A stretch of DNA of 64,000 nucleotides from Anaeramoeba ignava BMAN. Taxonomy: Eukaryota; Protista; Anaeramoebae. Under the pieces are notes generated by a model. That model was not told the origin of the DNA, ran no database searches, and was given only the letters and a program-made list of their open reading frames with translations. The DNA lies in contig JAPDFW010000078.1 of NCBI GenBank assembly GCA_028826165.1, positions 310,001 to 374,000 of the forward strand, in the 5' to 3' direction. A program made the translations under genes and the position numbers. The stretch's first letter is position 1; every line of letters begins with the position of its first letter. Shown here one piece after another: positions 1 through 64,000 of the stretch.

Positions 1-1094
1 TTAGTGCTGATCTTTTTATTTATCCTGTTGGTGCTTTATCTTGTGGTGTTGCTGGTGGTTTAGTTTCTACTTTAGGTTTTGCTTATTTCGCACCAAAAAT
101 TGAAAAATTCTTTGGAGTTCAAGATACTTGTGGAGTTCAATTGTAAAAAATATTCAAAAACATGAAAAGAAAATATTCAAAAACATTTAAAATAATATTT
201 AAAATAATATTTAAAATAATATTTAAAATAATATTTAAAAATATTCAAAATAATATTTAAAATAATATTTAAAATAATATTTAAAATAATATTTAAAATA
301 ATATTTAAAATAATATTTAAAATAATATTTAAAAAAATATTTATAAAAATATTTAAAATATTATTTATAATAATATTTAAAATAATATTTAAAATAATAT
401 TTAAAATAATATTTAAAATAATATTCAAAAAATATTTAAAATAATATTTATAATAATATTTAAAAAAATATTTAAAATATTATTTATAATAATATTTAAA
501 ATAATATTAAAATAATATCCAAAAAATATTTATAAAAATATTTATAAAAACATGAAAAGAAAATAATTAAAATAATATCCAAAATAATATCCAAAATAAT
601 ATTTAAAATATTTATAAAAAAAATATTTATAAAAATTATATTTAAAATATTTATAAAAATAATATTTATAAAAATATTTATAAAAATATTTAAAATATTT
701 ATAAAAATATTCAAAAAAAAAAAAAAGCCTTCACGGATGGCCTGGAATCGTTGGAGGTCTCGCAGGAGTAATCGCAACAAAAATTGCTAATGAACACCCA
801 TCAAGATATTTAGCAGAAAGAAGTTTCCACGCATTCTTCCACAGAGGAGGAGATCAACCCGAAATTCAATTAGCAGCACTTGGAATAACACTCGGTATCG
901 CAATCTTTGGTGGATTGTTTACTGGTTTCATTTTGAAATTAGGAACACAAAATGCTTTGAATCCATTTAATGACTCCGAATTTTGGGAAGTTCCTCAAGA
1001 ATTCGGTAAAGAACCTCAACAAGACTCTTTCCCTGATCCCTCTGATTCTAAATGGGTTGATTATAATCCTTCTGATGGTGAGCAAATGATTTAA
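1..1094 (+). CDS. Rh/Amt-family ammonium transporter, 3' part (exons <1-142 and 728-1094)
   Basis: Removing GT-AG intron 143-727 gives ...GGLVSTLGFAYFAPKIEKFFGVQDTCGVQFLHGWPGIVGGLAGVIA...FNDSEFWEVP..., matching the Rh motif DTCGVhnLHGmPG and the C-terminal F.D..FW motif. Stop TAA at 1092-1094. Truncated by the window edge. Confidence 0.9.
143..727 (+). repeat. Intron filled with a 12-bp tandem repeat (AAAATAATATTT)n
   Basis: GT at 143, AG at 726-727; the repeat body explains the spurious ILNI ORFs at 177-428 and 496-780. Confidence 0.85.
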
Positions 1095-1269
1095 TTTCTA
1101 TCTTTTACATTTATTTTCCAAGTTTAATCTTAATCCACTTTTTTTTTTTTTTTTACTTTCTTTTTTTTACTTTTGAACTTCTTTTTTTCTCTTTTTTTTT
1201 GTCTTTCTTTTTGAATTCTCAAAAAAAAAAATTAATTCAATTTTTTTAATTCAATTTTTTTTAATTTTT

Positions 1270-3942
1270 TTAATTTAAAATTAAATCAATTATTGAATTT
1301 TGATTTAATTGATAATAATCTTTTAAATCTTCAAATTCTTCAAGTATTTGTTGTGAAATTGGATCTTTTCTAAATGTATCATGATAAAGAAAATAAACGA
1401 ATTGTTTTATTGTATCATTTGATTTTTTTGAATAATCATGAACTTGATTTGATGAATCTTCAACACTTAGAAACATTCCTTTATATAAATCACTTCTTAT
1501 TATTAATATTAATTTATGAACTTTGATTTCTTCTTTAACAATTATTGTGAAATCTTTTGTTTCGTTTTGTTCATATAATTTTTCAAAATCTTTTAATATT
1601 CCTCTTCTTCCACTTTTTGTTTGAATCCATTCTCTTTCAATTCCAATTTCTTCAAATAATGTTGAAATCATTTCATTTTCTTTTTTTAATTTATCTTTTA
1701 CTGAGTTTTGGAAATTTTTCCATGTTTTTTCATATTTTTTAATTACATCCCAATCAAATGATTGTTTTTGTCTTTCATCCATTAAATCATTCTCTTTTTT
1801 CAATTCTTTCAGTTTTTCAAATTGAAGAATTAAATCATCATAATCAGTAAATCCACTATAAAGAAAATTTAAAGCAAATTGAACAACTTCTTTTGGTTTG
1901 TTTTTGCAAATGTTGATAAATTTTTGAAGAATTAATTGATCATTGTTTAATCTTGATAATAAAATGAGTTTGTGAACTTGGAATTTAAAAGAATCGTTTG
2001 ATTCAATTTGTAAATCAAAAAAATTTTCATTCGATTTTAAAAATTTGTTTAAATCTTCATTCAATGAATAAATTTTTGGGAATGAATCCAAAATTTCATT
2101 TGTTATTTCTTTAGCTTTCAAATCAAAAATATTTGCATCATTCATCATTAACAATTTGATTGTATTATGATTTTTTTGTTCGATTGATATTGAAAGAGGA
2201 GTCTTTTTGTTGCTGTTTTGTGGATTTACATCAACATCCTTTTCAATAAAATATCTCACAATTTCAAATGGATCTTTTTTTGATTCACAAATGAAATGTA
2301 AAGGTGTTTGGTTTTCATTTGTCTTGGCATTGACATCTGCTCCAGATTCAATTAGGAATTTAATAATTTCAAAATCATTATCATTTGGATTTTGACAAAT
2401 ATAATGCAAAGGTGTTTGATTTTCATTTGTCTTGGCATTTACATCTGCTCCAGATTCAATTAGGAATTTAATAATTTCAAATTTATGTTGACTTTTATTT
2501 TGGCAAATATAATGCAGAATTGTTTCATCAATAACATTTTTAGCATGAATATCTGCTCCCTTTTCAACTAAATATTTCACAACTTTGACTTTATAATTCA
2601 TTTTACAAACCATATGCAAAGGCGTTTCCTCATACTTAGTCTTGGCATTTGTATCTAAACCCTTTTCAACCAACAACTTGATAATCTCAAATGGTTGATG
2701 ACTTTGGCAAACAAAATGCAAAGCTGTTTCATCCCTAATTTTGGCTTTGGCATGAATATCTATTCCTTTTTCAATTAAGTATTCAATAATTTTTCGTGAT
2801 AAATTTTCACTTTTGCAAACAATATGCAAAGCTGTTTCGTTTTCATACTTTGTTTTGTCATTGATATCTGCTCCTTTTTCAATTAAGTATTTAATGGTTT
2901 TAAATGAATTCTTTTGACAAGCAATAAGTAAAGCTGTGTGATGTTCACTGGTTTTGACATTGATATCTGCTCCTCTTTCAACCAAATATTTGACAATTAC
3001 AAACAAGTTTTTTTGGCGATAACGACAAGCCAAATGCAATGGAGTTTGTTCGAAATTGGTTTTGACATTGACATCTGCTCCTTTTTCAATTAAATACTTG
3101 ATAGATTCAAATCCAATTGGGAATTGACAAGCAAAATGCAAAGCAGTTTCGTTTCTTTTAGTTTTGGATTTAACAGAAGCTCCCTTTTCAATAAGCAATT
3201 TGATAGCAGAAAATGCTTTTTCTCTTTGGAATAAACAAACTAAATGTAAAGGTGTGTGAATTTGATCTTTTGTTTTGACTTTGACATTTGCTCCTTTTTC
3301 AATTAGATAACTAATAACACTAAATTCTTGAAATTGACAGGCAACATGTAATGGTGTTTCTTTTCCTTCATTTTGGACATTGATATTTGCTCCTTTTTCA
3401 ACTAAGTATTTGATAACATTAAAATCTTGAAATTGACAAGCAACATGCAAAGCTGTTTCATTTCTTACTTTTTTGGCATTGATATTTACTCCTTTTGAAA
3501 TGATTAATTTGACAAGTTCAATTGTATTTGTTGTTTGGTATCTGCAAATCAAATGAAGTGAATTTTCAAAAAAATATTGTGTTTTGGCATTGACATCTGC
3601 TCCTTTGGAAATTAGATATTTGATAATTGCATTTGCATTTTCTTTTTGACAGGTAATTAATAAAGGTGTTTCTTCATCATATTCTCTTTTGGCATTGATA
3701 TCTGATCCTTTTTGAACTAATTTTTTGATTTCTTTAAAATCTGAATTTCGACAAGCTTCATGTAAACCATTACCTCTATTACTCATAAATGAATAATAAG
3801 AGAAAACTTTTGGTTCATTTTCAACTTGAATTTCATTTTCAACTTTTTCTTTTTCTTTTTCTTTTTCATTTTCTTTTTCATTTTCTTTTTCATTTTCTTT
3901 TTCTTTCTTTTCTTTTATTACTTCAGTTTGTTGGTTTCCCAT
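1270..3942 (-). CDS. Ankyrin-repeat protein (about 16 repeats) with C-terminal tandem BTB/POZ-like domains, 890 aa, intronless
   Basis: Repeated ETPLH.AC...IKYLIEKGADVN motifs, then DLQI...FQVHKLILLSR and DFTI...IKVHKLILIIRSDLYKGMF...FVYFLYHD (BTB signatures). Confidence 0.92.
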   Translation of the reverse strand: MGNQQTEVIKEKKEKENEKENEKENEKEKEKEKVENEIQVENEPKVFSYYSFMSNRGNGLHEACRNSDFKEIKKLVQKGSDINAKREYDEETPLLITCQKENANAIIKYLISKGADVNAKTQYFFENSLHLICRYQTTNTIELVKLIISKGVNINAKKVRNETALHVACQFQDFNVIKYLVEKGANINVQNEGKETPLHVACQFQEFSVISYLIEKGANVKVKTKDQIHTPLHLVCLFQREKAFSAIKLLIEKGASVKSKTKRNETALHFACQFPIGFESIKYLIEKGADVNVKTNFEQTPLHLACRYRQKNLFVIVKYLVERGADINVKTSEHHTALLIACQKNSFKTIKYLIEKGADINDKTKYENETALHIVCKSENLSRKIIEYLIEKGIDIHAKAKIRDETALHFVCQSHQPFEIIKLLVEKGLDTNAKTKYEETPLHMVCKMNYKVKVVKYLVEKGADIHAKNVIDETILHYICQNKSQHKFEIIKFLIESGADVNAKTNENQTPLHYICQNPNDNDFEIIKFLIESGADVNAKTNENQTPLHFICESKKDPFEIVRYFIEKDVDVNPQNSNKKTPLSISIEQKNHNTIKLLMMNDANIFDLKAKEITNEILDSFPKIYSLNEDLNKFLKSNENFFDLQIESNDSFKFQVHKLILLSRLNNDQLILQKFINICKNKPKEVVQFALNFLYSGFTDYDDLILQFEKLKELKKENDLMDERQKQSFDWDVIKKYEKTWKNFQNSVKDKLKKENEMISTLFEEIGIEREWIQTKSGRRGILKDFEKLYEQNETKDFTIIVKEEIKVHKLILIIRSDLYKGMFLSVEDSSNQVHDYSKKSNDTIKQFVYFLYHDTFRKDPISQQILEEFEDLKDYYQLNQNSIIDLILN

Positions 3943-3985
3943 TTTTTTAAAAATTAAAATTAAAAAATAAAAATGAAAAATTTTT

Positions 3986-6732
3986 TTAATTTAAAATTAA
4001 ATCAATTATTGAATTTTGATTTAATTGATAATAATCTTTTAAATCTTCAAATTCTTCAAATATTTCCTTTTTGATTTCATTTTCAAATTTATCATGATAA
4101 AGAAAATAAATTAATTCTTGAATTGTTTCAAATGATTTTTTTGAATAATCATGAACTTGATTTGATGAATCTTCAACATTTAATTGAAACATTCCTTTAT
4201 ATAAATCACTTCTTATTATTAATATTAATTTATGAACTTTGATTTCTTTTTCTTCAACAATTATTGTGAAATCTTTTGTTTCGTTTTGTTCATATAATTT
4301 TTCAAAATCTTTTAATATTCCTCTTCTTCCACTTTTTGTTTGAATCCATTCTCTTTCAATTCCAATTTCTTCAAATAATGTTGAAACCATTTCATTTTCT
4401 TTTTTTAATTTATCTTTTACTGAGTTTTGGAAATTGATCCATTTTTGTTGATATTCTTTTATTTCTTCCCAATAAGACCTTCTCCAACGTTTTCCACTTA
4501 TTAAATCATCCTCTTTTTTCAATTCTTTCAGTTTTTCAAATTGAAGAATTAAATCATCATAATCAGTAAATCCACTATAAAGAAAATTTAAAGCAAATTG
4601 AACAACTTCTTTTGGTTTGTTTTTGCAAATGTTGATAAATTTTTGAAGAATTAATTGATCATTGTTTAATCTTGATAATAAAATGAGTTTATGAACTTGG
4701 AATTTAAAAGAATCATTTGATTCAATTTGTAAATCAAAAAAATTTTCATTCGATTTTAAAAATTTGTTTAAATCTTCATTCAATGAATAAATTTTTGGGA
4801 ATGAATCCAAAATTTCATTTGTTATTTCTTCAATTTTCAAATCAAAAATATTTGCATCATTCATCATTAACAATTTGATTGCATTCTGATTTTTTTGTCT
4901 TGCTGCTATTGAAAGAGGAGTCTCACCCAAGTTAGATCTTGAATTAATATGAACCCCTTTTTCAATCAAATATTTGATAATTTGGAATAAATTTTGTTCA
5001 TATTGAGAATCAATGCAAGAAAGTTTTTTCTCATTCTCTATTTTTGTATTTTGAATAATATCCAAACCATTTAGATTTTTGCAAGTTAAATGTAATAAAT
5101 TTTGATTATAAATTGTTTGTGCATAAACATCAGCACCTGAATCAACAAGAAATTTCACAATCTCAAAAGAATTTTCAGTTTTGTTTTGGCAAAGAAAATG
5201 TAAAGGTGTGTGGTGCTTTGATTCTGTTTTTGCATTAATATCAGCTCCAGATTCAATTAGATATTTGATAATTTCAAATGATATATTGATATTTTGGCAA
5301 GCAAAATGCAAGACAGTTTCATCATATCTTGTTTTATCGTGGATATTTGCTCCCTTTTCAACCAAAAGCTTGATAATTTCTAAAGAATGAAGCCTTTTAA
5401 AAGCGTTATGCAAAGGTGTTTCGCTATTTCGTGATTCGGCATTTAGATCCATCCCTAAATCAATTAAAAAATTCACCAGTTCAAATGTTGCATCTTCATT
5501 GCGACAAATATAATGCAAAGCTGTTTCTTGTTGGTTATTTTTAGCATTGATATCAATACCCTTTTCAACCAAGTATTTGATAATCTCAAGTGATGGTTTT
5601 CGTTTCCACAAACAAAATGCAAAATGGTTGAATTTTGTGCTGCATTTCTGGCATTGACATCTGCTCCCTTTTCAATTAAATACTTGATAATTTCCAACGA
5701 TTTATTTTCACACGCAATATACAAAGGTGTTTTCTTTTCTTGATTTTGGCAATTTAAATCAGCTCCATTTTCAATTAGATATTTGATAACATTGAAATAT
5801 TGAAATTGACAAGCGAAATGCAAAGCTGTTTCGTTTCTTTTGGTTTTGGCATTGATATCTGCTCCATTCCCAATTAAATATTTAATTGTTTCCATTTGAT
5901 TTTTGCGACAAGAAATAATTAGTGGTGTGCTTTTTTCTTCATTTTGAGCATTGATATCTGCTCCCTTTTCAACTAAATAACTAATAACATTAAAATGCTG
6001 AAATTGACAGGCAATATGCAATGTTGTGTTTTCAGGAAATGTTTTGGCATTGATGTCTGCTCCATTTTCAATTAGATATTTGATAATATTAAAATGTTGA
6101 AATTGACAAGCAAAATGCAAAGGTGTTTCTTTTCTTTTAGTTTTGGCATTGATATCTGCTCCATTTTGAATTAAATATGTGATAATATTGAGTAAATTCT
6201 TTGAGTTCCGATTTTGGCAAATAAAATGAAGTGCTGTTTCGTCTTTAATAGTTTCGGCATTGATATCTGAACCCTCTTCAACTAAATATTCCACAGCTTC
6301 AAATAGAAAATCAATCCTGTGATTTTGGCAAATAAAATGCAAAGCAATTTCTTGGTATTCATTTCTGGCATTGACATCTGCACCTTTCTCAATCAAATAC
6401 TTGATAACTTTAAATGAATTCTGGCTTTGACAAGCAATATGCAAGGGAGTTTCTTTGTATCTTGTTTGGGCATTGACATCTGCACCTTTTGAAATTAAAT
6501 ACTTCACAATTTCAAGTGAATTTTGTGTATGACTTTGACAAACTATATGCAGAGCAGTTTCAAAATCCGAATTAAGTTTGTAGTTGACATTAACAGTTTT
6601 CCCAAATGAATTTCGAATTTCTTGAAGATCTTGTTTTTGACAGATGGAAATTAAAAATTGTTTTGAGTTGTTATTAATATTATTTTCATTATTATTATTA
6701 TTATTATTAATTTCATTTTCTTGGTTTCCCAT
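3986..6732 (-). CDS. Ankyrin-repeat + tandem BTB protein, paralogue of 1270-3942, split by a 1-bp frameshift near 5595-5600
   Basis: ORFs 5473-6732 and 3986-5611 join mid-repeat: LHFVCGNE[N/K]PSLEIIKYL is restored by adding one base. Same MGNQ start and near-identical C-terminus as the neighbour; about 915 aa if repaired. Confidence 0.85.
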
Positions 6733-6807
6733 TTTGGAAATTGAAAAAAATAAAAAATGAAAAAATGCTTCATTTTAAATTTTATTTTGAATTTCAAAAT
6801 TCAAATT

Positions 6808-9399
6808 TCAATTCATTTTAGGATTAGGATTAGAATTAGAATTTGAATCTGAATCTGAATCAAGATTTGGAGTTGATCTAAATAGAATGAAAATAACCCA
6901 AAAATGAAGAAAAAGAATATAAAAAAACAGAAGGATTCTGACAAGAGGTTTTTTTTTGAGAAAAGAACCGATAGATTGACTAACGGAGTCTATATAATCC
7001 GCAGCCTTGATAACACGGATTGATTTTGAAGGGTGTCTTTCAAGAATGGTGTCTGGAATGAGGGAGGAAATTGGACGAAGACGTGTCTTATTGGCTTCAG
7101 GAATATCAAGAGGCTCCATTTGAGTAAAATCAATAACAACTGAATGATCCGCTTTTCGTTCGTGAACAAAATTATTTCCGTTGCTGTTATTGACAGCATT
7201 TGTCTTGTGATTGTTTTTGGAAAATTTAGACGATAAAGATCTACTTGTTTTTTTAGCTGTCAAATTCTGACTTTGTATTTTTTCAAGTTCGTATTGAAGC
7301 GCTGCTTTTTCCGAATTGAGTCTTTCAATAATAATTTGCTTTTCAAGGAGATTGTCTGTGAGCTGTCTCAATTTCAAGGTGAGTTCGTCTTCGTTTTCGT
7401 TTTGGTTCAACTGGATTTCTTTTTCCAATTTTTTGATTCGTTGATCCCGTTCGTTTATTTGCTGTTCAAGTTGTTCTTTTTGCTGTTTGATTTCTGAAGA
7501 TAATGACGTGATTTTGATTTTTTTGGATTGCAATTGATTTTCCAAAGAAGTCGATCTTTTTCTTTCATTTTCAAGTAATTTCTGTGAGTCCTCAATTTGA
7601 ATTTGAGTTCGCTCGGCAAATCTAACTGCATTTTCTTCAGCTTCGTTAAGAGAATTTTGCAAGTTTTCAATTGTAACTGAAAGTTGTTGAATTTTGATTT
7701 TGAGTTTTTCGTTTTCTGATTTCAAATGCGAAGAGTTGCTGTCGTTTGGCTGTTCCTTTTGGGAAGGTTGCGAATGGATTGAAAAAGCATCACTAATGTC
7801 GTCAAAATTCCCGAGATCCGAATTTGCTATTTTGTCGTTTAATTCGCTGATTTCTTTGTCTTTTGAATGGAGAACTTGAACTGCGCGGATTTTGTATTCT
7901 TGGTATTCCTTCTGTATTTCCTGCAGAGAGTTCTGCAAGTGTTCGATCTTGTTGGTTTTCTCCTCAATCTCACTCAAGCTTGTTTCGTTTTGTGTCTGCA
8001 AGCTTGATATTGTTTCTGTCATTTCTGATATATTTTTTTCGAAATGTGTTCTTTCACTATTTGAATCTTTAACAAAAGATTCGTTTTTATTTTTTTCTTG
8101 AGAAATTAGTTCGTTGAGCTTTTCAATTTCCTGCTTTAATTTCTCTTCTTTTTTAGTGTTGTTTTGATTTATATGCTCGATGTGGTTTTGATGTTGTTGT
8201 TTTAATTGCGATATTGTTTGTTGTGATGATTCTCTTATTTGTTTGTTTATTTCCTCCATTTTTTCCTTTTCTGTTAATAATTCTCTGTAAACTTGGTTTT
8301 TTGTTTCAATTGCTTGTTTGTATTCTGTTTCTGTGTCTTTTTGTGATTGTTTTTGTTGTTCTAATTGTTTTTTTGTTTCTTCCAATTCTTTTTCTATTTT
8401 TTCATAATTTCTTGTTTTTTCTTTAATGAGATTTGAAAGTCTTCGATTTTGTGCTGTAAGCATTTCTATTTTTTCTTGTATATCTTCTTCTTTTGATTTT
8501 TTATTTTTATTATTATTTTTATTATTTTTATTATTTTTATTTTTATTATTTTTATTTTTATTTTTATTATTTTTATTTTTATTATTTTTATTTTTTGAAT
8601 TTTGATTTTGATTTTGATTTTGATTTTGATTTAGATTTTGATTTTGATTTTTATCTTCATTTTGATTTTGATTTTGATTTTGATTTTGATTTTGATTTTG
8701 ATTTTGATTTTGATTTTGATTTTGATTTTGATTTTGATTTAGATTTTGATTTTGATTTTGATTTTGATTTTCATTTTGATTTTGATTTTGATTTTGATTT
8801 TGATTTTGATTTTGATTTTGATTTTGATTTTGATTTTGATTTTGATTTAGATTTTGATTTTGATTTTGATTTTTATCTTCATTTTGATTTTGATTTTTAT
8901 CTTCATTTTGATTTTCATTTTGATTTTCATTTGAATTTTGATTTTTATCTTGATTTGAATTTTGATTTTGATTTTGATTTTGATTTTCATTTTCATTTTC
9001 ATTTTCATTTTCATTTTCATTTGAATTTTGATTTTTATCTTGATTTGAATTTTCATTTGAATTTTCATTTTCATTTTCATTTTCATTTTGATTTTCATCT
9101 TGATTTGAATTTTCATTTTCACTTTCATTTGAATTTTCATCTAAATTTTCATTTGAATTTTCATTTTCATTTTCATTTAAATTTTCTTTCTTTGCTTTTG
9201 ATAATATCGCTGTTTGTTGATCCATTTGATTTATAAATTGTGTTGCCTTTTAAAATCCCAATTTTTAAAAAGAAAAAAAATAATAATTATTGATTTAAAT
9301 AAATTTATATAAAAAAGAAAAAGTTTTTTATTTTATCGAATTTTTTAAAAGATTCAAATATTATTTAATTTAATTTACTTTGGTAAAAATCCAAGCCAT
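6808..9399 (-). CDS. GOLGA5: Golgin-84-like coiled-coil Golgi tether with C-terminal TM (exons 9399-9379 and 9246-6808)
   Basis: GT-AG intron 9247-9378 gives N-terminus MAWIFTKATQFINQMDQQTA (golgin-84 M.W...AE.LLN.VDQ motif). Long coiled coil with LRQLTDNLLEKQ..IERLNSEKAAL.Y.LE and C-terminal RILLFFYILFLHFWVIFIL. Contains an in-frame NE/NQ/NK low-complexity tract. Confidence 0.85.
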
Positions 9400-9616
9400 T
9401 TAATTTTTAATTTTTAATTTAATTTTAATTTTAATTTTAATTTTAAATTTAAATAATAAAAGTTAAAAAAGAAAAAAAATGAAAAATGAAAATTGAAAAA
9501 AAATTTTTTCCTTTTTAATTTTTTTCGAATGAATTAAAAAAAGCAAAAAAAAAAACAAAAAATAAAAACAAAAATATTTTTTCATTTTTTTCCATTTTCC
9601 CTTTTCTTTTTTATTT

Positions 9617-12358
9617 ATGACAGAAAATCAAAATATTAATATTAATTTTGATGAGGATAATTTAGAACCAGAAAGTATATCAAGTAGTGATATTCTTGAT
9701 GAAATTGAAATTTTAAAAACACCAATTCAATCACCAGTTGAAATGCAAAGTCATTCAGAATCTGAAGAAGAAAATCAACTTGAAATTCAGAATTCATTAA
9801 ATTTTTCCAACTTTACAAATTTTACAAATTTTTCGTTACTTAATTCTCCTTCAGAATTACAAATAATAAATGCTATTTCTAAACATGTTGAATCAAATAA
9901 ATTTGTTGATATTAAAAAAGATGATTTAAATATTCCAAAAAAAAACTCAATTAAAACAAATATTGAAGGTACACATTCGTGCTTAACTCTTTATAAGCAA
10001 AATGAAATTTAATTTCAATTATAAAATGAATTTCAATATTAATTTTAATTTCAATTATAAAATGAATTTTAATTTTAATTTCAATTTCAATTATAAAATG
10101 AATTTTAAATATAAAATGAATTTTAAAATGAATTTTAATTATAAAATGAATTTCAAAATGAATTTTAATTATAAAATGAATTTCAAAATGAATTTTAATT
10201 ATAAAATGAATTTCAAAATGAATTTCAATTATAAAATGAATTTTAATTATAAAATGAATTTTAAATATAAAATGAATTTCAATTTCAAAATGAATTTTAA
10301 TTTTAATTTCAATTTCAAAATGAATTTTAATTATAAAATGAATTTTAAAATGAATTTTAATTATAAAATGAATTTCAAAATGAATTTTAATTATAAAATG
10401 AATTTTAATTTTAATTTCAATTTCAAAATGAATTTTAATTTTAATTTCAATTTCAAAATGAATTTTAATTTTAATTTCAATTTCAATTTCAATTTCAATT
10501 TTAATTATAATTTTAATTTTAATTTTAATTATAAAATGAATTTCAAAATGAATTTTAAATATAAAATGAATTTCAATATTAATTTTAATTTCAATTATAA
10601 AATGAATTTTAATTTTAATTTCAATTTCAATTTCAATTTCAATTTTAATTATAATTTTAATTTCAAAATGAATTTTAATTATAAAATTAATTTCAATTTC
10701 AAAATGAATTTTAATTTTAATTTTAATTTTAATTATAAAATGAATTTTAAATATAAAATGAATTTTAATTATAAAATGAATTTTAAATATAAAATGAATT
10801 TTAATTATAAAATGAATTTTAAATATAAAATGAATTTTAATTATAAAATGAATTTTAAATATAAAATGAATTTTAATTATAAAATGAATTTTAATTTTAA
10901 TTTCAATTTTAATTATAAAATGAATTTTAATTATAAAATGAATTTTAATTTCAATTTCAAAATGAATTTTAATTATAATTTCAATTTCAATTTCAATTTC
11001 AATTTCAATTTCAATTTCAATTTTAATTTTAATTTCAATTTTAATTTCAAAATGAATTTCAATTATAAAATTAATTTCAATTATAAAATGAATTTCAATT
11101 TCAATTTTAATTTCAATTATAAAATGAATTTCAATTATAAAATGAATTTCAATTATAATTTTAATTTTAATTATAAAATGAATTTCAATTATAAAATGAA
11201 TTTTAATTATAAAATGAATTTCAATATTAATTTTAATTTCAATTTCAAAATTAATTTTAATTTTAATTTCAATTTCAATTTCAATTTCAATTTCAATTTT
11301 AATTATAATTTTAATTTCAAAATGAATTTCAATTATAAAATTAATTTCAATTTCAAAATGAATTTTAATTTTAAAATGAATTTCAATTATAAAATGAATT
11401 TCAATTTTGATTTCAATTTTAATTTTAATTTTAATTTCAATTTTAAAATGAATTTTAATTTTAATTTTAATTTCAATTTCAAAATGAATTTTAATTATAA
11501 AATGAATTTTAATTTTAATTATAAAATGAATTTTAATTTTAATTTTAAAATTAATTTTAATATTTTAAAAAAGAAGATAATGAAAATAATGAAAATAATG
11601 AAAATAATGAAAATGATGATAATTATAAAAATGATGAAAATGATGAAAATGATGATAATGAAAATTATGTTGATAATGAAAATGATAATGATAATGAAAA
11701 TGAAAAAAAATTAAACAAAATCAAACGACGAAAAAAATTAGCAAAAAGAAGACAAACACAAAAACACGAAAAAGAAATATTGCAACAAGCCTTTATCGAG
11801 AACCAAAACCCAAATCCTATTGAAATGGAGCGATTAGCCAAAATAATCTGCTGGGATTATCCAAGAGTAAACAGATGGTTTCACAATAATAGGGCAAGAA
11901 CACCCAAAAAAGTAGCAGAACAAATCCAACAGAAAAAAAGAGAATCAATCGTTTCTTTATTAGATGGAAAAATTGAACAAATGGTCGAGCAAACAAAGGA
12001 ATTCACAAATTTATTGCAATTTTTATCAGAAAAAACTGCCAAAATTCACTCCAAATTTTTAACCGTTTCAAATCTTCTTGATCAACCCCAATTTTCTTTG
12101 GGTTTTGACAACAAAAATAGTAATATTCTTTTCGATTCGCAAAATGATTCTCCTTCAATCCAAAAACAAATGGATTATTTCATTCAATCAATAGAAAAAA
12201 TTCCTGAAAAACTTGCAAAAAAAAGTGAAAAAGAAACAAAATCAACTCAAAATTCAAAAGAAAAAACACTTTCTCAAATGCAAAAAATACTAAATAATCG
12301 ACCTCGAATTAACCAAAACAACCCAAATAATCAAAATAATCAAAAAAAGAAAATTTGA
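9617..12358 (+). CDS. Homeodomain protein (exons 9617-9968 and 11574-12358)
   Basis: Phase-1 GT-AG intron 9969-11573 joins the two ORFs in frame. Exon 2 encodes KRRQTQKHEKEILQQAF..NQNP....MERLA....WDYPRVNRWFHNNRAR (helix-3 WFxNxR). Confidence 0.85.
10002..11560 (+). repeat. Intronic hexamer-phased microsatellite (AATTTT/AATTTC/AATTAT/AAAATG)
   Basis: Lies inside the homeobox intron; produces the artefactual 570-aa MNFNYK ORF. Confidence 0.9.
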
Positions 12359-12452
12359 TGATTTTGATTATTTTTGTTTTAAATTGTTTTATTTGAAAAA
12401 AAAAATAAGAAAACTTTTGAAATTCCAAATTCCATTTTTTTTTTTTTGGATT

Positions 12453-15161
12453 TTAATTGTCTTTTTTGTTTGTATCAATTTTTCTTTTTTTTCCTCTACA
12501 AACTCCAAAAGAAAAAATATATCCAATTCCCATAATAACCGAACCCAATAAAATGACCAATAACTTCATTTTCCTTCCTTTTCCCATTCCTTTCAAAAAA
12601 GAAACAGTTTGAGAATTAATTTTTCCATTTAAAATTTCATTTAAATAAGATTGAATATCCTTGTTCTCCCTTTCCAACAAAGGTTTATAATACGCTCCCT
12701 TTTTTGGATCAAGAACAATCAAAGCAGGAAAGTCTTTTCTGTGGATCCCGAACTGTTCGGCATAATCCTCCCATTCTATTCCATTGAGCCAACAAAAAGT
12801 GAAATTTTCCCGAAATTCGCGCGAAAATTTTTTCAAGTTTTTCAAATATGCTTTGGAACTGCTTTCTTGCACATCCACAATAGCAAGAGCTGTTGGGTTT
12901 CCTGAATTGAGAATGATCTCTTCTGTCCGCGAGTTCAATTCGGGCATAAGTGGCAAGGAATATCTGTCGATAAATTCTGAAATTTTTTGCCAATCCAAAT
13001 TTTCATCAAATTTCTCATCAAATATTTCAATTGTGTTTCGATCAATAAAAGACAATAATAAAGGGAAGCTTTCTGATTTTTCGATTCTTTTGTGGATTTT
13101 TTGTCCAAGTAAGCTGTCTTGGTATAATTTGGAGTTTTTTGGATCATCGAGTTCAAGAATGATGAATTTTGCTTTTTTTCGGTATTGATTTGAAAATTTT
13201 GAAAAGATTTTGTGATATTTTTTGTTTTTGGTTTCTGGTGTTGATACCAAAAGGAATGTCGAATAATTTGGTGATAAATCATGCTGTAAGGTGTTTAAAT
13301 TGCTGATCATTTGGATTGGTGATTGTGTCATGTGTTTTACAAAATCCTTCATATTATCTATTGTTCTTTCTTCTGAGAATTTAAATGATGCTCCGTCGTT
13401 GTATAGAATTAATGTTGGAAATCCTTCAATATCATTTTCGTGGCATAATTTACTATTATTTTGGCAATTTACTTCTCCAAACAATATTTTATGGTTTTCA
13501 AATTTTTGTGCTAATTCTTCAAAAATTGGTTTTAACTTTTTTATACCAACCATTTATTAATAATTTTATTTATTTATTTAGAAATTTATTTATTTAGAAA
13601 ATTATAATTTTATTTATAATTTAATTTATAATTTTATTTATAATTTAATTTATAATTTTATTTATAATTTTATTTATAATTTAATTTATAATTTAATTTA
13701 TAATTTTATTTATAATTTAATTTATAATTTAATTTATAATTTTATTTATAATTTTATTTATAATTTTATTTATAATTTAATTTATAATTTTATTTATAAT
13801 TTTAATTTATAATTTTATTTATAATTTTAATTTATAATTTAATTTATAATTTAATTTATAATTTAATTTATAATTTTATTTATAATTTTTAATTTAATTT
13901 ATAATTTAATTTATAATTTTATTTATAATTTAATTTATAATTTTATTTATAATTTTAATTTATAATTTAATTTATAATTTAATTTATAATTTAATTTATA
14001 TTTTAATTTATAATTTAATTTATAATTTTAATTTATAATTTTATTTATAATTTTATTTATAATTTTTATTTATAATTTTAATTTTATAATTTTTATTTTT
14101 TATAATTTTAATTTATAATTTAATTTATAATTTTTATTTATAATTTTATTTATAATTTAATTTATATTTTAATTTTATAATTTTTATTTATATTTTAATT
14201 TATAATTTTAATTTATAATTTTATTTATAATTTTATTTATAATTTTATTTATAATTTTATTTATAATTTAATTTATAATTTAATCTATATTTTTATTTAT
14301 AATTTTATTTATAATTTTAATTTATAATTTAATTTATAATTTTATTTATAATTTAATTTATAATTTAATTTATAATTTTAATTTAATTTATAAATTTATT
14401 TATAATTTTAATTTATAATTTTAATTTATAATTTAATTTATAATTTAATTTTAAATTTTTATTTATAATTTTTATTTATAATTTTAATTTATAATTTTAT
14501 TTATAATTTAATTTATTATTTTTATTTATAATTTTATTTATAATTTAATTTATAATTTAATTTATATTTTATAATTTATAATTTTAATTTATAATTTAAT
14601 TTATAATTTTATTTATATTTTTATTTATAATTTTATTTATAATTTAATTTATTATTTTATTTATAATTTAATTTATAATTTTAATTATTATTTATATTTT
14701 AATTTAATTTATTATTTTATTTATAATTTTATTTATAATTTTATTTATAATTTTATTTATAATTTTATTTATAATTTTATTTATAATTTTATTTATAATT
14801 TTATTTATAATTTTATTTATAATTTAATTTATAATTTTATTTATAATTTTATTTATAATTTTATTTATAATTTTATTTATAATTTTATTTATAATTTTAT
14901 TTATAAATTTATTTATAATTTTATTTATAATTTTATTTATAATTTAATTTATATTTTATTTATAATTTTATTTATAATTTAATGCAATTTTACTTTTTGG
15001 CAATGAGGACACCAAGGAGCAAAAAATTTAACAAACCATAATGAATTATTTTCATAAACAATTTCTGAAAATGGTTTATTTGTTAAATCTATAATTTCTT
15101 TTTCTTTTGTTGAAATTAAAATTAAATTCAAAATTACAAAAATTAAAAAGAGTTTTTTCAT
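12453..15161 (-). CDS. TMX3-like membrane-anchored protein disulfide isomerase (exons 15161-14994 and 13535-12453)
   Basis: Signal peptide, WFVKFFAPWCPHCQK|LKPIFEELA across phase-0 GT-AG intron 13536-14993, IEGFPTL cis-Pro loop, two inactive thioredoxin-like domains, TM helix and C-terminal KKDN ER-retrieval motif. Confidence 0.88.
13600..14980. repeat. Intronic ~11-bp AT-only tandem repeat (TTTATAATTTA/TTTATAATTTTA)
   Basis: Fills the PDI intron. Confidence 0.9.
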
Positions 15162-15229
15162 CCTTTTTGTTTTGAAAGAAAAAAGAAAAAAGAAAAAAGA
15201 AAAAAATGATTTGTTGGAAAAGAAAATTA

Positions 15230-17670
15230 ATTTTGGATTCTAATTTTAATTTTGATTTTGATTTTGATTTTGATTTTGATTTTGATTTTAATTTTGATTT
15301 TGATTTTGATTTGGATTCTAATTTTAATTTTAATTTTGATTTTGATTTTGATTTTAATTTTGATTTTAATTTTGATTTTTTATTTTGATTTTATAGTTTT
15401 GATTTTTTAGATTTTAGATTTAGATTTGGATTTTGATTTTGATTTAGATTTAGATTTTATTTTTATTTTTATTTTTGATTTTGATTTTTGATTTTTTTTT
15501 GATTTAGTTTAGATTTAGATTTAGATTTTGATTTTGATTTTGATTTTGATTTTGATTTTGATTTTGATTTTGATTTTGATTTTGATTTTTGATTTTATTT
15601 TTAATTTTAGTTTGATTTTTGATTTTTGATTTTTGATTTTGATTTTGATTTTGATTTTGATTTTGATTTTATATTTTTATTTTTGATTTTTATTTTGATT
15701 TTGATTTTGATTTTGATTTTGATTTTTGATTTTGATTTTAATTTTTTAATTTTAATTTTGATTTTAATTTAATTTGATTTTATTTTTATTTTGATTTAGA
15801 TTTTGATTTTATATTTTTGATTTTTAATTTTGATTTTGATTTTATTTTTGATTTTGATTTTTGATTTTTATTTTGATTTTAATTTTTTTGATTTTGATTT
15901 TGATTTTGATTTTGATTTTATTTTTGATTTTTATTTTGATTTTGATTTTTATTTTATTTTTGATTTTGATTTTATAATTTTGATTTTGATTTTATTTTTA
16001 TTTTTAATTTTTATTTTAATTTGATTTTAATTTTGATTTTGATTTTGATTTTTAATTTTTGATTTTGAATTTTGATTTTTGATTTTTTTGATTTTGAATT
16101 TTGATTTGATTTTGATTTTGATTTTGATTTTTTGATTTTTATTTTTAATTTTGATTTTTGATTTTATTTATAATTTTATTTTTAATTTTGATTTTGATTT
16201 TGATTTTAATTTATAATTTTGATTTATAATTTTGATTTTGATTTTGATTTTGATTTATTTTTTTATTTTTTTTGATTTAATTTTTAATTTTATTTTTTGA
16301 TTTTTATTTTTTTTTTATTTTTAATTTTGATTTTAATTTTATTTTTTATTTTTTTATTTTATTTTTGATTTTGATTTTGATTTAAGAGCAAAAATTTTTA
16401 ACAAACCATGATTTTGATAAGATTTAGATTTTGATTTTGATTTTGATTTTTAATTTTGATTTTTTTTTTTTGAATTTAAATTTTCAATTTTGATTTAAAT
16501 TTTGATTTTGATTTTGAAAAAAGAAAAACTTTGATTTTGATTTTTTGATTTTTGATTTTGAGTTTTGATTTTGATTTTGATTTTGATTTTGATTTTGATT
16601 TTGATTTTGATTTTGATTTAGATTTTGATTTTGATTTTGATTTTGATTTTGATTTTGATTTTGATTTTGATTTTGATTTTGATTTTGATTTTGATTTTGA
16701 TTTTGATTTTGATTTTGATTTTGATTTAGATTTTGATTTTGATTTTGATTTTGATTTAGATTTAGATTTTGATTTTGATTTTGATTTTGATTTTGATTTT
16801 GATTTAGATTTTGATTTAGATTTTGATTTTGATTTTGATTTTGATTTTGATTTTGATTTTGATTTTGATTTTGATTTTGATTTTGATTTTGATTTTGATT
16901 TAGATTTAGATTTTGATTTTAGATTTGATTTTGATTTTGATTTTGATTTTGATTTTGATTTTGATTTTGATTTTGATTTTTGATTTGATTTTGATTTAGA
17001 TTTTGATTTTGATTTTGATTTTGATTTTGATTTAGATTTTGATTTTGATTTTGATTTTGATTTTGATTTTGATTTTGATTTTGATTTTGATTTTGATTTT
17101 GATTTTGATTTTGATTTTGATTTTGATTTTGATTTTGATTTTGATTTAGATTTTGATTTTGATTTAGATTTAGATTTTGATTTTGATTTTGATTTTGATT
17201 TAGATTTTGATTTTGATTTAGATTTTGATTTTGATTTTGATTTTGGTTTTGATTTAGATTTTGATTTTGATTTTGATTTTGATTTTGATTTTGATTTTGA
17301 TTTTGATTTTGATTTTGATTTTGATTTTGATTTTGATTTTGATTTTGATTTTGATTTTGATTTTGATTTTAATTTTGATTTTGATTTTGATTTTGATTTT
17401 GATTTTGATTTTGATTTTTAGATTTGATTTTGATTTAGATTTTGATTTTGATTTTGATTTAGATTTAGATTTAGATTTTGATTTTGATTTTGATTTTGAT
17501 TTTGATTTTGATTTTGATTTTGATTTTGATTTTGATTTTGATTTTGATTTTAGATTTTGATTTTGATTTTGATTTTGATTTTGATTTTGATTTTGATTTT
17601 GATTTTGATTTTGATTTTGATTTTGAATTTAGATTTAGATTTTGATTTAGATTTAGATTTTGATTTTAAT
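15230..17670. repeat. Intergenic (GATTTT)n/(GATTTA)n microsatellite, about 2.4 kb
   Basis: Direct reading; explains the DFDFDF/ILILIL ORFs. Confidence 0.92.
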
Positions 17671-17918
17671 TTTCTAATAGATTTATGAAGGAATATTAGA
17701 GAATTAGAAAAGAAATTGAAGAAAAAAGAAAAAGGAAATTTTTTTTTAATTTAATTTAATTTAATTTAAAATTTTTTTTTTTGTTTTTGGGGGCATAGTT
17801 AAAAAAATAAATTAATAAAAAAAAAAATAAATAAAAAAAAATTTTTTTTTAATTTTTTTTTTTCATTTTTTTTCATTTCAAAAAAAAAAATTATAAATTT
17901 TAAATAAATAATTTTAAA

Positions 17919-18269
17919 ATGGGTTCTATTTGGAGAAGTCATCCCAAAAAATATGGAAAAGGAGGAAGAAGATGGTTTGCAAATAAAATTAAATAAATAA
18001 AATTTAATAAAAATAATAAAATTAAATAAAATTTAATAAAATTAAATAAAATTAAATAAAAAATATATATTAAAATATAAAAGCCGAAGATGTGGAAATC
18101 ATAGAGCAATTATTCGTAAATATGGTTTAGATATTTGCAGAAGATGCTTTCGTGAAAATGCTGCTTTAATTGGATTCAAAAAGGTTTATATTTTTTTATA
18201 TTAAAAATTCTATTTAAATTAAAAATTCAAAAAAATTTTTTTTTATATTTCTTTTATTAGTATCGATAA
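17919..18269 (+). CDS. RPS29: 40S ribosomal protein S29 (uS14); exons 17919-17974, 18084-18183, 18261-18269
   Basis: Two GT-AG introns give [54 protein letters not shown] with the C-x2-C...C-x2-C zinc finger. Missed by the ORF track. Confidence 0.97.
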
Positions 18270-18529
18270 TTCAACCTCAACTCAAATATTACTATTCAAG
18301 AACTTCTTTTCTTGATTTTACTTGATTTTTTTTTTCAAATTCTTTTTTTTTTCAAAACCAAAATTTTTTTTACTTTTCAATGAAATTCTTTTTCTTTTTC
18401 TCAAATTAATTTAGAAAAATCAAAAAAATTTTTAAAAAATCAATAAATGAAATAAATTTAAAATTAAAATTAAAAAATAAAAATCATTTTTTTTTCTTTT
18501 CTTTTTTTTAAATTATAAACAAAAACAAA

Positions 18530-20209
18530 ATGGAAAGTGAAGTTTTTTTCTTTGGTCAAAATAAAGGTTTTCAAGTAAAAGAAAATGCAATGACGCCAAC
18601 TAAACTAACACAATTTGATGAATACGGAATAACTCAAATTTCATCTGGAGATTTCGGGACACTTTTAACAACTACAAATAATCAAGTTATATGGATATCT
18701 CGTTCTCTAAAAGACACTTTAAATCATTCAGTAATTCAAGTTTCTGTTGGTTTCTCAGTTGCAGCATTTTTAACCGAAAACGGAGAAGTTTTTGGAATTG
18801 GAAACCATTTGGGAGCAGAAAAAAATAAATTCATACCAATATCGCCAATGATTAGCCTCGATAAAAACGAGACAATAACCCAGATTGCTTGCGGTGTTTA
18901 CCAACTGTATTTGCTCACTTCCAAAGGAATTGCTTATGGAATGGGTGATAACAGTTGCAAACAGCTCGCAACAGAAGATGTCACAAAACAAACTAAGCCC
19001 ATCAAAATGATGGAGAATATCGAGTCCATTTATACAGGAAATTATTCTTTTAGCGCCTTTTTACTCACAAAAAACGACGAGCTGTTCGCTCTTGGTCAAA
19101 ATAGCAGTTACCAACTCGGACTCGGTGATGATAACAACGACATCTACCCACCACAATTGGTCAAAACAAGACCAGAAGGCGAAATTCGCCAGCTCGTGAT
19201 CGGCTATGAACATTCCGTTATGGTTGTCGAACAAAAAGGAAAGGGACAAGCTTACGTTTCTGGTCAGCATTCTTACAACGGATTGGGCAAATCCGATAGC
19301 GCCAAATTATTCACTCATCTTTCATCACTTTCCAATTCCGATATAATTCAGATCGATGTCGGCTGCTTCCACACTCTCTTACTAACAGCAGAAAACGAAA
19401 TTTTCGCATACGGAATTAATCCATACGGCCAGCTTGGTAATGGCAGCTTCTCAAGCACAGACATGCCAATCAAAATCGAAATTCCTGGCATTACTCAAGA
19501 ACTGAGCAAATACAGAGTTGTTGCCGGATCTTTCCACAGCCTTGTTTATCTTCCTGTTCAAAAACTCACAACAATCCAGGAAGACTTCATCGAATTTCTC
19601 AATAACCAAGAGGCTTGCGATCTAACTCTCCAAGCACTTGATGGCTCCATTGGAGTCCATCGGTTGATTTTGGAATTGCGAATAGGCAAAGAAAATATCC
19701 AAAATTTCCAATACTACATCAAATCCAAAAATTTAGCCGAAACAAACTCCATTTTGAAGTTCATTTACGGCTGCCGTTTTTTGCAAAAAAAATTGATGAG
19801 AGAATTAACTGAAATTATCCCCAATCTCGCAATCACAAAAAAACAATTCAGTGAACAATTGACAAAACTGAAAAATGCAAATGAAAGCAAGGATTTTGTT
19901 GTGAAATTCGAAAATAATCATTTCCGCATTCATAAAACCATTTTATGGGCCCGCAGTTTATTATTTCGAGGAATGTTCCTGAATGTCAATGATTCTTCAA
20001 ATGAAGTTTCAAACTATTGCGAAATTTCACTTGACGCTTTCAAGATTTTTCTCGATTATCTTTACACTGATGAAATTGACACACAAATCAAATTCACAAA
20101 GCAAATTGTAGAAGATTTAGCGAAAGCTATGGATTATTTCCAACTCAATGAATCAGAGCCAAATCTAGCAACAAAAGCTTTGCGAAAATTTGAAGAAAAT
20201 AAAAAGTGA
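18530..20209 (+). CDS. RCC1-repeat beta-propeller + tandem BTB protein, 559 aa
   Basis: RCC1 motifs (QIACG..., G.N..GQLG.G, G.FHTL) followed by IGVHRLILELR and FRIHKTILWARSLLFRGMF...FLDYLYTD. Confidence 0.9.
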   Translation: MESEVFFFGQNKGFQVKENAMTPTKLTQFDEYGITQISSGDFGTLLTTTNNQVIWISRSLKDTLNHSVIQVSVGFSVAAFLTENGEVFGIGNHLGAEKNKFIPISPMISLDKNETITQIACGVYQLYLLTSKGIAYGMGDNSCKQLATEDVTKQTKPIKMMENIESIYTGNYSFSAFLLTKNDELFALGQNSSYQLGLGDDNNDIYPPQLVKTRPEGEIRQLVIGYEHSVMVVEQKGKGQAYVSGQHSYNGLGKSDSAKLFTHLSSLSNSDIIQIDVGCFHTLLLTAENEIFAYGINPYGQLGNGSFSSTDMPIKIEIPGITQELSKYRVVAGSFHSLVYLPVQKLTTIQEDFIEFLNNQEACDLTLQALDGSIGVHRLILELRIGKENIQNFQYYIKSKNLAETNSILKFIYGCRFLQKKLMRELTEIIPNLAITKKQFSEQLTKLKNANESKDFVVKFENNHFRIHKTILWARSLLFRGMFLNVNDSSNEVSNYCEISLDAFKIFLDYLYTDEIDTQIKFTKQIVEDLAKAMDYFQLNESEPNLATKALRKFEENKK

Positions 20210-20336
20210 AAGTGATAGATTCTTCTTTTTTTTTTTTTTTAAAGAAATTGATCAAACATTTTTTTTTTGCCTGAAAACATTTATTTTCTTTTTATTTTTG
20301 ATTAAAAAAAAATTTTTTCAAATTTGATTTTTTCAT

Positions 20337-20819
20337 TTAATTTTTCAAATTTGATTGTATTTCTTGTAATCTGGGAATAAATCTTGAATATGGCTTCGCC
20401 CATTCTTGAAGGAAATATTCCCGACTTTTATTAAATTTGTTAACACTTTCAGCAAAAAGCTCTTTTGTTGAAGGTTTTGCTTTTTTGGAAGTAGAAATGG
20501 AGACAAAATCATCCAGACTTTGTGCCGGAAATTGAGTCTTCAATTCTGAAATCATTTTATGGAAATTTGGAGTATTTTCTGATGTTTGAGCCAAAGGCTC
20601 AGGAAGTTGTTTTTTTTTTGCTTCTTCAGACTCATTTGTTTGCGTTTTTATTTCGAGATGTCTGTCTGGAGCTGCATAAAATGATAGTAATTGATATAAA
20701 GAAAGTGAGCGAATTTGCTCTTTCGACATTCTTTTTAATAATGGTTCCTTGAGAAGTGGGAAAGTAAAATGAATGTCTGTGTGTGGTTCTTTTTTGTGTG
20801 GAGATTTCTGTTCTGACAT
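20337..20819 (-). CDS. Hypothetical protein, 160 aa
   Basis: ATG-initiated ORF with normal coding composition between AT-rich flanks; no family recognised. Confidence 0.7.
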   Translation of the reverse strand: MSEQKSPHKKEPHTDIHFTFPLLKEPLLKRMSKEQIRSLSLYQLLSFYAAPDRHLEIKTQTNESEEAKKKQLPEPLAQTSENTPNFHKMISELKTQFPAQSLDDFVSISTSKKAKPSTKELFAESVNKFNKSREYFLQEWAKPYSRFIPRLQEIQSNLKN

Positions 20820-20884
20820 TAAATAAAAAAAAAAATGAAAAAAATGAATTAAAAAATTTTTTATTTTTTTTTTAACGATTCAAC

Positions 20885-23800
20885 AAAAGAAAAATCAATA
20901 ATAATTTTTAAAGAATTAATAATGGGATTATTTTAAAATATAATTTATATTAATTTTATTTATCTAAACTTATTTAATTTAATTAAAAAATTAGATATAA
21001 ATTTAATTCATTTTTTTCCTTTTTAAAATATAAATAAATAAATAATAATTTTAAAAGAATTAATAATAAATTTCTTTCTAAATATAATTTATATTAATTT
21101 TATTTATCTAAACTTATTTAATTTAATTAAAAAATTTAATATAAAATTAATAAAATATTTGATTTATAAAATATAAATAAATCAATAATAATTTTTAAAG
21201 AATTAATAATAAAATTATTTCTAAATATAATTTATATTAATTTTATTTATTTAAACTTATTTAATTTAATTAAAAAATTTAATATAAATTTAATTAATTT
21301 TTCCTTTATAAAATAATAAAGAAATAAATAATAATTTTTAAAAGAATTAATAATAGAATTATTTCTAAATATAATTTATATTAATTTTATTTATCTAAAC
21401 TTATTTAATTTAATTAAAAATTTAATATAAAATTAATTAATTTTTTCCTTTTTAAAATATAAATAAATCAATAATAATTTTTAAAGAATTAATAATAAAA
21501 TTATTTCTAAATATAATTTATATTAATTTTATTTATTTAAACTTATTTAATTTAATTAAAAATTAGATATAAAATTAATTAATTTTTTTCCTTTTTAAAA
21601 TATTAAGAAATAAATAATAATTTTTAAAAGAATTAATAATAAATTTCTTTTTAAAATATAATTTATATTAATTTTATTTATCTAAACATATTTAATTTAA
21701 TTAAAAATTAAATATAAAATTAATTCAAATTTGTTCCTTTTTAAAATATAAATAAATAAATAAATAATAATTTTAAAAGAATTAATAATGAAATTATTTC
21801 TAAATATAATTTATATTAATTTTATTTATCTAAACTTATTTAATTTAATTAAAAATTTAATAAAAATTAATTAATTTTGTTCCTTTTTAAAATAATAAGA
21901 AATAAATAATAATTTTAAAAGAATTAATAATAAAATTATTTCTAAATATAATTTATATTAATTTTTATTTATCTAAATTTATTTAATTTAATTAAAAATT
22001 TAATATAAAATTAATTCAAATAGTTCCTTTTCAAAATATAAATAAATAAATAATAATTTTAAAAGAATTAATAATAAAATTATTTTAAAATATAATTTAT
22101 ATTAATTTTATTTATTTAAACTTATTTAATTTAATTAAAAATTTAATATAAAATTAATAAAATATTTGATTTATAAAATATAAATAAATCAATAATAATT
22201 TTTAAAGAATTAATAATAAAATTATTTTAAAAATATAATTTTATATTAATTTTATTTATTTAAACCTATTTAATTTAATTAAAAATTAAATAAAAATTAA
22301 TTCAAATTGTTCCTTTTTAAAATATTAAGAAATAAATAATAATTTTAAAAGAATTAATAATGAAATTATTTTTAAAATATAATTTATATTAATTTTATTT
22401 ATCTAAACTTATTTAATTTAATTAAAAATTAAATAAAAATTAATTCAAATTGTTCCTTTTTAAAATATAAATAAATAAATAATAATTTTAAAAGAATTAA
22501 TAATAAATTTATTTTAAAAATATAATTTTATATTAATTTTATTTATTTAAATTTATTTAATTTAATTAAAAATTAAATAAAAATTAATTAATTTTTTCCT
22601 TTTAAAATAATAAGAAATAAATAATAATTTTAAAAGAATTAATAATAAAATTAGATTTAAAATATAATTTATATTAATTTTATTTATTTAAATTTTATTT
22701 AATTTAATTAAAAATTAAATAAAAATTAATTCAAATTGTTCCTTTTTAAAAATATTAATAAATAAATAATAATTTTAAAAGAATTAATAATAAATTTTTC
22801 TTTCTAAATATAATTTATATTATTTTTATTTATCTAAACTTATTTAATTTAATTAAAAATTTAATAAAAATTTAATTCAAATTGTTCCTTTTCAAAATAT
22901 AAATAAATAAATAATAATTTTAAAAGAATTAATAATAAAAATTATTTTAAAATATAATTTATATTAATTTTATTTATTTAAATTTTATTTAATTTAATTA
23001 AAAATTAAATAAAAATTAATTCAAATTGTTCCTTTTTAAAATATTAAAATAAATAAATAATAATTTTAAAAGAATTAATAATAAAATTTCTTTCTAAATA
23101 TAATTTATATTAATTTTATTTATTTAAACTTATTTAATTTAATTAAAAATTAAATAAAAATTAATTAATTTTTCCTTTTTAAAATATTAAGAAATAAATA
23201 ATAATTTTAAAAGAATTAATAATAAATTTCTTTTTAAATATAATTTATATTAATTTTATTTATCTAAATCTATTTAATTTAATTAAAAAATTTAATATAA
23301 AATTAATTAATTTTTTCCTTTTTAAAATATAAATAAATAAATAATAATTTTTAAAAGAATTAATAATAAATTTATTTTTAAATATAATTTATATTAATTT
23401 TATTTATTTAAACTTATTTAATTTAATTAAAAATTAAATAAAAATTAATTAATTTTGTTCCTTTTTAAAATATAAATAAATAAATAATAATTTTTAAAAG
23501 AATTAATAATAAATTTCTTTTTAAATATAATTTATATTAATTTTATTTATCTAAACTTATTTAATTTAATTAAAAAATTTAATAAAAATTAATTAATTTT
23601 TCCTTTTTAAAATAATAATAAATAAATAATAATTTTAAAAGAATTAATAATAAATTTTTTTAAAAATATAATTTATATTAATTTTATTTATTTAAACCTA
23701 TTTAGTTTAATTAAAAAATTTAATAAAAATTAATTAATTTTTTCCTTTTTAAAATATAAATAAATAAATAATAATTTTAAAAAGAATTAATAATAAATTT

Positions 23801-24520
23801 CTTTTTAAAATATAATTTATATTAATTTTATTTATTTAAACTTATTTAATTTAATTAAAAAATTAGATATAAAATTAATTAATTTTTTCCTTTTTAAAAT
23901 ATTAAGAAATAAATAATAATTTTAAAAGAATTAATAATAAAATTATTTTTAAATATAATTTATATTAATTTTATTTATTTAAACTTATTTAATTTAATTA
24001 AAAATTTAATAAAAATTAATTAATTTTTTCCTTTTTAAAATATTAATAAATCAATAATAATTTTTAAAAGAATTAATAATAAATTTATTTTAAAATATAA
24101 TTTATATTAATTTTATTTATTTAAACTTATTTAATTTAATTAAAAATTTAATAAAAATTTAATTAATTTTTCCTTTTTAAAAATAATAATAAATAAATAA
24201 TAATTTTTAAAGAATTAATAATGGAATTATTTTAAAATATAATTTATATTAATTTTATTTATCTAAACTTATTTAATTTAATTAAAAAATTTAATATAAA
24301 ATTAATTAATTTTTTTCCTTTTTAAAATATAAATAAATAAATAATAATTTTAAAAGAATTAATAATAAAATTATTTTTAAATTATAATTTATATTAATTT
24401 TATTTATTTAAACTTATTTAATTTAATTAAAAAATTAAATAAAAATTAATTAATTTTTCCTTTTTAAAATAATAAGAAATAAATAATAATTTTAAAAGAA
24501 TTAATAATAAAAATAGATTT
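20885..24520. repeat. AT-rich satellite, about 26 copies of a ~143-bp unit
   Basis: Anchor AAAGAATTAATAA recurs at about 20910, 21054, 21197 ... 24352, 24494; most units also carry TTCCTTTT. Confidence 0.93.
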
Positions 24521-24576
24521 AAATTAACTTTATTGAAAAAGATTTTAATTTCTTTATTATTTTTTTTAAATTGTTT

Positions 24577-27519
24577 TTAAATTATTTTCTGATTTAAAAC
24601 TTGTAAATGTTGATGATCACCAAATCTCAAGTTATCAAACCAAAAAACATTATACCAATCAACAAGATAATTAATTTTAAAAAATTGGAGAGAATTTCTA
24701 TAGGCAGAACCAAGACTAAAGGGGTTATGGAAGCGAGAATTTTTAAGAAAATGGGAATATCTTCTACGATTGAGCATTTCATTAGTTGTGATATTTTGGA
24801 TAATGAACCAAGAATGCTGAAGCCAAAGAGCGATGACCCAACCAAGTATCAAATTATTGAGGATCCAAATGGCGAGAAGCCAGGAATCGTTGAGATAGCA
24901 ATTATAGAAAAAGAGGAACAAATTGGAAAAAGAGAAGGATTCTGTTTTGTTGTTTTGAACAAGTGTGTCCAAGACTATAAAAGTGAATATACCGCATGAA
25001 ACAACAACCGAAACAAGGAAGTAATAGAAGTAGGTGTGATTGTTATGTCCAACCCCGTTGATTGTCCAAGGGCAGAAATGATCAAATCGCGCAATGCAAC
25101 GGTTTGTTGTTGAGTCGTGTTTGGAACGCAACGGACGAAATATTCGGCAAGTTTCGCAGAATTTGTCTTCTAGAAAAACGCTGTCGTATTTTGAATAGAT
25201 GGAGTTTTTTGTCACCAATTCTTCTGGTTCAAGGCTTGGAGTTTGTAAGATTCCTGGATCGCGAGTGATTGATATGTGATAGAAATAGAATAAACAAAAG
25301 GAGGAGATTGACAGGATTACTATAGTTATTGGAAATTTTTTGTAAGAATGTATTTAAGGAATTATGTCAAGAAAAAAAAAATTTTTTTTTTGGGAATTTT
25401 TTTTGGCATTTTTTTTTTGATAATCAAAGGATATTTGGTAATACTCGGAAAAAAAGTGTGGAATAAATTAAAAAAAGAACTGAAAAAGCAATCGAAATTG
25501 AAGAAGGATCAACATGAAAATAATTTGCTGATGTTCTCAAATTGGCGATGAAATTGCGGATCAGAAAAGGAAACAGAAACAGATTCAACAGGAAAGGCAG
25601 GTACGCGAAAGAGATGTTCATCGCAAGCAAGAACATGAAAGGGACGAACATAAAGAAAGTTTTCATTGGAATAACACCAAATTGTTTTGATCTTGAGACG
25701 ACTTCATTTTTTTGCAGAAAAACCATTACATCTGCATTTTCCTCATTTCCACTTTCCAATGCGCAATCATAAGGGGTAGAATTATAATTATCACGAATAG
25801 AAAGATCAGCTAATTTTTGAATTAAATAACCGATGATTTCGCGGTGATCCAAAAGTGCTCCCCAATGTAGAGGAGTGCAACCATCGGAGTCTTGAAGATT
25901 AATATTTGCTCCATTAGAAACGAAGTATCTAAGCACTCTAGTATTCCCCTTTATAGCAGCCCAATGAGAAGCTGAATTGAAATTTTAAATCAAAAAAAAA
26001 TTTAGAACTTTTTTTTTTGGATTAGCAAAAAAAAAAATAAAAGAAATGAAAAATTTACGTGTTCTTGATTCAACATCAAGTTCATCAACTGAAACACCAT
26101 TGGAAACTAAGCAATGACAAGCAAGAGGATGATTTTCTTGAGCAGCAAGATGGATTGCAGAGTATCCTTGTGCATCGTGTTTGAATGGATCAGCCTCGTT
26201 CTTGATGAGGAATTGAAGAACGCGAGAAGAGCCTTTAAAAGCAGCAATATGAAGTGGAGTTTGTTTTAAAAATCCACTTTCGAAATCGACGATGGCACCT
26301 TTTGAGATGAGAAGAGAAGCGCCATCGAGGTCATCAAGAAATGCGCAATAATGAAGTGGTGTGAAGCCTTATAATTTACAAAATGAATTTACAAAATGAA
26401 TTTCAATTTCAATTTCAAAATGAATTTTAATTTTAATTTCAAAATTAATTTCAATTTCAATTTCAAAATGAATTTCAAAATGAATTTTAATTTTAATTTG
26501 AATTTGAATTTGAATTTTAATTTCAATTTCAATTTCAAAATGAATTTTAATTTTCAAAATGAATTTTAATTTTATTTCAAAATGAATTTCAATTTTAATT
26601 TTAATTTTCAAAATGAATTTTAATTTTAATTTTAATTTCAAAATGAATTTTAATTTTAATTTTAATTTGAATTTTAATTTCAATTTTAATTTTAATTTTA
26701 ATTTCAATTTTAATTTCAATTTCAAAATGAATTTTAATTTTAATTTTAATTTTAATTTCAAATTCAAAATGAATTTCAATTTCAATTTTAATTTTAATTT
26801 CAAATTCAAAATGAATTTCAATTTCAATTTTAATTTTAGTTTCAATTTCAAAATGAATTTCAAAATGAATTTTAATTTTAATTTTAATTTGAATTTTAAT
26901 TTCAAAATGAATTTCAAAATGAATTTGAATTTTAATTTTAATTTCAAATTCAAAATGAATTTCAATTTTAATTTCAATTTTAATTTCAATTTCAAAATGA
27001 ATTTTAATTTCAAAATGAATTTTAATTTCAAAATTAATTCCAAAATGAATTTTAATTTCAAAATGAATTTTAATTTCAAAATGAATTTCAAAATGAATTT
27101 TAATTTCAAAATGAATTTTAATTTCAAAATGAATTTTAATTTCAATTTCAATTTTAATTTCAATTTCGAAATGAATTTTAATTTCAAAATGAATTTCAAT
27201 TTTAATTTCAATTTTAATTTTAGTTTTAATTTTAATTTTAATTTTAATTTTAATTTTAATTTCAATTTCAATTTCAATTTTAATTTGAATTTCAAAATGA
27301 ATTTTAATTTTAATTTTAATTTCAAAATGAATTTTAATTTCAAAATGAATTTTAATTCCAAAATGAATTCCAACCATCTTTATCTTGTTCATTCGGATTT
27401 TGTCCTTTTTCTAAAATTTGAATAAGTGTTTGTGTATCTTTTTTTATTATTATTGAGAAAATATCCGATTGAATATTTTCATTTTTTTCAATATTTTCAT
27501 TATCACTTAAATTAAACAT
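24577..27519 (-). CDS. Ankyrin-repeat DHHC palmitoyltransferase (AKR1/ZDHHC13/17-like); exons 27519-27375, 26367-26059, 25971-25435, 25349-24577
   Basis: N-terminal ankyrin repeats (DGFTPLHY, KQTPLHIAA, RTPSHWAA, GCTPLHWG), TM helices, DPG, FCETC.I.RPLRSKH...NRCIARFDHFCPW, NITTNE. Two GT-AG introns and one AT-AC intron restore a single frame. Confidence 0.93.
25350..25434 (-). other. U12-type (minor spliceosome) AT-AC intron, 85 nt
   Basis: 5' end ATATCCTTTG, 3' end ...TTTCTTGACATAATTCCTTAAATAC; removal restores the frame (RVLPN|SYKKFP...DPG). I found no nearby frame-compatible GT-AG pair. Confidence 0.88.
26380..27370. repeat. Intronic hexamer-phased microsatellite (AAAATG/AATTTT/AATTTC) in DHHC intron 1
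   Basis: Inside intron 26368-27374; explains the LKLK/IKIH/NFNF ORFs. Confidence 0.9.
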
Positions 27520-27623
27520 AATTTTGTTTTATTTTTGTTTTAAAAAAAGAAAGAAAAAAAAAATGAAAAAAATTTTTTTTAATTTTTCAATTTATTTTTT
27601 CATTTTTTTTTCACTTTCTTTTA

Positions 27624-30600
27624 ATGTCAATTAAATTCCAAAAACAATTTTGTGCTATTGAAAAACCAATTCAACATACTTTTTTAATTGTTTGTGAAGT
27701 TGAAAATGAAAATATTGAAGTTATTTGCATTTTTTCATCAAAAGAATTTTCGAAGTTTTTAGAAGAAAATGAAAAAGAATTGGAAGAAAAAATACAGAAA
27801 ATATTTTTAACGGAAAAAACAAAAACCAATAAGAAACAAAAGGAAGGGTTTTTATATTTAAGAGAAGAGAATTGGCGAAGTGTTTTTGCAACAAAAAAGT
27901 TAAAAGAGCTTAAAAAAGCAGAATTTATTGAAAAAATAGAAAGAAATATTCCTAAGAACTTTAAGAATGAAACAAATGCTCCGAATTTAATTGATTTTTT
28001 GGGTGAAGAAGTTTCTCCAAATGAAATGTTTTTTAATTTGATGTTAAAAGAAGTTGTTCTTGAAGACGAGTTTAAATTTTCTGTTGATGTTTCGGAGGTT
28101 ACTGGAAAAGAGATTATTGGTTCTGTTCCTGGTGTTTTATTTTTGAAATCTGGTGATTTGTATTTATCAATCAAAGATGAGAATTGGGCGCATTTTTATT
28201 GGGATATAGAGATATTTGATGTAATTGAGAAGAACAGAATTTAACTTACAATTTAAAATTAAAATCAATAATTAAAATTTAAAATCAAAATTTGAAATTA
28301 AAATCAATAATTAATAATTAAATTTGAAATTAAATATAAATCAAAATCAATAATTAAATTTAAAATCAATAATTAAATTTAAAATTAAATATAAATCTAA
28401 ATATAAATCTAAATCAAAATCTAAATCTAAATCTAAATTAAAATCTAAATATAAATATAAATCTAAATCAAAATATAAATATAAATATAAATATAAATAT
28501 AAATATAAATTAAAATCAAAATTAAAATCAAAATTAAAATCAAAATTAAAATCAAAATTAAATATAAATCTAAATCTAAATCTAAATTAAAATCAAAATT
28601 AAAATCAAAATTAAAATCAAAATCAAAATCAAAATCAAAATCTAAATATAAATCTAAATCTATGCAAATCTAAATCTAAATCTAAATCTAAATCTAAATT
28701 AAAATATAAATATAAATCAAAATCTAAATCAAAATCAAAATCAAAATCTAAATTAAAATCAAAATTAAAATCAAAATTAAAATCAAAATTAAAATCAAAA
28801 TTAAAATCAAAATTAAAATCAAAATTAAAATATAAATCTAAATCTAAAATCAAAAATATAAATCAAAATTAAAATCAAAATTAAAATCAAAATCAAAATC
28901 AAAATCAAAATCAAAATCAAAATCAAAATCAAAATCTAAATCAAAAATAAAAATCAAAATAAAAAATCTAAATATAAATCTAAATCAAAATCTAAATATA
29001 AATCTAAATCAAAAAAAATCTAAATCTAAAATAAATCAAAATCTAAAATATAAATCAAAAATCTAAATATAAATCAAATCAAATCAAAAATCTAAATCTA
29101 AATATAAATATAAATATAAATATAAATATAAATATAAATATAAATATAAATATAAATATAAATATAAATATAAATAAAATCAAAATATAAATAAAATATA
29201 AATATAAATATAAATATAAATATAAATCAAAAATCAAAATCAAAAATCAAAATCAAAATCAAAATATAAAAATATAAAATCAAAATCAAAATCTAAATCA
29301 AAATCTAAATCAAAATCAAAATCAAAATCAAAATCAAAATATAAATCAAAATCAAAATCAAAATCAAAATCAAAATCTAAATATAAATCTAAATCAAAAT
29401 CAAAATCAAAATCAAAATCAAAATCAAAATCAAAATCAAAATCTAAATCTAAATATAAATATAAATCTAAATCTAAATCTAAATCTAAATATAAATCAAA
29501 ATCAAAATCTAAATCTAAATAAAATATAAATATAAATATAAATCAATTTTAAATATAAAATCAATATAAAAATATAAAATAAAAATATAAATAAATTTAT
29601 AATCAAAATCAAAATCTAAATCTAAATCTAAATCAAAATCTAAATCAAAATATAAATATAAATATAAATCAATTTATAAAATCAAAAACAAAATCTAAAT
29701 CTAAATCTAAATCTAAATCTAAATCTAAATCTAAATATAAATCTAAATCAAAATCAAAATCAAAATCAAAATCAAAATCAAAATCAAAATCAAAATCTAA
29801 ATCTAAATCTAAATCTAAATCTAAATCAAAATCTAAATCTAAATCAAAATCTAAATCAAAATCTAAATATAAATCTAAATCAAAATCAAAATCAAAATCA
29901 AAATCAAAATCAAAATCAAAATCAAAATTCAAAATCAAAAATCTAAATATAAATATAAATCTAAATTCAAAATCAAAAATCAAAAATCTAAATTAAAAAA
30001 TCAAAATCAAAATATAAATAAAATCAAAATCAAAATCAAAATCAAAATCTAAATATAAATATAAATATAAATATAAATAAAAATCAAAATCTAAATCTAA
30101 AATCTAAATATAAATATAAATCAAAATCAAAATCTAAATCAAAATCAAAATCAAAATCAAAATCAAAATCAAAATCAAAATCAAAATCAAAATCAAAATC
30201 AAAATCAAAATCAAAATCAAAATTAAAATTAAAATCAAAATATAAATAAATCAAAATATAAATCAATTTTAAAATTAAAATCAATTTATAAAATCTAAAA
30301 AATCAAAATCAAAATCTAAATCTAAATATAAATATAAATATAAATCAATTTATAAAATAAAAATCAAAATATAAATCAATTTATAAAATATAAATAAATT
30401 TATAATCAAAATCAATTTATATAAAATTTAAGATGGATGAAAAGGAACAAGGAGTCTTATACCATATAGAATGGAACAACCAAACAAAATGGAAAGTTTT
30501 TTTCCAAAACCAAATTTTAGCAGGAGTCGCAAACTCAATCACAACCATCCGCCAAAAACAATCCGAAAATTTCAAAACAGAATTATCCTCCCCAGAAATC

Positions 30601-32979
30601 CCCAACCACAAAATCGAGTTCGACAAAATGGATCTGGGAGACTTCATTGACATCAAGGATTCAAATATGGAAAACATGCTGAACACATACACAGAAGAGT
30701 TTCCAGAAGAAATCGAAATTGCGCCGGAATGGAAGCGACTTGTGCAGAACTATTTCATCCGACAGCACGCAGACTTCGACGTTGAATGCCAGTCAAAAAT
30801 CACGAACGGAAACGCGATCCTCGAGCTGAACGCACACACATTCTGCATATCGATAGTGGGTGTGTACACAGCAACATGGAGATACGGGGGAAAGGATCGA
30901 GCGCGGATGCAGATTTCACGGAAAAACCCAAGAGAACTGCAGCTGGACGCGGAGCGCGGGATGGTTTTCGGGCTGACCACAAAGAAGCCCAGCGAGTCGT
31001 ATGTGATGATGAAAACCTTCGAGATGTTCATGGGGTTTCATGGAAGATTTCCAGAAGCACATAGAATAAAGGGGGATATTTTGGGAATAAAGGAAGAAGT
31101 AGTTGCGATTGCATACCGCAGCTGGGCACTGGGGTCTGCCGTGTTCCACTGCACAACAGTCCCAAGCGTGACAGAGAATATCTTGGTCACACTCCGCATG
31201 GACAAGACGTATTTGGCGGTGCTTTCAAAAGACCATCCGCCGCTGTATTTTGTGTGGAATGAAGGATGCATAAGTTACAAAAAACACCCCCAAAATGAAA
31301 AATTTTTCACCATTTCCATAAATACGGTTTCTGTGAATAAAGCGCTGTTTCTGCTTGCTGGAGACAGGGTGCATCGGGACTTGATCTGCACAACGCTGGA
31401 TATCTTCTCGAAATCGCGGCTGTCAACCTCCTTTACAACGCTTATCAGTAGTCCTCACACTTCGCGCTCGCAGACATCGTTCAAAACAGTGGATCTCCAA
31501 GACAACCCGCGACAACAGAAATCCAAACTTGCGCTTTCTCTGGATAACGTGTCTTCGCTTGCGTCTGCGCGGATTCTCGTCGATCCTGTGCTCCACCGTT
31601 GGGACACGTTCGGAGAGCACTTCACATCGCCTTTGCTCAAGGAAAACTTCGCCATTATGCCGCCAGCCAAAAAACCCCGTCCCCAACAGCTCCAAACAAC
31701 ATACAACTATGTGCCGTATTACGAGCAGGACAGATACGAGGACGCGCACCATCCTGTGGCTTCCTTCCGCGCACAAATAACCTCAACACTCGACAAAAAT
31801 CTTGGAACCGTTATCGTTCTCCTTTTTGAGGACCACTTCGCAGTCGCCGCTGAAGACGACAAGATCATCCGCTTCTTTTCTCCCTTTGCTCGCGTCTTCA
31901 TAGACAAGAACAATTCGCGCAAATGCAGGCTCGTTCTCGACGAGATCTGGTACGTTGTGCTTGTTTTTGAGACTGAGAAAAAGGTCAAGAAATTCGCATC
32001 ACTTCTCCACTCGTTCAAGGAAAGCTACATCTTCGCCGATCTCGACGTGGCCCAACGACCACAAGCAACGCGAGCAAGTTGCAACTTCCTCACCTTCAAC
32101 GAAAGCGTAGCTGGAGAGGTTGTGTTGCACTACGACCACTTCGAGATCAACACAACCCTCGATTCATTCACAGAAATGTACCGAATCGACCACCAAATCT
32201 CCCGCCACCCCACAATCAGCCTCGCTCTCGAACTCTCCCTCCGTCCAGGCGCCACTCTGACAATGTGCTTCCCTTACGCCTCCCACGCTCAGCTCTTCAA
32301 ACAGGTTTTCATGGACAACCGTTTCCGTTTACTTTCCCAAACAGTCGGCAAAAAACCGCCGGCAGAATTCCCAGTTGTTCTCCAAAATTTGCCGGACAGA
32401 ACAGACGTTATAAAGTCCCGAATTGTCGTCTCTCAATCCCGTCTTAGTCTTTGGCACGACACAAATATTCTCGAGGTCTACCGTTGCGCAGACTGCGTAA
32501 TCTTCGATAACTACGGTCTAGAAATCAAGATCCAACTTCCCTCCTTCGCTGCCTATCTCGCAACTTTCAACAACAAAAATGCAAAATCCTCCTTCGTTTC
32601 CCGCGCAAAATCCTCGGGCATCGGTCTCTACTTCAAACCAGACGCCTCTCACTTCCGCATAGTAAAAGTAGACTCCAAAAAATCAGAAGAACAAGGCACT
32701 CTTTCATTCGATGAGAAAATGATCACACTCATCATCCTCGGCAAACCTTTCTCAAACCGCATCATCGAGACAGAGCTCTTTGTTCATCCTGCAAATCCTC
32801 GTCTTCTCCAAGTCCTCTTTATTGGCAAGGAATCCTTCGTTATCTTTTTCAAAAACAACGATAGCAAACTAAGAATGATCCAAAACTTTTCTGCTACAAA
32901 ACTTAAATTGATGAAACAATTCGAGAAGAAGGTTGGTTTTGAAGAATTTGCTATTGAAGATCCTGATTTTAAAAATTAA
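27624..32979 (+). CDS. Uncharacterised ~1047-aa protein with several tandem PH-like modules (exons 27624-28220 and 30433-32979)
   Basis: Phase-0 intron 28221-30432 (GTAATT...TTAAG) joins the 206-aa and 848-aa ORFs. Recurrent ~95-aa beta-rich units each ending in a helix. The PH-like assignment is pattern-based. Confidence 0.75.
28255..30425 (+). repeat. Intronic (AAAATC/AAATCT/AAATAT)n microsatellite
   Basis: Fills the 2.2-kb intron; reverse complement of the 15.2-17.7 kb repeat family. Confidence 0.9.
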
Positions 32980-33156
32980 ATTAAAAAATTTTTTGGATTG
33001 CTTTAATGATTTCTTGTTTTTGAATCAATCCAAAAGAAAAAGTGAAAAAAAAAAAAAAAGAATAAATGCGAATTTCTTTTTGGTTTTCTTGAAAAATTAA
33101 AATTAAAATTAAAATTAAAATTAAAATTTGATTTTGAATTTGATTTTGATTTAAAA

Positions 33157-36082
33157 TTATTGATTCAACTGAGATTGAATAGCTTCATATAGTACTTCCC
33201 AATCAGATGTTCGATCAAATATTTTCAAAACGAAACTATTTGGAACAGAAATTGTCAAAACATTTCTTTGATTCACAAACTCATGCCCAATTTTCAGATC
33301 TTTTGTAATTTGAACTCGAAGAATTTGCTGCTTGCTTTTGTAAACACTCAAAATCTCAGAATCAGTATAAATAAGTGCCTTCGCATCAATCTCGGTAACA
33401 GGGCTCGTCCGACTAAACAACCTCAAATTGATTTTCTTAATCAACTGCTTCTGCTTTTCTTGCATTTCCTCGATCTGCTTCGTAGTAATAGTAACTGTTG
33501 TTGTCAAATTCCGACTCAACAATCGAGAAATTTGTATCGTTTTTTCTGGTTGCAAAAATTCTTTTTCTGAAGTTTGGTATGTAAACTCTTGTATCATATC
33601 ATGATTCCAGATGAAATTTGGCTATTTTTTTATTTTTATTTATATTTATATTTTTTTTATTTATATTTATATTTTTGATATTTATATTTACATGCTTGTG
33701 AATTAATTTAAAATAGAAGAAAATATTCAGAATAAGATTAACTTCTTCAATTTTTTTTGGTGATAGAATGATTCTTTGCGGTTTTGTTTTCTCCTAAAAA
33801 AAAGAAAAAAAATTTATAAGAAAAAAAATTTATAAGAAAAAAATTTGAAATTACATGAACTTCCAAAAGAATATATGCATTGTTTTGCTTATTAATAAGC
33901 ATAGAAGAGGTTTCATATTTAAAAAACAAATCAACCTCGCCATCATTCAGCTTAATAAAACTATCAGTAAGAGTCAAAGCTCCATGTCGATGCTCAGCAA
34001 AAATCAACACATGAGTTTTAAAGAATCGCGAAGCAATCACAGAATTCAAAACTTGCTCAATCTTTTCCCGAGTTGGATGTTGCACTTGATTCACGTTTTG
34101 GAACAAGTCCATGTTCAAATTCAGCTGCATATCCCCGTTCTCATGTGATAGGATACGAAGCACAGATGCTGTGTTAGGAAGTTTGCAATGTAATGATACT
34201 AATGATAATAGGAAATCCCGTGTTTGTGTACTTGTGCATTCAAACTCACAAAAATCTTGGTTTGTTGGATGAATCCGCATTCTTCTCGGATTCATAACAT
34301 TTCGATAAAGCTTTTTTTTATTTTAAAAAAAATTATTTGATTTAATTTATTTTTTAACTTGAAAGATTCTTTTTCTTTTTCTTTTTCTTTTTTCTTACCA
34401 TCCAATTAAATGAAAATTGGAATTCTATTGGTTTGTTACTATCTGTATAAACAATCTGCATTGATTTTTGATCCAATTTGATTGTAACATGGAAAATTGC
34501 ATCATTTTCAACTAATATAATTGGATATTCAGATTCTTTTTGTGTCCATTGATAAATCACCATCGAAAACAAGAAATCAGATTCTTTATAATTTTAATTT
34601 TCAAAATGAATTTTAATTTTCAAAATGAATTTTAATTTTATAAAAGAATTTTAATTTTATAAAAGAATTTTAATTTTATAAAAGAATTTTATAAATGAAT
34701 TTTAATTTTTAATTTTAATTTCAAAATGAATTTTAATTTTATAAAAGAATTTTAATTTTAATTTTAATTTTAATTTTAATTTTAATTTTAATTTTAATTT
34801 TAATTTTAATTTTAATTTTAATTTTAATTTTAATTTTGATTTTAATTTTAATTTTCATTTTGAAATGAATTTAAATTATAATTTTAATTTTAATTTTAAT
34901 TTTGATTTTAATTTTAATTTTAATTTTAATTTTAATTTTAATTTTAATTTTAATTTTAATATTAATATTAATTTTAATTTTAAATTACCTGAAAGTAAAG
35001 TCGGAAATTTAATTTCATCAAAATGTTGTAGTTTTTGATTAGCAATATTACAAGCTGTTATAATTTGGAAAAATTCAAAAATTAAATCTCGATTTCTGGG
35101 TGTTAGGAAATTCAATTTTTGTCCAAGATTTGTTGAACTTTTGATAAAAAGAATCGAATTATCTTCTTTTTGAGCTACAAAATCTTCTTTATGATATCCA
35201 AATTTGAAATTTGATTTTGATTTTGAAATGATTTTGAATTTGTTTCGTGAAAAAACAATTTGTGCATCAATCCAATCATTTCCACTCAAAATTTTACACT
35301 TTTTTTTATAATTTTAATTTTAATTTTAATTTTAATTTAAATTTTAATTTTAATTTTAATATTAATTTTAATTTCAATATTAATTTTCATATTAATTTTA
35401 ATTTCAATATTAATTTTCATTTTAATTTTAATTTTAATTTTAATTTTAATTTTAATTTTGATTTTAATTTTATAAATGAGTTTTAATTTTAAAATGAATT
35501 TTAATTTTAAATGGAATTTTAATTTTAATTTTAATTTTAATTTTAATTTTAATTTTAATTTTAATTTTAATTTTAATTTTAATTTTAATTTTAATTTTAA
35601 TTTTAATTTTAATTTTAATTTTAATTTTAATTTTCAAAATGAATTTTAATTTTAAAATGAATTTTAATTTTATAAATGAATTTTAATTTTAATTTTAATT
35701 TTAATTTTAATTTTATAAATGAATTTTAATTTTGATTTTAATTAATTTTAATTATTTTAATTTATGTTTTAATTTTATAAATGAATTTTAATTAATTTTC
35801 ATTTTAAAATGAATTTAAATTTTAATTGGAATTTTATATTTTGTTTGCAAAATAAAGTTCCAAAAAAAAAACTATTAAAAAAAAATTAAAAAAAAAATAA
35901 TAATTAAAATTTACATTCGCAAACCATTTAGAAAGTAATAATAATCGATGAAGAGTTGAAATAAACTTTTGGTTTCCAGTTTTATCAGATTGAGATCTTT
36001 GGAATGACATTAAACCATATAAAATATGTGAAACATGATTACTTCTTTCTGTAAATTCAAAAGGATCGAAAGTTTGATCCAT
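33157..36082 (-). CDS. Uncharacterised ~561-aa protein with tandem PH-like modules; exons 36082-35915, 35298-34989, 34583-34399, 34310-33855, 33793-33692, 33621-33157
   Basis: Five GT-AG introns give one continuous frame linking five track ORFs; module ends such as LNFLTPRNRDLIFEFF and FECTSTQTRDFLLSLV. Confidence 0.8.
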
Positions 36083-36539
36083 TTTATTAAGAATTTTAAT
36101 TCAAAATTTTGTGTAAAAAAAAAAAGGAGTGTGAAAAAGAAATTAATTCAAATAAAAGAAGCAAAAGGAAAAAAATGAAAAAAAAAAATTTAAAAAAAAA
36201 AATTAAAATTAAAATTTAAATTTTTAAAAGGAAAAAAAAATTATTTTTATTAAATTAACGTTTCTTGTTTGGGGGTTTTTTATTTAAAAAATTTATTTTT
36301 CTTTTTCTTTTTTTTTTCTTTTTATTATTTCTAAAAATTTTTTATTATAAATTTCTTCAAATCTAAAACTTGAAATTAAAATTTTAATACCAAAAAAAAA
36401 GAGAAAACAAATTAAACTTCTTCTTTTAATGTACAAAAATGAAGGATAGCTATTTTAATTATCTTCTTGTTCTTATTACAAAAAAATTCTAAAAGAAAAG
36501 AATTAAAAATTTTTCATTCAATTTTTTCAACATCAAATT

Positions 36540-37080
36540 TGAAACAAAAAAAGCAAATTCATAAAAATTCTTTTAAATCAATACAATTAATTTATTTCTA
36601 AATTTAAAACTGGAATTAATTCAATTCAATTCCCACAAAAATTCTTTTCTCTTAAATCAATACAATTAATTTATTTATTTCGGAATTTAAAACAGGAATT
36701 AATTCAATTTCCTAAATCATTTCTCATAGAAATCCTGTTCTCTTAAATAAATACAATTAATTAATAAATTTTGGAATTTCAAATGTGAATTAATTCAATT
36801 CATTTTCCCACAAAAATTCTTTTCTCTTAAATCAATATAATTAATAATTCAAATGTGAAAACAAAAAGGAAAAATGAAATTTGATTTCCTAAATCATTTC
36901 TGATAAAAATTCTTTTCTCTTAAATCAATACAATTAATTCATTTTGGGATTTAAAACAGGAATTAATTCAATTCAATTCAATTTCCTAAATCATTTCCCA
37001 CAAAAATTCTTTTCTCTTAAATCAATATAATTAATAATTTAGATGTGAAAACAAAAAGGAAAAATGAAATTTGATTTCTA
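36540..37080. repeat. Imperfect tandem repeat, about 6 units of 75-95 bp (core AAAATTCTTTTCTCTTAAATCAATACAATTAAT)
   Basis: Core recurs at about 36563, 36638, 36729, 36813, 36906, 37003. Confidence 0.8.
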
Positions 37081-37159
37081 AAAAACTCTTCAAAAAAAAA
37101 TGGAAAAATGAAAAATGGAGGAATTGGAATTATCTATCAAATAGCAAGAGGAAATAATT

Positions 37160-37595
37160 TCAAAAAGGATTTATTATTAATATTAAATTATTGTTATTAA
37201 AAATAAAGAAATAAATTTGAAACAAAAATTAAATAAAAATTTAACTTAATTTTTAATAATAATTAATTTATTATTTTGTAATAAAATTAATTAAGAAATA
37301 ATTTATAAAAAGGATTTATTATTAATATTAAATTAATATTATTAAAAATAAAGAAATAAATTTGAAACAAAAATTAGATAAAAATTTAATTTAATTTTTA
37401 ATAATAATTAATTTATTATTTTGCAATAAAATTAATTAAGAAATGATTTAAAAAAGAATTTATTATTAATATTAAATTAATATTATTAAAAATAAAGAAA
37501 TAAATTTGAAACAAAAATTAGATAAAAATTTTATTTAATTTTTAATAATAATTAATTTAATATTTTGCAATAAAATTAATCAAGAAATGATTTTA
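37160..37595. repeat. Three tandem copies of a ~144-bp AT-rich unit
   Basis: AAAAAG(G/A)ATTTATTATTAATATTAAATT at about 37162, 37307, 37451. Confidence 0.85.
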
Positions 37596-37734
37596 AAACT
37601 TTTATTCATTTTTTTTCATTTTTTTTTTGTTTTTTTTTTCTAAATTAAAAAAATAAAAAGAAAAAAAAAGAAAAAATCAAATAAAAATTTTAAAAACAAA
37701 ATTATAAAAAAAAATAAAGAGAAAATGTTAATTA

Positions 37735-38440
37735 AAATGTAAAATAATTTACTTATATAATTTATAAAAAGAATTTATTATCTAAATTAATTCAAAATTG
37801 ATTTAAAAATAAATATAAATTTAAATCAAAAATAAATTTAATTAATTTTATTTCCAAAAAAATAAAATAATTTTAAATAATATTAAATAATAATATTTAA
37901 TTAATTTTAAAGTATAAATTATTTTGAAATAAATTAATAATATAAAATATAATTTTATTATTAATTTCCTTATTAAATAATTAATAAAATAATTTAAATA
38001 TTTTTAATATAAATTTAATCAAAAATTAAATAATAAAAATTAAAATTAAAATATAAAATAATTTATTTATACAATTTATAAAAAGGATTTATTATCTAAA
38101 TTAATTCAAAATTGATTTAAAAATGAATATAAATTTAAATCAAAAATAAATTTAATTAATTTTATTTCCAAAAAAATAAAATAAATTTAAATAATTTTAA
38201 ATAATAATATTTAATTAAATTTAAAATATAAATTATTTTGAAATAAATTAATAATACAAAATATAATTTTATTATTTAATTTCCTTATTAAATAATTAAT
38301 AAAATATTTTAAACAATCTTAATATAAATTTAATCAAAAAATTAAATAATTAAAATTAAAATTAAAATATAAAATAATTTATTTATATAATTTATAAAAA
38401 GAATTTATTATCTAAATTAATTCAAAATAGATTCAAAAAT
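37735..38440. repeat. About 2.2 tandem copies of a ~315-bp AT-rich unit
   Basis: TTTATAAAAAG(A/G)ATTTATTATCTAAATTAATTCAAAA at about 37761, 38075, 38391. Confidence 0.8.
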
Positions 38441-38449
38441 AAAAATAAA

Positions 38450-41400
38450 TATGTTAAAATTAATAATGAAGAAATTAAAATTGAAGAAATATTTAGATAT
38501 TATTATTAAAGAAAATTTCAAATTTTTTTGCTTCAAAAAATGATTTGAAATTGATTTTATTCAAGAAATAATTATTAAAACAATTTAGAAAATTGAAGAT
38601 GATTATTATCCAATAGTAAATTATTTTATTTGATTTAAAATTTTTTTAAATTCAAATTCCAAAATAATTTATTTATTTATTTAGAAAAGGGAATACAATA
38701 GAATTTATCAAATAAAAACTCTCAAAAATTTATAAAATATTTCCTTATATTCAAAAAAAATAATTTTGAAAATGAAACTTATTATATTAATTGAATAAAA
38801 TTATGAAACAAAATTCCCAAATCAAAAAATCAAAATTGATACATTTTCTACAAAAAGAAATCTAACAATAAATTTCATTTATCAAAACACAAATGATTTA
38901 AATTATTAAATTATTTACAAATTGAAATGAAATTTAAACAAAATTATAATCAACAAAATAAATATATCTCTTCATAATATTTAAAAGAAATCAAATCAAA
39001 TTTACATTAATTTTGATTATGAAAATTTAATTGGAAAAACAAAAAAAAAATAATAATAAAAGAAAAAGGAAATCAAATTGATAAATATTCAAGTTTTCAC
39101 CTTTGTATTAAACCAAAAAAAAAATTCATCAATAACATTATATCTCTTTTCTCAATTCAAAAATAATACAATAAAAAAATATATATATTTCAGTTGATAA
39201 AATTGATATTAAAACAGAATCTTTGAATAGAAACACAAAGAAAATAGATTGAATCTAATTGAAAAAAGATTTGAAATCAATAAATCAAATATCAAGATAA
39301 AACCAAATATTGTTATGGAATATTTTACAGAAGAAAAAGAAAAAGAACTTAAAATGGATATTTTAAAACAATTCTACATTTCAAAATCAAAAAAAGAATT
39401 TAACATAAAACAAACAATAATAAGCTTACTGTATTTTCATAATCTATTTATTGATATTATAAAGAAAAACCTTTATATTCTCTTTTTAATGTTATTTCTT
39501 ATTCGAAAAAAAAAGAAGAAAATTGTGGAATTAAATTAATAACCAAAATATTTCCTTAAAATCTATAATTAAAACATGAAATATTTTATTAATTCTTTTG
39601 TTTCTCTTGTTTTTTATATAGATCTTATTACAGAATTCATTTTATTATTTGAACTAAATGAAAACTATTGATATTTAACATTAATGAATATTTTAAAAAG
39701 AAATTTAAAAGAAAAAAGAAAGAAAGAATTTTATTTAATATAGATTTTTCTATTAAGAAAAAATAGAATAACAATTAAGAGATAATCCACAAATTGAAAC
39801 ATTTACAATAAAAAGAAAAGAAAAGAAAATATTCTTGATTTCCAAAATATTTCAACAATTATTTGATCTTTTAATATTGAATATACAACAATTTTCATTC
39901 ATTTCCCTTTCAAAAACAAACTTTCTAACTGTTTACATCATTACAGAAATATTTTCTTCCACTTTAATCAATATTTCTCAAATCTCACAATTTTCAAGAT
40001 TATTTTATTTTATTTATATTATGAAAAGAAAAAAGAATTTGAATTATTATCAACAACAAAAATATCTATCTTAAATATATTCAACAATTTAATCCATAAA
40101 CAGAAATACTTATTTCCATTTTTATTATTTCAAGAATTTATGAAAATTATTTGAATATCTTCAATTTACTTTTGCATTGGAAACACTTGATACATATATT
40201 CAATAACTTAAAATAATAATTTGAATATTTATTTATTTCTTGAATCAAAATATCACAAATAAACAATTAACCAAATATTGAAATTATGGAATTTTTTTCC
40301 ATTTTCTTGAAACTGAAAAAAAAGATCAAATCAAAATATATTTCTTGAATATTTTTTTTGAATAAAAAATTACTGATATCAATGAATACTTATTTTCACA
40401 AATCTTCACAAAATATTTCTCCCTTTTATTTGTAAATAACAATTATTCAAAACACACAAAAAGAATATTTTCCACAAATATTTTGAAATTGATGATTAAT
40501 TACAACTTTTTATATTCTAAAACAAAATTAACAAAATTCAACAACATTTTTGAATAATTTATATATCCTTTCTTTAGAAATATTTCCACTTTCCAGAATA
40601 TTATTTATTTCCATTTCAAAATTATTCTTCAATTATTTTCTTCAAGAAAAAGAATATTAAATTGAATTGAATTGAAAATACATTTCTTAATAATTTCAAT
40701 AATATTCACAAATTCTTTATTTATTTATTTCAAGGAAATATACTTCTATTTAATCTATTCAAAAAATATAACAGATAGAACTCAATTTTATCAATAAATT
40801 TAATTTAATTTAATTTAATTTAATTACTACAAAATTATTCTTCATTTCTCCAAAATAATTGATAAAATTACAAAATTCCTAATCATAAATATTTATTAAT
40901 CATTCCATTTTGAAGAGATTTCCATTAATATCAAACAAGAAAATTCTTTTTCAAAATATTAAATTCAATTTCAAATCCAATTTAAATTCACAAAATTCTA
41001 AACAATAACAAGTTATTTCTGTTCATTAATCTTAATTATTTAACAACAAAAAAAAATTATTTATAAATTCTAACTTCTTTAAAATTGAGAAATTAAATCC
41101 TTATTGGAAAAACAAAATGAAAAAAATGAAAATAATCTTCAAAATCCAAAATCACTTTTAAATTTCAATTATCTTTACTTAAATATTGGAAAATGATATA
41201 AATATCAAAATTCTAACTCTTATTTAATTTATTATTTAAATCAATTTAATCAAGAAATATTCAAAATTCTTTTTAAAAAACATGATATCTGTTCATTTAT
41301 TTAATCCAAAATATAATCCAAAACAAATTTGATTTCAAAATATTTCCAAATTCACAAATATTATATAGATAAATCAATTATTATATAAATACTCAATAAA

Positions 41401-41900
41401 TCTTCTTTAAAATATTTATCTTCAAATTTTGGAAGATTTTATTTAATTCTACTTTTGAATAACTTTGGAAAAAACTATTTATTATTTATTTATTCATTCC
41501 TTTCTTTTTTATTCAACAAAATTTCCAAATTTATTTCCTTTATAAACCTCAAACTCAAATCAAAACATTTCCAAAAAAAGAAATATTTCTTGATTTTTTA
41601 TTACAAAATATAAAATATTCAAAAATTTTCTTTTTTGTTAATAGAATTAATATTTAAATTCCAAAAAAAAATAGATAGAATTGAATTGTTTTGATTTAAA
41701 AATTATTATTAAATTATTTCCAAAAAAAAAATAGAAAGAAATTCAATATTTAAATAGATTTAATTTATTTATAAATTCTTTCAAAAAAAATATTTTAATT
41801 GATTTTTATTTGGAAAAAATAAATAAATTTAATTAAAAAAATTCAAAATTATGATTAAGAACAATTTTATCAATTTTATTTCATTTTTGAAAAAGAAATT
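38450..41900. pseudogene. Possible decayed coding sequence
   Basis: Non-repetitive, codon-like stretches with frequent stops and only short ORFs (39249-39539, 39835-40074); no family recognised. Confidence 0.3.
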
Positions 41901-42069
41901 AAATAAACAATTTGTTTTGAAATTTATTCAAAACTTAATAAATAAGAAATTTTCTTTTTTAATTTCTTTTTCCTTTTTCTTTTTTTTTAATTAAAAAAAT
42001 AAAAAAAAACAAATTTTTCATTTTTTTTTCATTTTTTTTTTCACAAAAGTAAACACAAAGAAATAAAAG

Positions 42070-43985
42070 TAATTTATTTATATTTATTATTTTACACATA
42101 AATTATTTATCTAAATTATTTAAATAATCAAAATATTTATAAATTATTTATTAATATTATTTAATTTCAATTTATTTTATTTATTAAAAAAAAGGAAAAA
42201 AAAACAAATTAAAAAATTAAAAAATAATTAAATTTAAAATATTAAATTAATATTTTCATAAATTATTTATTTAAATTATTTAAATAAACAAAATATTTAT
42301 AAATTATTTATTAAAATTATTTAATTTCAATTTATTTTATTTAATAAAAAAAGGAAAAAAAACACAAATTAAAAATTAAAAATAATTAAATTAAAAATAT
42401 TAAATTATTATTTTAAACATAAATTATTTATCTAAATTATTTAAATAATAAAAATATTTATAAATTATTAATTAATATTATTTAATTTTTATTTATTTTA
42501 TTTATTAAAAAAAAAACAAATTAAAAAATTAAAAAATAATTAAATTAAAAATATATAATTATTATTTTACACATAAATCATTTATTTAAATTATTTAAAT
42601 AATCAAAATATTTATAAATTATTAATTAATATTATTTAATTTCAATTTATTTTATTTATTAAAAAAAAGGAAAAAAAATAAATTAAAAAATTAAAAAATA
42701 ATTAAATTAAAAATATTAAATTATTATTTTAAACATAAATTATTTATCTAAATTATTTAAATAATCAAAATATTTATAAATTATTTATTAATATTATTTA
42801 ATTTCAATTTATTTTATTTATTAAAAAAAAAGGAAAAAAAACACAAATTAAAAAATTAAAAAATAATTAAATTAAAAATATTAAATTATTATTTTACACA
42901 TAAATTATTTATCTAAATTATTTAAATAATCAAAATATTTATAAATTATTAATTAATATTATTCGATTTCAATTTATTTTATTTATTAAAAAAAAGGAAA
43001 AAAACAAATTAAAAAATTAAAAAATAATTAAATTAAAAATATTAAATTATTATTTTAAACATAAATTATTTATTTAAATTATTTAAATAATAAAATATTT
43101 ATAAATTATTTATTTATATTATTTAATTTCTATTTATTTTATTTAATAAAAAAAAAGAAAAAAAAACAAAATAAATTAAAAAATTAAAAAATAATTAAAT
43201 TAAAAATATTAAATTATTATTTTAAACATAAATTATTTATCTAAATTATTTAAATAATCAAAATATTTATAAATTATTTATTAATATTATTTAATTTCAA
43301 TTTATTTTATTTATTAAAAAAAAGGAAAAAATAGAAAACATCACAGAATAAAAGTAAGAAATTTAAAAATATAAAAATATATAATTATTATTTCACACAT
43401 AAATTATTTATCTAAATTATTTAAATAATCAAAATATTTATAAATTATTTATTAAAATTATTTAATTTTAATTTATTTTATTTATTAAAAAAAAGGAAAA
43501 AAAAAATTAATTAAAAATATAAAAATATAATTTTACTCATAAATTATTATTTAATTTATTTAAATAAACAAAAATACTTATAAATAATTAATTAAATTTA
43601 AATTTAATTTGTTTTATTTATTTGGAAAAAGAGCAAAAACAATATTTAATTAAAAAAGATATAAAATAATATTTTAAACATAAATTATTTATCTAAATTA
43701 TTTAAATAATAAAAATATTTATAAATTATTTATTTAAATTTATTTTATTTATTTGAAAAAACAAAATAGAAAACATCAGACAATAAAAGTAAGTGATTTA
43801 TAAATATATAATAATTATTTTAAACATAAATTATTTAAATAAAAAAAAATATTTATAAATTATTAATTAAAATTATTTAATTTTTATTTATTTTATTTAT
43901 TTAAAAATATAAAAATATTATTTATCTAAATTATTTAAATAATCAAAATATTTATAAATTATTAATTAAATTTATTTTATTTATT
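42070..43985. repeat. AT-rich satellite, about 12 copies of a ~160-bp unit
   Basis: CATAAATTATTTAT(C/T)TAAATTATTTAAATAA recurs at about 42097, 42257, 42418, 42573, 42733, 42899, 43060, 43227, 43398 ... 43825. Confidence 0.9.
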
Positions 43986-44002
43986 TGAAAAAAAAGGGAA
44001 AA

Positions 44003-46335
44003 ATGAATCAAAACCAAAATCAAAACGAATTACAAAAACTTAAAGAATTTTTAATAAAAAAACATCAGAAACAAATTTTATCAATATTTAATAAAAAAAA
44101 AACATCAGATATCCAAATTTATTGTGGAATTGATAAAAGAATACTTTATTGCCATAAATCCATTTTGACTGCTCGTTCATTAACTTTTTTAACCAAAATT
44201 TTTGAAAAACAACAGACAAAATTAACATTTAATAATTTTCATTCAAATATTGTTACACCAATAATGGAATATATTTATAGTGGAGAATTATCTTTTAATA
44301 AAGAAGAATTTGATAAATATTGGGAATTTGCTAATCAAAATAAGTTAAATGATGTTAAAAAACAAATTGAACTTGAAATGAAAGAATATCTACAACTTGA
44401 TAATATTGCTATCATTTATTTCAAAAGTCAAAACATTTCATCTAAATTTCTTATTGAAAAATGCGAAGAATTTATTATTCCAAATATTCAACAAATTATT
44501 CAAAGATTTGATTTCAAAAATTCACAACTTGAACAAAATATCAGTTTTATTGGATTAATTTCCTTACATCAATCAATTCAAAACAAATTTCAATTATTAC
44601 AACTTTTTCAACAAAAATGGAAAGAAAATTCCCAAGAAAACATTTACAAATTATTACAAAAACAAAATAAAGAAGGATTAAACCGAAATTCATTAATTAA
44701 ATTAAACCAAAACGAAACTACTAATTCTCAAGAAAAAGAAGAATATTTTGATAATGATAAATTCTTTTCAATTTTATTCACACAAATTCAACAAACACAA
44801 ACATTTAATTTTCAACAATTTCAACAAATCAAAAAAAAATCATTTAATTTAAATGAAACCAAATCCATTTTATTAAATTCAAATATTGAAGAAGAACTTA
44901 AAGAAGAAGACAAAAGAATAATATCTTATTATAACTTCAATTCAATTAAATATCAAACAGAAAAAAGAATTGAAGAAAAAAAAGAACAAATTAAATCAGA
45001 AACAAGAAAATTAAAAAGGAAAAAAGAAAAAATTGAACAAATGAAACAAAAACAAAAACAAGAAATTACTCAATCATTAGATGAAGCAAAAATTTATTTT
45101 ACAAAACTTAAAAATTCAATTCAAGAAAATGATAAAGGTATAATTTTTTTCAATTTTTAAAAATAAAAATAAAAACAAAAATCATTTTATTTTATTTAAA
45201 TTATTTATTTAACAAAAATAATAGATGAAACAAAAGAATTAATGAAAATTGATATTTCTTTAATTTTTGAATCTATGAATAATTTTCCAACAAATGAATT
45301 TATTCAAGAAAATTGTTGTTTAGCTTTAAGAAAATTTACTGATAAAAGAAAAGAGAGTAAAAACTTTTTTACAAAAACAAAAATTAAGTTTTTAAATTTA
45401 GATTTTATTTATTAACAAAAAAATCTTTTCAATTTTATTATTTAAATTTTCTTTCTTTCTTTTTCTTTTTTGTTTTTACAAAAAAAAAACCAAAACAAAT
45501 AATAATTATCAATTTAAAATAGGAATTTCATTTAATTTACCAAATTTAAATGGATTTGATTTAATTATCAAAGCAATGAATAATTTCCCATTTAACAGAT
45601 TTCTTCAACTTCAATCTATTTTAATTATTATTAATATTGGAAAAGAAAACGGTAAATTCAAAATTAAAAATTAAAAACAAAAATAAATTAATTTTCATTT
45701 TTTTTTTGAAATATAAAAAATAAAAAAGAAAACAAAACACAAATTGAAACCAATTCTAGAATTGATACAATAATTACAACAATGATTAATTTTACAAATA
45801 AAGATACTGAAATTTATAACAAAGGAATTGAAGCTTTAGGAGTTCTAGGTTTAGAAAAAAAAGGTAAATTTCTTCTCATATTTATTATTTCACAAACAAA
45901 ATATAAAATTATTTTGATTGAATATAAATTTATTTCAATTTGAAAAACAAATATAAATATTAATTTTTATTAAATTTCATAAAACAAAATAGAGATTCAA
46001 AAACTATTCAAACAAAAGAAAAGTAAAATTAATTAAAACAACAAAACAACAAAATAACTATTTTTTTATTAAAATCTTTCTAAATATAAAAAACAAATAT
46101 AAATACAATTTAATTTAATTTAATTTAATTTTATTTTTGATTTAGACATTACTGAAAAAGAAGAAAAGAAATGGCAATCATTCAAACACAAATATGAAAA
46201 ATCAAAACATGTAAATAATACAACAAAAATTTATTTATTTTAATTTAAAAATAAATTTTCTTTTTTAAAAATTAATTTTTATTTTTTTTTTTTTTTTTTT
46301 TATTTTATTAGGGAGAAAAGGTTCGTTTTTATTAA
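44003..46335 (+). CDS. BTB/BACK + coiled coil + ARM-like repeat protein; exons 44003-45137, 45225-45356, 45523-45651, 45729-45863, 45993-46022, 46146-46210, 46312-46335 (last exon may instead end at 46320 and splice onward)
   Basis: SDIQI...[12 protein letters not shown]...MEYIYSG (BTB). Three phase-1 exons each encode one ARM-like unit ([19 protein letters not shown]; [12 protein letters not shown]; TMINF...GIEALGVL). All introns are GT-AG and frame-consistent. Confidence 0.8.
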
Positions 46336-46509
46336 TTCATTTCAAAATATAAAAATATAAAAATATAATTTATTTCTATTTATTTCAATTTTCAAACGAA
46401 TTTACAAAAAAATTGAAAATGATTGATTCATTGATAATATTTTTTTTGAACATCTTTTCCATAATTTCCAACCTAAAATATATTACATTTTCGTTCTATT
46501 CAAATTTAG

Positions 46510-46608
46510 GAAACTATCTTCCATTTCTTTTCAAAAAAGAAGCAAAAAATTGATTTAGGAATTTTGCACTATTTACTGAAACAAAGATATGATCTGAATG
46601 AACTTTTT
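46510..46608 (+). CDS. Divergent ankyrin-repeat exon candidate; donor site not visible
   Basis: TAG at 46507-46509, then ETIFHFFSKKKQKIDLGILHYLLKQRYDLNEL; where the GT is expected there is a T run. Confidence 0.5.
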
Positions 46609-46669
46609 TTTTCAAAAAAACACAAAAAAATTATTTTTCTTTTTAAATTAAAAATAAATAATAAATTAG

Positions 46670-46672
46670 GAT
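46670..46672 (+). other. 3-nt microexon candidate GAT (Asp)
   Basis: TTAG|GAT|GTAATT, 134 nt upstream of the ankyrin exon at 46807. Confidence 0.7.
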
Positions 46673-46806
46673 GTAATTTTTAATTTTAAATAACAAAAAT
46701 ATAAGAGAAAATTATTTAAAATATAAATTAAAGAGAAATTTATTTTTTAATTTAATTTAATTTAATTTAATTTAATTTAATTTATTATTTCAAAACAAAA
46801 AAAAAG

Positions 46807-46902
46807 TGGTCTCCAGTTCATTATTTATGTAGGAATGAATCAATTACATTTGATATGATTAAATTATTAGTTGATAATGGAGCTAATTTTAATTTAAGTG
46901 GA
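46807..46902 (+). CDS. Single ankyrin-repeat exon, 96 nt, phase 0-0
   Basis: AAAAG|TGG...GGA|GTAAGT; translates [32 protein letters not shown]. Confidence 0.88.
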
Positions 46903-49900
46903 GTAAGTTTTTAATTAATTAATTAATTTATTTTCTTTTTCAAAATATTAATAATAATTTTATAATAAGATATTTCATTTCCATTTTTAAATAAACATAA
47001 ACATAAACAAAAACAATATTTTTATTTCAATTATTTTATTAATTAAAACAAAACAATTTTGAATTTTTTTTAAAATTAATAAGAATATAATCAAAAAAAA
47101 GAAATAAATTTTAATTATAATTTTAATTATAATTTTTATTCCAAAAAAAAAATCAAAATAATATTTATATTTATTATTTGATTATTATATTTCAATTTAC
47201 TTTTAATCAAAAAAATAAATTCAATTTCAAATTCAATTTAATATTCAATTATTTTCCAAAAAAAGAAATATTTTCATTTTAATTCATTTTTTTTTAAAAA
47301 TTTTCAACTTTAAAAATTTGAAAAGAAAAAAAAAGAAAAAGAAAAAATTTAAAATTAATATTTAATTAATTAATTATAATTCCTCTCTTTTTTTATTTTG
47401 TTTTTATTTTATTCAGATTTACAAATTTAATTCAATTTTGTTTTATTCTCAATTCAAATTCTTTCTTTTTTATTTTATTTTATTTTATTTTATTTTATTT
47501 TATTTTATTTAAAATTTTGGATATTAAATCAAGAAAAGAAATTTATTAATTTATTAATTTTATAATTTTAGAAAAAAAAAACAAAAAGGAATTGAAATAA
47601 TATTTTCCAATTTAATCAAAAAAAAATTATTAATTTAATTTAATTTAATTTAATTTAATTTAAGATATTTATTTTTTTATTGAAAACTTCAAAATTAAAC
47701 AAAAAAAAATTAATTCAAAAAAAAATTTATTCTTGTAAAATTTTGTTTTTGTTTTTGTTTTTGTTTTTCAAATTTTATACATTTTTTTTGGTTTCTCTCT
47801 TGTAATACAATAAAATTCATTTTTTATAAAACTTCAATTTTTCATTTGGTTTTTTTTCCCTTTTTGAAAATAATTATTATAAATTGAAATTTGAATTGTT
47901 TTAGTGAATTAATTATATTTGACAAAAATATTGTTTTATAATGAAAAATAAAATATTTTTTTCTTTACAAGAGTTTATTGATAAATTATTACACAAAAAA
48001 AATGGAAAAATCTTCAAGAATCAAATCAAATTCTATTTTCAGTTATTATTTCTTTAGTTATTTTATAATCCATTTTTATTGAGATTAAAAATATTTTGTA
48101 TAGAAAAAACACTTCTCATACTCTAAATATGTATAATGATAATAAATGATGTTAAAAAAAATTGTTTTTAAATTTAAGAGAGTTATAATAATATTTATTT
48201 ATTTAAACAGTATAAAGACTCAAGAATAAAGAGATGATATAATTTTCTGTAAACATAAAAAAATTTAATCATTTTTATTTATAAACCTCTTTTTGATATT
48301 CTCAATATAATGATTTATATCCAGTTTAAATTTACATTTGGATTAAATATCTAATAATGATTGAATTGAGTTTCTATCCTTATCATTAACAATTAAAGAA
48401 ATTGATATTTTGTCTTTCCATTTAGATGTAAAATTATTGATTTATTCTTTATATTCTTATTTATTCCTTTAAAATATTCTTTCCTCAAAATATGAATTGA
48501 ATCAAAAAAAAATTTTGTTTTTTCCAGTTTTTATATATTCAAAAATTATTATTAATTCTCTTATATTGAAACCTTTTCTTGATAAATCACAAATGATTTG
48601 TAATTGAATATTCATCAAATCAATTTCTAAATAAATTATTATTAAATTATTGAAAAAAAAATACAACTTTTCAAATAATTCCTTATCTTTTCTATTGTAA
48701 TTTAAATTATATTCAAAAGTTGTTAAAATTTCTTTTCCAATATCTACAGTTATTTTCTCAAATTGATTTTCAGTTAAAAAATGAATATTAATTAAACTAA
48801 AAAATTTACCTATAAGAATTGAAAAAAAAAATAATAAACTTCTTAAAATGAAATAATTTTTAATCAAATAAATATCCAAATTATGAATATTATAAAGGGA
48901 AATATCTGGAATAAATTCATTAATTTTATTCAGAAAAGAAGATATCATTTCTTTAATTTTTTTTTGTAAATTATTAATTATCTAAATAACAAAGAAAAAA
49001 ACAAAAGATGAAAATTGATTTTTTTTTTGATTATTATAAAATATTATTTAATTTAATAAAATAATCTCTTTCTTAAAAAAAATCAATAAATCTCTTATTA
49101 TCCTGATCTAAAAAAAATCTAAAAAAAAATAATTAAATAAAAATTAAATGATCTATATTAAGTTTTACATTAGTTAATAAATTAGAATTTTTTATATAAA
49201 TTTTTTCAATTTAGATATTGAAATTTTTTTCTAAAAGAAAACAAATTTAATAATTGAGGATTATCAAGAAAAACTAATCTCTTTCATCCAATAAAATATT
49301 TTATCCAAATTATAATAATTTGATTAATATTTTTCATTATATATTTTGAACTAAGATCTCAAAATATTTTTGAAATAAAAATTATTATAATTTCTATTTC
49401 TTCTTAATAATTTAATTTTTTTTTGGAAAGATGAAAATTTTATTGATTTCTTTTTTTGATTTCATTTTTGTTTTTTTGTTTGAAAATAAATTTAATATAG
49501 AAAATTTGAGTTTCCACATATATATTTTATTCAAAGGAATGAAAAAATTTTTCTTTTTTTTTTTCAATAAATTGAGACTCATTTAACATAATAATAACAA
49601 TATATATATATACTTTCTTCCAAATAAAAATATTTATAAAATAAACAAAAAAATTTTATTTCTATTCAAATCAAAATTTAATTCACTTCATTTTTATTTA
49701 ACAAAAGATTAACATTAAATTCAGAAATTAAAATTTTATTCTTTTCTTTTTTTTTCCAAACAAAAAAAATTTAAATTTAAATTAAATTCAATTCAAAAAT
49801 AAAATTTATTTGTTATTGTTTTTGATAATGAAAAATGAAAATGGAAATTAAATGAAAATTAGTTTTATTTAATTTTTCTTTTTTTTCAAAAATCACACAC

Positions 49901-50297
49901 ATAAAAAAAATTTAAAAAAAAACAAAAATTTATATTTTTATTATCTATATTTTACATTTAATTTTGGATTATTTTTATTTTCAAAAACAACAAAAAACAA
50001 AACAAAATTTTTATTCTCTTTTTTTCCAAGATTAATAAAATGAATAAATTATTTAATAAATTTACTTAGAAAAAAATAAAAAATATTATTATTATTATTA
50101 TTTTAATATTAAATCAAATTTAAATAAAGAAAAATAAAAATAATTGATTTATTTATTTTTGAAATGAAAATTTAAATTATTTTCCTTTTTTCTTTTTCTT
50201 TCCAATTTTATTAAATAAATCAAATTTAAATTTAATTTTCTTTATTCAAAATAATAATAATAATAATTTATTTATTTATTTAAATAAAAAATAATAG

Positions 50298-50564
50298 AGA
50301 GTAATTATTTCCAAAAATTAAATTAAATAATAATCAAAATTATATTTTTTTTAAATTTAAATTGTTTTTTATTTTAATAAAATTTTATTTTTAAAAATAA
50401 ATCTAATAATAATAATAGTGGGTAAATTTTATTTAATAATTTAATTTTCCATTTTATTTTTAATTTGGAAAACAAAATTTATGAAAATTAAAAACAAAAA
50501 ATTTTTGAATTTTTTTCTAAAACTTTTTTTTTTGAATAATAAATAAAATTAAATAAAATAGGCT
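50298..50564 (+). other. Cluster of 3-nt microexon candidates: AGA 50298-50300, TGG 50419-50421, GCT 50562-50564
   Basis: TAG|AGA|GTAATT, TAG|TGG|GTAAAT, TAG|GCT|GTAAAA, spaced 121 and 143 nt. Confidence 0.72.
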
Positions 50565-53500
50565 GTAAAATATTAATAATAAAAATTAAATAATAAATTT
50601 ATTAGATATTATTTTATAAAATTTAAATATGTAAAAAGAAAGATTTGAATTATATTTTTTTTTAAATATTTTCTTTTCTCTTTTATATTTAAATTTTTTT
50701 TATTTTTTTCTTTTCAAAAAAAAACACAAGTTTTACAAAATAATTCTTAAAATTTAAAATTAAAATTAAATTAAATTAAATTGGAAAAGAAAAGAAAACA
50801 ATTTTATTTTTTGAATTTGAAATTATTATCTTGTCTTTTCTTTTGTAAAAATTTTTTAAAAAAAAAGAAGATAATTTATTATTATTATTTCATTTTTTTG
50901 ATTATTTTCATTTTTATCATAATTTTTTTATTTTTATTTTCAATTTTAAAAATTAAAATGAATTAAAATGAATTAAGGAATAAATATTATTTTCTTTATT
51001 TGTAAATAATATTAATAAAATTTAATAAATTTAAAAAAGAAAAAAAAAGAACAAAAGAATAAGATGAATGAATATGTATTTATTTGAAATTTTTATTCAA
51101 AATAATAATAATAATAAAGAAAAAAATAAATTTTATTCAATTTTTCTTTATTAAATTTTGTTTTAATTTAAATTCCAATAAGAAAAAGAAAAAGAAAAAT
51201 ATCAAATTTATTTTCTTTTTTTTCAAATTTAAATTTCAAAATAAAAAATGAATTTTTCTTTCTTTTCATTTATTTATAATATAAAATAAATCTCTTACAA
51301 GTAAAAAAAATGGATTTTTTATTCAAATTTCTTTTTTTAATTCTTTTTTTTTAATTCTAATTAATATCTTTAAATTCCAAAAAACAAAAACAAAAACAAA
51401 AAAATAATTATTAATAATTAAACAAATTTTGATTTTTAAAAAAAATAGGAGTAAATAAATAAATAAATAGAAATTATTCAAAACTCTTTTATTTCTTTTT
51501 TATTTCTTTTATTTTTTATTTCAATAATAATTTATTATTAATTTAAATTTAAATTTATTCATAATCCAAAAAAAAAAGAAAAAAGAAATAAATATTTATC
51601 AAATTAATTATTTTTTTTTTGAAATTAGATTTAATTAATATTTATATTTATATTTATATTTATATTTATATATGTTAGATAAATGAAAATAAATTGAATT
51701 AACTTTATAATTTTAATTTAAAAACAAATAAACAAAAATATTAAAAAAATTTATTAATATTAAATAATTTCTTTCTTTACTTTTTTTTATTAATTAAAAT
51801 AGATGTAAATAATAATAAAATTAAAATTAAAATTTTTGTTATTTTTATTTTTCTTTTCTCCAATTTTTTTTTGAGAATAAAATTATTATTATTTAATCAA
51901 ATATATATAAATATCATTAAATCATTTCATTCTGAAAGAAAAACAAAATGAATATTATTCCATTTTATTTTAATTAAAATAAAATTATTTATTTTTTTTT
52001 ACTTTATCAAATCAATAAATTATTATAAATTATTTTTTTTTGAAGTTTTATAATTTAATAACATTTCTCTGAATATAAATAAAAATAAATATATAAAATA
52101 TTTTGAATAATTTTATTTTTATAAATAATTAAAATAAAAATGAAATTTTCAAATCAAATCAAATAAAAAAATATTAAAATTAAAAAGGAAATTTTTTTTT
52201 CAAATTAAATTAGGATAAATAAATTGTTTTATTTTTATTTTTATTTATTTATTATTTCCCAAAAAAAATATAATTAAATTTTTAAAAAATAAATAAAAGA
52301 AGAATTGAATTAAAAATTAAATCTAAATAAGTTTTCTTTCATTTCTTTCATTTCTTTCATTTTTATTTTAGAAAAGAAGGAAAATAATAAATTTTTATAT
52401 AAATAAATTAAATTATTTTATAAAACAAAAAATTTTAAAAACAAAATTGAAATTAGATTTTTATTAAATTTAAATAAATTTGTGGAAAAAAAAAAGAATA
52501 AGAATATTAAATTATTCTTTTTTTTTTTTTTTTTCTTTTTTCTTTTGTATTTTTAATTTACAATAATCAAATTAATTTTTTTTAAAAGAAAATATTTCAT
52601 CAATTTATTAATTACAAATAAAGATATTTTCAAATAATTTATTTTAATAAATAATCATAATAATAAAAAAAATAAATAAAAAGAAATTAATAAATAATAT
52701 AATTTCATTTCTTTTTCCCAAATTTAATCTAATTTAATTTAATCTTTTTCTTTTTCTTTTTCTTTCAAAAAAAAAATAAGAAAAAAAAATATTTTATTTT
52801 CAAATTTGAAAAGAGATTTATTTTTTAAAAAAAAAGAAGAAATTAAGAGAAAAAATATATTATTATTAATATTATTAATAAATTTAAGAAATGTGAAAAA
52901 AAAATATTTATTTTAAATATTATCATAAATTCTCCTATATTTATATTTTAAGTAAAACAAAAATTTTCAAAAAAAATAAAAAAATCAAATTATTTCTTTT
53001 TCTTTATAAATATTATTATTATTATTTATAAGAAGAAAATCTTATTTAATTTTTTTTTTGATTATCAATTTTTTGTTTTTAAAAGAAAAATAAAAATAAT
53101 AAAAATAATAAATGAAATGTAAATAATTTATTTATTTATATTTACAGAGATAAAAATAAAAATTGATAAATAAATAATTTCTTATTTACTTTTTTATTTA
53201 AATTTAAATAATAATAAAATTTAATTAAAATACCTAATAATAATAAAAATAATATAAATTACAAAAAACAAAAAACAAAAAACAAATTTTCTTTTGTTTT
53301 TCAATTTTTTATTCTTAATTTTAATTAAATTTTCAAATCTAAAATAAAAGAAAAAAAAGAAAAAAAGAAAATATAATTTTGTTTTTGATAAATTATTTTT
53401 CCAAAATTATTATTTAATAATAAATAATAATAAGTAATAAAATCCTTTTATTTTTATTTTATATTTTAATTTATTAATCATTTCAATATTTAAAATTTTT

Positions 53501-53578
53501 TCCTTTTTTTTATTTTTAAAAACAAAAACAAAAATCAAAATAAAAACTAATTTTTTTTTGATTAACAAAATTTTTTAG

Positions 53579-54029
53579 AAAGTAAAATAATAAAATTAAA
53601 AAATAAAAACAAAATTTATTTATTATTTATTATTTTAAAAATCTTTTTCTTTCTCTAATAATAAAAATTTTAAATAATTTTATTTAAAAAATTAAAAAAA
53701 AAAGAATGTAAAATAAATTTCAAATCAAAAATCAAAACAAGAAAATTATAATTATAATTATAATTATAATTTTTTGTTTTTATATTTAAAAAATTGAAAA
53801 AATTATTTATTATTATTAAAAATAAATGTAAAAAAAATAGATTAATAATAATAATTTAATACTAAATAAATTTAATTTTTATTTTGAAATTAAAATAGGA
53901 TGTAAAATATTAAAATTTTTTTTATTTAAAAAAATAATTTGATTATTATTATTATTTAAAAATAATTTACATTTTGAAATAATAATAAAAAATATTTTTT
54001 AATTATTTGTTAATAATATTTAAATAGGA
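53579..54029 (+). other. Cluster of microexon candidates: AAA 53579-53581, AAT 53705-53707, GAT 53899-53901, and 2-nt GA 54028-54029
   Basis: TAG|AAA|GTAAAA, AAG|AAT|GTAAAA, TAG|GAT|GTAAAA, TAG|GA|GTAAAA. Confidence 0.68.
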
Positions 54030-54659
54030 GTAAAAATATTAAAACAAAATTAATTAATTAATTTTAAAAAGAGAAATAGATAATGAAAAGAAATAAAAAA
54101 ATTTTACTTTTTTTTGTTTTTAAAATTGGAAAATAAAATTTAAATTGAAAAGAAAAAAATTGAAAAAAATTTTATTTATAATTAAATACATAAGTTATTA
54201 TTATTATTTGATATTAATTTTATTTGATATTTTTTTTAATTATAATTTTCCATTTTTTTTTAATCAAAAAAAAAAGATTATTTTTATTACTTATATATTA
54301 TAAAAAAAGTAAATAATTTAAATTAAAAATTAAAATTGAAAAAAAAAAGATTAAATTAAATTTAATTAAATTATTGATAAATATTTTTTATAAGTAAAAA
54401 AAAATGAAATAATTTAAATGAGAAATAATTAATCAAAAAATATTTTTATATTTTATTCATTTATTATTCATATAAAAAAAAATCAAAAAAAAAAAGAAAA
54501 GAAAAGAAAAGGAAAACAAAAATTTCTTAAATATCAAATAAATGAATAAAAAATAAAAATGATTTAATTTAGATAAATAATCATTTAATTTTTTGTTTTG
54601 TTTTTAATTAAAAAAGAAAAAAACAAAATTAAATATAAAATAAAAAAAATAAAAATAAA

Positions 54660-55125
54660 ATATAAAATAAAATAAATATAAATATAAAAATAAAATAAAT
54701 ATAAATATAAATATAAATAAATATAAATAAATATAAATATAATATAAAAATAAAATATAAATAAAAAAAATAAAATAAATATAAATATAAATATAAATAT
54801 AAATATAAAATAAAAAAAAAATAAAAAATAAATATAAATATAAATATAAAATAAATATAAATATAAATAAAAAAATATATAAATAAATATAAATATAAAT
54901 ATAAATATAAATATAAAATAAATATAAATATAAATATAAATATAAATATAAATATAAATATAAATATAAATATAAATATAAATATAAATATAAATATAAA
55001 TATAAATATAAATATAAATATAAATATAAATATAAATATAAATATAAATATAAATATAAATATAAATATAAATATAAATATAAATATAAATATAATAAAA
55101 TAAAAAATATAAATATAAATATAAA
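54660..55125. repeat. (AAATAT)n microsatellite
   Basis: Nearly perfect from about 54920 to 55095. Confidence 0.9.
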
Positions 55126-55556
55126 TTGATTAAAATTGATTGATTTTGATTTTGATTTTTGATTTTTATTTTATTGATTTTTTTTTTTTGTTTTTTTTTT
55201 TAAATTTAAAAAAAGAAAAAAAAAAAAAAGAAAATATTTAATTAAATTTAATTCCTTTCCTCTTTTTTAATTGAATTTTATTTATTTTGAAAAAAAAATA
55301 TAAAAAATATAAAAAAATAATTTTTTGTTTTTTGTTTCCAAAAGGAAAATAATTAATTTTAAATTATAATTATTTTATTTTATTTTTTTAAAATTATTCT
55401 ATTCTTATTTTAATCTCTTTTCAATAATATTTTATTATTTTTATTCAATATCAAAACTTAAGAAAAAAAATAAATAAATTTCTTTTTTTCAATTTAAATT
55501 TTTTTATTAAATTTAATCTTTATTTCCCATTTCAAAAAAAATTTTTATTAAAATAG

Positions 55557-55559
55557 TAT
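55557..55559 (+). other. 3-nt microexon candidate TAT (Tyr)
   Basis: ATAG|TAT|GTAAAT. Confidence 0.62.
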
Positions 55560-58500
55560 GTAAATAAAAATATAAAAATTGATTTCTTTTCTCTTTTATT
55601 TTCCATTTTTTTTAAAAGAAAAATTAATTTTTCAAAATTATTTAAAATAAATATAATTTAATTTTGAATATTAATATAAAATTTATTGTTTTTATTTTTA
55701 ATTTTTTTATTAGAAAATTTTTGAATAAAAATAAAAAAAATATTTAAATTTAATTAATTAAATGAATAAATTTTTTCTTTTTAAATAATTTTATTATTTT
55801 TATCAAATTTAAAATTAAGAAATATTTTATCATTTCATTTTATTTTTATTACTTTTTAATTAATAAATTAATTTAATTTTTTGTTTTTTATTTTTAAAAA
55901 AAATGAATAAAAAAGATTTTTTGGGAATAAAAATAATAAAAATAATAAAATAATAAATAATATTTTGGTTTTTTTTTTAAAACAAAAATAAGATATTCTT
56001 TTACTTTTTATCTTTATTTTTTTTTTTTATTTTTATTTTTGAAATTAAATATAATAATTTTATTCTTATTTATTTTATATTAATTCCAAAAAAAAAATAA
56101 TTAGAAAAAAAAAGAAAAGAATTTATTTAAATTAAAAATGGAATGAAGAAAAAAATTTAATTATTTTTATTCCTCTTTTTTTTGTTTTTGTTTTATTAAA
56201 TTTATCAAAAAAATAATTAATAATATTTAATAAATCATTATCTTTGAGAAATAAATTAAGATAAAGAAAGAAAATCTAATTATTAATTTATTTTCCATTT
56301 TTTATTTTCATTTTATTATTTTAGAAAATAAAATAATTCCAAAAAAAACAACACAATTTAAAATAATAATAATAATAAATTTGTTTTAATTTTAATTAGG
56401 AAAAAAATTAGAAAAAGAATAAAAATAAAAATAAAAATAAAAATAAAAATATTATTAAATTATCAAAATTAAATTAGATTTTAATAAATTATTTAAATAG
56501 ATATTTTTTTTATAAGAATAATTTCATTCTTTAAATAAAAAAATAAAAAATAATAACAATTTAAATTAATTCTATTTTATAAAAGAAAAAAAAATTTATA
56601 TTTATTTATGTATTTATTAAATGTTTTTTTTTCTCTTTAAATGAAAAATAAAATAAAACAAAATTATATATTTTCATTTTCATTTTCATTTCTTTAAAGA
56701 ATATAAAAAGAAATCAAAAACAAAAAATTTTTATATTTGATATTAAAATTCTCATATATATTTATTTTTCTTTTTATTTCTTAATTTATTTTCAAAAAAT
56801 AAATAATGTGAAATATTTTCTTTTATCTTTATTTTTTAATCTATTTCTTTTTTTTTTTTTCTAATAATTTTATTATGTTATCAATATCTTAAATTCTTAT
56901 TTTTATTTTTATAAATTATATATATATATATAAATAAATGATTTTAAATTGAAAATAATTATATTATATTTATCAAAACAGAAATATTTTAGATTTATTA
57001 ATTCATAAATTTGTTTGATTTTATCAATTTTTTATTTTGAATTTTTTTATTTTTTATTTTGATAAATTTAAAATATATTTGAATATATAAATATAAAGGG
57101 AAATTCCTTTTATTTTGAAATTTTTGATTTTTATAAATTTGATATTTATAATAACACAAAAAAAAAGTATAAACAAAAAAAAATAATTAAATAAATAAAT
57201 ATTCCAAATTAATTATATTCAAAATCATCTTTTTTTATTTATTTCAATAAAAAAAGAGAGTTAAAAATATTATTATTCTTTTTATTATTTAATTTAATTT
57301 AATTTAATTTAATTTAATTTAATTTAATTTAATTTCTTTATTTTTGAGAAATGATTAATTATTAAATTATTTCTTGTTTTTTTTTGTTCTTATTTAAGGT
57401 AAATTTAAAACAAAATTTACATAAATTCCTTAATATTTTATTGATAAGGATAAATCCCAAATTTAATATTTTCCTTCTTCATAATTTTTTTTGTAATTAT
57501 TTTTATATTCATTTTTATATTTTAAATTCTTAAGTTAATTAAATAATATTTTCTTTTTTTTTTGTGTTTTTTTTGTATAAATTAATAATATTTAAATTAA
57601 GAAATTGTAAAATTTACTCTTAAAAAATATTGGGAAAATTGAATTTATAAAATTAAAAAAAAATTTTAATAATAATAATATTTTTAATATCCTTGATAAT
57701 TATGAGAAATTCTTTTTCTTTTTAGAAATAATTTCAATTTTTTTTTAAATTGATTAATTAATAAATCTTATAAATTTTCTTTTGTAAATTGATTAAGATA
57801 ATAAAATAAGATTTAAATTCCTTTTTATTTCTTTTTCTTTTAGTAAATAAATAAATATTTTTATAGATTTAATTTTTATTTATTAGGAAAATATTTGATT
57901 TATTTTTTCTCTTTCTCTTTTTTTTTTCAATTTAAATTTGTTATAAATTTAATATGTTATTATTTTAATTAAGGAAGAGAATATCTTCAAAATTTATTAA
58001 TTAATCAAATTAAAAATTAAATTAAATTGATTGAATATATTTCTTCTGAAAATTCATTTTATTATTTTTAAAAATTTGAAAATTTCTTATTAAAACAAAA
58101 ACAAATTTTATTATTATTATTATTATTTTTTTATTTTTTAATAATTTTATTTGAAAATATTTTTATGTTAAATTTCTTTTGAATTTAATATAATTAATTA
58201 ATTTTATTTTTAAAAAAAAGAAAGAGAAATTTTTTAATATTAAATTTAACTTTCTAAATTCCCTAAGTTGAAATTAATTAATTAATTAATTAAAATTTGA
58301 TATTGAATTATAATATAGATACATAATTTTCACTTATTATTATTATTGTTCTTTTTTTTTCATAATTTAATCAAAAAATATTTTATATTATTAATATTAT
58401 ATAATTTTGAAATATCAAATATTTAATTTATAATAATTTTATTAATGATATTAATTATCAAATTTTTTATTTTTCAAAAATTAAAAATAAAAATAAAAAA

Positions 58501-59293
58501 TTTGTGTTTTTTTTCTCTCAGATTAATATCCTTGTTTATAATATAAAAAAAAAGTTGTTTTTTGTTTTGTATATAATTACATTTATTACATAATTTAAAT
58601 GTGAAAAAAAAATATTCAAAATTTAATTTCAAGAGTTTTTGTTTTGTTTTGTTTTTTTGATTTAATAAATTTAAGATTTAATTAGTAAATTTTTGGAATT
58701 AATTAATTAATTAATAAATGAATATTGGAATAAAGAATTTTATGAAAAAAAAATGAATTTGGAAATATTGTATAATTTTATTTGGAAAATAATTATATAA
58801 ATAAGATAATATTAATATTATCAAGAAAATATTTATTTTTTATATTTATTTTTTATTAATTTATATAATTATTCAAATTCTTCTATTTGAAAAAAAAAAG
58901 AATATTAAATATTTTTTTCTCTTACTTAAAAAATTTCAAGATTTTACATAAACAAAAAATAATAATAATTATAATAATTAAATATTTAATTTCAGAATAT
59001 TCAATAATTTGATTATCAATTTCTAAATTTTGATTATTTTCTTCTTAAATAAATTCTAAATTTTCCAAGATTTAAAAAATTTTTTTTATTTCAATTAATT
59101 TTTATTTTGGATTATTATTATAATTATAATAATAATAATAATTTATCAAAAAAAAATTGATATAAAAAAAAATATTAATTTATTCAAGAAACAAAATAAT
59201 ATTTTTATAAAGAAAAAACAAATTATTTAAATTTTTCTTTTTTTTTTTTAATTTTAATTTTAATTTTAATTTTAATTAAAAAAAAAACTTTAG

Positions 59294-59417
59294 TATGTAA
59301 CAAAAAATTGATTTTTAATAATAAATAAATAAAAAATTTTTTTAATTAATTAATTATTTGTTTTTATTTAAAATATATTTTTGATTTTTATTCAATTTAA
59401 TAAAATAATATAAGGAT
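59294..59417 (+). other. 3-nt microexon candidates TAT 59294-59296 and GAT 59415-59417
   Basis: TAG|TAT|GTAACA and TAAG|GAT|GTAAAA, 121 nt apart, immediately before the ankyrin exon at 59499. Confidence 0.72.
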
Positions 59418-59498
59418 GTAAAAAACAAAAAAAATAAATAGAAATAATTTTAATTTTATTTTTTGATTTAAAAAAACAAAAACAAAAACAAAAAAAAG

Positions 59499-59594
59499 TA
59501 TACACCTTTACATGATTTATGTAGAAACACTTCAATTACAAAAGAGATGATTGAATTATTATTTGATAAAGGAGCTGATTTTCATATTCAAATT
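59499..59594 (+). CDS. Single ankyrin-repeat exon, 96 nt, phase 0-0
   Basis: AAAAG|TAT...ATT|GTAAAT; translates YTPLHDLCRNTSITKEMIELLFDKGADFHIQI, colinear with 46807-46902. Confidence 0.9.
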
Positions 59595-62500
59595 GTAAAT
59601 AAAATTTTGAAAAAAAAAACATACAAAAAAAAAGAAAAAGAAAAAATAAGATATTTTTAAATTTAAATTTAAAATAAATTATTGAAGAAAACAAAATAAA
59701 AAAAAAGAATTGATTGATTATTAATAGATTTATTTACATTTAATAAATTATTTAAAAAAGAAAATAAATTTCTCAATAATTTTCCTTTTATTTCCTTTTA
59801 TACAAATTTTCTCAATTTTTTTTTTCTTAATCATATTAACATCAACCATTTATATTCAAAATTAAGAAAAAAAAAATCAAAATCAAAAATCAAAAAAAAC
59901 AAAAAAAAAAAAAAATCAAAGAAAAGAAAATAAAAATTTTTAAAGAAAATCAAATTTAAAAAGAGTTTTTGTTTATTTTATTTTATTGAATTTTATTTCT
60001 TTTTATTTTATAAGAGATTGAAGGAAAAAAATGTTATAAATTGGAGAAATTTAAAATTTGGAAATTTGTTAATTTTTCTTTTCTTTCAATTATTCTACTT
60101 TTTTTTCTAACAATTATCCTTTCTAATTATATCTTTTTGATTTTATTTTTAACCTCAATATCTTAATCAATAAAAGGTTTTTATTTTTTATTTTTATTTT
60201 TATTTTTTATTTTTTTATAAAAATATAGATATTCATATTTCAATTCTTTTATATTTTGTTTAATAGTTATTTTTTTTGTTATTAGATTTTATCCAATGAA
60301 TATTATTTTTAAAATATAATAAATATAATATTTGTAATATTCTTTCTCTAAATAATATAAGAAATATCTCAATAAATATCTAAAATGAGTATCTCTTTAT
60401 AATTTAATGTTTTGAAACAAAATGTATCAATTTATTGTGAAATATCAACTTAATATTCAATTTTGATTATATTTATTTTTCTAAAATTATAAACAAATTT
60501 TTTAATTTGAAAACAAAAAAAAAATCAAGAAAAACTTTTAATTTCATATTTTTTGTAAAATGAAATGTGAATTATTATTTAATTTTGATAATTATTTTCA
60601 TTTTTAATATAATTATTATTCTTAATTTTCATTTAATTTTGATTATCATTATTATTATTATATTTTTTTTAATTATATTTTTTTTATTGATTTTGTTATA
60701 ATAAAATATATATACAGGAAAAGAATAAAATTCTTGAAGAATTTCAATAACATTACTAAAGTTTAGATGTATAAATTTTTTTATAAACTCTATAAAATTA
60801 GTATATTCTTCTTTTAATATTAACCTAAATATTGTTAATCAATTAATTAATTAATTTAATTTTATATAAATTCATCTCTTTCTTCTTTTTTCTTTTTTTC
60901 TTTTTCTTTTTACAAATTTAATCTAATCAAAACTTGAAATATTACAACCATAAAACATTTATTTCATGAGTTTTGTATTCCTTTCAAAATTAACTTCGAA
61001 ACACAAGAATTTAAATTTTGAGAAAATGAAATGTGTAAAAAAAATATGAAAAAATTTTTTGATTTAATAATCAATTTATCTGTTTGATTATTATTAGTTA
61101 ATTTAACATCTTCTAATTTAGATTGATTTTGAGAGAAAGATAAATTGAAATTTTGAAATTTATTTTCTTTTCTTTTTATCTTGGAATATTTAAGTTTTGT
61201 GATTAAATTTATTCATTTTCATTTCAACTTGAATTTTCAATATAATAATTATAATTATAATTAGAATGATTTGAAGTAATTTATTGATCTTTTTTTTTAC
61301 TTATTTGAGATTTTTTGTATTTTTTTTTCCTTTTTTTTTTAATTTAAAATTTGAGAAAGTTGTATAAAATGTAAAAATATTTCAGTATTCTTATAATTCT
61401 CCTTAATAAACATGAATTAAAATTATAAAATATTTTAATTTCCCATAAAAAAATTATCTTTAATTATTTTATTATTACCTAACTTATTATTGAATTATAT
61501 TTTCCTCTTGGATAATTATCCATTGTTGTTTTTTTTTCTTTATAAAAGAGAATTTTATAACAAAATTTTATGGATATATTGAGATCCTATATTTACTAAA
61601 ATTGAAAAAAAATACTTTGTTTTTTTTTCAAATTTTTTATTTATTTAAGTTATTATTTCTTTTTCTTTTTGATTTTTGTTTTTAATTTTCTTCTATTTTC
61701 ATTAATTTATAGAATTTCAAAGTTTTTTTTTATATCATAATGAAAACCTGAATTTCAGTTATACAATATATAATTAATAAATTTGGAGAATATATCTTTA
61801 ATGATTTTAAGTAATTATATTTGTGTTTATCAAAATGGAATATATTATGAATATTCAAATTCTTTGGTTTGAAACACTTTTGAACAGTAACATTAATCAC
61901 ACAAATAATATAATGGAAAATTAAAGAATTTTATATTAAAATTTTATATTAATTTATTTTGAAAATTCTAATATATTTACTATTCTTTAATAATAATATT
62001 TTCAATTATTTTTGAGATTTCATTAATAAAATCAAAAATCAAAAAAAAAAAAAAAAAATAATAATAATAATAATATTTAAGAAGAAAAAGAAGAAATGAA
62101 AATGAAAAAAAAATATTAGAAAAAACTTTATAAAATTCCTGATTTAAATTTTTACAAAGAGAAAATAAAGATCAATAACAATATCCTTATTAATAAAAAT
62201 AAAAATAAAAAATAAATTTATTTTTTTTCTAATTTTTCAAAGATATAATATTTTTGAAGGTAATTGAGAATGATTAAGAGAATATATTTATTTTTTTGAA
62301 AAATTAATTTATTTTGTTATTTCTGATAAAATATTAGTAAATATTAATTTTTTTTTGTTAGATTATAAATTGAAATAAATTCTTCTATTGAAAAAATTGA
62401 TTTTTATTTTATTTTTTTATTTTTTCATTAATGGGAATAATTCCATAATATTTTTAAGAGAATTTTCCTTTTTTTTTATTATTAAAAAATTATTTTAATT

Positions 62501-63011
62501 TGTTTTGAATGTTTATCTATTTTATTAAATATTTCTTCATTAATTTTTTTTTAAGTTAAATTATTTAATTTCAAAATAAAGAAAATTTACAATTCTGTGA
62601 ATAAATATATTAATAAAGTGAATAAAATTATTAAGATATGAATAGATAAAAAAGAAGAATAAATTAATTTTAATTTATTTTTTTTGATAAAATTTTAAAA
62701 AAAAAAGGGAAAATTATTATTTTAATCTCTTGAATATCTATAATATTTTTTTTTTGAATTTAAATATTAATAAAAGTAAGAATAAAAATAAAAATAAAAA
62801 GAAATAAATTTTTGAAAATTATTAGAAATATAATAATAATTATTATTTTTATTAATTTTATATTTATAGATTATTATTTCATCTTTTCATTTTTATTTTA
62901 AATAATTTAATTAAGGAAATACACACAAAAAAAATAAATACACAATTTTTTCTTCAAAATAAACAATAAAAAAAAATTAATAAATTTATAAAATTTTTAA
63001 ATTTTAAATAG

Positions 63012-63674
63012 AAAGTAAATTATTTATTTAATAATAATATTTTATTTTATTAATCTTTTTTTTTTACATTTCAAGTCAATATCAAAATAAATTTCTTTTT
63101 CTTTCTTTCTAAATTTTTTTTATGGATAAATATTATTTTTATTTTATATTTTTTTTTATTAATTTTTGGAAAGGAAATAATTAATTAATTAATTAAAAAA
63201 ATAATTTATTCCAATTTTATTCCTCTTTTTGTTTTTTTTCCAAATTAAAATTATTTTTATTAAATAAATATTATTTTTGAAAATAAAACCCAAAAAAAAA
63301 ATAATATAATAAACTTATTATTATTATTTATTTATTTATAATTTAAAATAAAATTCTTAAATAAAAGAAAATAAAAAGAAAATAAAATAAAAGAATTAAT
63401 TAATTTGAATAAAATTTATTTAAATAAAAAAAAACCAATAAATTATTTAAAAATTAAAAATTAAAAATTGAAATTGAAATTGAAATTGAATAAATCTTTT
63501 TTTTTAAAAATTTTAAATTAAATCTAATCTTATTAAAATAATCTTTTTTTTTTCTTTTCAAAATATTAAATAGTCTGTAAATAAATTAATCCCAAAAAAA
63601 AATATTTGAAATTAATAATTTTCTTTCTTTTTATTTATTTTAAATTAAAAATTTTGAATTTTATTAAATAGAGA
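63012..63674 (+). other. 3-nt microexon candidates AAA 63012-63014, TCT 63574-63576, AGA 63672-63674
   Basis: TAG|AAA|GTAAAT, TAG|TCT|GTAAAT, TAG|AGA|GTAAAT. Confidence 0.68.
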
Positions 63675-64000
63675 GTAAATAATAATTTATTAAAAAAAAA
63701 GAATTTGAAACAAAAACAAATTTTAAATTTTCTTTTTTTTTTTGATTTTTTAAAATCAATTAATTTTAATTTTAATTTTAAAATTTTTTAAATTTTTATA
63801 AAATAATATTTTTTTTAATCAAAATCAAAATGATATTTTAAAAGAAAAAAAAGAAAATAATTTAAGAATTAATAAATTTTTATTTTATGAAATTTAAAAT
63901 TAAAAAATTTTTTAAATTTAAAAAGAATTATTATAAAATAAAATAAATGAAAATTAATTAAAATAAAATAATTTTTAAAGAATTTCTTATTCTAATTATT

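What the first reader, a model, noticed from the sequence alone, without database searches (positions are those of the whole stretch)
46510..63680. Hidden ankyrin gene with arrays of single-codon microexons: a candidate splicing-generated natural DARPin library
Seen: this apparent desert contains two colinear 96-nt phase-0 exons (46807-46902, 59499-59594), each encoding one ankyrin repeat from the residue before (T/S)PxH to three residues after the GAxxN/H motif. They lack exactly the ~3-residue beta-hairpin tip (the x-x-G of D-x-x-G-x-TPLH). Around them are 13 motifs AG-NNN-GTAA, all on +, all sense codons: GAT 46670, AGA 50298, TGG 50419, GCT 50562, AAA 53579, AAT 53705, GAT 53899, TAT 55557, TAT 59294, GAT 59415, AAA 63012, TCT 63574, AGA 63672. 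They often cluster 98-143 nt apart, the size of small introns elsewhere in the window. In a partial by-eye scan I saw no mirror motif (TTAC-NNN-CT), and few with 4-6-nt spacers, in a region where G is rare. Established: the hairpin tip is part of the ankyrin binding surface and is randomised in DARPins; Dscam and schistosome micro-exon genes diversify proteins by exon choice. Inference: nine single-codon cassettes lie between two repeats that need about three, so alternative inclusion would vary the identity and length of the binding loop one amino acid at a time. Gene finders would miss this and predict 32-aa repeats.
Basis: partly seen in the sequence, partly recalled or inferred. Interest (0 to 1): 0.96.

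Follow-up and report, generated by a model that had tools for sequence, protein, structure and literature searches.

The report
Single-codon exon chains in ankyrin gene
The 13 three-base "exons" are real and belong to the ankyrin tail of an Anaeramoeba ignava gene family in which a public transcript of a compact sister gene carries 22 such one-codon exons in genomic order, but this copy is a swollen, partly broken duplicate and nothing supports a splicing-made library.

Summary
Observation confirmed. In 46510-63680 there are 13 AG-NNN-GTAA on +, none on -. Shuffles give 0.8; other spacers give 0-4. The scan has reported this class before on other DNA of this genome (Anaeramoeba ignava), without RNA proof.

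New here:
1. The stretch is the ankyrin tail of the BTB-ARM gene that starts at 44003.
2. Compact paralogs have the same 96-nt ankyrin exons about 1 kb apart, with 7-14 consecutive 3-nt exons between them. Nine between two repeats is therefore the family norm, not an excess.
3. A Trinity/TransDecoder protein of A. ignava (EukProt, P0127) maps onto one compact paralog as 25 exons. Twenty-two are 3 nt, in runs of 14 and 8, all included in genomic order. This is transcript evidence for full inclusion.
4. This copy is one of at least 8 recent duplicates. Its introns are swollen to 0.9-4.1 kb, 6-7 chain sites have 2- or 4-nt spacers (0 of 260 in compact genes), one acceptor is lost, and a sister copy has TGA.
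5. Unexplained: between copies the spacers differ in 17 of 38 comparisons, against 6-9% for intronic 3-mers.

The alternative-splicing library is not supported. No reads could be laid on this locus.

The parts
44003..46210 (+). Upstream exons of the same gene (BTB then ARM-like repeats). By residue mapping of P0001 they are about 44003-45136, 45224-45355, 45525-45650, 45728-45862, 45992-46021 and 46148-46210.
   Evidence: P0001 'protein aardvark [Anaeramoeba ignava]' is 100% identical, Pfam PF00651. Paralog models P0008 and P0009 run from the ARM part straight into the ankyrin exons.
46510..46605 (+). Relic of the ankyrin exon before ANK1 ('ANK0'). The frame is open but no GT donor follows it. 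It lies in a rearranged stretch that only this copy has.
   Evidence: tblastn of P0009 residues 202-234. C42 keeps an intact version with a GT donor at C42 5398-5496. Sequence. Homology of all other copies to this one starts at 46677.
46670..46672 (+). Single-codon site GAT (D) before ANK1.
   Evidence: Across eight copies the state is GAT x2, AGA x5, AAA x1 in otherwise near-identical flanks.
46807..46902 (+). Ankyrin exon ANK1, 96 nt, phase 0.
   Evidence: Present in 8 copies.
48426..48427 (+). AG|AT|GTAAAA, a 2-nt spacer that is invariant in five copies. Its status is unclear (old dead site or chance).
50298..50300 (+). Chain 1, site 1: AGA (R), invariant in 4 copies.
50419..50421 (+). Chain 1, site 2: TGG (W). 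C108 has TGG, C25 has GTG, C42 has TTG.
50562..50564 (+). Chain 1, site 3: GCT (A). C108 and C25 have GCT, C42 has ATT.
51449..51450 (+). Chain 1, site 4: spacer of 2 nt (GA). C25 has GA, C108 has TGA.
51803..51804 (+). Chain 1, site 5: spacer of 2 nt (AT). C108 has CAT, C25 has TTT.
53579..53581 (+). Chain 1, site 6: AAA (K). C108 has CCA.
53705..53707 (+). Chain 1, site 7: AAT (N). C108 has GAT.
53823..53833 (+). Chain 1, site 8: lost here (the acceptor AG is gone). C108 has AG|TGG|GTAA.
53899..53901 (+). Chain 1, site 9: GAT (D), the same in C108.
54028..54029 (+). Chain 1, site 10: spacer of 2 nt (GA). C108 has TTT.
55557..55559 (+). Chain 1, site 11: TAT (Y), the same in C108.
59294..59296 (+). 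Chain 1, site 12: TAT (Y), invariant in 3 copies.
59415..59417 (+). Chain 1, site 13: GAT (D), invariant in 3 copies. The chain end [FY]-D is shared with distant paralogs.
59499..59594 (+). Ankyrin exon ANK2, 96 nt, phase 0.
   Evidence: Copies on C108 and C42.
63012..63014 (+). Chain 2, site 1: AAA (K), the same in C42.
63574..63576 (+). Chain 2, site 2: TCT (S). C42 has GAT.
63672..63674 (+). Chain 2, site 3: AGA (R), the same in C42. The chain goes on beyond the window: 64576 TAT, 67429 AT (2 nt), 68630 AA (2 nt), 71930 GAA, 72109 GATG (4 nt), 72181 AGA, 76301 GGT, then ANK3 at 76410-76505 (window-equivalent numbers on L003/L004).

Best explanation
The stretch is the 3' (ankyrin) part of a BTB-ARM-ankyrin gene of Anaeramoeba ignava. 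In this family each ankyrin repeat is a 96-nt phase-0 exon. The loop to the next repeat is encoded one codon at a time by 3-nt exons, each flanked by its own short intron. In compact paralogs these codon-exons form runs of 7-14 with introns of 54-100 nt. In at least one of those paralogs, all of them are spliced into the mRNA in genomic order (shown there by a transcript-derived protein). The 13 motifs in this window are the colinear counterparts of two such runs: 13 sites between ANK1 and ANK2, and about 10 between ANK2 and ANK3. This particular copy is one of at least eight recent duplicates that lie at contig ends. Its 5' ankyrin exons are deleted or rearranged, and many of its introns have grown to 0.9-4.1 kb. 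About a quarter of its chain sites are no longer 3 nt long. It is therefore most likely a decaying copy, or at best a truncated chimeric one, and not a device for making protein variety by exon choice. Shown: the motifs, their homology to the paralog chains, the transcript evidence in the paralog, and the defects. Inferred: that this copy no longer makes a full ankyrin tail.
For: Motif enrichment and strand bias. Organism and gene: P0001 is 100% identical on the contig of 387,350 nt. ARM-to-ankyrin architecture in P0008 and P0009, and colinear tblastn hits ARM, ANK0, ANK1, ANK2, ANK3. Compact paralogs L011, L012, L015 and L017 have 7-13 AG-NNN-GTA sites between ANK1-like and ANK2-like exons, median intron 72 nt, and chains that start with K/R/Q and end with [FY]-D like this one. 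In compact loci there are 260 k=3 motifs on the gene strand and 0 on the other strand. There are 0 stop triplets among 163 motifs in the four long-chain loci, where about 11% would be expected from the base composition. Transcript evidence: P0127 has EukProt as its only source, with a Trinity/TransDecoder header. It maps to L015 as 25 phase-0 exons, 22 of them 3 nt long, with every residue in order. Decay of this copy: 2-nt spacers at 51449, 51803, 54028, 67429 and 68630; a 4-nt spacer at 72109; a lost acceptor near 53826; an ANK0 exon without a donor; TGA in C108; a 5-kb deletion and a LINE-like insertion in C42; copies C51 and C142 cut off after ANK1. By contrast, none of the 260 sites in compact genes has an off-length spacer in a strong context. 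Intron sizes here are 68-4117 nt.
Against: No RNA or DNA reads could be laid on this locus, so whether it is expressed is unknown. The three ankyrin exons and most splice motifs are intact. At 1.5% divergence between copies, though, intactness says little. The chain-end sites that are conserved in distant paralogs are also invariant among the recent copies (4 of 4, against 4 of 17 other sites in a tally at that stage of the work; the final tally is 10 invariant of 24 sites, so this test is suggestive only). The spacers hold about 31% G+C in a 10% G+C background. Both facts fit recent selection on the codons. In C42 the deletion leaves a clean five-codon chain 1 (R L I Y D). The spacers change far faster than neutral sequence, which simple decay does not explain.
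Confidence: 0.68

Rival explanations
1. The copy is still a working gene. All 3-nt sites are spliced in, off-length sites are skipped, and the loop codons are under strong diversifying selection. The eight or more copies would then form a germline repertoire of ankyrin binding loops on BTB (Cul3-adaptor-like) proteins.
For: Spacers differ in 17 of 38 copy-to-copy comparisons, against 5.6-9.3% for intronic 3-mers. All changes alter the amino acid. The chain ends are invariant. Spacer G+C is about 31%. The only double change inside an ankyrin exon (AGA to CAA, R to Q, in ANK2) falls at a surface position of the first helix (position assigned from my own knowledge of ankyrin/DARPin design).
Against: The 2-nt and 4-nt spacers and a TGA sit in the same strong AAATAG|..|GTAAA context as the good sites, and none of 260 sites in compact genes is like that. 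If those sites were used, this copy would hit a stop after the fourth codon of chain 1 (my reading of the spacers). About half of the changes replace 2-3 bases or change the length at once, which looks like single events rather than stepwise selection. Introns of 3-4 kb are far outside the family's 54-100 nt.
Confidence: 0.2
2. One reading: the single-codon exons are cassettes that are included in varying subsets, so one gene makes many loop variants.
For: Every exon is phase 0 and 3 nt long, so any subset keeps the frame. Skipping is mechanically easy. It could not be tested at this locus.
Against: The paralog transcript carries all 14 and all 8 codons in order, and its 90% cluster has no second member. 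Chains of 7-14 are the norm in the same intervals. First and last positions are conserved across paralogs. This copy carries frame-breaking sites.
Confidence: 0.07
3. The motifs are stepping stones for removing very long introns piece by piece (recursive splicing), not coding exons.
For: Long introns in a genome whose introns are normally under 100 nt. One site is exactly AG|GTAAAT in a C42 copy.
Against: A 3-nt spacer does not rebuild a 5' splice site at the junction, so the triplet would stay in the mRNA. The same sites occur in compact paralogs with 54-100-nt introns, where no stepping stone is needed, and there they are in the transcript-derived protein.
Confidence: 0.02
4. Chance, or a motif unrelated to splicing.
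For: None beyond the low-complexity background.
Against: 13 observed against 0.77 expected, with 0 of 2000 shuffles reaching 13. Strict strand bias. Position-by-position homology to paralog chains.
Confidence: 0.01

Closest known systems
Isolated 3-nt and smaller microexons of animals and plants (cytohesin-1, RPS24, Drosophila homothorax, MAP4K5; 1-nt exons of plant APC11 and VPS55)
   Same: Exons of 1-3 nt flanked by ordinary splice sites, missed by annotation and by standard read mappers (PMC6314551, PMC7392893, PMC8632122, PMC8831610, PMC12207440).
   Different: Those are single exons, or at most two or three neighbouring microexons per gene. Here runs of 7-14 consecutive 3-nt exons encode a whole loop, and 22 lie in the last 25 exons of one transcript. 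I found no paper that describes such runs.
Schistosome micro-exon genes and Dscam exon clusters
   Same: Many small symmetric exons in a row.
   Different: In those systems variation comes from documented alternative inclusion or mutually exclusive choice (my own knowledge, not checked in the papers held here). Here the one transcript available shows complete inclusion, and the variation seen is between gene copies in the genome, not between isoforms.
Recursive splice sites (ratchet points) in long Drosophila introns
   Same: A 3' and a 5' splice site placed next to each other inside long introns.
   Different: Ratchet points have no spacer and leave nothing in the mRNA (my own knowledge). These have 3 nt that are translated in the paralog.
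Ankyrin repeat proteins and designed ankyrin repeat proteins (DARPins)
   Same: Pfam Ank/Ank_3 match. The hairpin between repeats is the part encoded by the codon-exons. For ordinary repeats of the family, L-E-G plus K-D-G restores the usual loop length, and a Logan-derived relative (P0013) has loops of that length in line.
   Different: Loops after ANK1-ANK3 are 7-14 residues longer than the canonical hairpin and differ completely between paralogs.
Duplicated, fast-changing gene families at chromosome or contig ends
   Same: At least 8 copies of about 98.5% identity, several at contig ends, with deletions, a LINE-like insertion and satellite growth.
   Different: The differences between copies are concentrated in the 2-4 bases between two splice sites. 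I know of no report of such a pattern.

Membership tests
Ankyrin repeat (Pfam PF00023 / PF13606) | Match to the repeat profile, including the (T/S)PxH start and the G-x-(D/N)-x-N end | tested here: met
   Ank_3 scores 22.3, 18.7 and 22.4 bits (cut-off 22.3) for the three 32-aa exons, over profile positions 3-29 of 30. The paralog P0009 has Ank_2 at 8.6e-16.
Ankyrin repeat (Pfam PF00023 / PF13606) | Repeats in tandem with about 33-residue periodicity | tested here: inconclusive
   The exons are 32 aa. With 3 codon-exons the ordinary repeats of the family give 35 aa. The three repeats here have 7-14 extra loop residues in paralogs. No fold was predicted, because joined models were not to be submitted.
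Coding microexon | Flanked by a 3' and a 5' splice site on the gene strand | tested here: met
   AG and GTAA at all 13 sites, usually AAATAG and GTAAAT/GTAAAA.
Coding microexon | Length keeps the reading frame | tested here: inconclusive
   17 sites of this copy have 3 nt. Five have 2 nt, one has 4 nt and one is lost. In compact paralogs all 260 have 3 nt.
Coding microexon | No stop codons among the triplets | tested here: met
   0 of 17 here. 0 of 163 in the four long-chain paralog loci, where about 11% is expected from composition. One TGA in sister copy C108.
Coding microexon | Present in mature mRNA | tested here: inconclusive
   Met for the paralog on C73: P0127, a Trinity/TransDecoder protein from EukProt, holds 22 of them in order.
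Alternative-cassette diversity system (Dscam / micro-exon-gene type) | More cassettes than the protein needs | tested here: not met
   7-14 per interval in every compact paralog, and 13 sites in sister copy C108.
Alternative-cassette diversity system (Dscam / micro-exon-gene type) | Transcripts with differing subsets of cassettes | tested here: inconclusive
   Only one transcript-derived protein was found. It has the full set and is alone in its 90% cluster. No reads were available.
Recursive splice site | AG directly followed by GT, so that a 5' splice site is rebuilt after the first step | tested here: not met
   The spacer is 3 nt. k=0 occurs only twice on +, in weak contexts, and is invariant.
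Pseudogene / decaying duplicate | Disabling lesions compared with intact paralogs | tested here: met
   Off-length spacers at 6-7 of about 24 sites against 0 of 260. A lost acceptor. ANK0 without a donor. The 5' ankyrin exons that C42 still has are missing here. TGA in C108.
Pseudogene / decaying duplicate | Neutral rate of change | tested here: not met
   Spacers change about five to eight times more often than intronic 3-mers, while the adjoining AG/GTAA changed at only one site.

The most novel reading that the evidence does not exclude
The few bases between the two splice sites of a codon-exon are rewritten as a block, either by a process bounded by the splice sites or by extreme diversifying selection. 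The single-codon architecture would then serve as a substrate for changing ankyrin binding loops one residue at a time across a family of at least eight BTB-ARM-ankyrin loci. Variable inclusion could add to this.
Probability: 0.2. Interest if true: 0.92.

Novelty: new variant of a known kind. Interest (0 to 1): 0.82.

Why it matters
Exons of 3 nt are known only as rare single cases. Here one mRNA of a free-living anaerobic amoeba appears to be assembled from runs of 14 and 8 consecutive one-codon exons separated by introns of 54-89 nt. The 5' splice-site region of one intron then overlaps the 3' splice site of the previous one, so splicing has to proceed in an ordered or re-iterated way. That challenges current ideas about the minimum exon size and about exon and intron definition. 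The published annotation joins the large exons directly, so the proteome of this organism is wrong at thousands of loop residues. The published intron count (more than 30,000, per 10.64898/2026.04.11.717937) is probably too low. The faster-than-neutral change of the spacer bases between recent copies, if reads confirm it, would be a new pattern of sequence evolution tied to splice sites.

Tried and rejected
The Rfam and tandem-repeat scans were split around those places. Local scripts did align whole contigs that contain them.
- Transcript-derived proteins of this copy: a search with the BTB exon, and one with the ANK1 end of P0001, found only NCBI models.
- Spliced models were never joined. 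Exons were searched and mapped one by one by reference.
- Close duplicates of the compact long-chain genes, to test spacer variability there: none found.
- General hot spot between two nearby G's: rejected. G-NNN-G inner bases change at 0-1.4%, and 3-mers with G/C at 5.5-8.8%.
- Sequencing or polishing artefact at the motif: unlikely. The compact family C71/C20 shows triplet change of only 0.7-2.1 times the intron rate across three comparisons, with conserved splice sites. The contexts are identical in all copies. The assembly was polished with Nanopolish and Pilon. This is not excluded without reads.
- Extra microexons with non-GTA donors: 4 on + and 4 on -, so no enrichment.
- Rfam: no match in 43000-50164 or 50206-64000.
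- Minus-strand ORF at 48505-48948: no Pfam match, and found only in the copies of this same block.
- Telomere-type repeats at the ends of the contigs: none.
- Anaeramoeba papers do not mention microexons.


Full report
What the window is. The window is G000:C79:310001-374000 of a 42.8-Mb assembly. The ORF at 43985-45160 is 100% identical to 'protein aardvark [Anaeramoeba ignava]' (P0001, 577 aa) on a contig of 387,350 nt, which is the length of C79. The published A. ignava BMAN genome is 80.65% A+T, with introns at 91.86% A+T (PMC11550330). That fits the 6-14% G+C of the stretch. Earlier notes of this scan had already reported single-codon exons elsewhere in this genome, each time without RNA evidence. 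I used them as leads only.

- Both 96-nt exons are open, preceded by AG and followed by GTAAGT or GTAAAT. They match Pfam Ank_3/Ank at or near the cut-off.
Spacers of 0-12 nt other than 3 give 0-4 hits on either strand.
- Two thousand dinucleotide-preserving shuffles give 0.77 on average, never more than 6.
- Most sites sit in AAATAG|NNN|GTAAAT or GTAAAA, and their flanks are not copies of each other.

The gene.
- The public model P0001 runs from a BTB domain through ARM-like repeats. It then joins 46210 directly to the ankyrin exon at 46807 and reads through that exon's donor to a stop.
- Two annotated paralogs show that ARM followed by ankyrin is the family's architecture. In P0008 (C71) and P0009 (C93) the ARM part continues into four to nine ankyrin exons of 32 aa that the annotators joined directly.
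- tblastn of P0009 on this contig gives colinear hits: ARM exons, a relic of the preceding ankyrin exon at 46510-46605 (no donor), ANK1 at 46807, ANK2 at 59499 and ANK3 at window-equivalent 76410.
- The contig ends at 77350, before a fourth repeat and the tail.

Compact paralogs give the key to the nine triplets.
- Searches of the genome with the two exons and their flanks found more distant copies in which the ANK1-like and ANK2-like exons lie only about 1 kb apart.
- In four such loci (L011, L012, L015, L017) the interval is filled by 7-13 consecutive AG-NNN-GTA sites. The next interval, ANK2 to ANK3, holds 10-13. The median intron is 72 nt.
- The chains begin with K, R or Q, and those between ANK1 and ANK2 end with an aromatic residue and D. 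The chain here does the same: R W A K N D Y Y D.
- Over seven compact loci there are 260 such motifs on the gene strand and none on the other strand. The few hits at other spacings are by-products, either AGA triplets or the ends of normal exons.
- None of 163 triplets in the four long-chain loci is a stop codon, although base composition predicts about 11%.
- In the ordinary repeats of the family three codon-exons, typically K-D-G, follow L-E-G. This restores the canonical loop length. A relative from a Logan assembly (P0013) has loops of that length encoded in line.

Transcript evidence.
- A full HMMER search of 1.84 billion representative proteins with P0009 returned P0127 (131 aa).
- Its only source is EukProt EP01156, Anaeramoeba ignava, with the header c20457_g1_i1.p2, 'ORF type:complete'. 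From my own knowledge, this is the naming used by Trinity contigs and TransDecoder ORFs, so the protein comes from assembled RNA.
- A spliced mapping that allows only AG/GT phase-0 introns places every residue on L015 (C73:172001-182000, + strand) in 25 exons: the end of the ANK2 exon; 14 consecutive 3-nt exons (S M K P D K D F S A S P R F); the ANK3 exon; 8 consecutive 3-nt exons (V D S E W I R G); and a last exon of 183 nt followed by a stop. Introns are 54-89 nt.
- One of the 14, the M codon, has a GTGAAT donor and had escaped my motif scan. The transcript therefore predicted a genomic site rather than the reverse.
- In a sister gene, then, the complete ordered set of codon-exons is in the mRNA. 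The 90% cluster of P0127 has no second member, so no shorter isoform ORF is on record.
- The ORF starts at an internal Met of ANK2 and is called complete. This suggests that the contig is not fully spliced further upstream. That is inference.

This copy, site by site.
- ANK1 and its surroundings occur in eight copies of 84-92% identity including gaps: C79, C42, C108, C25, C57, C51, C142 and C137. Several end at contig ends. Substitution divergence in the aligned blocks is 1.0-1.8%.
- C108 keeps 13 sites between ANK1 and ANK2: R W A TGA H P D W D F Y Y D.
- This copy has nine of them as 3-nt spacers, three as 2-nt spacers (51449 GA, 51803 AT, 54028 GA), and one with the acceptor lost (about 53826).
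- Between ANK2 and ANK3 it has seven 3-nt sites, two 2-nt sites and one 4-nt site.
- If the off-length sites were spliced like the others, the frame would break. By my reading of the spacers, a stop follows the fourth codon of chain 1.
- The introns are 68-4117 nt. Part of the growth is a microsatellite, (AAATAT)n at 54626-55126.
- C42 lacks 50887-57409 and so has only R L I Y D. It carries a LINE-like ORF in chain 2 and a decayed extra copy of ANK3. It still has upstream ankyrin exons that this copy has lost.
- C51 and C142 break off after ANK1.
- Taken together this looks like a duplicated block in decay, not a tuned device.

An unexplained feature.
- Between the recent copies, the bases between AG and GTAA differ in 17 of 38 site comparisons, and 14 of 24 sites vary.
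- The changes are often 2-3 bases at once, or a change of length: GCT/ATT, AAA/CCA, TCT/GAT, TAT/AGT, AGA/GAT/AAA, TGG/GTG/TTG, CAT/AT/TTT, TGA/GA, TTT/GA, GATG/TTG, and GGT/GTT/deleted.
- The 40-60 nt on either side show no base substitutions at most sites and at most one to three, plus small indels, at a few. The AG/GTAA letters changed at one site only.
- Random intronic 3-mers differ in 5.6-9.3% of cases, and the figure is the same for 3-mers with one or two G/C. Bases between two G's three apart elsewhere change at 0-1.4%.
- The excess is significant even against a generous 15% baseline (P about 1e-5).
- In the compact family on C71/C20, triplets change at 0.7-2.1 times the intron rate in three comparisons, while the splice sites are conserved. 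The motif is therefore not error-prone as such.
- Selection on loop codons fits three facts: the invariant chain ends, the G+C richness of the spacers, and the purely amino-acid-changing substitutions. It does not fit the 2-nt, 4-nt and TGA states.
- Decay fits those states but not a rate above neutral.
- The block-wise changes suggest single replacement events bounded by the splice sites. I cannot decide between these readings without reads.

The hidden ankyrin array and its codon-exons are real. The premise that nine cassettes serve a loop needing three fails, because the family encodes 7-14 residues in these intervals and a transcript shows them all included. The variation I can see is between gene copies, not between isoforms. 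Alternative inclusion at this locus remains untested.

Comparison with what is known. Single exons of 1-3 nt are documented in animals and plants, with at most two or three neighbouring microexons per gene (PMC8831610, PMC12207440, PMC7392893, PMC6314551). Papers on Anaeramoeba do not mention microexons. Runs of 7-14 consecutive 3-nt exons are therefore an extreme new variant of a known kind.

Limits.
All mapping was exon by exon, by reference.

Noticed in passing
L015:4533-6590 (G000:C73:176533-178590, + strand): A transcript-derived protein (P0127, EukProt A. ignava c20457_g1_i1.p2) maps here as 25 exons, 22 of them 3 nt long, in runs of 14 and 8. As far as its notes show, this is the first RNA-level support for the single-codon exon class in this scan.
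   Followed up: yes
window 30433-32979 (+): An 848-aa ORF at about 39% G+C, an island in a genome of about 19% G+C. Long antisense ORFs overlap it and it has no Pfam match. It could be foreign or mobile DNA.
   Followed up: partly
L009 about 516-3400 (G000:C42:40516-43400, minus strand): A LINE-like ORF (endonuclease/reverse-transcriptase-like, with a zinc-knuckle-like end) sits inside the ANK2-ANK3 interval of copy C42 and is absent from this copy.
   Followed up: partly
window 1270-6732 (-): Three neighbouring ankyrin-BTB genes are long uninterrupted ORFs whose hairpin loops are encoded in line. The contrast with the codon-exon architecture 40 kb away shows that the latter is a property of certain gene families, not of ankyrin repeats as such.
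   Followed up: no
window 48505-48948 (-): A 148-aa ORF inside the 3.4-kb intron after ANK1. It is kept open in C79, C25, C108 and C142 and broken in C57 and C42. It has no Pfam match and occurs nowhere else in the genome.
   Followed up: partly
window 59520-59525 (codon AGA in ANK2): The only difference in ANK2 between this copy and C42/C108 is a two-base change in one codon (AGA to CAA, R to Q). It is another multi-base change in an otherwise identical exon.
   Followed up: partly
window 54626-55126; L003 about 2222-3263 (window-equivalent 66222-67263): An (AAATAT)n microsatellite and a satellite of about 1 kb account for part of the intron swelling. The satellite also occurs upstream of the array on C108.
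   Followed up: partly
Proteins P0002-P0005 (paralogs of the BTB-ARM gene): Their public models end in a short peptide that is the ANK0 exon read into a stop. The annotated ends of these genes are therefore probably artefacts of the missed ankyrin tail, or real truncations.
   Followed up: partly
window 14000-18000 and 26300-27400: Long simple repeats with extreme G/C skew (G+C 7-15%, skew up to 0.88). They give spurious ORFs of repeating dipeptides.
   Followed up: no
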